Shown here one piece after another: positions 1 through 64,000 of a stretch of DNA of 64,000 nucleotides. The DNA is from Candidatus Latescibacterota bacterium (GTDB taxonomy: Bacteria > Krumholzibacteriota > Krumholzibacteriia > WVZY01). The notes beneath the pieces are model-generated. The model saw nothing but the letters and a program-made list of their open reading frames with translations, did no database searches and was not told the origin of the DNA. Positions within the stretch are counted from its first letter, which is position 1. Each line of letters opens with the position of its first letter. The stretch covers positions 5,092 to 69,091 of the forward strand of contig WVZY01000076.1 of the NCBI GenBank assembly GCA_011772205.1, read 5' to 3'. Both the position numbers and the translations under genes were made by a program.

Positions 1-837
1 CCCCAAGGCGGAGCCGTCTCTTTTCAGAAAAACGATGTCGTCTTGGATGACTTCGGTTTTTTCTCCATCCCTATGGTTCAAACCCAGCTGATGGCATGAC
101 CAGGTCGACTTCCCTGTGGCGGAGAGGCCGAAAATGAGAACACCATAGCGCTTCAGTTTACCGTCCTTCGAATCGCGAGCGGTGACGATCTTCGTCCCCG
201 CGTGGAGTCCCAGCATTCCCTGCTTATCCGCTGAGTACATGGCCTGTCTCAAAAAGCCTTTCTTGTCCTCTCCCATGTAATCCGTACCCAGCGCAATGTT
301 GAGATTGTACTCGGGAATTGTGAGCACCTGCTGCCTGATGTGGTGCTCATCGGGAATATGAAACATGATGAACTCGGGCCCCGGCTTCCTTTTGTTCGGT
401 TCGCGCAACGTATGTCCCCACATGTAGGCGAGGCGGATATTCTTTGGGTCTGCCACGGAAATGTACAGGTTGCAGATCGGATTGAATTCATTGTTGTCTC
501 CCATTTGGCGTCGGATGTGAACTAATGGGAGGGTGCGAATCATATGGAGGACGTTGTGAAGTTCTTCAGGTGCCTTTTCAATAATCTCTCTTTGTAGGTC
601 AGTGACGCTCGGTAAGCGGACCGGTTCACTGCCCAGGTAAACCGTCCTCGGAGCTACGCGGCTCGATACAGCCGAACGCCATGCGAAAGACCCGAACCGT
701 GTGGGAGTTGCCGTCCGAATCGCGCGTTCCTTTAGTTCCTTGAGTTTTGCGTGCTCGATATTGCGCCCATTCAGGAAGGGCTGCAGGTTATCATAAAACC
801 TGTTATAAACCGATTCGTCATAGATGTCTTGGCTCAT
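1..837 (-). CDS. Phosphoenolpyruvate carboxykinase (ATP)-like protein, N-terminal part; the gene runs off the window start
   Basis: Reverse-strand ORF with ATG at 837..835 (MSQDIYDESVYN...) and no stop before position 1. Contains a PEPCK-like P-loop region (VLIFGLSATGKST) and ...IQDDIVFLKRDG. Resembles ATP-PEPCK family order of motifs. Confidence 0.55.
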   Translation of the reverse strand, partial: MSQDIYDESVYNRFYDNLQPFLNGRNIEHAKLKELKERAIRTATPTRFGSFAWRSAVSSRVAPRTVYLGSEPVRLPSVTDLQREIIEKAPEELHNVLHMIRTLPLVHIRRQMGDNNEFNPICNLYISVADPKNIRLAYMWGHTLREPNKRKPGPEFIMFHIPDEHHIRQQVLTIPEYNLNIALGTDYMGEDKKGFLRQAMYSADKQGMLGLHAGTKIVTARDSKDGKLKRYGVLIFGLSATGKSTWSCHQLGLNHRDGEKTEVIQDDIVFLKRDGSALG

Positions 838-1227
838 GGTTTCTGGATTCACCTCACGTCGTGCAGCCTATTCTCTGCTGGATCGTTCGATTATCAAATT
901 ATTTTAGTCCAGAAGCGGGGGCGAAGCAATCGGTTTCGAGGCACAGGGATTGGATATTCTGAGACACGGAGCCGATGAAGGTATGGCTGGAGAGCAGTGG
1001 CGCGGGCCATGGATAGGTCGGGGAAGAGCAATCACGAACAGCTCCGAATTCGATTGCATTTCCAAGACTTCCGGGATAAACTTGTTTTTTTGATTTCCCT
1101 TCAGCGGGCTTCAATCCGAGAAAGGCAACTTACATTCGAACCGGCGGCTCCTCGGCATGGCGTGTTCCGGGGCGGAAATCGGCCGAGCGGTCGGACATGC
1201 ATATCTAATACACAAGGAGGCGTGGAA

Positions 1228-2700
1228 ATGGTGGGTTGGTTGATCTGGCTGATAATCGGCGTAGCGGTCTTGGGCCTGTTCCTGCTGGCCATGTGGAAAC
1301 AGTACCGCAAAGTAGGTCCAAACGAAGTCCTGATCATCTCCGGAGGTCGACGTCATACCGTTGTCGATCCAGACGGCACGAAACGCAAGATCGGTTACCG
1401 GATGCAAATTGGCGGTGGTACGTTCGTGCTACCCTTTATAGAGAGCTGTCAGGTGCTGTCGCTCGAAATTTTCACTGTGGGCTTCAAGACTCCCGAAGTC
1501 CTCACGACCACAGGCGTTCCGGTAATCACAGAAGGCCTTGCACAGATCAAGATCAAGGGAGACGAATACTCTATCCGCCTTGCTTCCGAGCAATTTCTCG
1601 GCAAGGATCCGGGAGCCATACGGGACATCTCCCAGCAGATCCTCGAAGGCCACATGCGGTCCACAATCGGATCTTTTACAGTGGAAGAGATGTATCAGAA
1701 CCGGGATGGATTCGCCCTGAAAGTGAGAGAAGCCGCAACGAAAGATTTCGATCGAATGGGACTCCAGCTCATATCGTTCTCGCTCAAAGATCTCACTGAT
1801 ACCCAGGGGTATCTCGAAGCTCTGGGCCGCCCGCGCATCGCAGAGGTCAAGAGAGATGCTGCCGTCGCACAGGCCGAAACGGACAAGGATGCCACGATCA
1901 AAGCGGCAATCGCACGGAAAGAAGGGGACATCGCGAAATTTCAGGCCGATACCGAGATCGCTCAGGCCCACAGGGATTTCGAGTCCAAACGAGCCGAATT
2001 CCAGGCTGTAATCAATCAAAAGAAAGCAACTGCAGACCTTGCGTACGATCTCGAAAAGCTGCGAGTGAGCGAGGAACTCAAGGCGCAGGAATACCAGGTC
2101 AGGCTCATTGAAAAAGAAAAGTCCATCGAAATAGAACAGAAGGAAATCGCGCGTAGAGAACTCGAGCTCGAATCGACCGTCAAGAAAGAAGCCGACGCCA
2201 GGAAGTATCAGGCACAATCAGAGGCGGAAGCGGAAAGCTATCGTGTCGAGGCCGAGGCAAAGGCGAAAGCGGAAGCAATGAAGGTGGAAGGCGCTGCTGA
2301 AGTGGAAGTGATGAGGGCCAAAGGAGCAGCGCAGTCGGTGGGCATGAAGCAAAAAGCGGAGGCATGGCGGGAATACAACGAGGCGGCTGTTTATCAGATG
2401 TTTATCGATGTTCTCCCACAGCTCGCCAAGAATGTCTCCGAACCTCTTTCCAAGGTGGAAAAGATCGTGCTCATCGGCGACGGCAAAGGAGCGGGAGCTT
2501 CGAGAATCACGAATGAGGTGGCAAGCGTGCTCGCGCAGATGCCGGAGGTTCTGGAATCATTGACGGGCGTCGATATCAAGAAGCTGTTGCAGAACCTCCC
2601 CGAGATTGCAAAAAGGCAAAAAGCGGAGACCGATGTAGCCACTCCGCCTCCTGATAATCCTTCCAAGGGTCAGCCGAAGGCTCCTGGGAAAAAGGCGTAA
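1228..2700 (+). CDS. Flotillin-like SPFH/band-7 membrane protein
   Basis: RBS AAGGAGG at 1214-1220 precedes ATG 1228. N-terminal TM helix (MVGWLIWLIIGVAVLGLFLLAMW), an SPFH core, a long EA-rich coiled coil (KAEAEAESYRVEAEAKAKAEAMKVEGAAE) and a C-terminal flotillin-type tail. Confidence 0.85.
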   Translation: MVGWLIWLIIGVAVLGLFLLAMWKQYRKVGPNEVLIISGGRRHTVVDPDGTKRKIGYRMQIGGGTFVLPFIESCQVLSLEIFTVGFKTPEVLTTTGVPVITEGLAQIKIKGDEYSIRLASEQFLGKDPGAIRDISQQILEGHMRSTIGSFTVEEMYQNRDGFALKVREAATKDFDRMGLQLISFSLKDLTDTQGYLEALGRPRIAEVKRDAAVAQAETDKDATIKAAIARKEGDIAKFQADTEIAQAHRDFESKRAEFQAVINQKKATADLAYDLEKLRVSEELKAQEYQVRLIEKEKSIEIEQKEIARRELELESTVKKEADARKYQAQSEAEAESYRVEAEAKAKAEAMKVEGAAEVEVMRAKGAAQSVGMKQKAEAWREYNEAAVYQMFIDVLPQLAKNVSEPLSKVEKIVLIGDGKGAGASRITNEVASVLAQMPEVLESLTGVDIKKLLQNLPEIAKRQKAETDVATPPPDNPSKGQPKAPGKKA

Positions 2701-2721
2701 TGACAAGAAGAGGGGAATGAC

Positions 2722-5175
2722 ATGGCAACCAAAATAGAATCCCAAGAGCCCAGGCCCACCCTTCCGAAATCACCTCCGGAATCCGCTAAGGAACCGGCCC
2801 GTCAGGCAACGGGCACCGTGGCGGAACGGGTCAGCCGCGTGGCAACCTCTCCCACATTGAGAATCACCGGGAAAGCGAAGGCAATGGCTGCCGAAGGTAT
2901 CGATGTAATCGATCTCAGCGTGGGCGAGCCTGATTTTTCTACACCGGATAACATCAAGCTGGCGGGGAAACAGGCGATCGACGATAACTTCACTCACTAC
3001 ACGGCGAACGACGGGATACCGGAACTCAAACGGGCGATCTCGGATCGGCTCAAGGAGGAGCACGGCCTCGAATACGGTCCAGGTGAAATCATCGTCTCGT
3101 CGGGGGCGAAGAACTGCCTCTACAACCTGTCCGTGGCTCTTTTCAACAAAGGGGAGGAAGCCATCATCCCAGCGCCTTACTGGGTGTCATATCCGGCCCA
3201 GGTGGCGTTGGCCAAGGCGATTCCGGTAATCGTTCCGACGAAAGAGGAGAATGGATTTCGGCTCACACCGGATGAGCTGCAATCCGCTTTGACCTTCAAC
3301 ACCAAAGCGTTAATACTCAACAATCCATGCAATCCTACTGGAACCGCATACACCAGGGAAGAGCTCGAGCCGATTGCCGAGATTGCAGCCGATGAAGGCA
3401 TCTTCATCATCGCTGACGAAATTTATGAAAAACTCGTCTATGACGGATTCCGGTTCGCCAGCATTGCCTCGATAAGTCCCAAGGTCAAACAACGCGCGAT
3501 CATCATCCATGGAGTTTCGAAGTCCTACGCAATGACCGGATGGCGGATCGGCTACGCCGCCGGACCGCGGGAAATCATCGCCGCGATGGACAAAGTGCAG
3601 AGCCACAACACGTCGAATGCGTCGTCCATTTCCCAAATGGCCGCGCTCGAAGCCCTCAAAGGGCCTCAGATGGACATATCGATGATGGTATCCGAGTTTC
3701 AGAAACGCCGGAACTTCATGCTTCAGAAACTCGGCTCGATCCCTGGTGTTTCATGCATGGAACCCAAGGGTGCCTTTTACCTTTTTCCGAATATGTCGGC
3801 CTATTACGAAAAGGAATACGAGGGGATGCAGATACGGAACTCGTACGGGCTTGCATACTTCCTCTTGAAAACGGCACGTGTCGCGGTGGTGCCGGGCGAC
3901 GCGTTCGGTGCGGACGATTTTATCCGGCTGTCCTATGCGTCGTCGATGGAGCGGATCGAGGAAGCGATGGATCGGATAGGTGAAGCGATGTCCAAACTCG
4001 AGGTGGCCAAGAAGATCGCCCGCGTCCAGCTGAACAATACGGTAACGAAAGTGAAAGCTTACGCGGAAACCGAGCCGGAACTCAGCTTGGCGTTACGCAA
4101 CGCACTGGTGGCTGAGGTCGAAACCCATATGGGCCACGACAATTATTATGAGTGGAACGCCAACATCAGCGGCATGGTGATACAGCTTCGCACCAACAGC
4201 CCGCATCTGAATGATTTCTGGATGGAAAACTGGTACCCATCACAGCTCGAAGCCGATCTGGAACCCCACGGAATTCTGTACGGGGCAAAAGCCATTCCGG
4301 GGCGCGAACCCAGGGCGTTTTACAATTCCGAATCGCGGACAGGCGTGCTGGTAAACTCCGCCTTCTACGGACAGCTGAGGTCCCTTGCTCTGGGAATGGT
4401 AACAGACGTGGGCGAACGGCTGTTCGATCTGCACGGCATCAACGGAGCGTGTCTCGATTTTAGAGGCATGGGCATCGTGCTGATCGGATCTCCGGGGACC
4501 GGCCGAAAGGGTCTCTTTGCCGCGCTGGCGCGCAGCGATAAGGCGCGCATTCATTCGAACGACTATTTCTTCGTCCGGTACGTTGGCGGAGAGGCGTTCG
4601 CCGACATTTCCGAACGCAAGTTTTATGTGAAAACCAAGGTGGTCGAAGACAATACCGATTGGGTGCCTTTTCTCGACCGCAGCAAGTGCGAGAATGTGGT
4701 AACGCGGAAGGAGGACTGCACACACCCGAACTGCGAGCGGGTGGAGAGGTGCCGTCTCGACCGCGGCGCGACTCATTGTTTTTCGGCCTCGAATATATCT
4801 CGCGCGATGCTGGATCCTTATTGGCTCGGGGGACCGAAGAAGTACGTAAAACGAGCTTCGTTGAAGTACGTCTTCCTCCTGAGGAAGGATCCGCTGGCTG
4901 AGCCGTTAACCAGGACGAGCGCGGAAGAAGCTATTCGGTTTTTGGAGGAAGGGAAGGTGGAAACGGCGATGGGACCGGGTCCGCTTCTTTCGACCTACCG
5001 GAGCCAGCCGTTTTTCAATCCGCATTTGCTGGTAAAAACGCCGGACCGGATCGAGCTGCAAAAGCGTCAATTCGAGAGACTGTTCCTGGCGGCGGAATGC
5101 TTCCTCGTGAACACCGATCGGGTCGCGCGTGCGGAGATCGAGAGGCAGATCCTGGACGTCGTTGGCGTCCGTTAG
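2722..5175 (+). CDS. Fusion protein: class-I aspartate/aromatic aminotransferase (residues ~1-430) joined to a ~390 aa C-terminal P-loop kinase-fold domain (HprK/PEPCK-like, tentative)
   Basis: Single uninterrupted 817-codon frame. N-terminal half carries aminotransferase fold I motifs (VIDLSVGEPDF, NNPCNPTG, SKSYAMTGWRIGY with the PLP lysine). C-terminal half has HGINGACLDFRGMGIVLIGSPGTGRKGLFAALARSDKARIHSNDYF, resembling the HprK/P-loop arrangement (HG...G.GxLxxGxSGxGKS...LVADD). Confidence 0.7.
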   Translation: MATKIESQEPRPTLPKSPPESAKEPARQATGTVAERVSRVATSPTLRITGKAKAMAAEGIDVIDLSVGEPDFSTPDNIKLAGKQAIDDNFTHYTANDGIPELKRAISDRLKEEHGLEYGPGEIIVSSGAKNCLYNLSVALFNKGEEAIIPAPYWVSYPAQVALAKAIPVIVPTKEENGFRLTPDELQSALTFNTKALILNNPCNPTGTAYTREELEPIAEIAADEGIFIIADEIYEKLVYDGFRFASIASISPKVKQRAIIIHGVSKSYAMTGWRIGYAAGPREIIAAMDKVQSHNTSNASSISQMAALEALKGPQMDISMMVSEFQKRRNFMLQKLGSIPGVSCMEPKGAFYLFPNMSAYYEKEYEGMQIRNSYGLAYFLLKTARVAVVPGDAFGADDFIRLSYASSMERIEEAMDRIGEAMSKLEVAKKIARVQLNNTVTKVKAYAETEPELSLALRNALVAEVETHMGHDNYYEWNANISGMVIQLRTNSPHLNDFWMENWYPSQLEADLEPHGILYGAKAIPGREPRAFYNSESRTGVLVNSAFYGQLRSLALGMVTDVGERLFDLHGINGACLDFRGMGIVLIGSPGTGRKGLFAALARSDKARIHSNDYFFVRYVGGEAFADISERKFYVKTKVVEDNTDWVPFLDRSKCENVVTRKEDCTHPNCERVERCRLDRGATHCFSASNISRAMLDPYWLGGPKKYVKRASLKYVFLLRKDPLAEPLTRTSAEEAIRFLEEGKVETAMGPGPLLSTYRSQPFFNPHLLVKTPDRIELQKRQFERLFLAAECFLVNTDRVARAEIERQILDVVGVR

Positions 5176-5565
5176 TAGTTTTTTCCTGTTTGTTATTGAA
5201 GGACCGGGTGTGGGGCACTCGCCTCCGGCCGGTCCTTTACATTAAGTCACAAGGGGGAGGACAGCATGATGGGACGACGAGACTTTGCGAGGATGTGCGT
5301 TGGGAGGCTCTGCGGGGGTGACGAATCGTTACGCGGAGCGAGCGAGGATCCTCCGCCGGAGGCGGATAGCCGAAGCGGGAGCGTGGTGAGGAAGCCCGCA
5401 GAGCCTCCCGCAAAGAGTCTCACCAGCCGGATGCGGATAACCGAGCGAAGTGGGCGCATGTGAAGAACTCCCACGGAGCCTCCTTACCCACCTCTACTCG
5501 ATGGATGCCACCCTCGTTACGCAGCACTCCCACCATCATGATCCATCGCTAGCAAATAATATTCT

Positions 5566-7932
5566 CTACGCCGCGAGTTTCTTCCTGAGAATCAAGATAC
5601 CGGTTATCAACGTCAGCAGCACCAGCACCACCAGACCCCAGCTGCTCAAGGCAGGCACATCGGCGGGAGTGTATTGTATCTCGAAATCAGCCTCACTCGT
5701 ATCCGCTGCACAGTTGTTGTCTGGGTCATAAGCGACCACCATGATCCTCGAGTAGATCGAAGGCGGGCCGGTGACCGGCCAGAGATAACTTCCGTCGTTT
5801 GGCTCCGCAGTGGTGAGTGTTTCCGGATAAGATGCTCCACCGTCACGAGAAAGCAAAATATCGATCAAACACGTGCCCGAGTTATCCGAAGCGGTCCACT
5901 GAACGTCTTCGTCGTCTCCGATTAGCCAAAGTTCGGCTCCAGTCGTGGGTCTGTCCAGGCTTATGATCGGTGGATCGGTATCAGGTAATGCGCCCATGGC
6001 CAGCCAATCAACCGCTCGTTGCATCAGAAGATCACGGTCAGCCGAAGTGTTTATGGCTTCGAAGCCAAAGGCGAGATAGACGATTCGATGCGGTGATTCG
6101 CATTTGATGCCGCCTGCGGAACCCGAGACATACTCGAACACTTCCGTGGCTCCAATCCGTGCATTGATCTCGCTCGGCCAATCCTGGTTGTTCGACCCAT
6201 CCCCTCCGCCGATGTCGAAGCTCATGCCGTTTCCCACGGGGTCCCCGGAGACACCGGTGAGTGAGCGGTATCCGGAGTCATCGAGGATGTAGTCGGCATG
6301 AAGATAGTTATTATAGAAAACAACGTCGCCGGGAGTGTGGCCCGAATAATCGTTTAGGTACCAGCCAATGTCCTGGCCCGTAAACAGCGCGCGGCCCCCG
6401 CCGTCGAGGTAGCTCGATATAGCAGCCTGGTTGGTGGAGACGATGCGCCCGGCAGTACCGGTTTCCCAGATGACGATGAAATAGGGAGCTAAATCGGAAG
6501 AGCTGGGGCTGCCTCTGTCTTTCTCGTTCCAGACATCGTAGAGGTACTGGTTGTTATCGAGCGCCTGCATGAAATAGCTCTCGTATGTCGCACCATCGTC
6601 GTCATCCACCAGGAGAATCGGCATATCTCCTATCTTCACATAGAACGTATCCATCCGGGAACATCCGCCGTCGGCACTGATGTTCAGAGTGAACTCGATT
6701 AGATCGCCGACGGTGAGCAACCGATTGAATGACATCTGATATGGCGTATGAGAATCGCCTTCCTCTCCAGCGTCCAGGTCGGGATAGGTGGAAGTGTCGC
6801 TGCTGATTTCCACCCAAGGATGTGAGCAGCCGATTGTTGCCGATATGCCTGTTTTGAGGTTTGCGAGTATTTCGTTTTTCAATGTGACGGTTAGATTTAC
6901 GGATTCGCCGGCATCGACGCGTCCGTCACCATCTCCGCTGCTGTCGTCTACGGTCTGGTCCTCGTATGCGATATCCGTTGCCTCGAAATAATAAACTGCC
7001 TGTGTTGCATAACCAATGTTGCACGAACCGTACTTGATCCAGAAATAACCATCCATGCCCCAATCCGTCCCCCAGCTGTTCTTAACGAGCCATGCTCCTT
7101 CTCCATCGCATAGGTTATCGTTCCAGCCGATAATGACAACAGCGTGGTTAATGGGATCATCTCCCTCGTGCTCGTAACAGCCTTCAGTGTAGTAGCGGAA
7201 ATCATCGTACACATGAAATGTGGTCGCAACAGGGCCATGGTTCATCACCTTTTCCTTGATTGCTTCCACAATATTGGGGATATCTTCCCAACCATTTGTC
7301 GCAGCGTATTTCTCGCATGTTTCTTCGGTGCAGGGCTCAGTATCAGTCGCCACATACGGCATGCAGCTCTCCAGCGCGGCTCCGTATTGTTTGAAATGGT
7401 TCCATGCGGTACTCATCCATCCGCCGCTGCATCCGTAACCGAACGTCGCGCATCAAAGCACCTGTTGCTCGGAAAGATCGTATTCGAATCCACTGTTTAT
7501 GAGGACCATCGATTCCAAAGCACCCACTGCGGCGAAATCCCAGCAGCTGCCGCAGCCGTCTTGGTCCTTGACCGGTGTTACGCCGGCATAGTCGCGCCAA
7601 TCGAAACTGGACGGGAATTGCAGGTTTCGCATGTTGTAGGCTGATGTGATTTTCTCGAAACGATCCACTGCCTCCGGTGGGATTCGCAAACCGAGAAGTC
7701 GTTGGAACTGCTCGGACGAAAGCTCGGAGACAGATGTTCTGCCGGCCGTCCACTGGTAGCCTTTTTCTGCAATTCGCTGTTGCACTTGTGACAGCGTCTC
7801 GAATGGCTGATCGATAGTGATTTGTGTGTTGCCCTTCTGCTTGGTTTCTACGGAGCCAGCATTTTCAGATAAGCCGGATACGGGGATCAGAGAAAGTGCC
7901 AGAATGGATGCAATGACGGCAGCGGTTTTCAT
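5566..7932 (-). CDS. Secreted papain-family (C1) cysteine peptidase with C-terminal beta-sandwich repeats and a C-terminal TM/basic anchor; interrupted by one in-frame TGA at 7452..7450 (pseudogene, sequencing error or recoding)
   Basis: N-terminal piece (7932..7453) has a signal peptide, propeptide and the catalytic Cys motif [17 protein letters not shown]. It ends ...LSEQQVL followed by TGA. The same frame then continues ...[20 protein letters not shown]... with catalytic His (NHAVVIIGW) and NSWG. C-terminus is ...[27 protein letters not shown]. Confidence 0.65.
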
Positions 7933-8221
7933 GTTCCGCCTCCTGTTCGAGCCACGTGCTTGAGATACTTTATGTTATGCGTCGTTGAACTCCCTGCGAG
8001 CATTTAGGACACTTGAAGTCCTTATTATACAATAAATTAGTCGTTTCGTCAATCACGTAGTCGTGATTGTTTCTTCATGAATGCATTGATGGTGTGAGAC
8101 CGACTCCAGCGGAGGATCAAGGAAAAAGCAAAATCGAGCCTTGTGTCATTTGCAGCAGTCGGCTCTCTGTTTGACGATAGCAGATTTTTATGGTAAAATT
8201 ACTAACGATTCATCAGGCGAG

Positions 8222-8605
8222 GTGACTGTGGAGAAAGGAAGTAAGCAACTCACTGTTGTTGTAGCATTACTGCTGATCGCAACTCTTCCTAATGCTGCCT
8301 TATCCGTGACGTTCCAGATCGAGGCAGAGAATTACGTAGACTCTCTTGACCTTGCTTTCGAGTTGATTCGCCCCGTAGATGGGGGAACCGGTTGCAGCGG
8401 TGGTTACTATCTTGCTGGACTCGATGCGCCGGGTGAGTGGACACTGTATGATCTCAATGTCAGCGCCTCTGGGGTCTACGCCGTCAAAATGAAAATTAGA
8501 GGAGATGAAGGTATTAGCTATCAGTTCCAGTTGATTTTCACAGGCAACGAATCAGGAGAGACTCAAACAATTACCTGCACATTTGTGGCCCCGCGACCTA
8601 CTTGA
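8222..8605 (+). CDS. Small secreted carbohydrate-binding-module-like (CBM6/35-like) protein; start uncertain, possibly a decayed or frameshifted gene
   Basis: Signal-peptide-like LTVVVALLLIATLPNAALS, then FQIEAENY...GGYYLAG...GEWTLYDLNVSASGVYAVKMKIRGDEG resembling CBM6 motifs. A protein-like continuation (SSYTVKLLYIYGSWIHIDNFTF...) exists in another frame to ~8780. Confidence 0.35.
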   Translation: MTVEKGSKQLTVVVALLLIATLPNAALSVTFQIEAENYVDSLDLAFELIRPVDGGTGCSGGYYLAGLDAPGEWTLYDLNVSASGVYAVKMKIRGDEGISYQFQLIFTGNESGETQTITCTFVAPRPT

Positions 8606-8813
8606 GCTGCCCAGTGGTATTATCCCGCCGGGAGCGGTTCCTTCAGATTAACCGAGTCCTCATACACCGTCAAGTTGCTTTACATTTACGGGAGCTGGAT
8701 TCATATCGATAACTTCACGTTCATGTCCATGGTGCCGACTCGCGATCACTCCTGGGGGATGATCAAGAGCATTTACCGACAATAGCAATTGTTGCAGCAA
8801 AACGTGGTGATTG

Positions 8814-10796
8814 TCAGAATCGCCCGGTTAGGTAAACGCTGAAGAGATTTGTGAGAGATTCGCTATCCTGATCACTCCAAGTAATCCTGCCATCGATCCG
8901 CTGATATTGCAATTGTACAGAACTGTTTTTATTGAGACCGTATCGGGTGGTTACTACAAGTGCTTTTCGAACTTCATCGAAGGGACTGACGCTTCCTTTT
9001 CTCCATTTCCCGTGATCCAGCCACCCTACACCTCCGCCCAATCCATTCGGCAGTTCAACATCGATCGATGCACCCAATAATGATGCTTTCTCCCTGTCAG
9101 CTCCAGTTACGAGGACTTCCAACTCGCGAAGCCTTTTGTAGAAAAGTGAGACGACGGCAACATCCCTGAAGACCGGAATATCAGTGGAGAACCGGACACC
9201 CTCTCTATCCGGCTCGTATGAGAGGGCAGCGAATGGCGAGTAAAAGTTCGCGGTCAAGTAGAGATAATCCGCTCGGAATCTCCAGACAGGTAACCGTTCG
9301 AAAACGACGCCCGCAATGCCGCCTCTGCCCTCAACTTTGAGAAGATCATCGCAGCAACTCACACCGAAACCATGGCTCTTTGCCTGATTCCACACTATCC
9401 ACTCGCCTCTCAAATCGACAGAACGAACAATTGGGACGTTCCAGGTAGCCGTTATGAGTATCGATTCATTCCAGGGATACACAACTGGATAGCCCAGCCG
9501 GATGAAATCCACCGAATGGCGGTTTTCCCAGCTTCCTACTAGATGGAGTCCGGCTTTCCAAGAGGAGCCCGTGCGCGAATCGAATTTTTTCCAAAGAGAT
9601 TCGAATCCATATATCTCGAGGGAGTAATCTGCCCTCTCTGCACCCGTGGAACGAACTTCCAGATAGGTTGTCTCCGTTGCCCTCCGGGGAATTGCATAGA
9701 AAGCGCGTGTCTCTATATTGGGACTCCGGTAAAAAGTGATGCCTCCCTCGAACGTGAGCTCGGGATTCAGCTCTTCCAGGCTCTTCACGAGAAGAATGCC
9801 CGCCGTTGCACCACAGCCGCAGCTTGCGTTGCCTCCAACTCGTGGATTATCGTCCCAATCCCAGCGCATCAATGTGAGAGGTGTCATGAAGATTTCATAA
9901 TAGCCGAGCCTCAAAAGGAATCTTCTAGCCGTTATTTCAGCGTAGGCGCTCCCCCATTCGGATCCCAAATATTTCGGTCCCGCTTCGAGGACTTCTTTGC
10001 CTTCGTTGCTGATCCGGAGGAGGCCGCCGATTCTCACGTGCCTTCCGAGCCTACGGGACATTTCGAGTTCGAACCTGAAGAGGAGATTGTTGCCGGGATG
10101 CACCTCTTCACCGTAGGGTCCTGCTGCGTCCATTCCTCGAGCATCTATACCGAGAAAACGGATCCTCTGATCCCCTCGAAACACGATTCCTCCAAGATAG
10201 CGCACACCCTCGTCTGCTTCTTCGCCGCCCGGCACTGCGACTTCTTCCACCTCCCGACCGGCGATACTTACCTTCTCGGCTGCGAGCATCTCTTTCATGA
10301 TCGCTTGGATGTCGCCTTCCGGATCGGGCTTGCGGGCGATGATCTCTCCGCGCTGATCCACGAGGAACAGTGTGAACGTCCCGAGTGGCGCGTTATAGTT
10401 CTGTGCAGCTTCGCCACCGGTGTCCCAGGCTTGGGGGAAGGTAATGCCGTTGGCTTCGATCAGCTGGCTGACTTCGAACAGATTCCCTTCATCGAGGTGG
10501 ATTCCAAATACGCCGATGTTTTCGGTTGCGTGATCCTGGTAGAAAAGTTCGCAGCCCGTGAGCAGTTCGACACAATGGGGACAACCGCTCTCCCAGAACA
10601 CCAGAAACGTATATGCGTGTGAGGAGAAAAGTTCGCGGGAGTTCATGTAACCGTCACCGCTCAAAAGGGGCATATCGAATAACGGCGCCCTGCTGCCGGG
10701 TACAGCGGATTGAGGATTCTCAGCGGCGACCGGAGCCGGTACGGTCTGAGGCAAAAGGAAAAGGGCGAACGTAAGTATGCTGGGAACTGCTTTCAT
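8814..10796 (-). CDS. Secreted thioredoxin-fold (CPHC active site) domain fused to a large probable outer-membrane beta-barrel domain
   Basis: Signal peptide MKAVPSILTFALFLLPQTVPAPVAA. Thioredoxin-like segment FLVFWESGCPHCVELL. About 450 aa of alternating amphipathic beta-strand-like sequence ending in ...LFSVYLTGRF, the C-terminal aromatic typical of OM barrels. Confidence 0.6.
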   Translation of the reverse strand: MKAVPSILTFALFLLPQTVPAPVAAENPQSAVPGSRAPLFDMPLLSGDGYMNSRELFSSHAYTFLVFWESGCPHCVELLTGCELFYQDHATENIGVFGIHLDEGNLFEVSQLIEANGITFPQAWDTGGEAAQNYNAPLGTFTLFLVDQRGEIIARKPDPEGDIQAIMKEMLAAEKVSIAGREVEEVAVPGGEEADEGVRYLGGIVFRGDQRIRFLGIDARGMDAAGPYGEEVHPGNNLLFRFELEMSRRLGRHVRIGGLLRISNEGKEVLEAGPKYLGSEWGSAYAEITARRFLLRLGYYEIFMTPLTLMRWDWDDNPRVGGNASCGCGATAGILLVKSLEELNPELTFEGGITFYRSPNIETRAFYAIPRRATETTYLEVRSTGAERADYSLEIYGFESLWKKFDSRTGSSWKAGLHLVGSWENRHSVDFIRLGYPVVYPWNESILITATWNVPIVRSVDLRGEWIVWNQAKSHGFGVSCCDDLLKVEGRGGIAGVVFERLPVWRFRADYLYLTANFYSPFAALSYEPDREGVRFSTDIPVFRDVAVVSLFYKRLRELEVLVTGADREKASLLGASIDVELPNGLGGGVGWLDHGKWRKGSVSPFDEVRKALVVTTRYGLNKNSSVQLQYQRIDGRITWSDQDSESLTNLFSVYLTGRF

Positions 10797-11009
10797 TGAT
10801 ATCAGTATGATTGAGTACGCGTCCCAAGATGCCCGCAGCTCAAGATTGTACACCGAGTGCAAGCGCGACACAGCGGAAATCGCACCATTGTCTCAGCAAA
10901 TTTCTCGCATTTCGCCGAGATATTTACTGAGACAGAGAGGCGAAGATGTAGTATCATCAAGGCTCTATGTAAACGTAACGATCTCGAAACACTAGATTTT
11001 GGAGCGGTG

Positions 11010-11651
11010 ATGCAAAATTTCCTGGCACAATGCGAAGAGGCCGTTTTAAAAGGCGAAAAAGCGCGAGCGGTGGATCTCGCCGCATCCGCCCTGGATAAAG
11101 GCTATGATCTCCTGGAGGTCATCGAAGGCGGTTTTTCAAAAGGAATCCGGAAGGCCGGAGAGCTGTGGGAAAAGGGTGAGTACTTCCTCCCGGAGCTTGC
11201 CTTCAGCGCGGAAGCGATGAAGGACGCTATGGAAGTGCTCCAACCCGGTCTGCTCGAGAGTAGCGAGCAGAGTCGCACAAAAGGGAAAGTGGTCATTGGA
11301 ACCATCCAGGGCGACATACACGACATTGGCAAGACGCTGGTCGCAACCATGCTGGCGGCAAATGGTTACAACGTCATCGATTTGGGAGCGGACGTCGCTT
11401 ATTCGAGATTCATCGAAGAAGTGAAGAATCAAAAACCGGAGCTTCTTTGTATGTCCGCCTTGCTCACCACGACAATGGCCGGGCAGGGACATGTCATCTC
11501 CCAGCTCGAAGAAGGGGGACTGAGGTCGCAAGTAAAGGTAATGGTTGGAGGGGCGCCGACGACTGCGGCCTGGGCGGAGGAAATCGGCGCAGATGGTTAC
11601 GCGGAGAATGCAGTCGAAGCGGTTCAGAAGGCGAACTCGCTTCTAATATAA
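11010..11651 (+). CDS. Corrinoid (cobalamin)-binding protein of a methyltransferase system (MetH B12-binding-domain / MtxC-like)
   Basis: B12-binding helical cap plus a Rossmann domain with GDIHDIGK (DxHxxG), SALLTTT (SxL) and VMVGGAP (GG) motifs. Confidence 0.85.
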   Translation: MQNFLAQCEEAVLKGEKARAVDLAASALDKGYDLLEVIEGGFSKGIRKAGELWEKGEYFLPELAFSAEAMKDAMEVLQPGLLESSEQSRTKGKVVIGTIQGDIHDIGKTLVATMLAANGYNVIDLGADVAYSRFIEEVKNQKPELLCMSALLTTTMAGQGHVISQLEEGGLRSQVKVMVGGAPTTAAWAEEIGADGYAENAVEAVQKANSLLI

Positions 11652-11833
11652 AAAAGTGTCCCGCAAGAGACCGACCAACGGCGTGCTGCACCTGATGGCT
11701 TCGAGTGCTGGCCAACCTTCTTGGAATGATCGATGTCTTTTTTGACGAAGCGGAGACACGCTGAGTGGAATCGGACTTAGTGATACTAAAAACTATTTGA
11801 GGATCATTAGAAACGATAGGACGCAGGAAAACG

Positions 11834-12787
11834 ATGACAGGCAAAATTGACCTTATCGAGCATTTTCGTAAAGGCAATGTTCTTTTTGATGGCGCGATGG
11901 GTAGCATGCTGATTGCCAAGGGGCTCCAGACAGGAAAACCTCCTGAAGAGTGGAACCGGTCCAAACCGTCCATCGTGCTTCAGATTCACAAATCTTATTT
12001 GGAGGCCGGCGCGCACATTATCGAAACGAACACCTTCGGCAGTACGCCTTCCCGTATGGCAAGCTTTGGCCTCGGTGACGAAGCGGGAGAATTGAACGTT
12101 GCTGCCGTCCGGTTAGCGAGGGAAGCCATCGCCGGTTTCAACCACGATCGTTCGGGGAAAAAAGGCGTTGCAAAATCCAATAACGAGATTGTACCTGGTT
12201 CTGCCGGCAGGTTCGTAGCATTCTCCATCGGTCCAACCGGCAAGATGCTCCCTCCGGTGGGGAACGCGAGCGAAGAGGAAATCAGAGCAGAATTTACCCA
12301 TCAGATAGAAAGCATCCGGAATGATGTCGATCTCTTCCTCATCGAGACGATCTTCGACACGAGAGAAGGGATCATAGCACTGGATGCCGCGAAAGCGCTC
12401 ACGACCGTTCCCGTCGCCGTGACTCTTACTTTCAGCAAGAATCCTCGCGGATTCTTCACGATTATGGGAGACGAAGCAAAAGATGCGATCGGGAAGCTCG
12501 AAAGAACCGGAGCGGATATAGTCGGCGCAAACTGTACGATCGCCAGCAAGGACATGGTGGAACTCGCACGGATACTGAGGGACAGCACATCCCTCCCGAT
12601 ACTTTGCCAGCCTAACGCCGGAAGTCCAACTGTGAAGGGAGGGATCCCTGTTTACGAGCAGCGACCGGAAGAATTCGCTGACGACGCCATACGGATTTTG
12701 GCCGAGGGGATTAACGCGGTTGGCGGTTGTTGCGGGACGACTCCTGAATTCATTCGCGAGGCTGCCGACAGGATGATCCGCCGGTGA
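11834..12787 (+). CDS. Homocysteine S-methyltransferase domain protein (MetH/BHMT-type Hcy-binding TIM barrel, Pfam S-methyl_trans)
   Basis: GAMGSML...ETNTFGST, then the zinc-ligand motif GANCTI...VGGCCGTTPEFI characteristic of the Hcy-binding domain. Confidence 0.85.
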   Translation: MTGKIDLIEHFRKGNVLFDGAMGSMLIAKGLQTGKPPEEWNRSKPSIVLQIHKSYLEAGAHIIETNTFGSTPSRMASFGLGDEAGELNVAAVRLAREAIAGFNHDRSGKKGVAKSNNEIVPGSAGRFVAFSIGPTGKMLPPVGNASEEEIRAEFTHQIESIRNDVDLFLIETIFDTREGIIALDAAKALTTVPVAVTLTFSKNPRGFFTIMGDEAKDAIGKLERTGADIVGANCTIASKDMVELARILRDSTSLPILCQPNAGSPTVKGGIPVYEQRPEEFADDAIRILAEGINAVGGCCGTTPEFIREAADRMIRR

Positions 12788-12829
12788 GTGGAGAACGGAA
12801 CGCACTAGCGGCCAAGGAAGCATCAGGCT

Positions 12830-13498
12830 GTGAGTAAGCTGCATCGATCAAGAGGATTCCAAATCGCAGTTAATAGAGTAGAAATCGCGCGGGTTCTCGG
12901 ATACAGGCGCAGTCGGATCCCCAAACGTGTGCGCGTGGTCCTTGACGAGATAGAGCCCACGGCCCGGGAGTTCGTCTCCCCTGCCTGTGTTTATCGTTAT
13001 ATGGTTCATGAAGAGCTATCTCAATCGGAGTACCTGCGCTGTTTGGATCAGGTGGTCCTCTGTCTCGTTACAATCGGCGGCCGCCTGGAGGAGGAAGTGG
13101 AACGGTACAAGCATGAAGGGGACCTGAGTCGGGCGCTGATCCTGGATACGTACGGATCTGCGGCGGCTGAGGCGGCAGCGGATGCAGCTGAAATGATGAT
13201 CCAAAGGGAAATCAGTTGCAAAGAACTGAAGTGCAGTTCCAGGTTCAGCCCGGGTTACGGCGAGTGGGATGTGGTGGAGCAGAGATGGATCCTTCCCGCC
13301 CTTCAAAGCGAATCCCTTGGTGTTCATCTTACCGAGGGCTGCATGATGGTTCCGAGAAAATCGATCACGTTCGCCGTCACCTATGGTGAGACTCCTGTCT
13401 CGCTTCGCGACGAGGGGATGTGCGAGGTTTGCGGGATGGTGAATTGTAGGTTCAAACGCATGGGTGGAGAGCACCCTGAAACAAGGAAAGAGAAATGA
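12830..13498 (+). CDS. MetH-type reactivation (AdoMet-binding activation) domain-like protein
   Basis: GTG start. Contains SRFSPGYGEWDV, which resembles the MetH activation-domain AdoMet-binding motif (written from memory as RxxPGY...). Stop overlaps the next start (ATGA at 13495). Confidence 0.65.
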   Translation: MSKLHRSRGFQIAVNRVEIARVLGYRRSRIPKRVRVVLDEIEPTAREFVSPACVYRYMVHEELSQSEYLRCLDQVVLCLVTIGGRLEEEVERYKHEGDLSRALILDTYGSAAAEAAADAAEMMIQREISCKELKCSSRFSPGYGEWDVVEQRWILPALQSESLGVHLTEGCMMVPRKSITFAVTYGETPVSLRDEGMCEVCGMVNCRFKRMGGEHPETRKEK

Positions 13499-14982
13499 AA
13501 GACGTTCATCGGCCCAAGATCAAGATGCTCTCGGAAGAAAATGTAAGGCAAATCGTCGGAGAAGCGCTCAAGACGCTTGCGGAAGTGGGTGTCTTCGTCG
13601 AAAACGATGAGGCAATCGAGCTCCTCGCGAGCGCCGGGGCGAAAGTCGCTGATGATCGAAAGAGGGTGTTCATCCCCGAGGAACTGTGCAATAAGTGCAT
13701 AAAAACAGTTCCCAGCTCCTACTCACTATACGATAGGGAGGGAAATGAAGTCGCCCGGATAGGTGGAGACGACGTGTTGTTCGACCCCGGTTCGGCAGCA
13801 ATTTATATCTATGATTTTCCAGAACAGAGGATTAGGAAGCCAGCAACCCAGGATGTCGTCGAATTCGTTATTCTCTCCGATGCGCTTCCGGCATTCAAAG
13901 CCCAAAGCACCGGCGTCGTGCCCGACGACCTGCCCGAAGACCTCGCAGACAGGTACCGGCTGTTCCTCGCTCTCATTTATGGGAATAAGCCCGTCGTTAC
14001 CGGGACGTTCACAAAAGAGGCATTTCCGACGATGCTCGCATTTCTCGTATCCGTGCGCGGTGGGAAGGAAGCATTGAAAGAAAAGCCGCTCGCCATATTC
14101 GACTGCTGTCCATCACCGCCCCTCATGTGGAGTGATCTTACGTGCCAGGCGCTGATCGACTGTGCCAGGAACGGCATACCCGCAGAACTCGTTTCCATGC
14201 CCCTTACGGGCGCCACCTCTCCGGTGACCCTGGCGGGTGCTCTCGTCCAACACACGGCTGAGGATCTGAGCGGCATCGTGATTCATCAGCTGGCAAATCC
14301 GGGGGCACCGATCAACTATGGCGGCTCACCCGCGTGTTTCGATATGCGGAAAGGCACCACGCCCATGGGAGCAGTGGAGACGATGATGATCGATGCCGCC
14401 TACGCCCAGATTGGAAAGTCATTCGGATTCCCCGTTCACGCATACATGGGACTGAGTGATGCAAAGCTTCCCGACTACCAGGCGGGATTCGAAACGGCCA
14501 TGGGAGCAACGATCGCTGCGCTGGCGGGAGTCAATGTGATATCGGGTCCCGGAATGCTCAATTTCGAGAGCTGCCAGAGTCTCGAAAAACTGGTCATTGA
14601 CAATGAGATTTGTGCGATGGCCGACAGGTTGATCGACGGCATCGCATTCCGCGAGGATGTGGTGGGATTCAATATTCTTCGCGAATTCGCCGACAGCAAA
14701 TCCTTCCTTACCTCGGAGCACACGAGGCGCTTCTTCAGAGAGGAAGTCTACTACCCTTCCAATGTGGTCGACCGTTCGACGGAGGGTGAGTGGGAAAAGG
14801 ACGGATCACTCTGCACGGCGGAAAGAGCGCACAGAAAAGTGCGCGAGGTTCTGGACAAGCCGGAAATCGTACCGCCTGGCAAAGCCGTCGTCGATGAGCT
14901 CGAATCGGTCATGAAAGCGGACGCGAAGAAATACGGAATCGACGAACTTCCCGATTGGAGATGCTACTTGGGCTCCGGTTGA
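13495..14982 (+). CDS. MttB-superfamily (trimethylamine-methyltransferase family, non-pyrrolysine) quaternary-amine:corrinoid methyltransferase (MtgB/MtpB/MtcB-like)
   Basis: 495 aa with no in-frame amber codon. Family-typical length and order of motifs (e.g. NYGGSPACFDMRKGTTPMGAVETMMIDAAYAQIGK, GVNVISGPGMLNFESCQSLEKLVIDNEIC). Translationally coupled to the upstream gene. Confidence 0.75.
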   Translation: MKDVHRPKIKMLSEENVRQIVGEALKTLAEVGVFVENDEAIELLASAGAKVADDRKRVFIPEELCNKCIKTVPSSYSLYDREGNEVARIGGDDVLFDPGSAAIYIYDFPEQRIRKPATQDVVEFVILSDALPAFKAQSTGVVPDDLPEDLADRYRLFLALIYGNKPVVTGTFTKEAFPTMLAFLVSVRGGKEALKEKPLAIFDCCPSPPLMWSDLTCQALIDCARNGIPAELVSMPLTGATSPVTLAGALVQHTAEDLSGIVIHQLANPGAPINYGGSPACFDMRKGTTPMGAVETMMIDAAYAQIGKSFGFPVHAYMGLSDAKLPDYQAGFETAMGATIAALAGVNVISGPGMLNFESCQSLEKLVIDNEICAMADRLIDGIAFREDVVGFNILREFADSKSFLTSEHTRRFFREEVYYPSNVVDRSTEGEWEKDGSLCTAERAHRKVREVLDKPEIVPPGKAVVDELESVMKADAKKYGIDELPDWRCYLGSG

Positions 14983-15251
14983 TGAATCCTATCAAAACCT
15001 CATTCTTAACCCTCATGCGTCGAAAACGATCCTCGAGCGTCCCTTGAGTACCCCTCGGCTCATGGTCCTCGCGCGCGTCTAAAGTTGTAGAGCGCTACGG
15101 AAATCGCCTCAGGGCAACCAAGGCATGCTGATTATTGTGGACCCTATCATATCGCACCGCATTGCGCTGACGTCAGGGGCATTTTTTTAAAGCATTAAGG
15201 CCGATATCGTCTGGAAATCTAAGGGGACATCAATCGAGATTCAAGATGCAT

Positions 15252-15788
15252 TCAAATGACGCCCCTGGCTTTCAAGGTATCGATAAACTCCTGCACAACA
15301 CCTTCCATGAATAGCTGATAATTGGGGTATTTCGTCTTCTCATCCATAACTTTGATATAGGGTCCGGCCTCCTGTGTCAGACTATCCAGCGTTCGCCATG
15401 CAAGATGTACAGGGCTTCCCCAATCTGCAGAAGATAAATATTCATATCCAACCTGCAACGTATCATTGAAGCCATCCAGGTTCAATTCCGTGGAATCATT
15501 TTGACTGAGGCGCAAAATGAAGCGAATGTCTTCTTGTAAATGGACGTTATTCGACTCGAAAACTCGATTGATGATTTGGCGAGCTTCGTTTTCCGTTACC
15601 ATGTCCGCCATCACCGGCGGTGGACCTACGGTACCGGCACTGTCGCAAGACTCGATTAGAGCAATCATTGCCAATGTCATGGCTCCACGTTTTAAAAGGT
15701 TCCCCGGGAAGGAGGGAGGCTTTCGAAAATAGAGTCCCTCCGGGTATTTAGCTAGATCATAATTCTTGGTCTTTTGAATCTGCAGCAT
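15252..15788 (-). CDS. Hypothetical protein, co-operonic with the radical SAM/SPASM gene (32 nt overlap)
   Basis: 178-aa ORF starting ATG 15788..15786 inside the 3' end of the rSAM gene. No recognisable domain. A possible internal start lies at 15680 (MTLAMIALIES...). Confidence 0.4.
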   Translation of the reverse strand: MLQIQKTKNYDLAKYPEGLYFRKPPSFPGNLLKRGAMTLAMIALIESCDSAGTVGPPPVMADMVTENEARQIINRVFESNNVHLQEDIRFILRLSQNDSTELNLDGFNDTLQVGYEYLSSADWGSPVHLAWRTLDSLTQEAGPYIKVMDEKTKYPNYQLFMEGVVQEFIDTLKARGVI

Positions 15789-16944
15789 CTCGTCTCCCCT
15801 TTCTGACCATGCAATCTTCTATGTATGATGAGATCGGGAATGTTTTCTCGTAGAATTTGCGCTTGAACAGCTCAGAATTCTTGCTCCAGAGTTTGTTTGC
15901 CAACCGATCGACGATAGGCATTAGCATCCGTTCGTGCTCGCAAATGATTGGAGGGATATGATTTAATTGCCCTGTTGCGCGCCAGTTGACGCATCCGCAG
16001 TACGTAGCGCAGCGACCTTCGAGAGCACATCCAGAACATGATTTCTTCTCCGAATAATTCTGTTCTATGTAATAACGTCGACGCGAGTCGTCGAATCCGT
16101 TGAATACATCGCCTATTGAGTGCTTCTGATGCCATTGATTGTCGGTACCGATGAACTGAACACATGGGTAGATACGTCCGGAGGCTGCTATGGCGATCTG
16201 GGAATTTGCCAGGTCGCACAGATCGCCATTGTCGTACCGTTTTTGTGCGTGGGTTTTTATTCGTTCATCAAACGGGCTGTAATAGATCTTTACCCCATTC
16301 AATATCTTTTCATAGTAGTGATGAGATAGTTTCTTGTACTGCTCTCTCAAAAGCTTGATGTGTTTTTCCCGCCATTGAGCTGAATAATCAAGTGTTTGCA
16401 AGATATAATGAAAGCCTTTCGTGAGTAAATCTTGGACACCTGACGCTAAGTATATTGCGGTTTCCGGCACGACAACAGATACAGCGGGCGTGTAGGGATT
16501 GAATTCGAAAATTTCATCCAGGAGTCTGACTGCTGAACGGTAGGAGCCTGTGTCGCAGAGATAACGCCTGGTTTTATTATGTTGCTCTTCGCTTCCGTCT
16601 ATGCTCAAGACGAAATAGATCTCTTTTTCTTTCAGATAAGCGAGAGTATCCTGGTTGAGCAGCGTTCCATTGGTGCTCATTCGGAATTTGATTTTTCCTT
16701 TGTGCTCGAGATGGCAGTACGCCACTATCTCCTTCATCAAATCGAAAGCCAGAAGGGGCTCACCTCCGAAAAATGTGACGATGCAGGAACGATCTGAGTT
16801 ATCACAGAGAAAATCAACTGCTCGCCTTGCTGTCTCAAAATTCATGCTTTTTTTCAGCTTCTTGCCGGTGTAGCAATAGGTGCAGCGAAGATTACAGTTA
16901 TGCGTCAAGCACAACGCCGCAAATTTTATTTTGGAAAACTCCAT
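15757..16944 (-). CDS. Radical SAM enzyme with C-terminal SPASM domain (anaerobic sulfatase-maturase / peptide-modifying maturase family)
   Basis: CLTHNCNLRCTYC (CX3CX2C) near the N-terminus, FGGEPLL, and a C-terminal auxiliary-cluster Cys motif CSGCALEGRCATYCGCVNW. Confidence 0.85.
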   Translation of the reverse strand: MEFSKIKFAALCLTHNCNLRCTYCYTGKKLKKSMNFETARRAVDFLCDNSDRSCIVTFFGGEPLLAFDLMKEIVAYCHLEHKGKIKFRMSTNGTLLNQDTLAYLKEKEIYFVLSIDGSEEQHNKTRRYLCDTGSYRSAVRLLDEIFEFNPYTPAVSVVVPETAIYLASGVQDLLTKGFHYILQTLDYSAQWREKHIKLLREQYKKLSHHYYEKILNGVKIYYSPFDERIKTHAQKRYDNGDLCDLANSQIAIAASGRIYPCVQFIGTDNQWHQKHSIGDVFNGFDDSRRRYYIEQNYSEKKSCSGCALEGRCATYCGCVNWRATGQLNHIPPIICEHERMLMPIVDRLANKLWSKNSELFKRKFYEKTFPISSYIEDCMVRKGRRDAADSKDQEL

Positions 16945-17118
16945 GGAAGTGCACCGGATTTGAATAAGTCCAGATATGGGTGGGGATTTGCTCAGGGGGC
17001 AGCGCCAGCTTCAAGCTTAAATATGCTTGAGGTCGCATAGAACGTCAACATGATTGGAGACCGAGGCCGCTAAGTTTTTTCTGGCTGCCACGGCATGTAG
17101 CCACCCGAGCTAATTGGG

Positions 17119-17182
17119 TTGAAGAAGCTAACCAAAGATGTTATAATAAATTATGCTGCGCCGGCCTCCGGAGGCGTAGCAT
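17119..17182 (+). promoter_or_regulatory. Candidate sigma70-like promoter (TTGAAG-N17-TATAAT) followed by a 30-bp near-perfect palindrome (ATGCTGCGCCGGCCTCCGGAGGCGTAGCAT), possible operator in the rSAM / M1-peptidase divergent region
   Basis: ttgaag at 17119-17124 and tataat at 17142-17147. Palindrome at 17153-17182. Confidence 0.3.
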
Positions 17183-17355
17183 AGGGCGAATGGAGCCGAT
17201 AACGTTCCCTCGCCGCTCAATCGCCTTATAAATTAATAGAGACTGCTTGGTTCAGCATTCGCCCACTCTGTTCATTTCTGTGCTTTGCTATCGAATCCAT
17301 CATATGAGCTTCTTTCCCTAACCTTGGTGACTCTTATATAACTGGGGGTGTGACA

Positions 17356-20088
17356 ATGTCCGCAAAGGGCAAGAGCTTGTTTTTTCGCAAAAAAATTTTT
17401 CGCGACTGCTTTATTGCCATAGTTCTTTCGGTCGCCGCGATTCCTTTTTCATCATTCGCGCAGAAGGAGCCGCCTCAGGACTTCAGACGGGAACTATCGA
17501 AAGCGAAAGCGGAGAGATTCGCCCTCATGTATCTCGCCGAAGCATCCCAGACCCAAAACCAGACATTGTACGACGTGATCTATTATGACCTCGATCTGGA
17601 CATCGATCCAACGGCGGAAACCGTTTCGGGTTCGGTAACAATGACCGCGGAAGTTGTCTCCGACTCGCTGGCGGAGGCGGAACTCAACCTGCTGAACAAC
17701 ATGACGGTGAGCCAGGTGACATGGGCTGGAGGACCGCTTGGCTATGCTCATTCGAATGACATCCTCACGGTGACACTCCCAATGACCTACTACCTGGGAG
17801 AGACATTCACGATTGTCATTTATTATAGCGGTACCCCGAGCATTTCGTACGGCGCATTTGGATTTGACACGTATGGCGGTGACCCGATGATATGGAGCTT
17901 GAGTGAGCCATATGGATCGAGGAGCTGGTGGCCGTGCAAGGATATCCCCTCGGATAAAGCAGATTCGGTTGATATCCGGATAACCGTTCCGGACACGCTC
18001 ATCGTGGCTTCCAATGGAACTCTGAGGAGCGAAACGGACAACGGCTCGACAAAGACGTACTGGTGGCACGAAGAGTACCCGATAACAACTTACCTGGTAT
18101 CCGTGGCCATCCATCCTTACACCGTTTTCTCTCACTGGTACCATTATTCGCTCACGGACTCGATGGAAGTCCGGTATTACGTCTTTCCCGATCACTACGA
18201 TGCAGTTCAGGAAAACTACGGGAAGACCGTCGGTATGATGGAGCTCTTTTCGGATCTCTTTGGAGAATATCCGTTTATCAACGAAAAATATGGGCATGCG
18301 GAATTCATCTGGGGTGGGGGAATGGAACATCAAACCATTACGAGCTTGGGTTGGTGGGGTGAATATTTGATCGCCCACGAGCTGGCCCACCAGTGGTGGG
18401 GTGACATGGTTACCTGCAACAGCTTCCATCACATCTGGATGAATGAGGGATTCGCCACATACTCCGAAGCATTGTATTCAGAGTTCACCTACAGTATGGC
18501 GCGGTACCATTCGGACATGGCGGCCGCGAAGTACCTCGGAGGAGGTACCATCTACGTGCCCGATCCGAGCGATTGGGCAAGGGTCTTTCATAGCGGACTT
18601 TCATACAACAAAGGTTCCTGGGTGCTGCACATGCTGAGACACGTAGTGGGTGACAGCACATTTTTCCAAATATTGAAAACCTACTACGCCGACGCCCGCT
18701 ATCAGTACGGCACGGCGACAACAGAACAGTTCAGAGATGTGTGCGAGGATGAGTCCGGCATGGATTTGGACTTTTTCTTCCACCAGTGGATCTATGAAGA
18801 ATACTACCCGACGTATAAGTATAACTGGAGCTATTTGGAAAACGGCGGGCAGTACGAGGTCAGCCTCGATATTGAACAGCTCCAATCCAACTACATCTTC
18901 AAAATGCCGATCGACATCACCTTCGAAGCGGCTTTCGGTGAGACGACGCTCGTCGTGTGGGACAGTCTGGCGACTCAGAGCTTCAACCTCGTTATCGGAG
19001 AAGAGCCCCTTGCCATATTCATAGATAAAGACGAGTGGATCTTGAGAGATGTCGTAGAGCCGATCACGAATCCGACATTTGCAAGAGGGATTCTCCTGGT
19101 CAATGGGGTGGATTTCAATACATATGGTTCGTCGATCTGGACGGCCTATGAAGACAGCGCATTTTGGGGAAGTTACGACATCAGTTTCTGGGATTGTTTC
19201 GATGAAACAGGCTTGGGCTATCCATCGAACCTGCCGCCACCACTGGGCCATGGGTCGGTGCCGCCTGATACGATCAAACAGTTTTCAACCGTAATCTGGG
19301 TCGGAAACAACTACCTCGGCGACCTCAGTGAGTGGTACGACACACCGATCATGGCCTATCTCCAGGCTGGAGGTAACGTGCTTCTCATGGGTCGGGACGG
19401 GCAAAGCTTCGTGCTCGAGCCGCTGAGAACGTACCTGGGAATAACTTGGCGGGAGGAATCCGTCAACACGATCAACGATTGCATTTCCGCATATCCCGGG
19501 TTGGTGGACATTGGCCTTATCGGCACTCAGAGTTACTGCGCCGTGTTCGATACGTCGCTGGCTACAATGGAAAGTGCGCTTCTTTTCAGCGAAACAACCA
19601 CTTTCTCCACTCACCGGGGCCTTGGTGTGTGGCGCAAGCCAGCAGATGGCGGCACGCACAGGCTGGACGGCGCTCAATTCGTGTTTATAAGCGGTAGACC
19701 CTACCGGTACGATCACGATGCCCTGCGCTCGAATGTAGAATTCATATTGGGTGACTTCTTTGGCGAGCCGTACGATCCGCTGACAGGTGCGGCGAAAAAG
19801 CTTCCGAAGCTAGCGTTTCATCTCGAGCAGAACTACCCGAATCCTTTCAACCCGGTCACGAATATCTGCTTCACTATTCCCGAGAAAAGCCACGTCAGCT
19901 TGAAAGTGTTCGACGTAACGGGACGACTTATAGATACCATCGTTGCGAAAGAAATGAAGGCTGGCACCCACACGGTTACATGGGATGGTACTGACCGTAG
20001 GGAACAGACGGTGGCATCGGGAGTTTATTTCTACAAAATCGTTGCAGGATCACACATAGACACGAAAAAAATGGTGCTAATTCGCTAG
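17356..20088 (+). CDS. Secreted M1-family zinc metallopeptidase (aminopeptidase N-like) with a type IX secretion system C-terminal sorting domain
   Basis: Signal peptide. Gluzincin motifs HELAHQWWG ... WMNEGFATY. C-terminal ~85 aa NYPNPFNPVTNICFTIPEKSHVSLKVFDVTGRLIDTIV...GTHTVTWDGTDRREQTVASGVYFYKIVA matches the T9SS CTD (TIGR04183-like). Confidence 0.85.
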   Translation: MSAKGKSLFFRKKIFRDCFIAIVLSVAAIPFSSFAQKEPPQDFRRELSKAKAERFALMYLAEASQTQNQTLYDVIYYDLDLDIDPTAETVSGSVTMTAEVVSDSLAEAELNLLNNMTVSQVTWAGGPLGYAHSNDILTVTLPMTYYLGETFTIVIYYSGTPSISYGAFGFDTYGGDPMIWSLSEPYGSRSWWPCKDIPSDKADSVDIRITVPDTLIVASNGTLRSETDNGSTKTYWWHEEYPITTYLVSVAIHPYTVFSHWYHYSLTDSMEVRYYVFPDHYDAVQENYGKTVGMMELFSDLFGEYPFINEKYGHAEFIWGGGMEHQTITSLGWWGEYLIAHELAHQWWGDMVTCNSFHHIWMNEGFATYSEALYSEFTYSMARYHSDMAAAKYLGGGTIYVPDPSDWARVFHSGLSYNKGSWVLHMLRHVVGDSTFFQILKTYYADARYQYGTATTEQFRDVCEDESGMDLDFFFHQWIYEEYYPTYKYNWSYLENGGQYEVSLDIEQLQSNYIFKMPIDITFEAAFGETTLVVWDSLATQSFNLVIGEEPLAIFIDKDEWILRDVVEPITNPTFARGILLVNGVDFNTYGSSIWTAYEDSAFWGSYDISFWDCFDETGLGYPSNLPPPLGHGSVPPDTIKQFSTVIWVGNNYLGDLSEWYDTPIMAYLQAGGNVLLMGRDGQSFVLEPLRTYLGITWREESVNTINDCISAYPGLVDIGLIGTQSYCAVFDTSLATMESALLFSETTTFSTHRGLGVWRKPADGGTHRLDGAQFVFISGRPYRYDHDALRSNVEFILGDFFGEPYDPLTGAAKKLPKLAFHLEQNYPNPFNPVTNICFTIPEKSHVSLKVFDVTGRLIDTIVAKEMKAGTHTVTWDGTDRREQTVASGVYFYKIVAGSHIDTKKMVLIR

Positions 20089-20153
20089 TATCGACTGATT
20101 CCCCATATCGCAGCTCCACCGAGAGACATATTTTGACGCAAGCTATCTGTCGT

Positions 20154-20185
20154 CGCTCCTGCTTTTACGCGGGAGCGATGTTTTA
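20154..20185. terminator. Hairpin (TCGCTCC-N11-GGAGCGA) plus TGTTTTA between convergent genes; bidirectional terminator candidate
   Basis: Inverted repeat at 20154-20160 and 20172-20178, followed by a T-rich run. Confidence 0.35.
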
Positions 20186-20245
20186 ATTCAGCTTAGAATG
20201 AATGGGGCTAAGGGAAGGTGGCTTCGATTGGCTAATGTTTTGGCT

Positions 20246-21562
20246 TCAGCAGGGCTTTTTAGCGAGACCGTGAGTGGCCCTTGGGATACGCCTGGCAAGG
20301 GGATCGACGACAGGCTGGAGCGCTTCTTTTTCAACGACCAGTACGAGATCGCTGCCGAAATACCGAACGAACGGAATCGAACCGAAGAATCTCTCCTTAC
20401 GCCTGAAAAGATCGCGTCTTCCGCTGATCAGGAACTTTGGAAATAGAAAACCGCTGCTCCGAAGTTCCAGAATTCTGGCGCCCTGACTTCTGATCATGCG
20501 TTGATAGTCCTGTAACGAGAAATCCCAGTGGTAAGTGGTGGCGTTATGCCATGTATTCTCATGGACGGTTTTTTTCTGCAATATGTGGTCCGTGAATAAA
20601 CTGATGAATAGGGTGATGATGTGAAAAAGATTAAGATTCCGGATTCGATGCGCGTTCGGGCTCTGGATCATCATCCATCCGCCGGGTTTCAGAACCCTGA
20701 GGAACTCATGGACCGCTTCATCCGGATTGGTGAAGTGCTCGAGCGTTTCGGCGCAGAATAGAAAATCGACGCCGTCATCTTTCAGTGGCAGGCATCCACC
20801 GTCCGCTTGAATGGCCGTCTGATCAGGATTTTTCTTTTTAAACTCTTCGAGCAGCAGGCGGCTCACATCGATCCCAATGAAAGTCCTGCCCTTGCCAATC
20901 CCGAATTCGTAGCAAGCCCTGCCGTCGTTTGCCCCCACATCGACGACGACCTCCGGAGGTAGCGCTCGCTCACGGTAAACCCTCAGGATATCCAGATAAC
21001 GTTCATCGTCTGGAATATCCGACTCGCCCCCTCTCCAGCTCCCTCCAGTGGCTTCGCGCGAAAGCTGTACCCAGTCGGACATGGTTGGCTGTGTCATCCC
21101 TTCCCGCCGGTAAAGCTCATCCACAGCATAGTGATCAGCGATCGTTCGGAGCCTGAGCGGATTCCTGACAAAGCGATCCAAAGTGATGCTTCTCTTTCTT
21201 CGGAATGCGATCCAGTCCACGAAGAAGCCGAGAAGGAGGAGCATCGCACCCCAATAGAATTTGAAAACGAGAAAGACAACGAGCAGAAAATAGGCAAGAT
21301 AGTAACTCCGAGGTTGTTTGACGAGTCCATTGTCCAAGCTGCTCATGTCATTTATGGTCCGGATGGCATCCGATTTCGTTTTTGTCCGGAGATTTTCCGG
21401 ATTGACGGTGAGCTGGCTGGAAGCGGGAAATAGAATGGGTATTCCACCGATTATCGGATACTCCTTGTTACATCGTACACATCTAAGCGCGTGTTCTTCG
21501 CGATACAGATCCAACTTGCACGATGGACAGGCAATGACATCTGCAACTGTCGGCGTTATCAT
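20246..21562 (-). CDS. Trm112-like zinc-ribbon domain + TM segment + class I SAM-dependent methyltransferase
   Basis: N-terminus CPSCKLDL...CVRCNKEYPIIGGIPILF (Trm112-like CxxC...CxxC). Hydrophobic helix YYLAYFLLVVFLVFKFYWGAMLLLLGFFV. MTase motif VVDVGANDGR and Methyltransf_11-like core. Confidence 0.7.
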   Translation of the reverse strand: MITPTVADVIACPSCKLDLYREEHALRCVRCNKEYPIIGGIPILFPASSQLTVNPENLRTKTKSDAIRTINDMSSLDNGLVKQPRSYYLAYFLLVVFLVFKFYWGAMLLLLGFFVDWIAFRRKRSITLDRFVRNPLRLRTIADHYAVDELYRREGMTQPTMSDWVQLSREATGGSWRGGESDIPDDERYLDILRVYRERALPPEVVVDVGANDGRACYEFGIGKGRTFIGIDVSRLLLEEFKKKNPDQTAIQADGGCLPLKDDGVDFLFCAETLEHFTNPDEAVHEFLRVLKPGGWMMIQSPNAHRIRNLNLFHIITLFISLFTDHILQKKTVHENTWHNATTYHWDFSLQDYQRMIRSQGARILELRSSGFLFPKFLISGRRDLFRRKERFFGSIPFVRYFGSDLVLVVEKEALQPVVDPLARRIPRATHGLAKKPC

Positions 21563-21754
21563 TTTCTCAACCGCCCGGTTTTGGCCGGATTCCCACGGTT
21601 GCCAAAGGGGCCTTGGCCAAGTATAATCAGCATGACGTGAAAAAGGCAAGCTCATCAGTCGCTATGGCACATGGCACGATAGTCTCGGCTGAAGGTTGTG
21701 ATATAGAGCAGATTACTCAGATAGTCATTTCTTGCCAACGAGGAGGGTCTACTG

Positions 21755-22705
21755 ATGGGAAAGAAAATAGTCTCTGGACTCGCACTTTGCGCTTTCTTGA
21801 TTCTTACCCCGCTCCTGGCCTTCGCGAAAGCCCCACTCGCCGTAATGCTTTCTTGCCGGGGTGATGTGGTTGTCATCAAGGGCGGTGAGGGATCGATCAA
21901 AGGCTCGTTTGGCCTGGCGCTGGAAGCCGGGGACAAAATCAAAACAGGAGAAGCCTCGCACGCCGAAATTCTATTTGATAACGGCAACTGGATCGAGGTC
22001 GGTCCCAGCAGCAGCATGCAGTTGAAGGACTCCAAGATAAAAGAATCCTCGAGCACCGGCATGGGAGGGAAAAGCTTTCAAACTGTCCAGAATTTTCTCA
22101 AGCTAAAGGATGCGAAAGGGACCAGTTTCTTGGCCGACCTTCGATCGGACCAGAAAAGCCCCCAGCTCAGGCCAACCTCACCGTGCCAGACCAAGATCCG
22201 TGGGGATAAGCCTACGTTTCGTTGGGCGGCATTCGATCCGTCAGCCGCACTCCGTCTCACCCTTTATAACGAGGAAGACATTCATTGGCAGCACGACATT
22301 AAAGGCGTGGCGAGCCTGAGCTATCCGGACGATGCCCCTCCCCTGGTATCAGGCGTAGCATATTCCTGGGCGCTGGAAACCACCGATCCGCGAATATTTC
22401 CTCCGCTGCGCAGCCAGGTGGTCTTTTTCGAAGTTCTCCCTTCTGAAGAAAATGCAAAGGTCGAGACCATATTGGTCGAGATCGAGAAGCATAAGAAACC
22501 CAGCGCTTCGGCTTATCACCTCCTTCGGGCCAGCCTGTTTTTCGGTCATGGCTTGATGGAAGCTGCGATTGATGAGACTCTGAAAGCGCTCGAATACGAT
22601 GCCAGGAATCCCGCTCTGCATTCCATCCTTGCCCGCTTGTATGCGGAAGTCGGCCGCACTGAAGAAGCTCTTGGCGAATACGATCGACTTCTCGAAGAGC
22701 GCTGA
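21755..22705 (+). CDS. Secreted FecR-domain protein with C-terminal TPR-like region
   Basis: Signal peptide, then a FecR-like segment (AVMLSCRGDVVVIKGGEGSIKGSFGLALEAGDKIKTGEASHAEILFDNGNWIEVGPSSSMQL), then a helical TPR-like C-terminus. Confidence 0.6.
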   Translation: MGKKIVSGLALCAFLILTPLLAFAKAPLAVMLSCRGDVVVIKGGEGSIKGSFGLALEAGDKIKTGEASHAEILFDNGNWIEVGPSSSMQLKDSKIKESSSTGMGGKSFQTVQNFLKLKDAKGTSFLADLRSDQKSPQLRPTSPCQTKIRGDKPTFRWAAFDPSAALRLTLYNEEDIHWQHDIKGVASLSYPDDAPPLVSGVAYSWALETTDPRIFPPLRSQVVFFEVLPSEENAKVETILVEIEKHKKPSASAYHLLRASLFFGHGLMEAAIDETLKALEYDARNPALHSILARLYAEVGRTEEALGEYDRLLEER

Positions 22706-22740
22706 TCCAGGTATTCTCGGCAGCACCCTTGCGGTGAGCT

Positions 22741-24366
22741 ATGGAGGGAAAAACCCTAGCAGGTTATGAAATTCAAGAGGCGCTTGGTGAGGGGGGGATG
22801 GGTGTGGTGTATCGTGCCAGGGATGTCACCCTCGATCGGCCCGCAGCGGTAAAAGTCATTCGCCCAGAAAGCCTGGATGAGATAGGTAGAGCACGGTTCA
22901 TTCGTGAAGCACAAGCCTGCTCCAAGATCAATCACCCGAACATTGTCACTGTTTATGCTGCCGGAGAGGAGGACGGACGTCCGTACCTCGCCATGGAGCT
23001 CCTCGAGGGCAGGACTCTTCGCGAGGTGATCAACGAAGGCCCTGTACCCTGGGCAAAGGCTCTTCAGTGGATGGCGGACATCCTGGATGCACTCAATCGT
23101 CTTCATCAAGCTGGCATCGTGCACCGAGATTTGAAACCGGAGAACATCATGTTCACCACGGACGGAGTGATCAAGTTGATGGATTTCGGGATCGCGTCAT
23201 TGATATCCAGCGCAACCATTACCAGGGAGCACACAACGGTGGGAACGGTGCTGTACATGTCGCCCGAGCGGATATCGGGGGATAAAGGTGATGCGAGAAG
23301 CGATATCTTTGCGCTGGGAGTCATTCTCTACGAGATGCTGGCCCGGAAACATCCATTTCGGGGAGCGCATCCCATGGCAATAATGTACTCCATAACGAAC
23401 GATGTTCCCACTCCGATAGATGAAATCACCAAGGAGCTGCCAAATGGACTGAGAGCCGTTCTCGACCGGGCACTGGAAAAGGATCCAGCCAATCGTTTTC
23501 CCGATGCGGGTTCATTCCGTAGCGTGCTCAGCGACCTCCTGAAAGGCACTGAGTTTTCTACCGCTCAGGTGCTGGCGGTGGGACGAAAAAAGCGGCTGGT
23601 GATGGGCGTCGTCGTACCCGGTGTTTTGTTGATAGCCTTGGTGATCGTCATTCTCTCCGTTGTCTCGAGGGAACGCAGTCCGGTAGGTGATCGGGCTGTC
23701 GCCGTCAATCATAATGAAATGGGACAGAACTACCAGTCGGAGGGGGACATTGACGCGGCCCAAGCTGAGTATCGAAAGGCGATTGCTGCCGATCAGGAGT
23801 ACGCAGTGCCCTGGAACAATCTTGCGGTGATCGCTTTTGATCAAGGAAACCTGGACGAGGCCGACTCGCTTCTCCATATGGCAATCTCTATGGAACCGAA
23901 ATACGCCGCGGCCCTCTTCAACCTCGGTTCGGTATGCAGAGGAAGGAACGACCTCGAAGGGGCGGAGAAATACTATCGCGCGTCGATAGAAGCGGATTCT
24001 TCCCAAGCCGGCGGCTTCAATAATCTCGGCGATCTGCTTTTGGAGCGGGGGCGAGTGGAGGGAGCCGCGAGCGTTCTCGATGCCGGCTTGTTGAGAAACC
24101 CGACTCATCCGTTTCTGCTGAAGAATAGGGGGCGTGTGGCGTTGCAGCAGGGACAGGATGAAAAAGCACTGGATTATTGGAAGCGAGCTCTCGAAGGGCT
24201 TCCCGGGAATACCGAGCTTCACCGTCTTCTGGCGGAGTGGTATGAACGAAAAGGAATGAGCGAGGAAGCGAAGTTGCACTGGCAAGAAGTTGCCAAGTCT
24301 GACGATGAGGAAGAGAGAGAAAGAGCTCAGCGGGCACTCAAGCGTCCGGTCCGAAGCAGACAATGA
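22741..24366 (+). CDS. Ser/Thr protein kinase (Hanks-type) with TM helix and extracytoplasmic TPR repeats
   Basis: GEGGMGVVYRA, VKVI (the VAIK lysine), HRDLKPEN, DFGIA, SPE motifs. TM segment VVVPGVLLIALVIVILSVV. TPR repeats follow. Confidence 0.85.
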   Translation: MEGKTLAGYEIQEALGEGGMGVVYRARDVTLDRPAAVKVIRPESLDEIGRARFIREAQACSKINHPNIVTVYAAGEEDGRPYLAMELLEGRTLREVINEGPVPWAKALQWMADILDALNRLHQAGIVHRDLKPENIMFTTDGVIKLMDFGIASLISSATITREHTTVGTVLYMSPERISGDKGDARSDIFALGVILYEMLARKHPFRGAHPMAIMYSITNDVPTPIDEITKELPNGLRAVLDRALEKDPANRFPDAGSFRSVLSDLLKGTEFSTAQVLAVGRKKRLVMGVVVPGVLLIALVIVILSVVSRERSPVGDRAVAVNHNEMGQNYQSEGDIDAAQAEYRKAIAADQEYAVPWNNLAVIAFDQGNLDEADSLLHMAISMEPKYAAALFNLGSVCRGRNDLEGAEKYYRASIEADSSQAGGFNNLGDLLLERGRVEGAASVLDAGLLRNPTHPFLLKNRGRVALQQGQDEKALDYWKRALEGLPGNTELHRLLAEWYERKGMSEEAKLHWQEVAKSDDEEERERAQRALKRPVRSRQ

Positions 24367-24415
24367 GCAGGTTATGAGGGAGATATCCATCAGGATGCCG
24401 GCAAGCTACAATGAA

Positions 24416-24474
24416 TCGAGAGGGGGATTCGGCCTATCTATCGCTTCGCGAATGCGGCCTCGTCCCCCTCTCGA
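24416..24474. terminator. Large hairpin (12-bp stem TCGAGAGGGGGA / TCCCCCTCTCGA) between the convergent kinase and CHAT genes; bidirectional terminator candidate
   Basis: Perfect 12-bp inverted repeat at 24416-24427 and 24463-24474. Confidence 0.35.
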
Positions 24475-24545
24475 CTGATCTTCTTGAGATGGAACAAGCG
24501 AGGGGCATTCCGCGCTTGGGATGATTCCCCTTCTTCTTGTCGGTC

Positions 24546-27500
24546 TCACCATGGAGACCGATCCGTTCCAATCACGATGAATGGAGACCAGTAAAATGGA
24601 TGGGAATAATTCGGATTTTTTATCAAGGCCATGCGTGCCGTGTTTAGTGCGCTGCACGCCGGCTCCTTTTTTTTCACCATCGTTTCGTAAAATGTTTTCA
24701 TGAGTTCCGAAGTTGATTCATCGGAAACAGCCCAGAGACTGGCAACGATACCGCGCGCGCCGGCAGCTATGAATGCGCGGCTCAAGCCCACCACGCCTTC
24801 ACCCCGACCCACCTTGCCCCGGGCCGATTCGCATGCGGACAGCACGACCAAATCCACGTCGAGGGGCAGGGATAAGATTTCAAGTGTGTGAAGATATCCG
24901 TCCTCTCCAGACACGGAGTCTGGACAGAGGGCTATGCTGGACGACGCCGGATCCAACGGGTCGACCAGTCCGTGCGTTGCGAAGTGAAGCAGCCTGGGAT
25001 GACCCTCGCGCAACTTATCTTTTAATGTTGCTTCTGTCGCTTCACTCCCCAGGAATATAGCTTTGCGTTTTTCTGCGACGTGCAAGCCGATGTTCTGCAC
25101 TTCCGAGCGTGTGTGCGGAAGCGGTCGAAGCGCCGCTTTATTGCCACTCGATTTCTCCGCGAGCAGCGAGAAATCAGGATCGCCCATGGCGAGCAGATCC
25201 AGGTCGTAATCCTCGGACCGCTTCATGTTACGGAGCTTGAGATAGATCGAGGCGGAAGGAGCGTAAACGGGAGCTAATGAAAGGGCGAGGAAAGGTTGTT
25301 CTTCCCACCCGGCGTTTTCGTTTGGTTCTTTTGTTAGTAGAACCTCGAAGGGAACTTCGAAAAGCAATCCATCCGGTACGATGATCACATCTTTGGCCTT
25401 GGATAGCCGCTTTTCAGCGGGTAGAAGGAGAGTCTCGTAGAGGCTGCGTGCCGCTTTGCGAAGCACTGGATCTCCTGCGCCGGGCTTGCTGATCGCATCC
25501 CGTAGCCGTTGCACCGAAAAACGCAACTTTTTTCGATCCGGCAATCGATGAAGTTCAACGTCATCTCGATCGATGACCCATAAGAGCGACGTCGTATCGC
25601 CCAAAGCATACTCGAGGAGCACTGTCCGTTTCGGCAGTGCTTTTTGAATTTGGTGCAAGTCCGCGACGGCATTCAACGCTCCGGACGACCCGATGATCTT
25701 TTCGACCCGCTTGTCCCTCAGCTCGAGGTAGCGCTCCTCGATGTGCCTTTGTGTTTCTTTGTTTTCGGGATCATCTGCCTTGAGCTGGTAAAGCGAATCG
25801 AGCACAGCTTCCTCCGCAGGGTGGCTCTCCATTAAAACGGAGGATTCGAGAAGATCGAGCAGGCCCCGGGCTTTTGCTCTCTCGATCGTTCGAAAAGCGC
25901 GCGCGGTCCATCCACCGCTCTTATCGGTATCATCCAGCGTCGCGTAGTAGCGCGCCACCTCTTCATAGTAATAACGCTTTTCTCCGGAGAGGAATCCCGT
26001 TCGAATTTCCGCCCCGCCGAGACCGGCACGTGATTGCTCGACGCGCTCGAGCGCTTTTTCATAATAGAATGCGGCGCTATCCGGATCTTCCTTTTCGTAC
26101 GTATGAGCGATTCCCAGATAGAGGGCCCATTCCAATTCATTTTGACCCGATTCCAGCACGCGAGAGCGGAGCCTCTCAAAGTCTCTACGCGCCTCACCCA
26201 TTCTCCCCATTGCAGCAAGAGTGCTTGCGATGCTCATTTCGCCCCAAAGGACCTGTCCTTCGGCTCCGGCCGGCCGGTATATTTCAAGGGAACGCTTTCG
26301 GTGTGCCAAGGCCTCTTGATATCGCCCACGTGCACGCTCTATCGCATAGGCAAGCACCATAGCGGCGGCGATGTTCCTCGAGTCCTGGGATTGCCTTGCT
26401 AATGTTTCCGCTTCCCCTGCAATGGAAAGCCCGTTCTCGTAGGTACCCATCGCGAGGTAGAGATAGCCGAGGTCAATAAGACCTCTGGTCTTGAAAGATG
26501 GGTCGTTGATGTTCTCCGATAATTCTGCGAATGCAAGTAAATCTTCCCGAGCCTTGTCCAGCTCGCCTATCTCGAGATACGCAGTGCCCCGAACACGGTA
26601 GGCTAGGGCCGTCTTTTCGGGCACAGGCCGTCGCTCGAGCAAGTCGAAGGCAATGTCCAGATGATCCAGAGCCTCACCGTAACGGTTTCGTTTGAGGAGA
26701 TTGTCTGCGAGGTTGATCCGACAGGAAGCCTCGTCCTGGGGCTGATCGACGGTACCAGCAATTTCGATCGCCCTTTGATAAGCCTCATTCGCCCGTTGTA
26801 TTCGCCCCATGCCGGTGTAGAGATTCGCAATGCTGTTGAGGATTTGGATCATTAGTGCTGGATTTTCGACTTTCTCGAGGATTGGCAGAGCCTCTTCGAA
26901 CTTGTCCCGCGCTCTTACCAGGTTGTTCATCATGTAGTAAGTATTTCCGAGGTAGGTCAGCGAGATCCCCAGACCCCCCAAGTCGCCCGTCCGGCGTCTA
27001 AGCTCGATGGCCTGGCTGTAAAAGCTGATGGCGATGATGTAGTTGCCCAGCCGGAGATTGGCAGAGCCGAGACCGTTTAGAGTTTTTCCTTCGAGGATGC
27101 GGTCCTCGATTCCCCTTCGCGCATCCAAAGCCTTCTGGTAGCTCTCGAACACGGCACTCATATCGCCTCGATACCAGTGGACCACACCCAGGCTGCCCCA
27201 AATGACGGCTTGTGAGCGAAGGTCGGTGATGTCTCTGTACATGGACATGGCTTGGTGGAGAAGTTCGACGGCACGGTCGAGCTCGCCGGAATTGCGGGCG
27301 GTGGTTGCCTCTTCTTCGACGGCTTTGGCGTTCTTGCGGAGGGCGCGTTGTTGAGGCGTCCATTTTCGGTGGGTCTCGACCAGTTCGAGCAGGATACCCG
27401 ATCCTGTGTTCTTTTTATATGAGCGAGCCAGCCGCTCGGCAAAGTCGACGTTTTCTTTTTCAGCCGCTTGGTCCCCGCCTTCACCGAGCTGAAAAGCGGT

Positions 27501-27734
27501 ATCCAGGAGCTGGCCGACGGCAGCTCCGACGAGGATGGACCGCTCGGATAGAAAAGCGGTTAGTTGCTCGGTGTCCGCTCGTGCGAGCGAGTCGGCTTTG
27601 ATGATGAATGTGTGAACAGGATCGACGGGTGCAGAAACGCTCCTTGAGGAAGAGAACGCTAACAGCGAGACGAAGATGAACGGATAGGCCCTTAGCTTCC
27701 AGCGTTTGGATGGAATCCGCCTGGAGGGCAGCAT
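24546..27734 (-). CDS. Secreted TPR-repeat protein with C-terminal CHAT (caspase-like) protease domain
   Basis: Signal peptide. More than 10 TPR-like repeats. C-terminal CHAT region with catalytic dyad context LLHFATHG ... VVLSACESA. Confidence 0.75.
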   Translation of the reverse strand: MLPSRRIPSKRWKLRAYPFIFVSLLAFSSSRSVSAPVDPVHTFIIKADSLARADTEQLTAFLSERSILVGAAVGQLLDTAFQLGEGGDQAAEKENVDFAERLARSYKKNTGSGILLELVETHRKWTPQQRALRKNAKAVEEEATTARNSGELDRAVELLHQAMSMYRDITDLRSQAVIWGSLGVVHWYRGDMSAVFESYQKALDARRGIEDRILEGKTLNGLGSANLRLGNYIIAISFYSQAIELRRRTGDLGGLGISLTYLGNTYYMMNNLVRARDKFEEALPILEKVENPALMIQILNSIANLYTGMGRIQRANEAYQRAIEIAGTVDQPQDEASCRINLADNLLKRNRYGEALDHLDIAFDLLERRPVPEKTALAYRVRGTAYLEIGELDKAREDLLAFAELSENINDPSFKTRGLIDLGYLYLAMGTYENGLSIAGEAETLARQSQDSRNIAAAMVLAYAIERARGRYQEALAHRKRSLEIYRPAGAEGQVLWGEMSIASTLAAMGRMGEARRDFERLRSRVLESGQNELEWALYLGIAHTYEKEDPDSAAFYYEKALERVEQSRAGLGGAEIRTGFLSGEKRYYYEEVARYYATLDDTDKSGGWTARAFRTIERAKARGLLDLLESSVLMESHPAEEAVLDSLYQLKADDPENKETQRHIEERYLELRDKRVEKIIGSSGALNAVADLHQIQKALPKRTVLLEYALGDTTSLLWVIDRDDVELHRLPDRKKLRFSVQRLRDAISKPGAGDPVLRKAARSLYETLLLPAEKRLSKAKDVIIVPDGLLFEVPFEVLLTKEPNENAGWEEQPFLALSLAPVYAPSASIYLKLRNMKRSEDYDLDLLAMGDPDFSLLAEKSSGNKAALRPLPHTRSEVQNIGLHVAEKRKAIFLGSEATEATLKDKLREGHPRLLHFATHGLVDPLDPASSSIALCPDSVSGEDGYLHTLEILSLPLDVDLVVLSACESARGKVGRGEGVVGLSRAFIAAGARGIVASLWAVSDESTSELMKTFYETMVKKKEPACSALNTARMALIKNPNYSHPFYWSPFIVIGTDRSPW

Positions 27735-27845
27735 GGTGACCACAGGCTCCTCCGATGTCTGCCGTTATCAATGGTAGATCTTCCCAGACCCGAAATGTCT
27801 CAGGTGAGGTTGGAGAAGCCGTATTCACTTTGCAATAAATGAAGC

Positions 27846-27887
27846 AGGGGAGAACTCACACCCTCGTTGGGCACGATCGTCTCCCCT
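27846..27887. terminator. Hairpin AGGGGAGA-N26-TCTCCCCT; weak terminator candidate downstream of gatD
   Basis: 8-bp inverted repeat; the flanking sequence on the minus strand is T-rich. Confidence 0.2.
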
Positions 27888-28063
27888 TTGATCTTGCGGC
27901 CCTCAGCGCCTCTTCCTGTCGGATTCCAAGTATTGTACTCTAAAATAAGAGCTTTCGTAAACAAAATTGTTCGGTTTCTGGCATAAGAATGGGATAAAAA
28001 GGTCGAATTGCAGCGGGATTTCGATACCCCGGACGGAGAGAGCCGGGCGTCTTTGCAAGCGAA

Positions 28064-29449
28064 TTATCTTTTGATGGTTCTCAAAAACTCCTGGACTTCC
28101 GGAATCGCTCCCTGGTAGATGAGATACCCGTTGTAGGGCTCGCGATCGGTAATCTCTCCGTTGACCGGGGTGAGCATGATTTTCTCCACTTTCTCCCGAT
28201 CGTCCGTTTGTCCAAGGGCCCAGCAGAGCTTCATGTAAGCGACTTCAGGCAGCATGTTGCAGGCGGGAACCACGCCGAGTTCCATGATTTCCCGACCGGT
28301 TTCGTAAACATACATCTGCACATAGCCCCATAACGTTTGAACGGTCATATAAATGTGCACGCCTTTGTCGCACGCTCTTTTCACCGCGGGGTAGAGAGGC
28401 TTGTTGACGTGGCCGAGGCCGGTGCCCGCGATCACGATGCCGCGGTAGTTATTGTCCACGCATGCGTCCACGATATCAGGGAGCATGTTGGGGTAATAGT
28501 AGAGAATAGTCACTTTTTCTTCGAAGGCCGTATTTATCTTGGCGTTTCTATCGGAGCGGCGGCGTTTGTAGTCGTCCCTCAGATGGATCAATCCCTTGCG
28601 GTTGATCATAGCCAATGGTATATCCCCGATGGTTCTGAATGTGGAACGGTAGCTCGAGTGCATTTTTCGCACGCGCGTCCCTCTATGGAGGAGGCCGTAT
28701 TGATCCGAAGTCGGACCAAACATGCATACCAGAACTTCAGCGATATCACCCTCCGCTGCGGCCTTTACCGCGTTGATGAGGTTCAGCGCCGCGTCCGATG
28801 AAGGCCTGTCTGATGATCGCTGCGATCCAACCATCACGATAGGGATTGGTGAATCCTGCACCATAAAGCTCAAGATCGCTGCCGTGTGGTGCATCGTATC
28901 TGTTCCATGGCCGATCACAATGCCGTCCGCCCCTTTCTCTATCTCCTCGCCGATCCTTTTCGCGGTTTTTATGTATTGCTCGGGTCCCATGTTTTCACTG
29001 AATACTCCGAAGAGCTTCTCTGTGGTAAGATTGCAAATGTCGGCGAGCTCCGGAACCGAGCCGTACAGCTCTCCCGGTGAGAAAGCCGGGATCACGGCAC
29101 CTGTTCGGTAATCCAGTCGGCTGGCGATTGTTCCACCGGTACCGAAAAGCTTGACATTCGGCTTCTTGGAATCGTAGGGAAAATCCTTTTCAGGAATCTT
29201 GTAATGGGCTTCCCTCCGACCCATTTCTTTCAAGGAAATGATCGTGTCGGCGGTAAGACCGACGTTGTAACCGTTGTTCAGCTTGAGAACGATGTGGTTT
29301 TCATCCGCAGTCTCCGACCGCGGAAGAATGATGCCTCGAAAGCGGCCGCTCTCCGCCACGACATCCACATCGCTCCATACCGAAACGCCATGTTCTTTCA
29401 AAACAGCGAGGCCTTTGCCTCGGTATCCTTTGTACTTGTCGCTACTCAT
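28064..29449 (-). CDS. gatD: Glutamyl-tRNA(Gln) amidotransferase subunit D (archaeal-type GatD, asparaginase-like)
   Basis: GatD-specific N-terminal domain plus an L-asparaginase fold with GTGGTIAS and HGTDTM motifs. Confidence 0.8.
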   Translation of the reverse strand: MSSDKYKGYRGKGLAVLKEHGVSVWSDVDVVAESGRFRGIILPRSETADENHIVLKLNNGYNVGLTADTIISLKEMGRREAHYKIPEKDFPYDSKKPNVKLFGTGGTIASRLDYRTGAVIPAFSPGELYGSVPELADICNLTTEKLFGVFSENMGPEQYIKTAKRIGEEIEKGADGIVIGHGTDTMHHTAAILSFMVQDSPIPIVMVGSQRSSDRPSSDAALNLINAVKAAAEGDIAEVLVCMFGPTSDQYGLLHRGTRVRKMHSSYRSTFRTIGDIPLAMINRKGLIHLRDDYKRRRSDRNAKINTAFEEKVTILYYYPNMLPDIVDACVDNNYRGIVIAGTGLGHVNKPLYPAVKRACDKGVHIYMTVQTLWGYVQMYVYETGREIMELGVVPACNMLPEVAYMKLCWALGQTDDREKVEKIMLTPVNGEITDREPYNGYLIYQGAIPEVQEFLRTIKR

Positions 29450-29486
29450 GATTCAACCCATTCGTTCTTCGCCGTTGCTATTCGGA

Positions 29487-31502
29487 TCATTTCGCTTTTC
29501 TTCGCGCCTTGCGCTCTTGCACTTCATCCAGTGCGTCCAGCTCTTCGTTCAGAATTCCGGAAACGATTTGCCCTTCCACGCACCCGCGTAACCTTTCCAT
29601 GAGAATGCCCATCAGGTAACGGTGCTTTTTATCGCGTGTGTTCACGGTGCGCGGAAAGTCAGTCCGGTGAACGGCATTTTCGACCATTTTTCTCAAGTCA
29701 TCGTCCGGTACCGGATTGATGCCAAGCTCATCGAGAGCGCTCCGGATACTTTCATCTGGATCATTTGGCGCTCCCCCATTTCTTGCAGTGTCGTATTCAT
29801 TTCTCGTAATGAGGTGGCGGACGACTTCCACAATGCCCTCGCGCGCAAGGCGCCCGCTCCGATGAGCTTTAAAGAGACTGATGAACTCCTCATCGGAAAG
29901 GTTTTCCAAAGAGAGGCCTTCCCGATCGAGCGCTTTGGCATGCTGGTAAAGGGTCACGCCGGCAAGCATGGGATTTACTTCGAGTTCGTCCACCAAGCGG
30001 TCGAACAATAGTGCCCTCGGGGAATAGGAAAGCATCCTGATGACATCGTCGGGGAGGTTTAATTTTCTGTACTGTTTCTCGCGTTTCCACGGAGGGTCGG
30101 GCAGGTTTGCACGCGCTCTTTCGACTCTGTCGGAGGTGAGGGCCAGCGGCGGAAGGTCCGTGTCGGGATACATCCTATCCGGACCTGGAAGGATCCGCTC
30201 GAAACCATTGGTGCCATCATTCAAGGCCTGGCGCGTCTCATTCGGTATCCCCTCGGTGGCCTCCCTGGCACGGATGGCGATTTCATTGCACCCGCATTCG
30301 GCATCCTCCTTGTTTCCCCACACCAGTACGAGAGCGTCGTTGGGATTGGCCTGTACTCGCTGTCGTATGAGCTTCCAAAATTTTGCAGAGAGTGTTTCCG
30401 ATGCCGCATCCGAATGCACGATGTTTGGAAGTCTGGTGAGACAGGCGACGACTCTGACTCTGTCCGAGATTTCTTTGGCGAAAGTGGTGTCGGTCTGGGT
30501 CTTCTCGTTGAGGATTCCTGCGAAATTGTCGAGCCTCACGCAGTGTATTTCCTCGCCCCGGTCGATTGCCTGCTGGATCGGAGCATATTGAGTCTTCGAC
30601 ACGATTCGCGTTACGTCCTCGCTGCCGGAGGCGAATGTCGATGGGGTGATGCCTCTCTGTTTGAGGAGCTCACGGATCCTCAATAGATTCCACTGGCGCA
30701 TCGCTTCGTTGTAAATCAGCATCGGAATCCGTGAAAGGCTCGGCACACCCTTGATCTCGACCCTCGTGCCGCCATCGATACTCACATTGACGTCTTCCCG
30801 GGCCGCTCCGTGTCCCGTGCGCACATTGCCCGTTGCCCGGACGAGCCTTCGCAGAATTTCACCGACTTCGGCGGCTTCTTGGGGAGTCTTCATGTCCGGG
30901 TAGGTGACTGTTTCGATGAGCGGCATCCCAAGGCGGTCCGTGAGGAAAACACGCTGATGGCCGATGTCCGACACCTCGCGGCATGCGTCTTCCTCCAGCC
31001 CGAGTTGGGCAATACGTATTCTCCTACCCTTGAACGGAATCCATCCATCGACACCGAGAATAGTCGTTCTCTGAAAGCCGGTCGGAATGCTTCCGTCGAG
31101 ATACTGCTTGCGGGCGATATGGAGCTCGTTAACCAGGTTGAGATTCAACAGGATGGCGACTTTCAGAGCGATATCCAAGGAAGCTTCATCCATCATGAAC
31201 GGGGGTGTGTCGTCCATTTCATACGTGCACACCGTGTCACTGTGTATCCGGTAGATGATCTCCTTCTTCGTCTTGAATTCCATCAAAGCGGTTCCGTCGT
31301 ACTCACCCAATTCAGATAGCGTTGGCCTCATGTGCCGAAGGATCTCTGCATCGTACGTTTTGCTGTAGTGACCGGCAGGGCAACGGCAAAACAGCTTCTT
31401 TTCGGTAAGAAGCTGCTGGTGGATTTCGAGGCCGGCCTTTAGGCCGATCGACTCGTAATCCGCCGGCGTCATCTCGTCAAACGGCTTGAACTCGAAACGC
31501 AT
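29487..31502 (-). CDS. gatE: Glutamyl-tRNA(Gln) amidotransferase subunit E (archaeal-type GatE)
   Basis: N-terminus YESIGLKAGLEIHQQL...KLFCRC is GatE-typical. GatB-like core with an inserted AspRS-like domain. The start at 31502 is supported by a GAGGAG RBS 9 nt upstream; the longer ORF to 31679 would translate a tandem repeat. Confidence 0.8.
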   Translation of the reverse strand: MRFEFKPFDEMTPADYESIGLKAGLEIHQQLLTEKKLFCRCPAGHYSKTYDAEILRHMRPTLSELGEYDGTALMEFKTKKEIIYRIHSDTVCTYEMDDTPPFMMDEASLDIALKVAILLNLNLVNELHIARKQYLDGSIPTGFQRTTILGVDGWIPFKGRRIRIAQLGLEEDACREVSDIGHQRVFLTDRLGMPLIETVTYPDMKTPQEAAEVGEILRRLVRATGNVRTGHGAAREDVNVSIDGGTRVEIKGVPSLSRIPMLIYNEAMRQWNLLRIRELLKQRGITPSTFASGSEDVTRIVSKTQYAPIQQAIDRGEEIHCVRLDNFAGILNEKTQTDTTFAKEISDRVRVVACLTRLPNIVHSDAASETLSAKFWKLIRQRVQANPNDALVLVWGNKEDAECGCNEIAIRAREATEGIPNETRQALNDGTNGFERILPGPDRMYPDTDLPPLALTSDRVERARANLPDPPWKREKQYRKLNLPDDVIRMLSYSPRALLFDRLVDELEVNPMLAGVTLYQHAKALDREGLSLENLSDEEFISLFKAHRSGRLAREGIVEVVRHLITRNEYDTARNGGAPNDPDESIRSALDELGINPVPDDDLRKMVENAVHRTDFPRTVNTRDKKHRYLMGILMERLRGCVEGQIVSGILNEELDALDEVQERKARRKAK

Positions 31503-31536
31503 TGCAATGCTCCTCTCGCCACTTGAGGGGAGGGAA

Positions 31537-31608
31537 CCTCGGAGAAGGCCTCGGAGGAAACCTCGGAGAAGGCCCCGGAGCAAGTCCCGGGACGAGCCCC
31601 TGAGGAGG
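31537..31608. repeat. Degenerate 12-bp tandem repeat x6 (consensus cCTCGGAGaAGg) in the gatE upstream region
   Basis: Units at 31537, 31549, 31561 (nearly identical), then 31573, 31585, 31597 (degenerating). Confidence 0.7.
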
Positions 31609-32233
31609 GCCCAGGATGAAAGCTCAGCAGGAAAGCCTATAAAATTACAATTATTACCCTTCTCTTGATGCGACTTCAATATAATAATATTGGATCATAT
31701 GCGGATACAAGCGACGAGAGTTCTGTTAATACGCATGAATAGAACCGAAATCAGACGGGTTCGCTGCCGCCTTCATGATGGGAGGTAATCTATAAGAACA
31801 TCAGTCGAGGGAAACCATCAGGACACTCATTGTGACCGGTGACGGCGACTCGAAGGCACGTAGATTTGGGGTGCATCGATTGAGCGGGCCCGTTATTGTG
31901 GAGGTAGACATGGCGCTCCGCGCGGAAGGCCGGAAGAAATGAGATGAGCGGAAAGCCGAAGGTCGCTACATCTTCAACCTGTTGAAAAATATACGCTTAA
32001 CATTCTTTAAGTCTTTCTGACGGGGATGTTGTGTCTGAGAGACAACTGCCCATTATTTGGCCGAAAGTTGTGAAATTAATCACAAGCCAATGGGAGCAAA
32101 TATCTTACTGAATCGGGTCAAGGATCCTGTTTGGTAACCGTCTCCTTGCTGGTTCCGCGCCCGGATCTTTGAACCTCTCCGGTCTGGGAACACTTCTGAG
32201 GTGCTGTCTGCAGCGCCCTATTATATTTAAAGA

Positions 32234-33193
32234 ATGCAAGAAACGATGAAAATTGCAGGTGTCATCCTTGCTGGTGGGAAGGCCAGCCGTTATAATAGTC
32301 AACCTAAAGGGCTTTTGGAACTGCCCAGTGGGGAAACGATCATCGAGCGGCTTCTATCCGAGATGGAAGCTGTCGGCGTGAGACCTCGCGTGATCTGTGC
32401 GGACGACGAGCGGCTCTATGCACACCTGGGCGTGCCTGTCATCCCCGATATCACAAAGGATATTGGCCCTCTGGGAGGGATAGAGGCGGCGCTGAGACAT
32501 TTCAAAGATCTCGTTGATGCGGTGCTCTTCCTTCCATGTGATACGCCCAATATCACGGCCGTTGAGCTCCGGGAGCTGTGTGATCGATTCAAGTCCCAAG
32601 CCAGCGAGATCTTGGTTGCGGAAACGGATGAGGGGACGTGGCACCCACTGTGCAGCGTAGTGCACGTAGGGATGTACGAAGAGGTAGCTCGTGCCGTCCG
32701 CGAGAGGTGCCTGGCGGTGGCCAGGTTGTGGCGGGAGCTCGGGGCCGCAAGTACCCGCTTCGAAGATGCGGTGCGATTCGCAAACATCAACGTGCTTGGA
32801 GATTTTGCCCAAGCTCTCGAGGCGGCCGAAGAAATCGACGGCCCCGTTCATCGTAAAGCCCGTTACAATTCAATCGAACAAGGAAAGGGAGAAAACTCGA
32901 TGCCGGTTTCTTCTATTGACGTACCAGAAACGATGCGTGGGGATCTTGTCGCTTTCTTATCCAAGGAGGGCATTGGACTGGCGGTATCTGCTGGTGGAGA
33001 AAATGAAATCACGGTTATTTCCAGCGAAGAGCGCAGGGAATGCACTATTTCGGAGCTGTACCCGGGCGGTTGGATAACATGCGAAGTGGCACGAGCGATA
33101 GCTGAAAAGCTCAACGTCAGGTACAGGGATGTCGGCAAGATTCTCAATTTCTACGAAATTAAAATACGCGAGTGCGGATTGGGGTGCTTTTGA
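32234..33193 (+). CDS. mobA: Molybdenum cofactor guanylyltransferase MobA with a ~120 aa Cys-containing C-terminal extension
   Basis: N-terminus GVILAGGKASRY...LPCDTP (MobA fold). Extra C-terminal domain ...RECTISELYPGGWITCEVARAIA...IRECGLGCF. Start may be ATG 32246 (MKIAGVILAGG). Confidence 0.7.
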   Translation: MQETMKIAGVILAGGKASRYNSQPKGLLELPSGETIIERLLSEMEAVGVRPRVICADDERLYAHLGVPVIPDITKDIGPLGGIEAALRHFKDLVDAVLFLPCDTPNITAVELRELCDRFKSQASEILVAETDEGTWHPLCSVVHVGMYEEVARAVRERCLAVARLWRELGAASTRFEDAVRFANINVLGDFAQALEAAEEIDGPVHRKARYNSIEQGKGENSMPVSSIDVPETMRGDLVAFLSKEGIGLAVSAGGENEITVISSEERRECTISELYPGGWITCEVARAIAEKLNVRYRDVGKILNFYEIKIRECGLGCF

Positions 33194-34011
33194 CGCGGAC
33201 ATGGTACATTAGCGGTGCCCGCCGGGGCGTTGGCAAGACTTACCTTGCAAAACATTTGTGTGCGGTGTTGCCCACATCGATTTACGTGAAGTGCGGCCGC
33301 GGAAGACCGAGGAGCGGAAAGTCAGCGAATTATTTTAGGACCAAGGGTGAATTGAATGCCTTCATCGCTAAATGCGATGGCTCGTATGAAAATGTGGTCA
33401 TCGAAGCGAACACGTACACCCAGAGAAAGCCTGGAAATATCAACATATTCCTGGATGCCAGGTCGACCGCGAACGACATTCGCACGGATGCCGACAATCT
33501 GAAAAAGAATGCTGATATCTGCGTGAGCAGTGGAGAATCTCGCTCGGATTGGGAAGCCGTGCTCGAAGCGCATGTCAACAATCCTGCCTTGATCGATGCC
33601 GTTCTGGATATCCTATCGGAACAACAACGCTGGATCAGCAGCAGCTCTTTGAAAGTTCGCAGCAAAATCTGGTTCGTGAATTCCGAAGGCGACCATGTTT
33701 TTGGCTCTGGGTTGGCTCAACTGCTCGTCGAAGTCGAGCATCTAGGTTCGTTGAATGCAGCGGCGAAGCGGATAAAAATCTCCAACCAGAATGCCAAGCA
33801 AGCGGTCGAGAAGGCGGAGAAGCATTTCGGACATCAGCTGATCCATCCGGGCCCTGGTGGTGACGAAGCCGGTGGTTCGAAGCTGACACCTGCAGGGAAG
33901 CGAATGGTGGCCCTGTATATAAGGTTGAGTGAAAAAACGGCTGCGTTTGTGGATGAAGTGTTTGACGAAGCCATCGCCGAGGAGCTCGGCAATATAAAGG
34001 AGCTGCCGTGA
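33172..34011 (+). CDS. Fusion of a MobB-like P-loop NTPase domain with a ModE-type molybdate-responsive HTH domain
   Basis: P-loop SGARRGVGKTYLAKHL near the N-terminus. C-terminal ModE/LysR-like winged helix GSLNAAAKRIKISNQNAKQAVEKAEKHFGHQLI. Alternative GTG/TTG start (33172-33190) overlaps the mobA stop. Confidence 0.6.
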   Translation: MRIGVLLTRTWYISGARRGVGKTYLAKHLCAVLPTSIYVKCGRGRPRSGKSANYFRTKGELNAFIAKCDGSYENVVIEANTYTQRKPGNINIFLDARSTANDIRTDADNLKKNADICVSSGESRSDWEAVLEAHVNNPALIDAVLDILSEQQRWISSSSLKVRSKIWFVNSEGDHVFGSGLAQLLVEVEHLGSLNAAAKRIKISNQNAKQAVEKAEKHFGHQLIHPGPGGDEAGGSKLTPAGKRMVALYIRLSEKTAAFVDEVFDEAIAEELGNIKELP

Positions 34012-35201
34012 TTCCTCTAAAAACGGCCATATCGATTGTGGACGAAAAAATCGGCGGCCGGCGGGTGCCCACGGAAAAGATCCCTGTCAGGGAAGCGGTG
34101 GGCCGCATTCTGGCTGCAGATCAGTTTTCCAAAGTGGATCTGCCTCCGTTCGACAAGTCCGCCATGGATGGGTATGCCGTGCTCGAAGGGGATCAACACA
34201 GTCGGTTGCGGATTGAGGGCGTTGTAACCGCCGGTGATCCCGGCACGGATAAACTCCTCCCTGGAACGACTGTGAAGGTGATGACAGGAGCTCCCGTTCC
34301 GCCCGGGACCGCCAGAGTGGTCATAGTTGAGGAAGCCGTCGAAGAAGACGGGCACGTTCGATTCGAAAATCCTTCGCCGGCCAGCAACATATGCAAAAAA
34401 GCGGAAGATGTGGCGGTGGGCGACAGGATATTGAAAGCCGGGGTCAGGCTCGGGGCTCTGGAGATCTCGAACCTCATCAGCTGTGGCATCGGCGACATTG
34501 ACGTCGCAAGACCGGTTAGCGTCGCCGTGATATCCACGGGCGATGAACTCGTCGATTCCTTTTCGAATTTGAGCCGCGGAAAGATCATGAATTCGAACGG
34601 CCCAATGCTGCAGGAACTGGCTCGCAAGTTCAGCATGACGGTTACCAGCGAAGTCTCGGTGACGGATGAGCCGTCCAAACTTACCGCCGTAATTCAACAG
34701 GCGCTGCGTGAAGCCGATATGGTTGTGTTGTCCGGAGGGGTCTCCGCGGGTGATTTTGACTTCGTCCCCCAGGCAATCGAGGAGGCCGGATTGCAGATCC
34801 ATTTCTCTCGTGTGGCTATCAAACCGGGAAAGCCCGTTACGTTCGCTACTAACGAAAACGGTATCTTGTTTGGCCTGCCGGGCAATCCCGTTTCGGTATT
34901 CTTGACGTTTCATCTGTTCGTCCTCCACGCGGCGGCGCGTCTTTCAGGCGCTTCATACGAACCAAAGACGTTCAACATTCGACTTGCCAACGACTATACC
35001 CGCCGTTCAGGTGAACGTATGGTCTATGTTCCCTGCCGCATCACAAGCGATGGTTTTGCGGAGCCCGTCATCTACCACGGCTCGGCACACCTGGCGGCAT
35101 TGATGCAAGCCGAAGGATTTCTTATAATTCCCATCGGTGTCAGGTCGATGACTTCTGGTGCCGAAGTCCCCCTGGTCATGTTTGGTTCGAGGTTCGGTTA
35201 A
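34008..35201 (+). CDS. moeA: Molybdopterin molybdenumtransferase MoeA
   Basis: MoeA N-terminal, MoCF-biosynthesis (GG...SGGVSAGDFDF) and C-terminal domains. GTGA overlap with the upstream stop. Confidence 0.85.
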   Translation: MIPLKTAISIVDEKIGGRRVPTEKIPVREAVGRILAADQFSKVDLPPFDKSAMDGYAVLEGDQHSRLRIEGVVTAGDPGTDKLLPGTTVKVMTGAPVPPGTARVVIVEEAVEEDGHVRFENPSPASNICKKAEDVAVGDRILKAGVRLGALEISNLISCGIGDIDVARPVSVAVISTGDELVDSFSNLSRGKIMNSNGPMLQELARKFSMTVTSEVSVTDEPSKLTAVIQQALREADMVVLSGGVSAGDFDFVPQAIEEAGLQIHFSRVAIKPGKPVTFATNENGILFGLPGNPVSVFLTFHLFVLHAAARLSGASYEPKTFNIRLANDYTRRSGERMVYVPCRITSDGFAEPVIYHGSAHLAALMQAEGFLIIPIGVRSMTSGAEVPLVMFGSRFG

Positions 35202-36002
35202 ATGCGCGATCCCTTTGGGCGTACCATCACTTATCTCAGGATATCGGTGACGGATCGTTGTAACCTGAGATGTCGTTACTGCATGCCCGATGAATGCGCG
35301 GAACTGCTTCCGCGTGAGCGGTTGCTTTCCTACGAGGAGATCACCGATGTTGCGCGAGCCGCAGCGGATCTGGGATTCAACAAGGTGCGCCTTACCGGCG
35401 GAGAGCCGCTGGTCCGCTCCGGTATTGTGGATCTCGTAAAAATGCTGAGCGGCATCGGTGGGATCGATGACCTGTCCATGACGACCAACGGCGTGCTTCT
35501 GGAAGCGTACGCCGCACCCCTGGCCGAAGCCGGGCTCGGTCGGGTCAACATCAGCCTCGATACGGTGAATCCGGAGCGGTACCGCGAATTGACCTTCGGG
35601 GGTGACCTCAGTAGAGTACTCGCCGGCATTCGGGCGGCAATGCAGGTGGGATTCAATCCAATCAAGCTGAACTGTGTTGTTGAAAAGTCTTCCGACGAGA
35701 CGGATGCCCGTGAGGTTGCCGCCTACGCCTTGCGGGAGGGTCTCGAAGTGCGCTTCATTCGGAACATGAACTTGGAGCAAGGCGAGTTTTGGGTGGTGCA
35801 GGGGGGAATAGGAGGGAATTGCGAGCTGTGCAACCGCTTGCGGCTGAGCAGCGACGGCCTGGTGAGACCATGTTTGTTCAGCGACGTAGGCTTCAGCGTG
35901 CGCGAACTTGGTGCACGGCAGGCAATCATTCGAGCCATCGATGCGAAGCCGGAATCCGGAGAGCAGTGCCGTACAACGACGTTCCGTCGGATTGGAGGGT
36001 AG
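35202..36002 (+). CDS. moaA: GTP 3',8-cyclase MoaA (radical SAM), short form
   Basis: CNLRCRYCMP radical-SAM motif, GGEPL, and the C-terminal auxiliary-cluster Cys CELCNRLR...C. Confidence 0.85.
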   Translation: MRDPFGRTITYLRISVTDRCNLRCRYCMPDECAELLPRERLLSYEEITDVARAAADLGFNKVRLTGGEPLVRSGIVDLVKMLSGIGGIDDLSMTTNGVLLEAYAAPLAEAGLGRVNISLDTVNPERYRELTFGGDLSRVLAGIRAAMQVGFNPIKLNCVVEKSSDETDAREVAAYALREGLEVRFIRNMNLEQGEFWVVQGGIGGNCELCNRLRLSSDGLVRPCLFSDVGFSVRELGARQAIIRAIDAKPESGEQCRTTTFRRIGG

Positions 36003-36003
36003 C

Positions 36004-36456
36004 GTGGCCGAATTTTCCCATGTGGATGAAGAAGGACGCGCGTCGATGGTCGATGTAGGCGGTAAACCGGTGCAGCGCCGTGTGGCGAAAGCGATGGGAT
36101 TTATAGAAATGGCCGATTCGACCATCAAATTGATCGCGGAGAACAATGTGAAAAAGGGCGATGTTCTCGGAGTGGCCGAAGTGGCGGGCATTCAGGCGGC
36201 GAAGCGAACGAGCGAGTTGATACCGCTTTGCCATCCGCTTCAGCTCAGCCAGATCCAGGTGAAAGCCAAGCTGGAGAAAGACGGGGTCCAGGTAACGGCT
36301 GCGGTGAGCTGCGTCGATCGTACAGGCGTTGAAATGGAGGCACTGACTGCGGTGAGTGTAGCACTGCTGACTGTTTATGATATGTGCAAAGCGGTGGATG
36401 AGAAGATGAAAATCCGGGACATCGCTCTCGTTGAGAAGCAAAAGCGCGACGTATGA
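36004..36456 (+). CDS. moaC: Cyclic pyranopterin monophosphate synthase MoaC
   Basis: GTG start with GGAGGG RBS. MoaC signature ...MVDVGGKP...LIPLCHPL... Confidence 0.85.
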   Translation: MAEFSHVDEEGRASMVDVGGKPVQRRVAKAMGFIEMADSTIKLIAENNVKKGDVLGVAEVAGIQAAKRTSELIPLCHPLQLSQIQVKAKLEKDGVQVTAAVSCVDRTGVEMEALTAVSVALLTVYDMCKAVDEKMKIRDIALVEKQKRDV

Positions 36457-37394
36457 AAAAAATGCAAATCGTCTCCGTGAATATTTCCGAACAAAAGGGC
36501 ACGATCAAGCATGCCGTACCCGAAGTTACGATCGATTTGAACGGCATCGTCGGGGATGCCCACGCAGGAACGACCAACCGGCTGGTGAGCCTGCTTGCCC
36601 GGGAGACGGTCGAGCGCTTCGCCAAAGGAATCGGCCGGGAAATCGCATTCGGGGAGTTTGCGGAAAACCTGACGACGCGGGGCTTGGATCCGGAGAGAGT
36701 GTGGCTGCTGGATAAGCTTAGAATCGGTGACGTCGAGCTGGAAGTGACACAGATTGGGAAAAAATGTCACGGCAACTTTTGCGCGATCTTTCGGGAGGTG
36801 GGGCGCTGCGTGATGCCCGATGAAGGCATTTTCAGCCGGGTAATTCATGGCGGGAAGGTTAAACCTGGAGACGCTCTGCAGCATCTACCGAAACAGCTCG
36901 AATTCAAGATCATTACGTTGAGCGATCGCGCGAGCCGCGGTGAATACGAGGACCGTAGTGGGCCGCGAATAAAGGAGCTCGTAGAAGAATACATGCAGGG
37001 CAAGCGGTGGTCTTCGATCGTTGATTCAACCATAATCCCCGATGATCCTGAGATTCTGGCGAGCGAACTGCGGGGTGCCTGCGACACCGGTTACGATGTG
37101 GTGATTACGACCGGTGGAACGGGCGTGGGCAGGCGGGATATTACCCCCGATGTGGTGGAAAAGGAATGCAGCAAACTGATTCCTGGTATCATGGAGCACA
37201 TTCGAGCGAAGTACGGGGCAAACAATCCCGCTGCCCTTTTGAGTCGCAGCGTCGCAGGAGTATTGGGCTCAGGTCTGGTATATACCCTCCCGGGCAGCGT
37301 CAAGGCTGTTGAAGAATACATGAGCGAGATTTTGAAAACGCTCGAGCACCTCATCATCATGCTCCACGGACTGGACTTTCACAGCCACAGATAG
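36453..37394 (+). CDS. MOSC domain fused to a MogA/MoaB-type molybdopterin-binding domain
   Basis: N-terminal MOSC beta-barrel (...GDAHAG...). C-terminal MogA/MoaB motifs GGTGVGRRDITPD ... LPGSV. ATGA overlap with moaC. Confidence 0.75.
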   Translation: MKKMQIVSVNISEQKGTIKHAVPEVTIDLNGIVGDAHAGTTNRLVSLLARETVERFAKGIGREIAFGEFAENLTTRGLDPERVWLLDKLRIGDVELEVTQIGKKCHGNFCAIFREVGRCVMPDEGIFSRVIHGGKVKPGDALQHLPKQLEFKIITLSDRASRGEYEDRSGPRIKELVEEYMQGKRWSSIVDSTIIPDDPEILASELRGACDTGYDVVITTGGTGVGRRDITPDVVEKECSKLIPGIMEHIRAKYGANNPAALLSRSVAGVLGSGLVYTLPGSVKAVEEYMSEILKTLEHLIIMLHGLDFHSHR

Positions 37395-37437
37395 AGCTGT
37401 CAAGCGCATTGCACCGCCAACCCAAGGAATCCCAGAC

Positions 37438-38439
37438 ATGAAAAAAGCATGCCGCATCGCTCTTCGCATGATGACCATATTCTTGGCTGCCTTTGCATTC
37501 TTCGTTGGGCTTGCGTTCTCCCGGGATAGAGGGAGCAAAGATGTTAGGGGCGAACTGATAATCTTCCATGCTGGAAGCCTGTCCGTCCCGTTTCGTGAAG
37601 TGTCGAAGAAATTCAACGAAATATACCCCGACGTCTCGATAAAAGCCGAAGCCGCGGGAAGCCGCGACACGGCAAGAAAAGTGAGCGACCTCGGCAGGTA
37701 CTGCGACGTGTTGGGCAGCGCTGATTATGAGGTGATCGATAACCTTCTCATTCCTCAGCATGCAACCTTCAGTATCCGCTTTGCCGCCAACGAAATGGTG
37801 ATCGCTTATACCAAGCAATCCAGACAATGCGCTTTGATCAATGCAGAAAACTGGCCGGATGTTTTGCTGTCCGAGAATGTGGCCTTTGGGCGATCCGATC
37901 CAAACCGCGATCCGTGCGGGTATCGAACGGAAATGACCTTCCAGCTGGCCGAGAAGCATTACGAGATGCCTGGGCTCGCAAATAGATTAATTGAAAAAGG
38001 CGGAAGGAAGTACATCCGCCCCAAAGAAACGGATCTACTTGCCCTGCTGGAGGCGGGCGAAATCGATTATCTCTTTATTTACCGGTCCGTGGCAACGCAG
38101 CATGGCCTCGAGTTTATTTTGCTGCCCGATGCGGTGAACCTCAAGTTGTTCGAGCAGAAGGATTTATATGCAACGGCATCCGTCAGGGTGACGGGCCGGC
38201 AGCCAGGTGAGTTCATCGAGCGCAAGGGAGCGCCGATGGTGTATGGAGTGACCATTCCAATAAATTGCAGGCACCGGGAATTGGCCGAAGCGTGGGTGGC
38301 GTTACTCCTTTCGCCCACGGGCCAGAAAATCATGGAACGAAGTGGGCAACCCGTCATTGCACCAGCTCTCACTGCTCAGTACGATGAGCTGCCTGACGTC
38401 CTCAAACCGCTTTGCAAGCCAATGGGGGAGGCTCGATAG
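37438..38439 (+). CDS. Tungstate/molybdate ABC transporter substrate-binding protein (WtpA/ModA-like), secreted
   Basis: Signal/TM N-terminus; family-II periplasmic binding fold with the WtpA-like segment IFHAGSLSVPF. Confidence 0.75.
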   Translation: MKKACRIALRMMTIFLAAFAFFVGLAFSRDRGSKDVRGELIIFHAGSLSVPFREVSKKFNEIYPDVSIKAEAAGSRDTARKVSDLGRYCDVLGSADYEVIDNLLIPQHATFSIRFAANEMVIAYTKQSRQCALINAENWPDVLLSENVAFGRSDPNRDPCGYRTEMTFQLAEKHYEMPGLANRLIEKGGRKYIRPKETDLLALLEAGEIDYLFIYRSVATQHGLEFILLPDAVNLKLFEQKDLYATASVRVTGRQPGEFIERKGAPMVYGVTIPINCRHRELAEAWVALLLSPTGQKIMERSGQPVIAPALTAQYDELPDVLKPLCKPMGEAR

Positions 38440-38525
38440 ATCTCGTTTATTTTCGCAAGGGGAGTGCGGCGGATGGCCCGCATCTTTGAATATCGGCTCG
38501 ACCTCAAAGATTGCAGGAGTGAGAT

Positions 38526-39323
38526 GTGTTTTTAGAAACCAGGCCAACGGTATTTCATCTGATATTGCTTCTGCTGGGTTCGCTGCTGCTCCTCTTCATC
38601 ATAGCACCGCTTGCGCGGCTCATGCTTGCTACGTCATCTTCCGAATTGTCCGGTGCATTCGGAGACGAAGAGCTCTGGTCATCGATCTGGCTGACGCTTC
38701 GGGCGGCCGGAATCGCCACGCTCATTGGCTCGATGTTCGGGATACCTCTGGCTTACCTGCTCGCACGGGCACGGTTTCCAGGCAGGGCCTTGGTGCTGGG
38801 CATTATCGATCTCCCGATCATGATTCCTCACTCCGCGGCGGGGATCGCATTGCTCGCTGTGATCGGACGCCATTCGCTTGCACAAAAAGTGTCAGGGCCT
38901 CTCGGAATTCAATTTGTCGGAGAGGAAGCGGGAATTGCGGTGGCAATGGCGTTCGTATCCGTGCCGTTTCTGGCGAACGCAGCGCGGGAAGGATTTGCAG
39001 CCGTGCCGGAACGTCTCGAGAAAGTGGCGAGGACACTCGGCGCCACTCCTTCACGGGTGTTTTTCACCATCTCGCTGCCGTTGGCGTGGCGGCCGATCCT
39101 ATCCGGAATGGTGCTGATGTGGGCGCGGGGCATTAGCGAGTTCGGCGCCGTGATCATTATCGCGTATCATCCGATGACCACGCCTGTTCTCGTGTTCCAG
39201 AGATTCAATGACTATGGGCTGACGTATGCACGCGTCGCTGCCGTGGTGCTCATACTCGTTTGTGTCGTGGGCTTCACGATACTGAGGTTTCTGACCCGAC
39301 CGGCACGGAGGGAAGCAAAATGA
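38526..39323 (+). CDS. Tungstate/molybdate ABC transporter permease (WtpB/ModB-like)
   Basis: Six predicted TM segments with the ABC permease EAA-like loop (AMAFVSVPFLANAAREGFAAVP). GTG start with an AGGAG RBS. Confidence 0.8.
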   Translation: MFLETRPTVFHLILLLLGSLLLLFIIAPLARLMLATSSSELSGAFGDEELWSSIWLTLRAAGIATLIGSMFGIPLAYLLARARFPGRALVLGIIDLPIMIPHSAAGIALLAVIGRHSLAQKVSGPLGIQFVGEEAGIAVAMAFVSVPFLANAAREGFAAVPERLEKVARTLGATPSRVFFTISLPLAWRPILSGMVLMWARGISEFGAVIIIAYHPMTTPVLVFQRFNDYGLTYARVAAVVLILVCVVGFTILRFLTRPARREAK

Positions 39324-40360
39324 CGCTCGTGCTGGAATCAATCCAAAAGCGGATGGGCTCTTTTACGCTTCCCAATCTGGATCTGGAGGTGAAGGAAGGC
39401 GAGTACCTCGTGCTGGTAGGCCCCTCCGGCGTCGGTAAAACCGTGCTGCTCGAGATCATTGCCGGCTTGTTGAATCCGGATTCAGGCAACATCTTCTGGC
39501 GCAATCGCAATGTCACGTCATGTGCGCCTGAGCGCCGCGGTTTCGGGATCATGTACCAAGACTACGCGCTGTTCCCTCATTTGACCGTTTTTCAAAACAT
39601 AGTGTATGGACTGAACTCGAGAGGGTTACCCAGAATCGATGTGAAGGAACGGGCGATCAGCGCCGCCGAAATGGTCAACATTGTCCCATTTCTGGAGCGC
39701 CTTCCGGATGAGCTGTCGGGTGGCGAAAAGCAGCGTGTAGCTCTAGCACGGGCACTCGTTGTTGCACCCGAACTCCTGCTGTTGGATGAGCCGCTTTCAG
39801 CGGTGGACATGCATCTCAGGCGGCGGCTGCAGAGGGAGCTAAAACGAATTCAAGAGCAAACAGGCACCACTTTCGTTCATGTAACGCACAATGTGGACGA
39901 AGCCCTAACGCTGGGTCATCGCATCGGTGTCATGCTCGATGGCCACCTGCGCCAAATCGGGCCGCCGGAGGAAATTTTTCGCAAACCGACGGATAGAGAA
40001 GTTGCCAGATTTCTCGGTATGCGCAATATCTTTGCAGTCCGAGTAGGTGGGCAAGGGTTCTGCGAAGCCAATGGAGTGAAGATTCATGTCGGAGAGCGGC
40101 CCGTTCCCTACCGGCACATATGGATCAGGCCGGAGGAGATCATCCTCTCCCGGGAGGCGTTCGAATCGAGCGCCAGGAACCAATTTCGTTGCGTTGTAGA
40201 AGATTGGGATTATCAGGACATACTCGTCAGGGTGGTGGTGGCGTTGGAAAACCTTAGGCTGAGTGTGATGATTACTTACAAGTCATTCGATAAACTTGGG
40301 ATCGACCGCGGCGTTGAGCTCATGGCAACGTTCAAGAGTTCGGCGGTGCATTGTTTTTAA
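39320..40360 (+). CDS. Tungstate/molybdate ABC transporter ATP-binding protein (WtpC/ModC-like) with C-terminal TOBE-like domain
   Basis: Walker A GPSGVGKT, signature LSGGEKQRVALARAL, Walker B LLLDEP. ATGA overlap with the permease. Confidence 0.85.
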   Translation: MTLVLESIQKRMGSFTLPNLDLEVKEGEYLVLVGPSGVGKTVLLEIIAGLLNPDSGNIFWRNRNVTSCAPERRGFGIMYQDYALFPHLTVFQNIVYGLNSRGLPRIDVKERAISAAEMVNIVPFLERLPDELSGGEKQRVALARALVVAPELLLLDEPLSAVDMHLRRRLQRELKRIQEQTGTTFVHVTHNVDEALTLGHRIGVMLDGHLRQIGPPEEIFRKPTDREVARFLGMRNIFAVRVGGQGFCEANGVKIHVGERPVPYRHIWIRPEEIILSREAFESSARNQFRCVVEDWDYQDILVRVVVALENLRLSVMITYKSFDKLGIDRGVELMATFKSSAVHCF

Positions 40361-40384
40361 TGTCTTTGTTGAAGGAAGGGCGTC

Positions 40385-41182
40385 ATGGGATCGGACACAC
40401 CACTGGGTACCTCGGTGGAATATGAAGTTATCAAGTATAAAAGTGGAAGCGCGGAGCCTGCTAAGGTGCAGGTGGCTACGGAAGTCCCTTTTACGATAAT
40501 GGTTAACGAGACGGAAGTCGTGACGTTGATGTGCACGCCGGAGAATTTGGAGGAGTTGTGCTATGGGTTTCTTTTTACGAGCGGCATTATAGAGAGCAGG
40601 GATGATGTCGTCTCTTATCTCTGCGATGAATCGAGGTGGATGGCACAAGTAACCATAGAAGAGATGCCCGATCTCTCCATGCTCAGCAAGCGCCTGTACA
40701 CATCGGGTTGTGGGAAAGGTGTGATGTATTCTTCCTTGGTGGAAATCACGTCACGCCATCCGTTGAAAACTGCTTTCAAGGTCGACAAGGATGCTCTCAT
40801 CGAGCTGATGCGATGGCTGCAGAAGTCCTCGGACTTGTTCAAGAAAAGCGGGGGCGTTCACTCGGCCGCGCTGAGCGAAAACGGGAAAACTCCAAAAATT
40901 GCCATAGACGACGTCGGGCGGCACAATGCGGTGGATAAGGCGATCGGCGATGGGTTGATCCGTGGCGTCGATTTTTCCCAGTGCGTGCTCGTATGTTCCG
41001 GACGAACATCGGCGGATATGCTTCACAAGGCGAGGAGGAGCGGTATTCCTGTTACGATTTCCCGTGGAGCCCCTACGCATCAAACGATCCTTCTGGCAAG
41101 GGAAATGGGTGTGACGGTAGTAGGATTTGCGCGGGGCGGGGGATTCACCATTTATACGCACCCGGGGCGGATCGTATTCTGA
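40385..41182 (+). CDS. fdhD: Formate dehydrogenase accessory sulfurtransferase FdhD
   Basis: FdhD signature GRHNAVDK and the conserved Cys loop region SGCGKG. Confidence 0.8.
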   Translation: MGSDTPLGTSVEYEVIKYKSGSAEPAKVQVATEVPFTIMVNETEVVTLMCTPENLEELCYGFLFTSGIIESRDDVVSYLCDESRWMAQVTIEEMPDLSMLSKRLYTSGCGKGVMYSSLVEITSRHPLKTAFKVDKDALIELMRWLQKSSDLFKKSGGVHSAALSENGKTPKIAIDDVGRHNAVDKAIGDGLIRGVDFSQCVLVCSGRTSADMLHKARRSGIPVTISRGAPTHQTILLAREMGVTVVGFARGGGFTIYTHPGRIVF

Positions 41183-41293
41183 TCCGTTATTGTACTATTG
41201 AACCGGCGGTTTTATGCGGTTATTATTAGCTTTGACCCTTCATTCTTCCCCACGCGCTCTTTTTTAAATGACGGATCGAGCTCAAAAGTGGTT

Positions 41294-41971
41294 ATGGGAC
41301 GAGGAGGTCGCAATTTGCCAAGGATGAGTCAAACGAGCTTGATGGGCGCTGCCATGGTCTTGGTCGTGCTTGTGCTCGTATTTCCTCAAGTGGTGTCTGC
41401 GGATTCATTCCTATCCAGGATACGGCCTTTCGTAGAAACGGGCGCCCAGGGTGGAGGCGCAATCGGTGTGGAAGGTCCGACGTTCTCTCATTTCAAAGCC
41501 GTCAGCGAAATCGGTGTCATGTTCGACAAATACCGGGATGGGGTAGCCCCGAAAAGCGCTTTCGGTTTCGCATTTTACGCAGGAATGGGCAAAGAGGATT
41601 TTCGTATCGGCTTCAAACCCCGCGTTCGGTATCGATTCAACCGTGACTGGGCGGTGGATGTCTCGGCAGGTGCCTTGTTCGCGAGCTTGGAGGGGGATCC
41701 CTACGTCTCCGACATTGGATTCGTTGGTGGTGTTTCGCTGAACTACAGCAGCTGGCTGACATTGAAAACCGATGTCAATGTAGTAAAAGTTGAAGATAGA
41801 CCTATGCTCGAAGGCGGCAAACAAGTTGGCATTGTCGACGGCGGTCAGGAAATATCACTCTATGGCGGCGTTTCCTTGCGCAACAAGGCCGGCTGGATTG
41901 CTACTTTCGCCGGCACATTGACTTTTATCGGGGTCTCTATCGTGCTCATCGCGGGTGGATCCACGTCTTGA
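41294..41971 (+). CDS. Hypothetical secreted/outer-membrane beta-strand-rich protein; start uncertain
   Basis: Signal-like MSQTSLMGAAMVLVVLVLVFPQVVSA. Gly/aromatic-rich alternating pattern. No recognisable domain. Confidence 0.45.
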   Translation: MGRGGRNLPRMSQTSLMGAAMVLVVLVLVFPQVVSADSFLSRIRPFVETGAQGGGAIGVEGPTFSHFKAVSEIGVMFDKYRDGVAPKSAFGFAFYAGMGKEDFRIGFKPRVRYRFNRDWAVDVSAGALFASLEGDPYVSDIGFVGGVSLNYSSWLTLKTDVNVVKVEDRPMLEGGKQVGIVDGGQEISLYGGVSLRNKAGWIATFAGTLTFIGVSIVLIAGGSTS

Positions 41972-42040
41972 AACCTCCTCTCCCAATTCGAGAATAATTG
42001 AGAGTTGATCAAGAAATCGGAACGTTCCCCGAGGTAACGT

Positions 42041-43144
42041 GTGAGAAAGATCAATGTGAGCAATGAAAGCGTTGCGGCTGTGCTCAAAGGGCTCGGACGG
42101 CTCATTGGTAACTGCCCGCTTCTCGCGATTAATTTCACGTTTGAAGGTGAAAAGCGAACGATTTTCGCCAAGTCCGAGCAGTTGAACATGACGGGAAGCA
42201 TCAAGGATCGGATGGCGCTCCACATTTTGGAAGATGCCTACGAAAAGGAGCTTATAAAACCGGGCGATACCATTGTAGAGGCAACCAGTGGCAACACGGG
42301 GATTTCTTTTGCCGCTATCGGTCGGGCGCTTGGCCACCCCGTGACTATTTTCATGCCCGATTGGATGAGCAGGGAAAGGGTGGACCTAATTCAGAGTCTG
42401 GGCGCCGCGATCGTACCCGTGACACGTGAAAATGGCGGTTTTCTTGGCAGCATCCGGATGGCGGAGAAGCTGGCAGCAAAGGGAAAAAACATTTTCTTGC
42501 CAAGCCAGTTCTCGAACGAGGCGAACATAAGAGCGCACGAGCTGACGACCGGCCCGGAAATCTGGTGGCAGCTTCAGTTCAGTTCTCTCACTCCCGACGC
42601 CTTCGTGGCCGGAGTGGGGACGGGTGGGACAGTTATGGGCGTGGGACGCTACCTTCGATCGAGGAATCCGAGCGCGAAAATACACCCACTCGAACCGGCG
42701 GAATCTCCCACACTATCCACTGGGCGCAAGATCGGCCAACACAGGATTCAAGGTATTTCGGACGAATTTATCCCTGCCATAGTGGATCTCGAAGAGTTGG
42801 ACGAGGTAGTGAGTGTTTCTGACGGCGATTCGATTTTGATGGCCAAGGAGCTCGCTTCGAAGCTCGGAATCGGCGTGGGAATTTCATCAGGAGCGAATTT
42901 CCTCGGCGCGCTGAAAATTCAAAATGAACTCGGGCCGAAAGCGATCGTCGTCACGGTATTTCCGGACGACAATAAAAAATATCTCAGCACGAATCTTCTC
43001 CAAGGGGAACCGGCAAAGGATGATTACCTGACGCCGCACGTAGAACTGCTCGATTTCCGCGCCTGCAAACGAGTGTGTCACACCTGCTGCGACATGTACG
43101 AATGCACGCAGCGCTTTCCCGTCGAGAAGTTCGAAGAAAGCTGA
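42041..43144 (+). CDS. PLP-dependent cysteine synthase family protein (CysK/CysM/CBS-like) with a ~45 aa Cys-rich C-terminal tail
   Basis: PLP lysine motif [16 protein letters not shown] loop, GTGGT. C-terminal ...[17 protein letters not shown] start. Confidence 0.8.
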
Positions 43145-43227
43145 TGTCGGCAATCCAATCACTTGATACGCACCTACCTTCGCTCCCCGGGCGAATTCCT
43201 CTAGTCATCATTTCATGAGGATTGGAA

Positions 43228-43563
43228 GTGAGTGAAAGCAACACGAAATCTCTTTTCCATGATCGACCTGTCGTCATAGGGTTTCTTGCCCTTATTCCTC
43301 CATCTTTTATACTATTGCTGCATCTCCTGTGGTGGGCCGTGAGTCCCAAGCTCTTCGACATCCTCACCAAGCCGCTAAGGCCCATCGAAGATACGTTCCT
43401 CGAAGTGGTGATCGTCGTGGGCAGCGCCCTCGTCTGTCCTCTTCTGGCTGTGATATGCGGGGCCGTTCTGATCAGCAAAGGACGCAACCGATCGGTGGGC
43501 TATCTTCTCGTCCTCGGTGGGTGTTTCTTCATTCTGGCGCTCATGGCTTCGCGCCCGTCGTGA
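43228..43563 (+). CDS. Small hypothetical integral membrane protein
   Basis: Three predicted TM helices. GTG with a GAGGA RBS; TTG 43222 is an alternative start. Confidence 0.45.
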   Translation: MSESNTKSLFHDRPVVIGFLALIPPSFILLLHLLWWAVSPKLFDILTKPLRPIEDTFLEVVIVVGSALVCPLLAVICGAVLISKGRNRSVGYLLVLGGCFFILALMASRPS

Positions 43564-43830
43564 GCCGTCAGGAGCGCATGTGCCAGTAAGTCTTGGTGCA
43601 GCAAAAATAATAGCGAGGCAGCCTTGATTGCCCCGGGGCCGTTTCCGAGAACCTGATAAAAGCCCACTCCGGACACGCCGGCGGGAGCATCCAATTGAAA
43701 AGATCGCGATACTCACACGGTGCGATCCTTGGGCGCTGGGATACTGGTCGCGGAAGTCTATATTCGGTAGCAATTCTTTGAATGGCGGACCCTGGATTTT
43801 TTGTTATAATGCACAGCAGGAGGAAATGTC

Positions 43831-44289
43831 ATGTCCAGGATTGGTATCGGTCTGCTGCTCATGGTCGTGATGTTGGGAACCGCGAATGTCGCTCGATCCC
43901 AAAATTCAACAGGGGTGGTAGTCGAGCTGGGTGTCGGCGAGTCCAAGCTAGTCGGGGAAGAAGATCTCGAAGTGGGTTTCGTCGAGATCCTGCGCGATAA
44001 CCGCTGTCCCGCTGATGTCATTTGTATTTGGGAGGGGGACGCAGTTGCACAGATTTGGGCGATCCAACCCAGCCATGAAAAGAAGGACGCTGAGCTGCAT
44101 ACGCATTACGACTTCCCGCGCGAATTCACGTTTGGACGCTACCGAATCGGGCTTCTCAAGGTAGATCGATATCCTGGAATCGACACGCCGATCGACCCGA
44201 ACGATTACGTGGTTGCCATCCTTGTTACAATGGATTTGACGCCCGTCGAAACCATGACCTGGAGCAGGATCAAAGCGCTTTACCGTTAA
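43831..44289 (+). CDS. Hypothetical secreted protein
   Basis: AGGAGG RBS and signal peptide MSRIGIGLLLMVVMLGTANVARS. No recognisable domain. Confidence 0.55.
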   Translation: MSRIGIGLLLMVVMLGTANVARSQNSTGVVVELGVGESKLVGEEDLEVGFVEILRDNRCPADVICIWEGDAVAQIWAIQPSHEKKDAELHTHYDFPREFTFGRYRIGLLKVDRYPGIDTPIDPNDYVVAILVTMDLTPVETMTWSRIKALYR

Positions 44290-44360
44290 ATTGTAGAGGA
44301 ATCTGCTCCAAGGCCGCATCAGAGCCGCATCGAAGCCGTCTTTGTAGTTGGATTTTCGAA

Positions 44361-44390
44361 CAGGGAGCGACTTCGCTCCCTGTTTGTGTG
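44361..44390 (+). terminator. Rho-independent terminator (CAGGGAGCG-ACTT-CGCTCCCTG followed by TTTGTGTG)
   Basis: Perfect 9-bp stem, 4-nt loop and a T-rich tail 70 nt after the stop at 44289. Confidence 0.7.
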
Positions 44391-44552
44391 CTGATCACCG
44401 GACAGATGAAATGGTGCGGCTTCATGAAGTGCCGTGAAACGGAGCTATCTTGGAGCAGGCTAATCCACCCTCGACCATCTTAAACGTCTGTTACAGTCTT
44501 GTTGCGGACCGGCGGCAAATCGTCTAAAATGACCGGAAGATTTTTCGCGAGT

Positions 44553-45389
44553 ATGAAACAACCTATGACATGTACGCTCAAGCAGATCCCTCTTTTTGCA
44601 TTGGCAATCATTGCGGTTGCCGCACTCGGCCTTTTCTCAGCTTCTTGTTCTGATAACGGGTCCAAACCCAAATCCAACAATGGCGGTGTTATTCATGGCG
44701 TGCCAACGGTCCTCAGGATGATCCCACATGATACAAATGCTTACACCCAGGGGCTTCTTTATGCGGACTCGCTTCTCTATGAGAGCACGGGCAAGCAGAT
44801 GAATCAGTCGAGACTTCGCAGAATCGATCCCTACCCGCCTGAGGAAGGAAAGGTTCTCGACACGGTCATCGCCCCCGGCTATCTCACCTTCGCCGAGGGG
44901 CTGGCGCTAAAAGACAGCCAGTTCGTGCAGCTTACATGGGTGCAGAAAATAGCGTTCGTCTACACGTATCCTGGGATGGAAGTAATAGATACCCTCACCT
45001 ATGGCGGCCAGGGCTGGGGCCTTACCAACGATGCCACGCGCTTTATTATGAGCAATGGCAGCGACACGTTGTATTTCCGGGACGATAGCTTCGATATCAT
45101 TCGAAAGGTGAACGTCACCCTGGAGGGTGAAGCGGTTTCTATGCTGAACGAACTGGAGTACGTGAACGGCAAGGTGTGGGCAAACAAATATGGCGATGAT
45201 TCGATCTACGAAATAAATCCTCAAACGGGAGACGTGACCAAAGTCATCGACTGCTCCGAACTGGTTGCACTCTCGGCGCCTCATGCGGGCGATGAAGTGC
45301 TGAACGGCATCGCATACAACTCCGACGCGACCACGTATTTTCTTACGGGGAAAAACTGGAGATATATATTCGAGGTGACGATCCCTTAG
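44553..45389 (+). CDS. Glutaminyl-peptide cyclotransferase (bacterial/plant beta-propeller type), lipoprotein
   Basis: Lipobox LFSASCS. Family motifs (...YTQGLLY..., FAEGLAL, NELEYVNGKVWAN, LNGIAY...TYFLTGKNW). Confidence 0.75.
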   Translation: MKQPMTCTLKQIPLFALAIIAVAALGLFSASCSDNGSKPKSNNGGVIHGVPTVLRMIPHDTNAYTQGLLYADSLLYESTGKQMNQSRLRRIDPYPPEEGKVLDTVIAPGYLTFAEGLALKDSQFVQLTWVQKIAFVYTYPGMEVIDTLTYGGQGWGLTNDATRFIMSNGSDTLYFRDDSFDIIRKVNVTLEGEAVSMLNELEYVNGKVWANKYGDDSIYEINPQTGDVTKVIDCSELVALSAPHAGDEVLNGIAYNSDATTYFLTGKNWRYIFEVTIP

Positions 45390-45406
45390 AGCAGCTTTAC
45401 CGCTCC

Positions 45407-46492
45407 TCAACAATCTTTGCCAGATTCTGCATCCTTTTCCAGATGCAAGCGGATTTCCTTCTCCAGCTCGTCGACGAGATCCTTCTCGCGCACCTTGCGC
45501 AGGATCTTTCCTTTGGCAAAAATGAGCCCCTCACCGTCACCGCCTGCGATGCCGAAGTCCGCCTCCCGAGCCTCTCCCGGACCGTTTACCGCGCAGCCCA
45601 TCACGGCGATGCTGATGGGGATTTTGAGATCGGAGGTTCGCCGCTCTACCTCTTCGGCGAGCGAGAAGAGGTCCAAGCAATTCCTGGCGCACGTGGGGCA
45701 CGAGATCACTCGAGGCATCGACGATTGGATCTCGAGCGCGGCGAGAATCCGCTTGGCGACCTTTACTTCTTCTTCAACATTGGCGGTGAGCGAAACGCGC
45801 ATCGTATCACCGATCCCTTCGCTCAACAGGATACCCAATCCGACTGAAGAGTAGATAACGCCGCTTTGTTCCGGACCTGCCTCGGAAATGCCGATGTGGA
45901 GCGGATAGTCGCACGCCTTTACGACCAATCGATAAGCGCTGACGGTGAGCGGGACTGCAGAAGATTTGAGAGAAAGAACGATATCCGTGAAATCGAGCGC
46001 TTCCAGTATCGCGACGTGCCGCATGGCGCTCTCGACAAGAGCTTCAGGTGTGGGGAATCCGTGCTTTTCGAGGAGATCCTTCTCGAGTGATCCAGCGTTG
46101 ACGCCGATCCGGATGGGGACATTGCGCTCTTTCGCTTTTGCAACGACCTTTTCGACGCGTTCGCGGGCGCCTATGTTGCCGGGATTGATCCGGAGTTTGG
46201 CAATTCCCGTATCGAGCGCTGCCAGTGCGATCCGGTAGTCGAAGTGAATGTCGGCGACGATCGGGATGTTTGCCTGGGAAATGATTTTTTCGACAGCACG
46301 GGCGCTGTCCATATCGGGGACGCTCACGCGGACGATGTCGCACCCGACATCCTCCAGCCGCTTGATTTCATCGCGCGTCGCGGAAATGTTCGTCGTGGGC
46401 GTGGTCGTCATCGACTGGATGGAGATCGGCGCGCAGCCCCCGATGGGGACGTTTCCGACCATGACTCGTCTTCGTTTCGATCGGTCGATCAT
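45407..46492 (-). CDS. ispG: 4-hydroxy-3-methylbut-2-enyl diphosphate synthase IspG (GcpE), MEP pathway
   Basis: Single-module IspG. VPIGGCAPISIQSMT ... and C-terminal [4Fe-4S] Cys CPTCAR ... GCAVNGPGE. Confidence 0.85.
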   Translation of the reverse strand: MIDRSKRRRVMVGNVPIGGCAPISIQSMTTTPTTNISATRDEIKRLEDVGCDIVRVSVPDMDSARAVEKIISQANIPIVADIHFDYRIALAALDTGIAKLRINPGNIGARERVEKVVAKAKERNVPIRIGVNAGSLEKDLLEKHGFPTPEALVESAMRHVAILEALDFTDIVLSLKSSAVPLTVSAYRLVVKACDYPLHIGISEAGPEQSGVIYSSVGLGILLSEGIGDTMRVSLTANVEEEVKVAKRILAALEIQSSMPRVISCPTCARNCLDLFSLAEEVERRTSDLKIPISIAVMGCAVNGPGEAREADFGIAGGDGEGLIFAKGKILRKVREKDLVDELEKEIRLHLEKDAESGKDC

Positions 46493-46631
46493 AGGACTAT
46501 CGGTCTTGTTGTGCGGTGGTCGATGCGACGAGAACTCCTCGCATGATCCATAACATACTAACATACAAATAGCTTACGCGCAATCGAACCCGGCATCAGA
46601 ATTGGCCCACTGGTATTGACACCATCCGGCG

Positions 46632-47465
46632 TCATCCAAGGCGCCTCCGGATATCGAGCAGATACTCGAGCGCTGCAAGTGTCCGCGACCCAAACCATGT
46701 CAGATGACTACCCATTAATAGCAGTATCATAGCGGAAACGCCCCGCTCGTTGACAAAATCCTCCACGAAGCTTTTGTCGCCTTCATCGAATTCGTAGGGT
46801 TCATTGGGCAAGAGGATCACATCCGGACGACGCTCGGCGAGCTCCTCGAGCGAAGTCACCGGGTAACGATCCTTCCTGCTGCCGTACACGTTCTCAAACC
46901 CGAGGGCTTTCAATAAATCGCTCGCGTATGTATTCGGCCCCACAGCCATCCAGGGATCCCGCCAGATCATGCATGCGGTCCGAAGCGGCTTCGAAACGGT
47001 CACATCCTGCGCAATCGAGCGCATCATCCCCTCGCATTCCTCTGTGAATTTCGCCGCCTCATCCTCGGCGTTGAGGAGCGTCCCGAGATCCCGCACGGTC
47101 TTCAATGACTCTCGAACTGTCGTGGGATAGGTCACAAATACGGGAACCTGTTTCTCCAGCGCCTCCACGTCTCTCTTCCGGTTTTCTTCCTTATTGGCGA
47201 GCACGACGTCCGGCTCGAGTGAGAGGATATCCGGAACGTCCGGATTCTTCGTGCCTCCGACGCGCGGGATGTCTGCGAGGGCATCTTCGGGATGCACGCA
47301 ATAATCCGTGATCCCAACGAGCCGCTGGTCGGCGCCGAGAAGCACCACCGTCTCGGTAATGCTGGGCACGAGCGAAACAATTCGCCCGGGTGGCGACTGA
47401 AAGACATGCCTCCGTCGGAGATCGTCCTCGATCACGATTCTGTTTGGGTGGCCCGACATGAGCAT
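46632..47465 (-). CDS. Periplasmic-binding-protein fold II (BtuF/TroA-like, Peripla_BP_2) protein without an evident signal peptide
   Basis: IVSLVPSITETVVLLGADQRLVGITDYC...PDVVL... is BtuF-like, but the N-terminus is not hydrophobic. Start uncertain (47465 or upstream). Confidence 0.55.
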   Translation of the reverse strand: MLMSGHPNRIVIEDDLRRRHVFQSPPGRIVSLVPSITETVVLLGADQRLVGITDYCVHPEDALADIPRVGGTKNPDVPDILSLEPDVVLANKEENRKRDVEALEKQVPVFVTYPTTVRESLKTVRDLGTLLNAEDEAAKFTEECEGMMRSIAQDVTVSKPLRTACMIWRDPWMAVGPNTYASDLLKALGFENVYGSRKDRYPVTSLEELAERRPDVILLPNEPYEFDEGDKSFVEDFVNERGVSAMILLLMGSHLTWFGSRTLAALEYLLDIRRRLG

Positions 47466-47554
47466 CCTCGGACGGTGCGGCCAGCCCGGGCACCGCATAT
47501 CTACGGTGAAGAATAGCACCTTACGACTTTTGGTTTTCAGCTTCTGAAGCCTTC

Positions 47555-47586
47555 GCTATGTTATATATGGCTATGTTATATATAAT
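47555..47586 (+). promoter_or_regulatory. Tandem direct repeat GCTATGTTATATAT x2 ending in TATAAT; candidate uvrC promoter / operator region
   Basis: Direct repeat at 47555-47568 and 47569-47586. A 10-bp palindrome CCCCTAGGGG sits nearby at ~47708-47717. Confidence 0.25.
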
Positions 47587-47745
47587 AGAAGGAGCGCCGT
47601 GTGTAACGAGCGAATTACGCTATGCAACGCCGGCTCTCGGTAGCGAGGTGCGGCGGGCGATTGGAGCAGGCGCCGTCCCATCGCAGCTCGATACCCCCTT
47701 ACTCGATCTCCCCCTAGGGGATCTACCGAATCTATGTGAACCAAA

Positions 47746-49611
47746 ATGATTTCTCCAACGACCGCACAACGGATCAAGGACCAGATCGAGCGCCTCCCGC
47801 ACAGCCCGGGCGTGTACCTCTTCAAGGACAAGAACGGGGAGGTGATCTATGTGGGCAAGGCGAGAGATCTGAAGAACCGCGTCAGGAGCTACCTCCGTGA
47901 GGGAGGGGACTCGCGGCATCACATCCAGTTTCTAATGGTGCGAGCGTCCGAAGTGGACTCCATCGTCACAGAGACCGAGCAAGAAGCCCTCATTCTGGAG
48001 AACAACCTGATCAAGAAACACCGGCCGCGCTATAACATTTTTCTCAAAGATGACAAGACCTATGTCAACCTCCGTATGAACATCAACCACCCGTATCCAA
48101 GACTCACTGTTGTCCGAAATCCGAGATCGGATGGGGCCCTCTACTTCGGTCCCTTTGCTTCTGCCGGGGCTGTACGCGCCACGCTGCGCACGATTGGGCG
48201 CATTTTCCCACTGAGAACATGCACCGATGCGGAACTCAAAATCCGGAAACGTGCCTGTCTCTATTATCACATCGAACGCTGTCCAGGTCCCTGTGTGGAT
48301 CTCATCGATCCGCAAGAATACAGGGAGACGGTCAACAAAGTGGTGATGTTCCTGAAAGGTAAGGGGAACGAGCTGATGAGGTCGCTGAAGAAGAGAATGG
48401 AGCTTCAGTCGGCAGAGCGCCGCTACGAGGAAGCGGCGAGAACACGCGATCAAATCTGGGCGATTCAGAGAACAGTCGAGAAGCAGCGTATCACCTCCCC
48501 GCAGAAGGCCGAGCGGGATGTCTTCGGCGCGTACCACGAGAACGAGCGGATGGTAATCCAGGGATTGTACGTGAGGGATGGGAAGCTCTCGGGTGGTGAT
48601 GTTTTTACATTCAACAATGCAAACCTCTCAACGGGCGAGCACTTCTCTTCCTTTTTGAGCCAGTACTACCAGCGGGGCGCTGTGATCCCTTCGGAGGTCA
48701 TTGTTTCAAACGATGTGCCTGAGAAGGATACTCTGGAAGCATTCCTGAGTTCGCGTAAGAAGGAAAAAGTGAAAATTCTTTTTCCAAAGCGTGGGGAGAG
48801 GCGGGCGCTCCTGAAGCTTGCATTGAAAAATGCCAAGGTGGTGGCAAAAGAGAAAGGCCCGTCGAGTCGCAATAGAGACCTCCTCGAAGACCTGAAGGAA
48901 CTCTTGGGTCTCCAGAAGTTTCCCAGGCGGATCGAATGCTTCGATGTGTCCAACATACGCGGGCGGCACGCCGTGGCTTCGCGTGTCACTTTTATCGACG
49001 GTGAGCCCGCAAAAAGTCTTTATAGACATTACCGCATCAAAACTGTCGAAGGGGCCGACGACTACCGCATGATGGGGGAGACCCTCGAGCGGCGCGTATC
49101 ACGGGGTCTCAAGGAAGGAGACCTCCCCGATCTTCTGCTGCTCGATGGGGGGCGGGGCCAGCTCAACGTGGCAATCAAGATTCTCGAGCGTCTCGGGGCG
49201 GTCGAGGTCGACGCGGTAGGGATTGCGAAGGTTCGAGAAGGAAGCAAGCGGGCAGCCAGCGGCGGGACCGGCACCGCACGCCGACGCGCCAGGGACAAGG
49301 AGCGGATCTACATTCGGGGCCTGTCAAAGCCTTTGCTTCTCGAAGGCAATTCAACGGCTCTGTTTCTTCTCCAGCGAATCCGCGATGAAGCGCACCGATT
49401 TGCCATTGGCTACCACAAAAAGCTCCGGTCGAAGAAGATGGGTGCTTCGGCGTTGGACGATGTGCCCGGCGTAGGCCCGGTCCTCAAGAGCCGGATTCTT
49501 GCTGAATTCGGGAGCATCGCCCGCCTCCAGAAAGCCACCACCGACCAGATCGCATCGGTCCCCGGAGTGTCAAAGAAGCTTGCAATAGATATAAAGGAAT
49601 ATTTCGAATAA
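47746..49611 (+). CDS. uvrC: Excinuclease ABC subunit C (UvrC)
   Basis: GIY-YIG domain (GVYLFKDKNGEVIYVGKARDLKNRVRSY), UvrBC-interaction region, RNase H-like endonuclease domain and a C-terminal HhH pair. Confidence 0.9.
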   Translation: MISPTTAQRIKDQIERLPHSPGVYLFKDKNGEVIYVGKARDLKNRVRSYLREGGDSRHHIQFLMVRASEVDSIVTETEQEALILENNLIKKHRPRYNIFLKDDKTYVNLRMNINHPYPRLTVVRNPRSDGALYFGPFASAGAVRATLRTIGRIFPLRTCTDAELKIRKRACLYYHIERCPGPCVDLIDPQEYRETVNKVVMFLKGKGNELMRSLKKRMELQSAERRYEEAARTRDQIWAIQRTVEKQRITSPQKAERDVFGAYHENERMVIQGLYVRDGKLSGGDVFTFNNANLSTGEHFSSFLSQYYQRGAVIPSEVIVSNDVPEKDTLEAFLSSRKKEKVKILFPKRGERRALLKLALKNAKVVAKEKGPSSRNRDLLEDLKELLGLQKFPRRIECFDVSNIRGRHAVASRVTFIDGEPAKSLYRHYRIKTVEGADDYRMMGETLERRVSRGLKEGDLPDLLLLDGGRGQLNVAIKILERLGAVEVDAVGIAKVREGSKRAASGGTGTARRRARDKERIYIRGLSKPLLLEGNSTALFLLQRIRDEAHRFAIGYHKKLRSKKMGASALDDVPGVGPVLKSRILAEFGSIARLQKATTDQIASVPGVSKKLAIDIKEYFE

Positions 49612-49792
49612 TTCTCAAGTATGGATCCACGATCCCGTTTAGAAAATGGCCTAAAAATTGCCTTCGAGTGCATTCGTGTTCCCCGAGGGTGCAAAAAATT
49701 CGTCTATCCCTCTCAATCCTCTGAATAGAGGGAAATCAGCTAATAACCAGATAAAAAACAAGTAAGCAGCAGATAAACAGCAAAAATAGGGT

Positions 49793-49830
49793 TGACAGAA
49801 ATCGTCGATCCCTCTAAAGTATTTAAAGTG
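49793..49830 (+). promoter_or_regulatory. Candidate promoter (TTGACA-N17-TAAAGT) upstream of the MarR-like gene, with a repeated ATCCCTCT motif (also at ~49703-49740 within an inverted repeat CCCTCT...AGAGGG)
   Basis: ttgaca at 49793-49798. A gatccctct motif overlaps the spacer. A second copy sits in an imperfect palindrome around 49705-49735. Confidence 0.25.
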
Positions 49831-49855
49831 GTTAAATAGTAAAGGGGTTAATATT

Positions 49856-50500
49856 ATGCCCGAGAAAGAAAATCCGGATCATTCCAAGCGAAGCCCAAAG
49901 GAAGGCGATGGGCCGCAGCCGGCAAGGGATTTCTTTCGTCTTCTCAGATATAGCCACATCTTTGCTTCAGCAGTACGGGAAATCCTGGAACTCAAGCTAC
50001 TCCGCGAAGTTAGCCCGCTACCGCTTACGCTGTCACAATTTCATCTCCTCAAGCTCATGTCCGTCAATGGGCAGCACCAAATGGGCCAGCTGGCCGATTT
50101 TCTCGGTGTGAGCCCACCCGCGGCTACCAAGAACATTGACAAGCTGGAGCGCCTGAAGCTGGTCGTCCGCACTCCCTCCAAAGGGGATCGACGAGCGACG
50201 CTGCTCTCGGTAAGCCCGAAGGGACGGCGGCTCGTGCGCAAGTATGAAGAGCTCAAGACGGAGAGGTTGACACCAGTATTGGATGAGTTTCAGCCACAGG
50301 AAGTGGAGAAACTATCCGAACTCCTCGAGAGATTTTCAGTGTCCTTGCTCAGAATCGAGCATCCGGGAGAGGAATTCTGTTTGCGCTGCGCGGCTTACAT
50401 TGCGGATGACTGTCCGGTGGGTCCGTTCTGCGGCGGGTGTCCTTACCAAAAGGGCCGCGCAATGACCTCGAACAGAGGTGCCGCTAAGGAGACACCATGA
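49856..50500 (+). CDS. MarR-family transcriptional regulator with a Cys-rich C-terminal extension
   Basis: MarR wHTH (QFHLLKLMSVNGQHQMGQLADFLGVSPPAATKNIDKLERLKLVVRTPSKGDRRATLLSVSPKGRRL). C-terminal CLRCAAYIADDCPVGPFCGGCPY. Confidence 0.75.
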   Translation: MPEKENPDHSKRSPKEGDGPQPARDFFRLLRYSHIFASAVREILELKLLREVSPLPLTLSQFHLLKLMSVNGQHQMGQLADFLGVSPPAATKNIDKLERLKLVVRTPSKGDRRATLLSVSPKGRRLVRKYEELKTERLTPVLDEFQPQEVEKLSELLERFSVSLLRIEHPGEEFCLRCAAYIADDCPVGPFCGGCPYQKGRAMTSNRGAAKETP

Positions 50501-50526
50501 GCTTAACCCTTATGGGGAGTGTTCAA

Positions 50527-50828
50527 TGAAGTATTGGAGAAAACCTTTAGATATCGATCAAGTAACGATCCCCCACGGCGAGGTGCACATTATTAAGGAC
50601 CGGTGCAAGGGCTGCGGTTTCTGCGTTGAGTATTGCCCGAAAGACGTGCTGGTGATGTCCGACGAGTTCAATAAAAAAGGATATCATCCACCGAAAGTGG
50701 TCAAACATGGTGAATGCGTTAACTGCAACCTGTGCGAAATGATCTGTCCTGATTACGCCATTTACAGTGTATCTGAGCCCGTAGGCGTGGCCGCGGCGGA
50801 GTCTGAGAAGCCGATTGAGAAAATCTAA
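50527..50828 (+). CDS. korD: 2-oxoacid:ferredoxin oxidoreductase delta subunit (2x[4Fe-4S] ferredoxin, KorD/PorD-like)
   Basis: Two CxxCxxCxxxCP motifs (CKGCGFCVEYCP and CVNCNLCEMICP). GGGGAG RBS. Confidence 0.8.
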
Positions 50829-50873
50829 GAATCAGGTGCCCGCGAGCTGCGGAGCAGCAAAGGAGGATGGCAA

Positions 50874-52031
50874 TTGAAAGCTGACCCTGCGGGCGTCTTG
50901 ACCGGCGCCCACTATCTCGATGGTGACTTTGCCTGCGGCGAGGGGGCCATGGCCGCGGGCTGCCGATTCGTGGCTGGCTACCCCATCACTCCCTCGACGG
51001 AGGTCGTTGAACGTATCTCACGCCGATTTCCTATGATGGGTGGTATATTCATCCAGATGGAAGACGAGCTAGCCAGCATGGCCGCAGTTGTGGGCGCGTC
51101 CTGGACGGGAACAAAATCTATGACTGTTACCAGCGGCCCCGGTTTCAGCCTGATGATGGAGAACATCGGCCTGGGGGCCATGATGGAAGCGCCATGCGTT
51201 GTGGTAAACGTGCAGCGCGGCGGACCCTCCACCGGGCTTCCGACCATGGTCGGGCAGGCGGATATCATGCAGGCCCGGTGGGGTTCACACGGCGATTATG
51301 AATTGATTGCACTGAGCCCGCAATCCCCCCAGGAGGCGTTTGACCTGACGATAGACGCGTTCAATCTCTCAGAAATCTACCGAGTCCCAGTGATGTTCAT
51401 GATGGATGAATGTGTCGGTCACATGACGGAGAAAGTCGTGATTCCCCCGGCGGAAGAGATCGAGGTGGTGCCTCGCAAACTTTCCAAACTCAAACCCGAG
51501 GAATATTGGCCGTATAGCGTTAATGGTGGCGATATCCCGGAAATGGTCCGGGCCGGCGATGGGTATCGATTTCACACGACCGGCCTCACGCACGACCACC
51601 GCGGCTATCCTGACATGAGCGCGGAGTGCCAGGAGTTGTGTGTCAGGCGTCTCGTTGAAAAGATCAAGCACAACGCAGATAAGATTGTTCGATTCGAGGA
51701 AGAAGAAACGGACGGAGCCGATGTGGTGGTGGTCACATATGGAATCACTGCCCGGGTTGCTCGCATGGGGATTGAAATGGCGAGGAAGAAGGGTGTCAAG
51801 GTAGGGGTCATCAGATTGATCGTGATCTGGCCGTTTCCCGAAAAGCGCATCCGGGAGCTAGCCGGTATGGTCAAAGCCTTCGTAGTGCCAGAGATCAATT
51901 ACGGTCAAATCGTTCTCGAAGTGGAGCGCTGCGCCGCAGGGAAGGCCGCGGCGGTGCCCGTGTCTCACGGCGGAGGCGGCGTTCATGATCCGAATGATGT
52001 TTGCCAAGCAATATTGGGGGCAGCGAAATGA
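50874..52031 (+). CDS. korA: 2-oxoacid:ferredoxin oxidoreductase alpha subunit (KorA/PorA-like)
   Basis: TTG start 8 nt after AAGGAGG. GYPITPS, FIQMEDE, SGPGFSLM and QRGGPSTGLPT motifs. Confidence 0.85.
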   Translation: MKADPAGVLTGAHYLDGDFACGEGAMAAGCRFVAGYPITPSTEVVERISRRFPMMGGIFIQMEDELASMAAVVGASWTGTKSMTVTSGPGFSLMMENIGLGAMMEAPCVVVNVQRGGPSTGLPTMVGQADIMQARWGSHGDYELIALSPQSPQEAFDLTIDAFNLSEIYRVPVMFMMDECVGHMTEKVVIPPAEEIEVVPRKLSKLKPEEYWPYSVNGGDIPEMVRAGDGYRFHTTGLTHDHRGYPDMSAECQELCVRRLVEKIKHNADKIVRFEEEETDGADVVVVTYGITARVARMGIEMARKKGVKVGVIRLIVIWPFPEKRIRELAGMVKAFVVPEINYGQIVLEVERCAAGKAAAVPVSHGGGGVHDPNDVCQAILGAAK

Positions 52032-52933
52032 GCAAAATTACAACCGATGAAACCGAAATTCTTGCCCAGCAGCACCCGATCGCTCCCTATCTCCGCATGG
52101 ACCGGATGCCGCATATTTGGTGTCCCACATGCGGGATCGGAACGGTGGTCAAGTGCTATGCTACAGCACTGGAGCAGTCGGGAGTTGACCTGGACAAGGT
52201 GGCGGTCGTCTCCGGCATCGGCTGCACCGGCCGGGTGGCAGGATATATGAAACTGGACGCGTTCCACACCACACACGGTCGGGCGATCCCGTTCGCTACC
52301 GGATTGAAGCTGGGTCGGCCGGAGATGCTGGTGACGGTGTTTTCGGGTGACGGAGACCTGGCGGGTATCGGGGGAAATCATCTCATCCATACCGGACGGC
52401 GCAACATCGACATGTTGGTCATCCTGGTAAATAACTTCATTTACGGCATGACGGGGGGACAGAACGCGCCCACTACACCGATTCCGGCCAGGTCATCGAC
52501 GATGCCGTACGGGAATTTCGAACCGCCGTTCAATCTGCCACACCTGGTGGCTAGCTGTGGTGCAACTTACGTGGCCCGATGGACATCGTTGCACATCCGG
52601 CGGTTGACGAAATCGTTCAACGAGGCGATTCACCGGAAGGGATTCCGCTTCATAGAGGTGATCGCACCGTGTTCGACGTTGTACGCACGTTTGAACAAAC
52701 TGGGCACGGGCTTCCACCTGATGCAGTTTTACCACGATCACGCGGAGATCCATCACGGGATAGACACGCGAGAGGTGGGCATTGGGTACCAGGATACCAT
52801 CATCTGTGGAAAGTTCATCGACGAGGAGAAGCCAACCTTCCTCGAGCTGATGAACAACCACTACCGAAAAGTCCTCGGCGACAAGTTTGTCCCGATGCCG
52901 CTGGAGGGAGGGATGATCCGTGAGCAGGACTGA
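52028..52933 (+). CDS. korB: 2-oxoacid:ferredoxin oxidoreductase beta subunit (TPP-binding, KorB/PorB-like)
   Basis: WCPGCG-type N-terminus (WCPTCGIG). TPP-binding GDG...N motif (FSGDGDLAGIGGNHLIH). ATGA overlap with korA. Confidence 0.85.
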   Translation: MSKITTDETEILAQQHPIAPYLRMDRMPHIWCPTCGIGTVVKCYATALEQSGVDLDKVAVVSGIGCTGRVAGYMKLDAFHTTHGRAIPFATGLKLGRPEMLVTVFSGDGDLAGIGGNHLIHTGRRNIDMLVILVNNFIYGMTGGQNAPTTPIPARSSTMPYGNFEPPFNLPHLVASCGATYVARWTSLHIRRLTKSFNEAIHRKGFRFIEVIAPCSTLYARLNKLGTGFHLMQFYHDHAEIHHGIDTREVGIGYQDTIICGKFIDEEKPTFLELMNNHYRKVLGDKFVPMPLEGGMIREQD

Positions 52934-53528
52934 GATCCGCATTACCGGCTTCGGCGGCCAGGGCGTAGTTCTGTCCGGCTATATCATCGGTCGCGCTTGC
53001 TCGATCAATTCGAACAAGCACGCCACGATGATCCAGAGTTTTGGCCCGGAAGCAAGGGGCTCCGCCTGCAGTGCGACGCTTGCCGTATCGGAAACCGAAG
53101 TGCTGTATCCATACATCGCCCGGCCGGATATCTTTATCGTTATGTCGGCGGAGGGCTACGACAAGTTTGGCGACGAGCTCAAAGACGACGGAACCCTTAT
53201 CTACGAGAAGGACCTGGTCCACCCCACTCTGAAAGAGGGTCAGCCTTCGTTCGGGATACCCTCTACCCGGATCGCCGAAAATCTGGGAAGGACGATCATT
53301 CAGAACATCGTGATGCTGGGTTTCTTCACGGGGGTGACGGGACTCATTACCCGCGAGGCAATGCGCGATGCGGTGAAGGCATCGGTACCGGCGGGCACGG
53401 AGGAGTTGAATCTAAAAGCATTCGACGCAGGCTATGCGTATTACGAGGAAGAGTACAGCAGAGGGAAGCAGAGCGAGGAAAAAGGAGCTGTCGCGGCCGA
53501 AACGGCTGAGAAAAGTCAATCAGAGTGA
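52920..53528 (+). CDS. korC: 2-oxoacid:ferredoxin oxidoreductase gamma subunit (KorC/PorC-like)
   Basis: ITGFGGQGVVLSG motif. GTG start overlapping the korB end. Confidence 0.8.
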   Translation: MSRTEIRITGFGGQGVVLSGYIIGRACSINSNKHATMIQSFGPEARGSACSATLAVSETEVLYPYIARPDIFIVMSAEGYDKFGDELKDDGTLIYEKDLVHPTLKEGQPSFGIPSTRIAENLGRTIIQNIVMLGFFTGVTGLITREAMRDAVKASVPAGTEELNLKAFDAGYAYYEEEYSRGKQSEEKGAVAAETAEKSQSE

Positions 53529-53555
53529 TAGCAACTTCAATATGGGAGCGAAAGC

Positions 53556-56500
53556 TTGGACAAGCAGCCTAAAGAGTCACGCGAAGTCCAAGGCGATGAT
53601 TCGGAAGAGATGCTGCAGCGGAATCACCCCCAAGATCCAAAGGAAGATGCCGCCCAGCGTATTGCGAAAGCGCTCGAGCCGACAACGGACAAGAGGGCCC
53701 TTGTCATAGGCGGCGGGATCGCCGGTATCCAAGCGGCCCTGGATCTCGCCGACGCCCGTATTGGCGTAACCATGGTGGAGAAATCGCCGTCGCTGGGCGG
53801 CCGCATGGCCCAGCTCGACAAGACGTTTCCCACCATGGACTGCTCGATATGAATCCTCGGGCCCAAGGCCATGGATGCCGGTCGGCATCCACTGATCGAT
53901 GTCGTAACGAACGCGGAAGTGATTGGCTGCGAGGGTGAGCCGGGGAACTTCCGTGTGCGTGTCAAGAAGCATCCTCGCTTTGTGCGCGAAGACAAGTGCG
54001 TCGCCTGCGGATTGTGCGTGGATGTCTGCCCGATGATTGGAGGAAACGAATTCGACGTCGGGCTGAAAGCACGTAAGGCGATCTACAGGCCCTTTCCGCA
54101 ATCGGTGCCCGCAGCATACGTGATCGACCCGCTTGCCTGCCTCAACTTTTTGGGTTACCTGAGCGAGAAGCAACGGAGAAGACTCGAAAAGGTGAAGAGG
54201 GCAAAAGAGCGGAAGGGTGATGAGTTCATAGCGAATATGCTGGTTTGCGGGCATTGCAGCAGCGTTTGCGAGGTCGATGCTATCGACTTCGACATGCGCG
54301 CCAAGGAATTCGATGTTGATGCCGGCGCCATTCTCGTTGCCGTTGGATTCCAGGAATTCGACGCGCGAAAGCTCGGTAACTACGGATACGGCCGGTTTCC
54401 CAACGTGGTGACCAGTCTGGAATTCGAGAGAATGCTCAATGCATCCGGCGTCACGCAGGGTCACGTGGTGAGGCCGTCTGACATGAAGACGCCGAAGCGG
54501 ATCGTGTTCGTCCAGTGCGTCGGCGCGCGAGGCGAGGGGGGTAGACCGTACTGCAGCCGTTTCTGCTGCATGAACGCAGTGAAAGATTCGATGCTGGTGC
54601 GCCAGCACGATCCCGAGGTCGAAGATGTCACCATTCTCTTTACCGACCTGCGGGCGTTCGGCAAGGGGTTCGACGATTTTCTGCAGCGGTCGCGCGAAGA
54701 AAAGAGCGCCAATTATGTGCGCGGCCGTCCCGCCAAAGTGGAATTGGTGCCCGAGGACGACAGCCTCGAGGTTTTCGTGGAAGATACCCTGGAGCACAAA
54801 CAAAAACGCATTCCCGCCGATCTGGTGGTATTGTCCGTCGCAGCAGCGCCAAACGACGGGGCGATCAAGCTTGCGGAGACTCTGGACATCGAAACGGATA
54901 AGTATGGGTTCATCGCCAGGCGTGATGCCGCCGTGTCCGCTGTAGAAAGCACCCGCGAGGGGATCTTTGTCTGCGGCAGTGCCGTCGGCCCCCAGGTGAT
55001 ACCGGATTGCGTCGCGCAGGCATCTGCTGTGGCCGCACGAGCCCAGCTGTTTCTTACCGGGCATCGAATCGAGGAGGAAGAGAAAACCGTTGAGCCGCTC
55101 GACTTGTCGGGACCGCCGAGGATCGGCGTTCTCGTTTGTCACTGTGGCATAAATATAGCCGGAGTGCTCGATGTGGAAGAACTCACCAATTACGCGGCTA
55201 GCATCCCCAATGTCGTGGTGTCGAAAAATAACATGTTTGCCTGTTCGTCAACTGGGCAGGACGAAATGGTCGAGCTGATCGAAGAGCACAAGCTGAACCG
55301 CCTGGTGGTTGCCGCATGCACGCCGCGTACGCATGAGCCGATTTTCCGTGAGACTTGCGCTCGGATTGGCTTCAATCCATATATGCTCGAAATGGTCAAC
55401 ATCCGTGACCAGTGTTCATGGGTGCATTCGAAGCAACCCGCTGAAGCCCAAGAAAAAGCGCGTGCACTTCTCCGCATGGGCGTGGCCAGGGCCCGGCATC
55501 TAGAGCCGCTTTATGAAGGAGAGGTGTCGATGACGCGCGCTGCCGTGGTAATCGGAGGAGGAATCGGCGGGATCCAAGCGGCAACCGATCTGGCCGTTCA
55601 AGGTTTCCCCGTAACCCTCGTAGAGAAAACAGGACGACCGGGGGGACGGCTAGTAAGCCCAAACCTCAAATATCTCTATCCCAACCTTCGGCCGGCGGCC
55701 GATGTGCTCAAGGAGAAGCTCCAGAGGCTGGAAAGGAGCGGTGCGCGCATTTGCCTCAACACGGAAGTTGAAAACATCACCGGGTACGTGGGCAATTTCG
55801 AAGTTACGTTGAAGGGGGACACAAACGAAACGATTCCAGCTGGAGCCATCATCCTCGCCTTTGGTGCGGATCTTTATGACCCCAAGGGAGAATTCGGCTA
55901 CGGGAAACTGCCGAACGTAATTACCAGCGAAGAACTGGAACGAGCATTTTTCAAAGACGAATCCAAAATCACCGCCGACAATCGCAAACCGAAAAACGCT
56001 TCATTCATCCTATGTGTGGGCTCGCGCGATCCGGAGGGTTTTACCGGGTGCTCGCGGTATTGCTGCCCAACGGCGATCAAGCAGGCGATAGAGCTCGCCA
56101 AGCAGGATATCGACACAACAGTTTTCTTCAGGGACATCCGAACCATCTCCACCGGAGCCGAAGAGATGTATCGTGAAGCGAGGGGGATGGGAGTGTTGTT
56201 CGTCCGTATACCGCCGGGCCGTAAACCCGAAGTGGTTGGTAAAGAGCGGGCGGAAGCCATCCAATGCTATGATGATCTACTCGCACGGAATCTCGAGGTT
56301 CCAACCGATCTGGTAGTGCTGAGTGTCGGGATGCGGCCGCTCAAGGAGGAAACGGCGAAATTCCACGACATGCTCAAGGCCAGCCTCGGGCTCGACGGAT
56401 TCTTTCTCGAGCGCCATCCTGAATTGGCGCCGGTGGAGACAGCTGTGGAGGGAGTGCTTCTTGCCGGCACAGTGCAAGGGCCGAAAGATATCGTGGACAC

Positions 56501-56825
56501 GGTGGCTCAGGCCTCGGCGGCTGCGGCGAAAGCGTCCGTATTCCTTGCCTATGATACGGTGAAATTGGACCCCACGGTAGCGGTGGTTGGCGAAGGAAAA
56601 TGCCGTGCATGCGGCACGTGCGTCGATATCTGCCAATTCCGGGCGCCACAGCTCGTAGAAGCCGATGACGGCACGTATACGGCGGTGATCAATGCATCGC
56701 TTTGCAAAGGCTGCGGCACCTGTGCGAGCTGGTGCCCTTCGGGCGCGATTGTTTCGAAGCATTTCACGGACAAACAGGTGCACGCCATGATCGATGCGTT
56801 TTTTGCCGAAGAGGTCTCGGGATGA
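53556..56825 (+). CDS. hdrA: Large tandem-type HdrA-like flavoprotein (heterodisulfide reductase subunit A family); selenoprotein with in-frame TGA (Sec) at 53850..53852
   Basis: The ORF finder split this at the TGA. Reading through gives ...[30 protein letters not shown]..., i.e. the HdrA site where Sec/Cys is known. Two FAD-binding [10 protein letters not shown] / [10 protein letters not shown] motifs, several 4Fe-4S ferredoxin motifs and an HdrA N-terminal Cys cluster (CHCGINIAG...ACS...AACTPR) appear mid-protein. TTG start with a GGGAG RBS. Confidence 0.75.
53873..53890 (+). ncRNA. SECIS-like hairpin (GGATGCC-GGTC-GGCATCC) 20 nt downstream of the hdrA UGA
   Basis: Perfect 7-bp stem with a GGUC apical loop inside the coding sequence. 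The same element sits downstream of the second hdrA UGA. Confidence 0.55.
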
Positions 56826-57466
56826 CAGCCTCTAAGGAACAACGGGAAGCGGATAAGTCCCGGACGGGCACACGAGCCAAGAAGTCACCGAAGACAGGAG
56901 CAAAAGCGAAGACAAAAGCCCCTGCAAAGAAGACCTCCAAGAAGATTACACAGGAGACGGTGAAAGAAGCTCCAGCGAAAACGGCGGATAAATCACCGAA
57001 GACAACACCTGATGCGGCTCCGAAAGCGCCGGCCGAAATCCCTGGTGCGTGGAATCCTCGCATCGTTGTGTTCGCATGCAACTGGTGCTCGTATGCGGGG
57101 GCTGATACCGCGGGAGTATCTCGAATTCAACACCAACCGCATTTTCGAATGATCCGGGTGATGTGTTCCGGTCGTATCCAGGCCGGTTTCGTTTTGCACG
57201 CGTTCGAGAAAGGGGCCGATGGGGTGCTGGTGTCGGGCTGCCACTTTGGGGACTGCCACTACATCTTTGGGAATCATCGTGCGGTCGAACAATTCGAAAA
57301 GACGATGAACGTGGTCAAACTCTTGGGTATTGAAGAAGGCCGTCTCCGCCTGGAATGGATTAGTGCGGCAGAGGGCGTCCGATTTGCGGCGGTCATCAAC
57401 GAGTTCACCGACCAGGTCCGCAAACTGGGTCCGAGCCCGCTGACCAGTAGACAAGAGGCAGCATGA
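56822..57466 (+). CDS. mvhD: MvhD-like (methyl-viologen-reducing hydrogenase delta subunit family) protein with a Lys/Ala/Pro-rich N-terminal tail
   Basis: [12 protein letters not shown]...CSGR...GADGVLVSGCHFGDCHY (MvhD/FlpD signature). N-terminal AKKSPKTGAKAKTKAPAKKTSKK. ATGA overlap with hdrA. Confidence 0.8.
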   Translation: MTASKEQREADKSRTGTRAKKSPKTGAKAKTKAPAKKTSKKITQETVKEAPAKTADKSPKTTPDAAPKAPAEIPGAWNPRIVVFACNWCSYAGADTAGVSRIQHQPHFRMIRVMCSGRIQAGFVLHAFEKGADGVLVSGCHFGDCHYIFGNHRAVEQFEKTMNVVKLLGIEEGRLRLEWISAAEGVRFAAVINEFTDQVRKLGPSPLTSRQEAA

Positions 57467-57481
57467 CGATAAACGGAGTTG

Positions 57482-58663
57482 ATGCCGATGCGGGAATTAG
57501 CGGATGCAGCCAAGCAGACAAAAGCTTGGGCCTGTTATGACTGCGGGAAATGTACCGCCACATGCCCGATTTCGAGGGTAGGGGGAGATTATACCCCTCG
57601 CCGGCACGTACTGGCGACAAACCTGGGGCAACGTAAAGAGCTTGTCGAGAATGGCAGCCTGAACAGCTGTCTGACATGCAGCCTGTGTGACCAGCGCTGC
57701 CCGGCCGAGGTCGCCTATACCACCTTGGTTCAAAAGCTCAGGGAAATCACGCATGTGGATGGGAAAGAACCGGAGTGCCCGCACGGCGGTGCGCTTCAGT
57801 CGATGATGCGGGTGATGGCGAAGGGCGGGACGAAGCAAAACCGCATGGAATGGCTGACGGATGACTTAAGGACCGAATCGAAGACGGGAGAGGCGCTCTA
57901 CTGGACCGGGTGCACGATGTATTATGACGCCTTCTTCCCGGAATTCAAGATCTCAACGTTGGAAGGCACTCGCGCTGCAGTACGGCTCATGAACCGTGTG
58001 AATGTTACTCCTGTTGTATCTCCCGAGGAACGTTGCTGCGGGCACGACCTGCTGTGGAACGGTGACAGGGAACATTTTGAGCTGCTCGCCAAGCATAATG
58101 TAAAGCTCGTTGCTGACAGCGGTGCCAAGACGCTGGTTACCTCCTGCGCCGAGTGTCTCCGTACCTGGAAGATTGACTACGCACCGTTTTTCGAAAGTGC
58201 CCCGCCCCGGATACTCCACATCACCGAATTTCTCTCGGACTACCTATCGGCTCTCGAGTTCAAGGCGAACGGCAAGCGCAAGGTCGTCTTTCAAGATCCA
58301 TGTCGGCTGGGCCGTCACTTGGGAATTTACGATCCCCCGCGGAGGGCGTTGTCCGCACTGCCCGGGATCGAGCTCGTGGAGATGCGCCGTTCGGGACCGG
58401 GAGCGGTCTGCTGCGCCGGAGGGACATGGTCGAACTGCGACCGATTTGCAAAGAAGATTCAGGTTGAACGCCTGCGGGAAGCGCGGGCGACAGGAGCGGA
58501 AGTGCTTGCGACGGCATGTCCAAAATGCCAGGTCCACTTCCGTTGTACAATGCAGGACCCCAATCTTGCTGGCGAGATCGAAATAAAAATGAGCGATGTC
58601 GCCCAGCTGGTAGTGGACTCCCTCTCCCAGGGGATCAAAAGTGAGAGGGATGGGTCTGAATAG
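57482..58663 (+). CDS. HdrD-like fused HdrC/HdrB protein (2x[4Fe-4S] ferredoxin domain + two CCG cysteine-rich domains)
   Basis: CYDCGKCTATCP and CLTCSLCDQRCP. CCG motifs (CTMYYD...CCGHD; QDPCRLGR...CCAGG). Confidence 0.8.
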   Translation: MPMRELADAAKQTKAWACYDCGKCTATCPISRVGGDYTPRRHVLATNLGQRKELVENGSLNSCLTCSLCDQRCPAEVAYTTLVQKLREITHVDGKEPECPHGGALQSMMRVMAKGGTKQNRMEWLTDDLRTESKTGEALYWTGCTMYYDAFFPEFKISTLEGTRAAVRLMNRVNVTPVVSPEERCCGHDLLWNGDREHFELLAKHNVKLVADSGAKTLVTSCAECLRTWKIDYAPFFESAPPRILHITEFLSDYLSALEFKANGKRKVVFQDPCRLGRHLGIYDPPRRALSALPGIELVEMRRSGPGAVCCAGGTWSNCDRFAKKIQVERLREARATGAEVLATACPKCQVHFRCTMQDPNLAGEIEIKMSDVAQLVVDSLSQGIKSERDGSE

Positions 58664-58691
58664 ATGATTGCTGGAACAGGAAGGGCTTCGA

Positions 58692-61145
58692 ATGGCTTCC
58701 AACCCAAAAGATGACGAGATTCGCGTTGGTGTGTTCGTCTGCGATTGCGGGCTCAACATCGCCGGAGCCGTGGACTGCGGCGCGGTGGCCGAGTACGCTG
58801 AGACGCTGCCCGATGTGGCATGCGTCGTTCGGAACAAGTACACCTGCGCAGATCCAGGCCAGAACGAGATCAAAGATGCGATCCGCCAGCACCGTTTGAA
58901 CCGCGTGGTGGTTGCCTCCTGTACTCCAAGGCAGCACGAACCCACGTTCCGACAGTGCGTGCGGGAAGCCGGCATGAATCCGTACCTCATGGAAATGGCG
59001 AACCTGCGCGAGCACTGCTCGTGGGTGCATCCCGGAGAATGGGAGGCCGCGACGGGAAAGGCAAAGGATTTGGTGGCTAGCGCTGTGGCACGGGCTCGAC
59101 TGCTGCAGCCTCAGGAGGAACTTTCCGTTCCTGTTACTAAGCGCGCGCTGGTGATCGGTGGCGGCGTGGCAGGGATCGAAGCTGCGCTCGAGCTCGGCGA
59201 TGCGGGACACCAGGTCGTCCTCGTTGAAAAACAACCGTCCATCGGTGGGATCATGGCGCAGCTGGACAAAACGTATCCCACGATGGACTGCTCGATATGA
59301 ATTCTCGGCCCCAAGGCCATCGATGCCGGTCGGCATCCCAACATCGAGCTTCTCACCTTCAGCGAGGTCGAAGAGGTCTCCGGATACATCGGAAACTTCA
59401 CGGTGAAGATCCGGAAAAAAGCCCGTTACGTAGACCCGGGTCTATGCAACGCGTGCGAGGAGTGCGCCAAAGTTTGTCCGGTAGTCAAACCTGACGAGTT
59501 CCAAATGGGGCTGTCCTCGCGCAAAGCGATTTACATCCCCTTCCCACAAGCCGTTCCCTGTTCCTATATCCTTAATATGGATGATTGTTTAGGCAACAAT
59601 CCGATTGCCTGCGGAAAATGTGCCGATGTCTGCGAGAAGAAGGCGATCGATTACGACGACCAGGACGAAATCATCGAGCGCGAAGTCGGAGCGATCATCG
59701 TGGCCATCGGCATGGACGTCTATGATCCCACCGAGATGGATGAATACGGGTACACCCGTTTCGAGAATGTTATCACCTCGATGGAGTTCGAGCGGCTGAT
59801 CTGCGCGGGAGGACCAACGGCTGGGCACTTCGTGCGGCCCAGTGATCACGAGCGGCCCAAGCGCATCGGATTCATACAATGTGTCGGCTCGAGAAACCCA
59901 AAGATCGGCAGGCCTTACTGCTCGAACATCTGTTGCATGAATACGGTGAAGGATACTCTCCTCCTGGCCGATCATTACCCGGATACGGATAATTACGTCT
60001 TCTACCAGGATATTCGTGCATTCGGAAAATCGTTCGAAGACATGTTCCAGCGATCCAAAGAGGCAGGGACAAAATTCATTCGGGGACTTCCAGGAGATAT
60101 CGAGGAGGATCCCGAAACGCGCAAGCTCACCATCACCGTTGAAAACACAACCAGCGGGAGACTGGAACGGCACGAGCTCGATATGGTAGTGCTCTCGGTT
60201 GGCGTCGTACCACCCAAAGATCGTGACAAGGTTTCCGGATTGCTCACTCTGTCCAAGACCTCCGATGGATTTTTCATGGAGTCGCATCCGAAGCTCAAAC
60301 CGGTGGACGCGCCGACGCGGGGCGTCTTTTTCGCCGGTTTCTGCGAGGCCCCCAAGGATATCAAGGATTCCGTCTGTCAAGCCGGAGCAACTGCCTCCCG
60401 CGCCGGTGCACTGTTGAATGCCGGCGAGATATCTGTTGAGGCGATCACCAGCAGGATCGACGAGGAAGCCTGCACGCAGTGCGGGCTGTGCGCCGCGGTG
60501 TGCCCCTACGGAGCGATCATTTGGAGGAAGGGGGAGCCGGCCGTCGTCGTGGAAGCTGCCTGTGCCGGTTGCGGAGCGTGTGGCGCCACATGTCAATTTG
60601 GAGCGATTACCATGCGTCACTTTACGGACGAGCAGCTAATCGCTCAAGTCCGCGCCGTGCTTGCGGAGAACCCGCAGGATAAGGTGTTCGTCTTTGCGTG
60701 CAATTGGTGCTCGTATGCGGGCGGCGACATGGCCGGGATATCCCGAATGCAATACCCCACTACCAACCGCGTTATCAGAACGATGTGCTCCGCGCGAGTG
60801 TCGGAGGAGATGGTTCTCGAAGCGTTCCGTTGCGGTGCACCGGCCGTTCTGGTATCAGGATGCCATTATGCGGACTGCCACTACATCAACGCCAACAGAC
60901 AGACGGTCAAGCGCATGCAGCGTCTGTGGAATAAGCTCGACAAGGCCGGTGTGCGGCCCGAGCGGCTGCAGCTTGAGTGGATCAGTGCTGCAGAGGGGCA
61001 GAAATTCGCCAAAGTGATGCGCCAGATGGAGGAGATTCGAGAAACTGTCACGATGGAGGAGATCGAACACACGAAGCAAGCGCTCAAGCCGAAGCCCAAG
61101 AAGAAGGCTCCAAAGAGCAAGGAAGCGGCAGCTGCGGCAAGCTAA
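58692..61145 (+). CDS. hdrA: HdrA-MvhD fusion flavoprotein; selenoprotein with in-frame TGA (Sec) at 59298..59300
   Basis: HdrA N-terminal Cys cluster ([10 protein letters not shown]...ASCTPR), [13 protein letters not shown] motif, ...[31 protein letters not shown]..., ferredoxin motifs, then a C-terminal MvhD domain ([12 protein letters not shown]...CSAR...GCHYADCHY) and a Lys-rich tail [13 protein letters not shown]. Confidence 0.8.
59322..59337 (+). ncRNA. SECIS-like hairpin (GATGCC-GGTC-GGCATC) 21 nt downstream of the second hdrA UGA
   Basis: Same stem-loop as at 53873-53890. The surrounding ~55 nt are nearly identical between the two paralogs at the nucleotide level. Confidence 0.5.
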
Positions 61146-61168
61146 ATAGAAAATGACCGGAGGGTCAT

Positions 61169-61324
61169 ATGGCAGAAGTAACGACAGAAACGTTTCGATG
61201 CATGATGTGCGGCCATGAATATCAGGAAAAAGTGGAAAAAGGGGAGGACAAGGAGCGCTCCTGTCCAAAGTGTCGCTCGAACAGCATCTGGCATCTCAAG
61301 AAAAAACGACCGGCGAAGGAGTAA
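61169..61324 (+). CDS. Small (51 aa) zinc-ribbon protein (CxxC-N18-CxxC)
   Basis: GGAGGG RBS 5 nt upstream of the ATG. FRCMMCGHEY...SCPKCRS. Lies between hdrA/mvhD and hdrC. Confidence 0.45.
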   Translation: MAEVTTETFRCMMCGHEYQEKVEKGEDKERSCPKCRSNSIWHLKKKRPAKE

Positions 61325-61329
61325 TTGAA

Positions 61330-61857
61330 ATGCCCCAGAAGCCGAAAGATTCGCCGAGTGGCAAAAACAAAGTCGCACGCATCGATTTTCGATTTCGCCG
61401 TGAGCTTGCGGAAAAGATCGAAGGCGACCTGGCAAGCTTTTGTTATCAGTGTGGTGCCTGCGTTGGAGACTGCCCGGCGACGACTTACGGAAGTGATTTC
61501 AATCCCCGGGACATCATGCTCAAAGTGCTTTACGGCCTGGGAGATGAGCTCCTGGGTGAGAATTCGATCCTTTGGGAATGCACCAATTGTTACAACTGCC
61601 ACGAGCGCTGCCCGCAGGATGTCAAGCCCGTTGAAGTGATTATTTCGCTCAAGAACATGTTGGCAGATCTCGGCATTTACCCGCCGGCGGTCGAAAAAGT
61701 CATCCAAACATTCGAAAAAACCGGCCGAACCGTTCCCTTGAGCGATGCGGTTAACCGCCAGCGAGAAAAATTCGGTTTGCCACCCTTGCCGGAGGTGCCG
61801 ATGGAAGAGATTCAAAAGCTCATCGAACCGGATTCGGAAGAAGGAGAAAAGGATTGA
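61330..61857 (+). CDS. hdrC: Heterodisulfide reductase subunit C-like protein (HdrC)
   Basis: CYQCGACVGDCP and CTNCYNCHERCP motifs with the HdrC helical C-terminus. Confidence 0.8.
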   Translation: MPQKPKDSPSGKNKVARIDFRFRRELAEKIEGDLASFCYQCGACVGDCPATTYGSDFNPRDIMLKVLYGLGDELLGENSILWECTNCYNCHERCPQDVKPVEVIISLKNMLADLGIYPPAVEKVIQTFEKTGRTVPLSDAVNRQREKFGLPPLPEVPMEEIQKLIEPDSEEGEKD

Positions 61858-62741
61858 AACGCTTTGCGTTTTTCCCCGGCTGCTTGATTCCCGCGCGCCA
61901 TCCCGCCATGGAGTTCGCCATCAGGGAAGCCCTTCCCAGGCTCGGAATAGAGATCGTGGATCTCGATAATGCATCGTGCTGTCCGGATCCGATCTATTTC
62001 AAATCGAAAGACAAGCTTTCATGGCTTGCTGTGGCAGCGCGCAACCTTTGCCTCGCCGAAGATCTAGGCCTGGACATCTTTACCAACTGTTCCGGTTGCA
62101 CGGCCACCCTTTCGGAAACGTACCATCTCCTGCAAAACGAGGTGCTCAGAGAAAAGGTGAACAAACGCTTGAAAAGAATCGGACGGGAGTACAAGGGGAC
62201 TTCCAGGGTAAGGCACATCGTAACCCTGTTGAGAGATTTCGCCGGATACGAGGCGATCAAGGATTCTGTCGAACGTCCGTTGGAAGGCCTCAAAATGGCG
62301 ATCCACTACGGCTGCCATCTCCTGAAACCCAGCCGGATCATGCAGGTCGATGATCCAAACGATCCGAGCGTGATGGAGAATCTTGTCACAGCTCTCGGTG
62401 CAACACCGGTGAGGCACCGCAACTGGTACCTTTGCTGCGGTAAAGCTTGCCAATCGGACGAAGTCCCCTCGAACATGATGCACGATTTGTTGGGTACAGT
62501 GAATGATGAGCATGCGGACATTCTGTGCATGATTTGCCCTACCTGTTTTGGCCAGTTCGATTTCGGACAGATGAAAGTGTCCAAGCAGTTTGGGGAGGAT
62601 TTCCACACGCCGCCCGTCTATTATTTCCAGCTCCTCGCTTTTGCCCAAGGCGTGCCTTATGACAAGCTTGGACTGGAGAGACAGCGGTTCAAACCGGATT
62701 GCCTCCGCCGTTTCGAAACCACCACGATCCCTGAAGGGTAA
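61854..62741 (+). CDS. hdrB: Heterodisulfide reductase subunit B-like protein (HdrB, two CCG domains)
   Basis: CCG motifs (CCPDP...CSGC; HYGCHLLKP...CCG). TTG start overlapping the hdrC stop. Confidence 0.8.
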   Translation: MKRFAFFPGCLIPARHPAMEFAIREALPRLGIEIVDLDNASCCPDPIYFKSKDKLSWLAVAARNLCLAEDLGLDIFTNCSGCTATLSETYHLLQNEVLREKVNKRLKRIGREYKGTSRVRHIVTLLRDFAGYEAIKDSVERPLEGLKMAIHYGCHLLKPSRIMQVDDPNDPSVMENLVTALGATPVRHRNWYLCCGKACQSDEVPSNMMHDLLGTVNDEHADILCMICPTCFGQFDFGQMKVSKQFGEDFHTPPVYYFQLLAFAQGVPYDKLGLERQRFKPDCLRRFETTTIPEG

Positions 62742-63099
62742 TTTTCTTAGAAAATTGGAGTACGCGCATGACGCGTTCCCGGCGACGTGTTTTTCGAGGC
62801 GCGGAGCCGACGCATATTGGGGCTCGGCATAGCCGCTATCGCGATCCGCACAACCCGGCTGCCAAATACCCGCGAGCTTCGTAATTGCTTGGATTTTAGA
62901 TGATTTTCGAGTAAATTGGGATTGACCCCGCGCAGTATAAGTGTCAATGTAATAATGTGTGGAGATGGGGGACGCTGGGATAGGATATCTGCAGACACCC
63001 CAATAAGTTGTAAGGATGCAAATTGTCCGGTGCATGCCCGCCGGGCGGATACCCCAAAGTACTGCCATCAGCTGAATCTCAATTCGGATTCCGTCTAGA

Positions 63100-63121
63100 G
63101 GCAAGAGGAGTTACCACTCCT
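63100..63121 (+). promoter_or_regulatory. Hairpin AGAGGAG-N6-CTCCTCT in the ~400-nt intergenic region upstream of the second kor set
   Basis: 7-bp inverted repeat. Role unknown (attenuator, terminator or protein site). Confidence 0.2.
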
Positions 63122-63175
63122 CTGCTTGTTTAGTAGATGGAAAACAAATTGAGCCGGTTCATGAGGAGGCCGGTG

Positions 63176-63391
63176 ATGCCGAAGAAAAATCCTGTGATAG
63201 AAATAAAAATGGAATGGTGCAAAGGGTGCGCGTTTTGTGTTGAATTCTGCCCCAAGGAAGTGCTGCAAATGAAGGGCATATATCCGGTAGTTGCAAAAAT
63301 AGAAGACTGCACGGCCTGTGGCTTGTGCGAAGTTTTGTGTCCTGATTTCGCTATCGAGGTAATTGCGGAGGACGAGGCGGTGAAGAAATAG
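63176..63391 (+). CDS. 2-oxoacid:ferredoxin oxidoreductase delta subunit paralog (2x[4Fe-4S])
   Basis: GAGGAGG RBS 6 nt upstream. CKGCAFCVEFCP and CTACGLCEVLCP. Confidence 0.75.
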   Translation: MPKKNPVIEIKMEWCKGCAFCVEFCPKEVLQMKGIYPVVAKIEDCTACGLCEVLCPDFAIEVIAEDEAVKK

Positions 63392-63420
63392 AAGACGTGA
63401 TGTGTGTGAAAGGAATTTTC

Positions 63421-64000
63421 AATGCAGTCGAATCAGAAGGATAAAGTGCAGGTTATCACTGGCAATGAAGCGTGCGCCGAAGGAGCGTTAGCGGCCGGTC
63501 TGAAATTTTTTGCCGGCTATCCAATCACACCCTCTTCCGAAATTGCGGAGATCTTATCGTTGCGGCTTCCCAGGGTGGATGGGCGGTTCATTCAGATGGA
63601 AGATGAAATAGCCGCTATGGGAGCTATTATCGGCGCATCGCTGGCAGGGGCGAAAGCCATGACCGCAACCAGCGGTCCCGGCTTTTCGCTGAAGCAAGAA
63701 AATATCGGCTACGCGGCCATGGCGGAAGTCCCCTGTGTGGTGGTCAATGTTCAAAGGGGAGGACCTAGCACTGGCCTGCCAACCCTACCTGCCCAAGGGG
63801 ATGTCATGCAGTCCCGCTGGGGCACGCACGGTGATCATCCTATTATTGCGCTCGCGCCGCACAGCGTAAGAGAAACGTTCGAGCTGACAATCCGCGCGTT
63901 CAACCTTTCCGAAATGTATCGCACACCTGTGATTTTGCTAATGGACGAGGTTATAGGGCATGTGAATGAAAAGGTGATCTTACCCGGACCGGATGAGTAT
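63421..64000 (+). CDS. 2-oxoacid:ferredoxin oxidoreductase alpha subunit paralog; truncated by the window end
   Basis: MQSNQKDKVQVITGNEACAEGALAAGLKFFAGYPITPSSEIAE...FIQMEDEIAAMGA...SGPGFSL...QRGGPSTGLPT. No stop before the window end. Confidence 0.8.

Follow-up and report, generated by a model that had tools for sequence, protein, structure and literature searches.

A four-gene Latescibacteria operon predicted to pass methyl groups from a pyrrolysine-free MttB homologue to homocysteine

Background

Why would a gene of the MttB superfamily lie in an operon with modules of the methionine synthase MetH, from which compound would it take methyl groups, and where would they go? These questions are raised by positions 11010-14982 (+ strand) of a 64 kb stretch of Latescibacteria DNA, the whole of which is called the window below. 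An earlier note, made from the sequence, had read the locus as a split MetH in which an MttB-family enzyme stands in place of the folate module, and had predicted methionine synthesis from a betaine-type donor. We examined each component, its relatives and the conservation of the arrangement.

Results

Organization and conservation of the locus

Four co-directional ORFs lie at the coordinates given in the earlier note; ORFs, translations and Pfam bore out both the positions and the motifs reported there, and the profiles it had suggested running (PF06253, PF02574, PF02310/PF02607 and PF02965) all matched. Gene 1 (11010..11651, +; 213 aa) encodes a corrinoid protein of the MttC/MtgC type. Its start is the ATG at 11010, which has GGAG upstream, the mechanical ORF beginning at 10857. 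It is followed by genes for a stand-alone, MetH-like, zinc-dependent homocysteine S-methyltransferase domain (gene 2; 11834..12787, +; 317 aa), a stand-alone TM0269-type reactivation protein predicted to bind AdoMet (gene 3; 12830..13498, +; 222 aa) and a non-pyrrolysine MttB-superfamily methyltransferase (gene 4; 13495..14982, +; 495 aa). Gene 4 begins on the stop of gene 3, with 4 nt (ATGA) in common, while gaps of 42 nt and 183 nt separate genes 2 and 3 and genes 1 and 2, respectively; 'partly translationally coupled' was thus an accurate description. At three orthologous Latescibacteria-type loci, the counterpart of our 183 nt spacer (11652..11833) measures about 12-40 nt. Our spacer gave no Rfam match (E <= 1) and no terminator-like site on the + strand, and no SAM or cobalamin riboswitch tying the operon to methionine regulation was found.

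Among 82 loci carrying this MttB clade, the order cor-hcy-act-mttB was complete in 43, and a further 9 truncated contigs fit it. The MttB orthologue occurred by itself at 21 loci. Five loci of the Aminicenantes group had no adjacent hcy gene, and a sixth had an hcy-like match about 7 kb upstream (L073). Cassette carriers were labelled Latescibacterota, Krumholzibacteriota, Zixibacteria, Acidobacteriota, Ignavibacteria and others. In the three orthologous Latescibacteria-type loci, MttB was 61-69% identical and the order was kept, with little flanking synteny in common with the window. Because the order recurs in 43 of the 82 loci and in several phyla, chance cannot account for the four-gene set.

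Corrinoid protein and homocysteine domain

The cap and B12-binding domains expected of a MetH are supplied by gene 1, whose product matched PF02607 (1.4e-21) and PF02310 (2.1e-26) and has intact DxHxxG (DIHDIG), SxL (SALL) and GG motifs. It scored 229.8 bits against the NCBIfam family TIGR02370 (pyl_corrinoid; cutoff 215.3), and its nearest solved chain was Methanosarcina barkeri MttC (7xcn_M, 185.7 bits); the B12 domain of MetH reached about 106 bits. By these scores, it belongs with methylamine-type corrinoid proteins rather than with the MetH type.

For gene 2 the opposite kinship was seen. Its product matched PF02574 (1.4e-66), carries the motifs DGxxG, ETNTF, GANC and GGCCGT (GGCCGTTPE), and provides the homocysteine-binding domain of a MetH with its zinc-ligand cysteines. 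The closest solved chains were MetH homocysteine domains (147.5 and 124.8 bits), compared to 45.8 bits for HMT and 42-45 bits (44.8) for BHMT chains; the score against NCBIfam PRK07534 was 169.2, below its cutoff of 338. We rejected a BHMT, that is, a single PF02574 enzyme binding betaine directly, since BHMT chains score 42-45 bits and MetH homocysteine domains 125-147 bits. That the methylcobalamin-using MetH domain scores about 147 bits, and the BHMT and HMT enzymes that use betaine or SMM directly only about 45 bits, argues for transfer from corrinoid to homocysteine, and the gene 2 product is proposed to be the methylcorrinoid:homocysteine methyltransferase (MT2).

Selenocysteine and other thiol methyltransferases also occur among PF02574 members. 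The protein might then methylate a different thiol, or a selenol, in place of homocysteine; alternatively, the system might mainly demethylate its substrate. The failure to find a methionine-related riboswitch would agree with this. We nevertheless regard either version as very improbable, given that MetH homocysteine domains are by far the closest relatives, that its motifs for zinc and substrate are complete, and that stoichiometric catabolism through homocysteine would demand an equal flux of homocysteine regeneration.

Reactivation protein

A partial match to PF02965 was obtained for the gene 3 product (1.8e-7, 31.3 bits, cutoff 25). The protein contains RFSPGYGEW, an instance of the invariant RxSPGYGxW pattern, and RxSPGY is kept in 51 of 51 homologues; it thus has the RxxxGY motif of the AdoMet-binding reactivation domain of MetH, and SAM binding is predicted. 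It also has a set of cysteines (C78, C198, C201 and C206). A profile built from 28 homologues retrieved PDB entry 1j6r (TM0269) at 3.9e-10. An AF2 model (pLDDT 86.3) submitted to Foldseek again returned 1j6r (E 2.4e-12, TM 0.71/0.79), followed by MetH reactivation domains. According to the title of Huang et al. (2007), as cited in PMC7857596, reactivation of Thermotoga maritima MetH needs TM0269. The profile match, the RxSPGY motif and the TM0269 fold uphold the assignment of gene 3 as a MetH-type, predicted AdoMet-dependent module, which is not RamA-like.

The MttB homologue and its methyl donor

Gene 4 is a full-length member of the MttB superfamily (PF06253 at 2.8e-89, 299.9 bits, cutoff 25, profile positions 28-490 of 500). 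Its 495 codons have no internal stop and so no pyrrolysine (Pyl) codon. Pyl334 of M. barkeri MttB aligns with Leu320, where 77 members of the clade have Leu and 5 have Met, which agrees with its prior description as a non-pyrrolysine enzyme. A true MttB in the sense of TIGR02369 was considered and rejected: there is no in-frame UAG, Leu320 replaces Pyl334, and the score of 388.6 bits is below the cutoff of 525. The protein is proposed to be the methyl donor:corrinoid methyltransferase (MT1).

All characterised non-Pyl enzymes of the superfamily act on quaternary amines (PMC13080624; PMC12478193), and the closest full-length PDB match to gene 4 is MtgB (234 bits; 33% identity over 448 aligned residues), as one would expect if the donor were glycine betaine or another betaine-type quaternary amine and the system a corrinoid-dependent betaine:homocysteine methyltransferase. 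Other comparisons point away from this. The C-terminal, catalytic half of the protein is nearer to Pyl-MttB (204 bits, 41% identity) than to MtgB (161 bits, 36%). Glycine betaine is bound in MtgB by Y97, R312, H348 and F356 (Picking et al. 2026, PMC13080624), and R312 is reported to be conserved in every characterised member that uses acidic quaternary amines (PMC13080624). None of the four is found in gene 4: Y97 corresponds to S100 (Ser in 82 of 82 clade members), R312 to H315 (His, or Gln in 17 of the 82), H348 to S350 (Ser in 80 of 82), and F356 to E358 (Glu, or Val in 8 of 82). Since all four residues are replaced, R312 included, betaine is unlikely to be the donor; the pocket speaks against acidic quaternary amines, glycine betaine among them. 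The betaine-type donor of the earlier note is therefore not borne out, and we hold the corresponding betaine:homocysteine system to be improbable.

A cationic methyl compound without a carboxylate could fit the pocket. The donor might then be a non-acidic methylamine, at the extreme trimethylamine (in the form of its trimethylammonium cation) or something closely similar, used by a pyrrolysine-free enzyme which, together with its corrinoid partner, would be the nearest known relative of MttB/MttC. We consider this specific proposal quite improbable. If it were true, a bacterium would transfer methyl groups from trimethylamine, or a similar compound, to homocysteine and obtain methionine independently of folate, and pyrrolysine would be dispensable for such chemistry.

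The pterin-binding module

The one MetH domain missing from the window is the pterin-binding domain PF00809, which was absent from all ORFs of at least 200 aa in the 64 kb; six diverse pterin-binding queries likewise gave no tblastn match in it at E < 0.1. A pterin domain adjoining or inside the four genes, named beforehand as the observation that would count against the reading, was looked for and none was present at the locus. Within 8-10 kb of the related loci surveyed, a pterin module was found at two only, L049 and L065, which belong to the same MttB clade and in which a PF00809 methyltransferase sits between mttB and hcy. An orphan stand-alone PF00809 methyltransferase is also encoded in one Latescibacteria MAG.

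From L049 and L065, the shared corrinoid can be wired to folate, and, given the orphan gene, a distant folate module may exist in this genome. Folate independence is therefore a prediction, whereas the local lack of a folate module, as first described, stands. The cassette could be one locally encoded portion of a bidirectional system like MtgBCDE, whose pterin-binding methyltransferase, encoded elsewhere, would dock onto the shared corrinoid protein. Methyl groups of the MttB substrate would then end up chiefly on tetrahydrofolate, feeding catabolism or the C1 supply, and methionine would come mainly from methyl-tetrahydrofolate, as in Ruegeria pomeroyi, where the genes are indeed dispersed. 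We judge this rather unlikely, although L049, L065 and the orphan gene speak for it. The dominant conserved unit consists of exactly the four genes, with no pterin module either in the window or near the other loci surveyed, and the pterin-containing variant has no reactivation gene and is limited to one small subclade. Moreover, a distant pterin module would leave direct transfer to homocysteine possible.

Discussion

A proposed route for the methyl group

We think it fairly probable that the operon is a complete three-component corrinoid methyltransferase system with its repair factor, making methionine without methyl-tetrahydrofolate. From gene content, motifs, folds, family relationships and conserved synteny, we infer a direction of flow from donor to MttB homologue, to corrinoid protein and to homocysteine, with SAM-dependent, MetH-style reactivation. 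This wiring, as first proposed for the locus, is the most parsimonious reading of a cassette conserved across phyla. MT1 would demethylate some small methylated compound and load the methyl group onto the MttC-like protein, at its Co(I) corrinoid, and MT2, the zinc homocysteine domain, would pass it on to homocysteine to give methionine. Should the corrinoid be oxidised to Co(II), the TM0269-type protein would rebuild methyl-Co(III): S-adenosylmethionine would serve as methyl source for this reductive methylation, and electrons would come from an external donor. Two further points count for this mechanism: MT1 and the corrinoid protein are both nearest to members of a cognate pair (MttB and MttC), and work on other phyla had led independently to the same hypothesis (PMC9324843). 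On the other side stand the 21 loci with a lone MttB orthologue, the Aminicenantes-group loci with no hcy gene next to it, and the negative riboswitch searches.

Comparison with known systems

MtgB of Desulfitobacterium hafniense (2qne, 9yce) belongs to the same superfamily and TIM-barrel family as gene 4 and is likewise a non-Pyl enzyme with Leu at the Pyl position. It differs in its glycine-betaine-binding residues and in its partner MT2, which is a methylcobalamin:tetrahydrofolate methyltransferase (MtgA). The nearest solved relatives of the corrinoid protein and of the C-terminal half of MT1 are MttC and MttB of M. barkeri (7xcn, 7xcl). MttB and the gene 4 product have in common SDAKxPDxQAG, the motif that surrounds the Pyl site. 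The M. barkeri MttB has Pyl334, encoded by UAG, where the homologue has Leu and no UAG; its acceptor module is the MtbA/CoM methyltransferase, in place of which a homocysteine domain is found here, and the reactivation protein of the cluster is not RamA-like.

The split MetH of T. maritima (TM0268 and TM0269) also has a stand-alone, compact AdoMet-binding reactivation protein, of the same fold as gene 3, and a MetH-like homocysteine domain (124.8 bits to gene 2). In TM0268, that module is part of a larger methyl-tetrahydrofolate-binding chain (fragment 1q7m, 566 aa, 5-methyltetrahydrofolate S-homocysteine methyltransferase), whereas here it is free-standing, with no folate module nearby. Gene 3 further has a conserved C-terminal CxxCxxxxC and Cys78; TM0269 appears to lack both, its 214-residue chain ending about 9 residues past the aligned region and having Phe opposite Cys78. 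'Split MetH' seems an imprecise label for our locus, because MttC and MttB are the nearest relatives of two of its products, the corrinoid protein and the gene 4 enzyme; the label suits the homocysteine and reactivation modules, which are MetH-like, and fails for the MttC-like corrinoid protein.

Genetic work by Mausz et al. (2025, PMC12478193) shows that MttB-family enzymes share their corrinoid protein with a split methionine synthase; in Ruegeria, one such protein serves the MttB-family enzyme and the homocysteine module alike (PMC12478193), which speaks for the route proposed here. The MtgBCDE systems of R. pomeroyi, Phaeobacter inhibens and S. meliloti resemble our cluster in placing a PF06253 enzyme and a PF02574 module on one corrinoid carrier, and in linking the demethylation of methylated compounds to methionine synthesis (PMC12478193). 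There, however, the pterin-binding MtgD is essential; in the window, MtgB-, MtgC- and MtgE-like genes are present and no MtgD-like gene is. The MtgBCDE genes are mostly dispersed, in aerobic Proteobacteria, with separate reductive cobalamin-reactivation genes named (PMC12478193), compared to a compact operon with a TM0269-type, predicted SAM-dependent protein; their MttB-family enzymes are of another clade (S. meliloti 4yyc, 159 bits).

The closest match appears in Williams et al. (2022, PMC9324843): the same four components form one cluster, and its MttB homologue lacks Pyl and falls in a clade that is uncharacterised and more closely related to MttB than to MtgB. Those authors proposed corrinoid-dependent methionine synthesis and left the donor unspecified. 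Canonical MetH is reported from the same MAGs (PMC9324843), so the cluster is not the sole methionine synthase of those organisms. The operon studied here probably offers an accessory route, in use when the donor is at hand. The wiring is thus not a new idea. The earlier note's statement that it had not been characterised biochemically holds within the literature searched. Judged by the published description, components and hypothesis are alike and the phyla differ: the Latescibacteria locus is a further member of a published cluster type, for which the hypothesis dates from 2022.

A self-contained four-gene operon

Four co-directional genes occupy positions 11010-14982 on the forward strand, as the earlier note had described, and this is borne out by the ORFs, the Pfam domains and the motifs. 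Gene 1, whose ATG at 11010 has GGAG just 5' of it, encodes a corrinoid protein of 213 aa (PF02607, 1.4e-21; PF02310, 2.1e-26) with intact DIHDIG, SALL and GG motifs. After a gap of 183 nt, gene 2 (11834-12787) encodes a stand-alone homocysteine S-methyltransferase domain of 317 aa (PF02574, 1.4e-66), with the motifs DGxxG, ETNTF, GANC and GGCCGTTPE. Gene 3 (12830-13498), 42 nt further on, encodes a reactivation protein of 222 aa that bears RFSPGYGEW and matches PF02965 partially (1.8e-7, 31.3 bits for a cutoff of 25). It overlaps by ATGA with gene 4 (13495-14982), mttB, which has no internal stop codons and encodes an MttB-family protein of 495 aa (PF06253, 2.8e-89). The AhpC/TSA-like upstream neighbour (8814-10871, reverse strand) is divergent from the operon, while a radical SAM/SPASM gene and a small ORF downstream (15252-16944, reverse strand) are convergent with it; 11010-14982 is therefore a self-contained unit, designated here the cor-hcy-act-mttB cassette.

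No riboswitch or leader RNA match was found with Rfam at gathering score in the window or in three orthologous loci, nor was there any match at E<=1 in the region 10600-12000, which covers the operon upstream region and the 183-nt spacer. A promoter and terminator scan gave nothing above shuffled expectation.

In NCBIfam the downstream radical SAM/SPASM protein scored best with the PapB-family ranthipeptide maturase, at 236.8 bits for a cutoff of 340, which it does not reach; the adjacent 178-aa ORF had no family match. These two may form a RiPP-like pair, which probably has nothing to do with the operon. The remaining gene content, with a T9SS-tailed M1 peptidase, HdrA/MvhD-like genes, a 2-oxoacid:ferredoxin oxidoreductase and molybdenum-cofactor genes, looks like that of an anaerobic member of the FCB group. 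A gene for a papain-family C1 peptidase (5566-7932, reverse strand) is split by a single in-frame TGA at 7450-7452, at what we take to be the conserved Asp before Cys of the papain motif; a pseudogene, a sequencing error and selenocysteine recoding are all candidate explanations, and no SECIS-like Rfam match was seen for it. At 28064-31679 (reverse strand) are encoded GatD (Asparaginase and GatD_N) and a GatE-like protein (GatB_N with a GAD insert), the archaeal-type Glu-tRNA(Gln) amidotransferase, in a bacterial, T9SS-carrying MAG. The same pair adjoins the cassette on another Latescibacteria-type contig (L002, 13032-16345).

The cassette is the dominant state of its MttB clade

The MttB homologue is 100% identical to GTO51_10045, a protein encoded on a 200,618-bp contig of a Candidatus Latescibacteria MAG, and 61-69% identical to three orthologues on long contigs, one of which is a complete 3.83-Mb Latescibacterota chromosome. 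The order corrinoid, homocysteine, activation, MttB is common to all three loci. A scan of GTDB species representatives yielded at least 572 stretches encoding relatives of the MttB clade, of which the best 80 loci were kept, and arrangements were surveyed by tblastn of the four window proteins against 82 non-redundant loci. The complete cassette, in the same order, was encountered at 43 of these 82 loci, and a further 9 were truncated contigs compatible with it; at 21 loci the MttB orthologue was by itself. Other arrangements were cor-mttB-act or cor-act-mttB with no adjacent hcy (4 loci, Aminicenantes group), cor-mttB-PF00809-hcy without the activation gene (2 loci, L049 and L065), and the partial orders cor-hcy-mttB, cor-mttB and hcy-cor-mttB (3 loci). 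A neighbour-joining tree placed the MttB homologues in one tight clade, far from the glycine betaine methyltransferase MtgB of D. hafniense. Since the MttB-alone loci form a few subclades nested among the cassette-bearing ones, the cassette is the dominant state of the clade and probably predates the stand-alone one. Carriers are labelled in their records as Latescibacterota, Krumholzibacteriota, Zixibacteria, Acidobacteriota, Ignavibacteria and Gemmatimonadota, among others. The cassette or its variant is present in complete genomes such as CP070631.1, CP070677.1, OY970208.1 and CP070758.1.

Neighbouring genes were surveyed by clustering 839 ORFs from all loci, and no transporter or catabolic gene pointing to the methyl donor was found among the clustered neighbours. 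By inspection, the products of recurrent neighbours resemble a peptidase, a porin-like protein, a radical SAM protein, a thioredoxin-reductase-like protein, NadA and an alcohol dehydrogenase. They occur only at cassette-bearing loci, several examples of which are labelled Krumholzibacteriota, and so look like lineage-specific synteny. The only recurrent neighbour with Pfam confirmation is an isochorismatase-family gene, directly 3' of mttB on the same strand at 9 cassette-bearing loci (for example L055, 9451-10110; PF00857, 2.7e-37). At two Latescibacteria-type loci (L002 and L004), a sulfatase gene follows mttB where the window has the PapB-like radical SAM gene. A link with choline-O-sulfate was rejected, because this gene is convergent and its product, which scores best as an arylsulfatase, reaches 97 bits with the choline-sulfatase model, against a cutoff of 433.

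The same four-gene cluster has been described in Ca. Electryoneota and found in diverse bacteria (Williams et al. 2022, PMC9324843). In that work its MttB homologue was placed in an uncharacterised clade, nearer MttB than MtgB, and the cluster was hypothesised to mediate a novel corrinoid-dependent methyl transfer for methionine synthesis, the donor being unknown. The window locus belongs to this published, biochemically uncharacterised cluster type. The statement in the earlier note that such wiring had not been characterised biochemically stands, in that no characterisation of the folate-less cassette was found in the literature searched; its novelty was overstated, the idea being already in print.

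The donor is unlikely to be a betaine

The pyrrolysine (Pyl334) of M. barkeri MttB aligns with Leu320 of the window homologue, within the common motif SDAKxPDxQAG. In its C-terminal catalytic half it resembles Pyl-MttB (204 bits, 41% identity) more than MtgB (161 bits, 36% identity). Over the full length it is 33% identical to MtgB, and its TIGR02369 score of 388.6 does not reach the cutoff of 525. At L001, a Latescibacteria-type locus, the Rfam pyrrolysine insertion element of mttB, PYLIS_3, was matched at 10958-11057 (39.3 bits, threshold 38). It was rejected as a recoding signal, as it sits inside a Pyl-less MttB orthologue, and most likely reflects similarity of the coding sequence to mttB near the position once held by Pyl.

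Mutagenesis of MtgB and its structure with bound ligand have shown how glycine betaine is held, with cation-pi contacts from Y97 and F356 and the carboxylate bound by R312 and H348 (Picking et al. 2026, PMC13080624). The same authors report R312 to be conserved in every member characterised so far, and acidic quaternary amines to be the substrates of all of these (PMC13080624). Among 82 members of the present clade, the Y97 position is Ser in all 82, the R312 position is His (65) or Gln (17), the H348 position is Ser in 80, and the F356 position is mostly Glu (70) or Val (8). This signature is identical at cassette-bearing and MttB-alone loci. With all four residues replaced, a betaine-type acidic donor, as the earlier note had proposed, is unlikely. 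The change from an aromatic residue to Glu, together with the loss of Arg, would, we infer, suit a cationic methyl compound without a carboxylate.

A chimera of methylamine-type and MetH-like modules

The corrinoid protein scored 229.8 bits with the methylamine-type NCBIfam model TIGR02370, over its cutoff of 215.3. Among solved structures it is closest to M. barkeri MttC (185.7 bits, compared to about 106 bits for the B12 domain of MetH). The homocysteine module is closest to the homocysteine domains of MetH (147.5 and 124.8 bits) and far from a stand-alone homocysteine methyltransferase (45.8 bits) and from BHMT (44.8 bits). These affinities fit a methylcorrinoid as the methyl source, rather than direct transfer from betaine or SMM. 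In two Latescibacteria-type genomes the cassette is followed, 2-6 kb downstream, by another stand-alone PF02574 gene of more divergent sequence (L001, 13368-14255; L004, 16750-17742; both reverse strand), which is absent from the window.

A 28-homologue profile of the gene 3 protein matched PDB 1j6r, the T. maritima reactivation protein TM0269, over nearly its full length (3.9e-10). A structure search with an AF2 model (pLDDT 86.3) also placed 1j6r on top (E 2.4e-12, TM 0.71/0.79); the reactivation domains of MetH from Thermus, E. coli and human came next. Reactivation of T. maritima MetH reportedly requires TM0269, going by the title of a 2007 paper by Huang and colleagues (cited in PMC7857596). 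RxSPGY..W is invariant in 51/51 homologues of the gene 3 protein; C198, C201 and C206 are present in 47 of them, and C78 in 43. This four-Cys motif was ruled out as a novelty of the cassette, the C-terminal CxxCxxxxC being carried by 118 of 140 full-length 50%-cluster representatives of the wider stand-alone TM0269-like family. TM0269, in contrast, apparently lacks CxxCxxxxC, its 214-residue chain ending about 9 residues past the aligned region, and has Phe aligned with Cys78. The motif suggests that this large family has a metal or Fe-S site not yet described; pLDDT is low in the tail of the AF2 model.

The affinities of the individual modules thus define the system as a chimera, in which a methylamine-type pair of donor methyltransferase and corrinoid protein is joined to MetH-like acceptor and repair modules, and not simply a MetH that came apart and shed its folate domain. 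The earlier description as a split MetH is imprecise, only the homocysteine and reactivation modules being MetH-like.

Proposed folate-free methyl transfer and the place of a pterin module

Pfam searches of essentially all long ORFs of the 64 kb window found no pterin (methyl-tetrahydrofolate) binding module, PF00809, and six diverse pterin-binding methyltransferases used as tblastn queries, the E. coli MetH domain among them, gave nothing in the window at E<0.1. The earlier note had described the four genes as lacking the folate module, and none was found across the 64 kb.

In the best supported reading, which we consider reasonably probable, the MttB-clade enzyme would take a methyl group from its donor and load it onto Co(I) of the MttC-like protein, and the methyl group would pass to homocysteine via the MetH-like module. 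The TM0269-type protein would repair Co(II) by reductive methylation with SAM, and folate would take no part. The earlier interpretation is thereby partly supported: the wiring that it proposed is plausible and conserved.

The main rival, to which we give a distinctly smaller chance, is that the corrinoid protein is also a docking partner for a pterin methyltransferase encoded at a distance, as in Ruegeria. Three observations speak for it. A pterin module is found inside the cluster at two related loci, L065 (7226-11203, Gemmatimonadota CP070758.1; PF00809 3.2e-17, PF02574 1.1e-68) and L049 (2348-6189). The Latescibacteria MAG DTXA01000049.1 has an orphan stand-alone methyl-tetrahydrofolate:corrinoid methyltransferase of 266 aa (PF00809 and a CdhD-like domain; L087, 6129-6929; L088, 1016-1816), 49% identical to this in-cluster module. 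Its neighbours are unrelated, none of them a corrinoid gene; the corrinoid protein of the cassette may have in it a remote partner. Canonical MetH was also reported in the same MAGs as the cluster in other phyla (PMC9324843). A remote pterin module would still allow direct transfer to homocysteine.

If folate-free transfer from the MttB-clade enzyme to homocysteine is true, many sediment and soil bacteria would be able to draw on an environmental methyl compound for methionine synthesis, with no need of methyl-tetrahydrofolate, adding a B12-dependent link between the turnover of methylated compounds and the synthesis of sulfur amino acids. What MttB homologues without Pyl do has long been a gap in knowledge, and rescue of a metE metH mutant by the cluster would offer a simple selection for the unknown substrate of this large clade. 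As the idea itself is already published, the present value lies in three additions: the survey of cassette spread, the evidence against a betaine donor, and the precise assignment of each module.

In Ruegeria pomeroyi, one corrinoid protein, MtgC, and the pterin module MtgD are both essential, for methionine synthesis as well as for betaine demethylation; the latter is ascribed to PF06253 enzymes, named MtgB, and MtgE serves as the homocysteine module (Mausz et al. 2025, PMC12478193). Compared to this MtgBCDE system, the variant operons of L065 and L049 represent a compact MtgBCDE-like arrangement outside Proteobacteria.

Follow-up and report, generated by a model that had tools for sequence, protein, structure and literature searches.

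The kor-hdr gene cluster

The window (the whole 64,000-nucleotide stretch of Candidatus Latescibacterota contig WVZY01000076.1 analyzed here) carries a run of forward-strand genes for a four-subunit 2-oxoacid:ferredoxin oxidoreductase (Kor1) and for heterodisulfide reductase (Hdr)-type proteins. A MarR-family regulator gene (49856..50500; Pfam MarR, 5e-14), with a promoter-like site on its 5' side (49792-49820), lies 25 nt upstream of korD1, and the operon probably starts with it. Next come korD1 for the delta subunit with two [4Fe-4S] clusters (50526..50828; Pfam Fer4/Fer4_7), korA1 for the alpha subunit (50874..52031; Pfam POR_N and PFOR_II), korB1 for the TPP-binding beta subunit (52028..52933; Pfam TPP_enzyme_C) and korC1 for the gamma subunit (52920..53528; Pfam POR, 1e-34). 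A korD1 gene upstream of korA1 was also found in related loci. An earlier sequence-only reading of this DNA had placed the korD1 start one nucleotide too far downstream (50527 instead of 50526). KorA1 exceeded the cut-off of NCBIfam NF006412 (556 versus 411 bits), a generic model and the only one passed, and its best matches among solved structures are 1yd7, 8ys5 and 6n2n. No NCBIfam cut-off was reached by KorC1 or by KorB1, for the latter including all equivalog cut-offs.

The Hdr part begins with a tandem ("giant") hdrA gene (53610..56825, or from a TTG start at 53556; 1071 aa), identified by Pfam, NCBIfam and phmmer against 5odc_A. It is followed by mvhD (56822..57466; Pfam FlpD, 2e-50), for a [2Fe-2S] adaptor with an N-terminal extension of ~75 aa rich in Lys, Ala and Pro, and by an hdrD-like gene (57482..58663), in which an HdrC-type part with two [4Fe-4S] clusters (Pfam Fer4_8/Fer4_17) is fused to an HdrB-type part with two complete CCG domains. 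The HdrD-like protein has more than 4200 homologues, and a Ca. Latescibacteria MAG encodes a protein, GTO51_10230, that matches it with 100% identity. The hdrA2 gene (58692..61145; 817 aa) encodes an HdrA-MvhD fusion that aligns over its full length with the NCBIfam HdrA2 model NF040770 (1157 bits, cut-off 1100) and has a FlpD domain at residues 665-782. Downstream are a gene for a 51-aa zinc ribbon protein (61169..61324; Pfam Zn_ribbon_8, below cut-off) with the motif CxxCGxE...ERxCPxCxSNSxR, an hdrC-like gene for a subunit with two [4Fe-4S] clusters (61330..61857; Pfam Fer4_8/9/17; TIGR03290, 112 bits, short of the 160-bit cut-off) and an hdrB-like gene for a subunit with two CCG domains (61854..62741; TIGR03288, 280 bits, short of the 345-bit cut-off). 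Of the two MvhD adaptors in the cluster, one stands alone and the other is part of a fusion; there are also two complete CCG modules of the disulfide reductase type, the HdrD-like protein and HdrBC.

HMM domain mapping with Pfam and NCBIfam backed every gene identity of the sequence-only reading, and its gene order also stands: all genes are on the forward strand, and the same order recurs in dozens of genomes that belong to other phyla. It had further described most junctions as ATGA/GTGA overlaps. Only 4 of the 11 overlap (korA/korB by 4 nt, korB/korC by 14 nt, hdrA/mvhD by 4 nt as ATGA, hdrC/hdrB by 4 nt), and the others are gaps of 5-81 nt. Overall the spacing is tight (-14 to 81 nt), and a single operon is the best explanation for the region.

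A second kor set had been taken as the other half of a bracket around the Hdr genes. It lies behind a 419-nt spacer (62742..63160), which has no Rfam match and contains a terminator-like hairpin (63104-63123), and it adjoins the conserved unit in only a few loci, so that the bracket does not hold as a unit; the second set is loosely linked and outside the conserved unit. Within the window its genes are also on the forward strand: korD2 (63161..63391) and korA2 (from 63422, incomplete at the window end at 64000). On the same contig they are followed by korB2, korC2 and a gene for a ~1000-aa protein with a GlnD_UR_UTase domain. The Kor1 and Kor2 alpha subunits are 50% identical.

Selenocysteine codons and the tandem HdrA

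Both HdrA genes are interrupted by an in-frame TGA in the motif TMDCSI-U-ILGPK and are not open under the standard code. The sequence-only reading missed both codons and translated straight through them; its 1090-aa HdrA and its HdrA-MvhD fusion exist only if these codons are taken as selenocysteine. The codons are at 53850..53852 in the tandem hdrA (residue 81, aligned by phmmer to residue 197 of 5odc_A) and at 59298..59300 in hdrA2 (residue 203), and TGA was found at this site in 134 of 134 motif instances. Each is followed on the forward strand by a SECIS-like hairpin, GGAUGCC-GGUC-GGCAUCC at 53873..53890 and GAUGCC-GGUC-GGCAUC at 59322..59337. Synonymous sites in the hairpins are frozen (GAT 134/134, CAT 134/134, GGT 132/134, against a background of 25-27%), and the stems show compensatory covariation (GCC:CGG versus GTC:CGA). 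Selenocysteine at the site equivalent to HdrA Cys197 is well supported for both UGA codons by these sequence patterns. In M. maripaludis HdrA, Sec197 occupies the equivalent site, and a Cys-Sec relay has been proposed (PMC13518236). The two predicted selenoproteins have all cofactor motifs of bifurcating HdrA.

In the tandem HdrA, a first TrxR-like unit, which carries Cys78-x2-Sec81 and a ferredoxin domain as an insert, is followed by an N-terminal-type Cys domain (~502-641), a second TrxR-like unit and a C-terminal 2x[4Fe-4S] ferredoxin domain. The permuted domains map to four stretches of 5odc_A by phmmer, and motif mapping (Cys, GxGxxG, CCxxxxK) found both flavin-proximal Lys residues. The protein is a fused HdrA pseudo-dimer, for which seven [4Fe-4S] clusters and two FAD are predicted. 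The suggestion of a permuted or duplicated HdrA was right in that the protein consists of two HdrA units and has the N-terminal Cys domain in its middle; the architecture is not new, as ANME HdrA3/4 and Moorella HdrA are known fused pseudo-dimers in which the N-terminal domain and Cys197 are lost in a complementary way (PMC9012536), and BamE of class II benzoyl-CoA reductase is likewise one (preprint 10.64898/2026.04.10.717634). The predicted cofactor count agrees with the BamE description.

Conservation of the unit and linkage of Kor1 to Hdr

We examined 79 related loci, selected by HdrD-like similarity (the 80 best among at least 581 matches), from Planctomycetota, Acidobacteriota, Gemmatimonadota, Zixibacteria, KSB1, Eisenbacteria, WOR-3, TA06, Deltaproteobacteria/Myxococcota, Methylomirabilota and Latescibacterota. 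Within this sample of best matches, about a dozen phyla, most of them uncultured, share the arrangement with hardly any change: where the sequence extends far enough, Kor1 lies upstream and on the same strand (56 of 56 loci), HdrA2 is found downstream in 69 of 69, and the giant HdrA is present in 59 of 64 and HdrB in 51 of 60. The zinc ribbon gene, with four invariant Cys, is kept directly 3' of hdrA2 in 65 loci. The conserved unit is [MarR]-korDABC-tandem hdrA-mvhD-hdrD-like-hdrA2-Zn ribbon-hdrC-hdrB. A MarR gene with a Cys-rich tail directly upstream, as pointed out from the sequence alone, proved to be a recurrent first gene: homologues with the same C-terminal four-Cys motif (C-L-R-C-x7-C-x8-C) precede korD in 23 of 54 loci. 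The operon is probably autoregulated by its own MarR. Hemerythrin (6 loci) and GNAT (17 loci) genes recur in the flanks.

Identity between phyla is very high (up to ~88%), which suggests that the operon was horizontally transferred as a unit. Distance matrices of KorA1 and the Hdr proteins correlate at r=0.92-0.94, as tightly as those of the Hdr proteins among themselves, a mirror-tree correlation that such transfer would inflate, together with the apparent independence of the loci. A survey for kor-hdr synteny had been proposed as one check on the cluster, and korDABC was found directly 5' of the Hdr genes in every informative locus. Recurrent synteny and the tracking of Kor1 and Hdr distances exclude chance juxtaposition. 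Both observations make it well founded to regard the 2-oxoacid oxidoreductase as functionally coupled to a bifurcation module of HdrA, MvhD and CCG proteins.

It is very improbable that the cluster is an already characterized Hdr system (class II benzoyl-CoA reductase, MetFV-Hdr, Flox-Hdr, sulfur-oxidizing sHdr or Mvh/Fdh-Hdr) or that Kor adjoins it by accident. The giant HdrA/MvhD/HdrD-like trio does have the architecture of BamE/BamF/BamD, and HdrA2 passes the NCBIfam HdrA2 cut-off, but no gene for BamB/BamC (AOR-type), BamGHI, MetF/MetV, hydrogenase, formate dehydrogenase or lipoate-binding protein is present in the window cluster or the conserved flanks, and accidental adjacency does not fit the invariable presence of Kor.

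A possible, if rather doubtful, alternative is that the coupling is loose. Kor1 would then be an ordinary ferredoxin reducer, sharing a transcript with one or two independent Hdr complexes and linked to them by the soluble ferredoxin pool, with no supercomplex or direct wiring, and the operon would only co-regulate a ferredoxin producer and a ferredoxin consumer. Thauera KGOR, which serves class I benzoyl-CoA reductase, is a precedent for kor genes beside a ferredoxin consumer. None of the 79 loci showed a Kor-Hdr gene fusion, korC and hdrA are separated by 27-81 nt in the window, and KorD1 is a delta subunit of the standard type with two clusters. However, korC and hdrA overlap in some loci (e.g. 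L055 and L061), and Kor1 forms a clade separate from the conventional Kor2 of the same genome. The tight Kor1/Hdr co-evolution also argues against loose coupling, as do the solved HdrA structures with a genomically linked low-potential partner, all of which are physical complexes.

Possible electron flow

On balance, we consider it more likely than not that the operon encodes a selenium-dependent Hdr-type flavin-based bifurcating or confurcating machinery together with Kor1 as its dedicated 2-oxoacid:ferredoxin oxidoreductase. This would be a three-terminal redox device. Kor1 (~-500 mV) would be the low-potential terminal, with KorD1 or ferredoxin connecting it to the ferredoxin domain inserted in an HdrA; the CCG proteins would be the high-potential terminal, with a disulfide, or perhaps a flavoprotein such as ETF, as their reaction partner; and an NAD(P)H-level carrier would enter through MvhD as the middle terminal. 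Genes for thiol carriers (DsrC, LbpA, TusA, thioredoxin) were not found in the window cluster or the conserved flanks. An NfnB/GltD-like NAD(P)H module is embedded in 16 of the 79 related loci, in three architectures (as an insert in an additional giant HdrA, as an insert in the sole giant HdrA, or as a fusion to MvhD that replaces the giant HdrA). The window's own cluster has no middle-potential module, and a complete bifurcation scheme therefore cannot be built from its encoded parts; the module would have to be encoded elsewhere, or the second Hdr unit may substitute for it.

The missing module would also fit a disulfide reductase that is driven by 2-oxoacids without bifurcation and serves in thiol homeostasis or under stress, an explanation that we regard as improbable. 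Electrons would pass from Kor1 through the HdrA flavins to the two CCG sites and on to small-molecule or protein disulfides (e.g. CoA disulfides), under redox-sensing MarR control. The MarR gene with its conserved Cys tail at the head of the operon and the hemerythrin and GNAT genes in the flanks are compatible with such a role, and M. acetivorans HdrA2B2C2 reportedly also has ferredoxin-dependent heterodisulfide reductase activity. Yet all features of bifurcating HdrA are kept (inserted and C-terminal ferredoxin domains, flavin-near Lys, Cys-Sec pair, MvhD adaptors), a simple ferredoxin:disulfide reductase would not need ~3400 Hdr residues and two selenocysteines, and the three independent recruitments of an NAD(P)H module are hard to explain without a third redox partner.

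Our searches of the literature found no description of a Kor-Hdr system, and the cluster suggests an electron-bifurcating enzyme system, so far undescribed, with a link to the chemistry of 2-oxoacids and CO2. For the proposed three-terminal device, we narrowly favor bifurcation over confurcation. In bifurcation, a middle-potential donor would reduce the CCG acceptor and drive reductive carboxylation of an acyl-CoA by Kor1, leaving ordinary oxidation to the neighboring conventional Kor2. In confurcation, the close alternative, a 2-oxoacid and a dithiol would together reduce NAD(P)+. The position proposed here for Kor1 is occupied by Fwd/Fmd in methanogen Hdr supercomplexes and by BamBC in class II benzoyl-CoA reductase.

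A conserved Kor-Hdr operon

Between 49.8 and 64 kb of the window every gene lies on the + strand, and the gene order given by the sequence-only reading is correct: MarR, korD1-A1-B1-C1, giant HdrA, MvhD, HdrD-like protein, HdrA-MvhD fusion (HdrA2), 51-aa Zn ribbon, hdrC, hdrB and, beyond a gap, korD2 and korA2, the latter truncated. All domains were confirmed by Pfam, with POR_N/PFOR_II, TPP_enzyme_C, POR and Fer4 in the Kor (2-oxoacid:ferredoxin oxidoreductase) subunits, FAD/Pyr_redox and Fer4 in the HdrA proteins, FlpD in MvhD, and Fer4_8/17 plus two CCG domains both in the HdrD-like protein and in HdrC+HdrB. The operon comprises 12 genes, encodes two predicted selenoproteins and ties Kor to two Hdr modules. 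Most gene junctions had been read as ATGA/GTGA overlaps; overlaps are found at only 4 of the 11 junctions (korA/B, korB/C, hdrA/mvhD and hdrC/hdrB), the rest being gaps of 5-81 nt. The operon is tight even so. The HdrD-like protein has a 100% identical counterpart, GTO51_10230, in a Candidatus Latescibacteria MAG; an exact-protein lookup with HdrB gave no match, probably due to a start-codon difference.

An alignment of HdrD-like homologues was scanned against one genome per species, which yielded at least 581 confirmed loci. The best 80 were taken with 10-kb flanks, window proteins were mapped onto them by tblastn, and counts were made over loci with enough sequence. The sampled loci all derive from MAGs and are hosted by Planctomycetota/Phycisphaerae, Gemmatimonadota, Eisenbacteria, Zixibacteria, KSB1, TA06, WOR-3, Deltaproteobacteria/Myxococcales, Methylomirabilota, Dehalococcoidia and Acidobacteriota (Sulfomarinibacter, Thermoanaerobaculia, Holophagae, Terriglobia and Aminicenantes). 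HdrA2 follows the HdrD-like gene in all loci (69/69), the giant HdrA precedes it in 59 of 64, and HdrB is found around it in 51 of 60. Both korA1 and korB1 are located upstream on the same strand in 51 of 56 loci. In the five exceptions, korB/korC are present at the locus edge and an extra HdrA gene shifts korA out of range; with this edge effect taken into account, Kor1 is therefore linked in effectively 56/56 informative loci. The kor-hdr synteny thus recurs in other genomes, which excludes a chance juxtaposition. Protein identity to the window is 60-90%, even across phyla, suggesting horizontal spread of the whole operon.

The MarR-like regulator with a Cys-rich tail, already noticed upstream of the cluster, is part of this picture. 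Its gene is preceded by a promoter-like site and ends 25 nt 5' of korD1, the tail motif C-L-R-C-x7-C-x8-C is conserved among related loci, and a MarR gene is found around the HdrD-like gene in 23 of 54 loci. Other neighbors are absent from the window. A GNAT acetyltransferase gene flanks the operon in 17 loci, 5' of MarR or 3' of hdrB (for example at 1623-2240, 15250-15831 and 3900-4502 of the fetched loci L007, L009 and L059, respectively), and in 6 loci hemerythrin-domain genes lie beside the operon or within it.

The second kor set does not share this conservation. The Hdr genes had been described as bracketed by two Kor gene sets, but a kor2-type set, whose alpha subunit is 50% identical to that of Kor1, adjoins the Hdr operon in only a few loci. 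The bracket is therefore a local feature, and the conserved unit is Kor1 plus Hdr. Within the window, hdrB and kor2 are separated by 419 nt of non-coding DNA (62742-63160) with a terminator-like, strong hairpin near its end, 37 nt before the korD2 start (AGAGGAGT-TACC-ACTCCTCT, followed by a T-rich tail). This hairpin could be the operon terminator, or a 5' leader/attenuator of kor2. In 12 loci, spread over several phyla, kor2 or a lone korC2-like gene is directly followed by the gene of a roughly 1000-aa protein (L001 12192-14833, L071 16718-19720, L061 14879-17818, and 9 others). The sole domain recognizable in this protein, GlnD_UR_UTase (nucleotidyltransferase-associated, 46-49 bits), lies at the C-terminus. 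The protein does not match canonical GlnE and may be a regulator tied to 2-oxoglutarate or nitrogen status.

Kor1 is of the four-subunit Kor/Oor type by Pfam, with POR_N and PFOR_II in the alpha, TPP_enzyme_C in the beta, POR in the gamma, and 2x[4Fe-4S] in the delta subunit. KorA1 passes the generic 2-oxoacid:acceptor oxidoreductase alpha model NF006412 (556 bits versus 411), and KorB1 and KorC1 remain below NCBIfam equivalog cut-offs. The nearest solved relatives include OGORs, and isocitrate dehydrogenase and aconitase genes adjoin the Zixibacteria loci. These Kor-type relatives and neighbors point to 2-oxoglutarate as a possible substrate, but the scores stay below the cut-offs of the OGOR-specific models (NF007206, 369 with a cut-off of 579; NF007207, 234 with a cut-off of 364). 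In the WOR-3 clusters (L081 and L082, 372-5017), two consecutive korA-korB pairs precede korC, so that Kor may be heteromeric or duplicated in this lineage.

Two HdrA proteins with in-frame TGA codons

Both HdrA genes had been taken as open frames. Each of them contains an in-frame TGA codon on the + strand, at 53850-53852 in the giant HdrA and at 59298-59300 in HdrA2, in both cases within the motif TMDCSI-*-ILGPK. In a phmmer alignment, the stop codon takes the position of Cys197 in the solved HdrA 5odc_A. The same site is occupied by Sec197 in the HdrA of Methanococcus maripaludis, for which a Cys-Sec selenenylsulfide relay between flavin and N-terminal-domain cluster has been proposed in a 2026 structure paper (PMC13518236). 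We predict that both TGA codons encode selenocysteine.

All 134 instances of the motif, counted over the window together with 79 related loci, have TGA at this codon, and TGT at the Sec site was only seen in a Dehalococcoidia paralogue with a different motif. An Rfam scan of 49.5-64 kb (E<=1) gave no match, either to SECIS families or in the hdrB-korD2 spacer, and the SECIS element was instead established by comparative codon analysis. A hairpin, GAUGCC-GGUC-GGCAUC, is found 24 nt 3' of the UGA, with a GGUC loop that we take to resemble the SECIS loop of E. coli fdhF. Codon choice within the hairpin is strongly constrained: all 134 Asp codons are GAT (27% in the remainder of these genes), all 134 His codons are CAT (25% elsewhere), Gly is GGT in 132/134, and the Arg codon CGC is never used (43% elsewhere). 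The single variable pair covaries (GCC with CGG 87 times, GTC with CGA 24 times, GTC with AGG or CGG 21 times, GCC with CGA 0 times). Hence, as in bacterial selenoprotein genes, a UGA at a conserved Cys position is combined with a downstream hairpin with a GGU-containing loop. Single-sequence folding of the 61 nt 3' of each UGA was unremarkable (z = -0.9 and -1.3), and is not evidence alone. No tRNA genes were found within the 64-kb window.

Gene callers cut both HdrA proteins at the Sec codon, and in a Phycisphaerales genome the fragments comprise 70+985 and 202+546 residues. If the proposed system is real, its HdrA proteins are thus consistently annotated in MAGs as fragments, and wrongly so.

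Architecture of the Hdr proteins

Comparison of the giant HdrA with 5odc_A by phmmer gives four aligned stretches, which set the domain order. Residues 27-490 form a TrxR-like FAD domain with inserted ferredoxin domain and Cys78-x2-Sec81, lacking an N-terminal domain; residues 502-641 form an N-terminal-type Cys domain; the third stretch is a second TrxR-like domain without CxxC/U motif and without inserted ferredoxin domain; and residues 985-1067 form a C-terminal two-cluster ferredoxin domain. The protein contains motifs for seven [4Fe-4S] sites, two GxGxxG FAD sites (34 and 649), and a flavin-proximal Lys in both halves (Cys 303/315/319/320 and 802/814/818/819; CCxxxxK at 319 and 818). The suggestion that this HdrA is duplicated or permuted is thus borne out in substance, but the architecture had been described before (PMC9012536; preprint 10.64898/2026.04.10.717634 on BamE).

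HdrA2 passes the NCBIfam HdrA2 model NF040770 with 1157.4 bits (cut-off 1100), residues 11-792 matching profile positions 1-777. It has the canonical domain order, with N-terminal Cys domain, Cys/Sec197 pair, and inserted and C-terminal ferredoxin domains all present (GxGxxG at 156, Cys 397/410/414/415, CCxxxxK at 414). Features of bifurcating HdrA are thereby found in both proteins. The C-x(11-12)-C-x3-CC [4Fe-4S] site followed by the flavin-proximal Lys (Lys409 in 5ODC) is present in the giant HdrA and in HdrA2, and the giant HdrA has the N-terminal Cys domain, the Cys194-x2-Cys/Sec197 pair, and the inserted and C-terminal 2x[4Fe-4S] ferredoxin domains once each, in permuted order.

HdrB and HdrC have the expected domains (two CCG and 2x[4Fe-4S], respectively) with scores under the equivalog cut-offs (TIGR03288, 280 versus 345.15; TIGR03290, 112 versus 160). 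Judged by these profiles, they are HdrB- and HdrC-like proteins, not equivalogs. The Zn ribbon is found 3' of HdrA2 in 65 loci, with four invariant Cys in the motif CxxCGxE...ERxCPxCxSNSxR. The N-terminus of MvhD (56822-57050) is extended by about 75 aa of low-complexity sequence rich in Lys, Ala and Pro, which is absent from the Phycisphaerales orthologue (171 aa), and HdrA2 ends in a similar tail (61090-61142).

Within the cluster, an NfnB/GltD-like NAD(P)H-binding module (Fer4_20 + Pyr_redox_2) is present in 16 of 79 loci, in three architectures that represent independent recruitments. In Phycisphaerales, Sulfomarinibacter and one Zixibacteria locus it resides in the inserted-ferredoxin domain of an additional giant HdrA, and in WOR-3 and TA06 it is inserted into the sole giant HdrA. 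In KSB1-type loci and one Phycisphaerae locus it is fused to a ferredoxin domain and MvhD, with the giant HdrA replaced and HdrCB missing. Examples are found at 5190-9467 of L002 (with a 70-aa fragment at 4959-5171), 7464-9956 of L059 and 5030-9421 of L081. The insertion point coincides with a 35-residue charged insertion (Cys177-Cys213) in the giant HdrA of the window, whose cluster gave only 35-bit matches at the FAD motif when searched for the module. An NfnB-like insertion of the same kind is known in some ANME-1 HdrA (PMC9012536), and HdrA/GltD fusions (HdrL) are known from Desulfobacterium (PMC2702500). The core that is invariant over all variants consists of Kor1, an MvhD-bearing protein, the HdrD-like protein, HdrA2 and the Zn ribbon.

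Known relatives and a possible mechanism

A close architectural parallel is the class II benzoyl-CoA reductase of Geobacter metallireducens. According to a 2026 cryo-EM preprint, BamE consists of two fused HdrA units with permuted domains and contains clusters E1-E7 and two FAD, the CxxC pair and the bifurcating flavin lie in its N-terminal TrxR unit, and its inserted ferredoxin domain feeds the hard-wired low-potential catalytic module BamBC; partners are the MvhD adaptor BamF and the HdrBC-fusion BamD, which hands the high-potential electron to ETF (10.64898/2026.04.10.717634). The window's giant HdrA, MvhD and HdrD-like protein match BamD-E-F in parts list and in domain order, as compared by architecture and cofactor motif count rather than by Bam sequences. 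In contrast to Bam, Kor stands in place of BamBC, Sec is located in HdrA at the Cys197 equivalent instead of in the MvhD adaptor, the flavin-proximal Lys is present in both TrxR units (Gln in BamE TrxR2), and the cluster has another complete Hdr unit (HdrA2-HdrCB) as well as a Zn ribbon. With every MarR-to-hdrB ORF accounted for, neither tungsten AOR-type BamB with BamC nor HydABC-like BamGHI was found in the window cluster or in any of the 79 related loci.

The methanogen Mvh/Vhu(Fdh)-HdrABC-Fwd/Fmd supercomplexes (PDB 5ODC, 7BKB, 8RVU; PMC13518236) share the strong HdrA domain match (phmmer E=4.5e-189 to 5odc_A), Sec at 197, the MvhD adaptor, HdrBC-type CCG sites, and a CO2-converting enzyme of about -500 mV tied to the bifurcating core. 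Unlike these, the window cluster is bacterial, lacks hydrogenase and formate dehydrogenase, has a fused pseudo-dimer as one of its HdrA proteins, and has the TPP enzyme Kor rather than formylmethanofuran dehydrogenase as CO2-converting partner; the bacteria concerned are not expected to have CoM or CoB. With Methanosarcina acetivorans HdrA2B2C2 (NF040770), the window shares an HdrA-MvhD fusion, which matches the model end to end and above its cut-off, and an hdrC-hdrB pair behind it, but here Sec replaces Cys, a Zn-ribbon gene is interposed, HdrB and HdrC are sub-cut-off, and the unit lies in one cluster with Kor and another Hdr unit. Given the bacterial host, F420 and CoM-S-S-CoB are unlikely substrates.

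The fused HdrA proteins of ANME (HdrA3/4) and Moorella (MetFV-HdrABC-MvhD) likewise have two HdrA units per polypeptide, one without the N-terminal domain and the other without Cys197, which implies an intramolecular heterodimer and was read in this way by Chadwick et al. (PMC9012536). The order of units is reversed, however, with the Sec197 unit first and the N-terminal-domain unit second in the window, and the partner genes differ. FloxABCD-HdrABC/HdrL of sulfate reducers (PMC2702500) resembles the 16 related loci that combine an NAD(P)H module, an MvhD-like adaptor and Hdr logic, but the window has neither such a module nor a DsrC context, and Kor linkage is undescribed for Flox or HdrL. 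The sHdr systems have a short HdrA without ferredoxin domains, the order hdrC1B1A-hyp-C2B2 and a linked LbpA, whereas the window HdrA proteins keep all ferredoxin domains and no LbpA-like gene was found in the window cluster or in conserved flanks of related loci. As defining partner genes are missing, membership of the cluster in BCRII, MetFV-Hdr, sHdr or Mvh/Fdh-Hdr was rejected.

In the full-text literature searched, which did not cover the main HdrA(BC) diversity review, we found no description of the conserved Kor-Hdr operon. The closest prior mention is a brief remark by Castelle et al., which places Hdr, POR and OGOR genes in one large cluster of Zixibacteria RBG-1 (PMC3903129), and none of 12 surveyed bifurcating enzyme classes has a 2-oxoacid oxidoreductase partner (PMC6085437). 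So far, the known bifurcation partners of HdrA are a handful: hydrogenase, formate dehydrogenase, F420, MetFV, Flox and BamBC/BamGHI. Sec197-HdrA, fused HdrA, HdrA2 and HdrD-like proteins were already known singly; provisionally, what is new is that, in many phyla, they form a fixed set together with a dedicated Kor.

From this parts list and its conservation, we infer a three-terminal HdrA-type redox device. Kor1 would be the low-potential terminal, reached from the inserted ferredoxin domain of an HdrA by way of KorD1 or ferredoxin; by analogy, it would take the position of formylmethanofuran dehydrogenase in methanogen supercomplexes and of BamBC in benzoyl-CoA reductase. The 2-oxoacid/acyl-CoA+CO2 couple has a potential near -500 mV. 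The CCG proteins (HdrD-like protein and HdrB/HdrC pair) would form the high-potential terminal. Both have two complete CCG motifs and are therefore predicted to be competent for disulfide reduction, and a flavoprotein acceptor is also possible from the BamD-ETF precedent. The middle terminal would enter through MvhD, as NAD(P)H wherever a module is encoded; for the window, its gene might lie outside the cluster, as is often the case for Mvh or Fdh in methanogens, or the second Hdr unit might supply it.

Only two modes would be thermodynamically consistent. In bifurcation, a middle donor would reduce both Kor1, acting as 2-oxoacid synthase, and the CCG acceptor; in confurcation, 2-oxoacid and dithiol would together reduce a middle acceptor. 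We lean slightly toward bifurcation, because every known HdrA system with a hard-wired low-potential partner runs this way, because an oxidative Kor can unload electrons without Hdr, and because the genome keeps a conventional Kor2. Against this stands the fact that the host lineages are generally regarded as heterotrophs.

The same components would also allow a non-bifurcating 2-oxoacid:disulfide reductase for thiol homeostasis, which the Cys-tailed MarR and the hemerythrin and GNAT neighbors fit, but which accords poorly with a fully conserved bifurcation apparatus and the repeated recruitment of NAD(P)H modules. As to how Kor1 and Hdr are connected, the pairwise-distance matrix of KorA1 correlates with those of HdrD-like protein, HdrA2, giant HdrA and HdrB at r=0.92-0.94, in the same range as among Hdr proteins. 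This speaks for co-inheritance of Kor1 with Hdr, not for physical contact, and a search for Kor-Hdr gene fusions in related loci returned out-of-frame overlaps only. The main alternative to the proposed redox device is coupling of Kor1 and Hdr through soluble ferredoxin only. We consider it rather unlikely, yet conceivable, that Kor1 and Hdr form one supercomplex, a further flavin-based bifurcating class that would use electrons at the NAD(P)H or thiol level to carboxylate succinyl-CoA (or another acyl-CoA) reductively to a 2-oxoacid, with no need for a pool of free low-potential ferredoxin. It would be a selenium-dependent bacterial counterpart of the CO2-fixing Hdr-Fwd supercomplex of methanogens, horizontally spread through about 12 largely uncultured sediment phyla. 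The hosts are abundant, mostly uncultured sediment bacteria, with an energy metabolism inferred from annotation alone. If the proposed Kor-Hdr system is real, the balance of ferredoxin-level electrons, NAD(P)H and thiol/disulfide couples in them would be altered, with a possible route of CO2 incorporation at the 2-oxoglutarate step and a selenium requirement added to central metabolism.

Further genes of the window lie outside the operon. A Mo/W cofactor cluster (32234-41182, +) encodes MobA-like, MoeA, MoaA-like radical SAM, MOSC/MoCF and FdhD proteins and a molybdate/tungstate-type ABC transporter (SBP_bac_11, ABC with TOBE). These Mo-cofactor, tungstate-transport and FdhD genes (32-41 kb) were rejected as part of the Kor-Hdr system, with unrelated genes (IspG, UvrC) in between and no recurrence in other loci. 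On the - strand (28064-31679), a GatD-like gene (Asparaginase + GatD_N) adjoins a GatE-like gene (GatB_N with a large insertion + GatB_Yqey); the pair is an archaeal-type Glu-tRNA(Gln) amidotransferase, which is unusual for a bacterial MAG. A TPR-containing Ser/Thr protein kinase (22741-24366, +) adjoins a 1065-aa TPR-CHAT protein (24546-27743, -).
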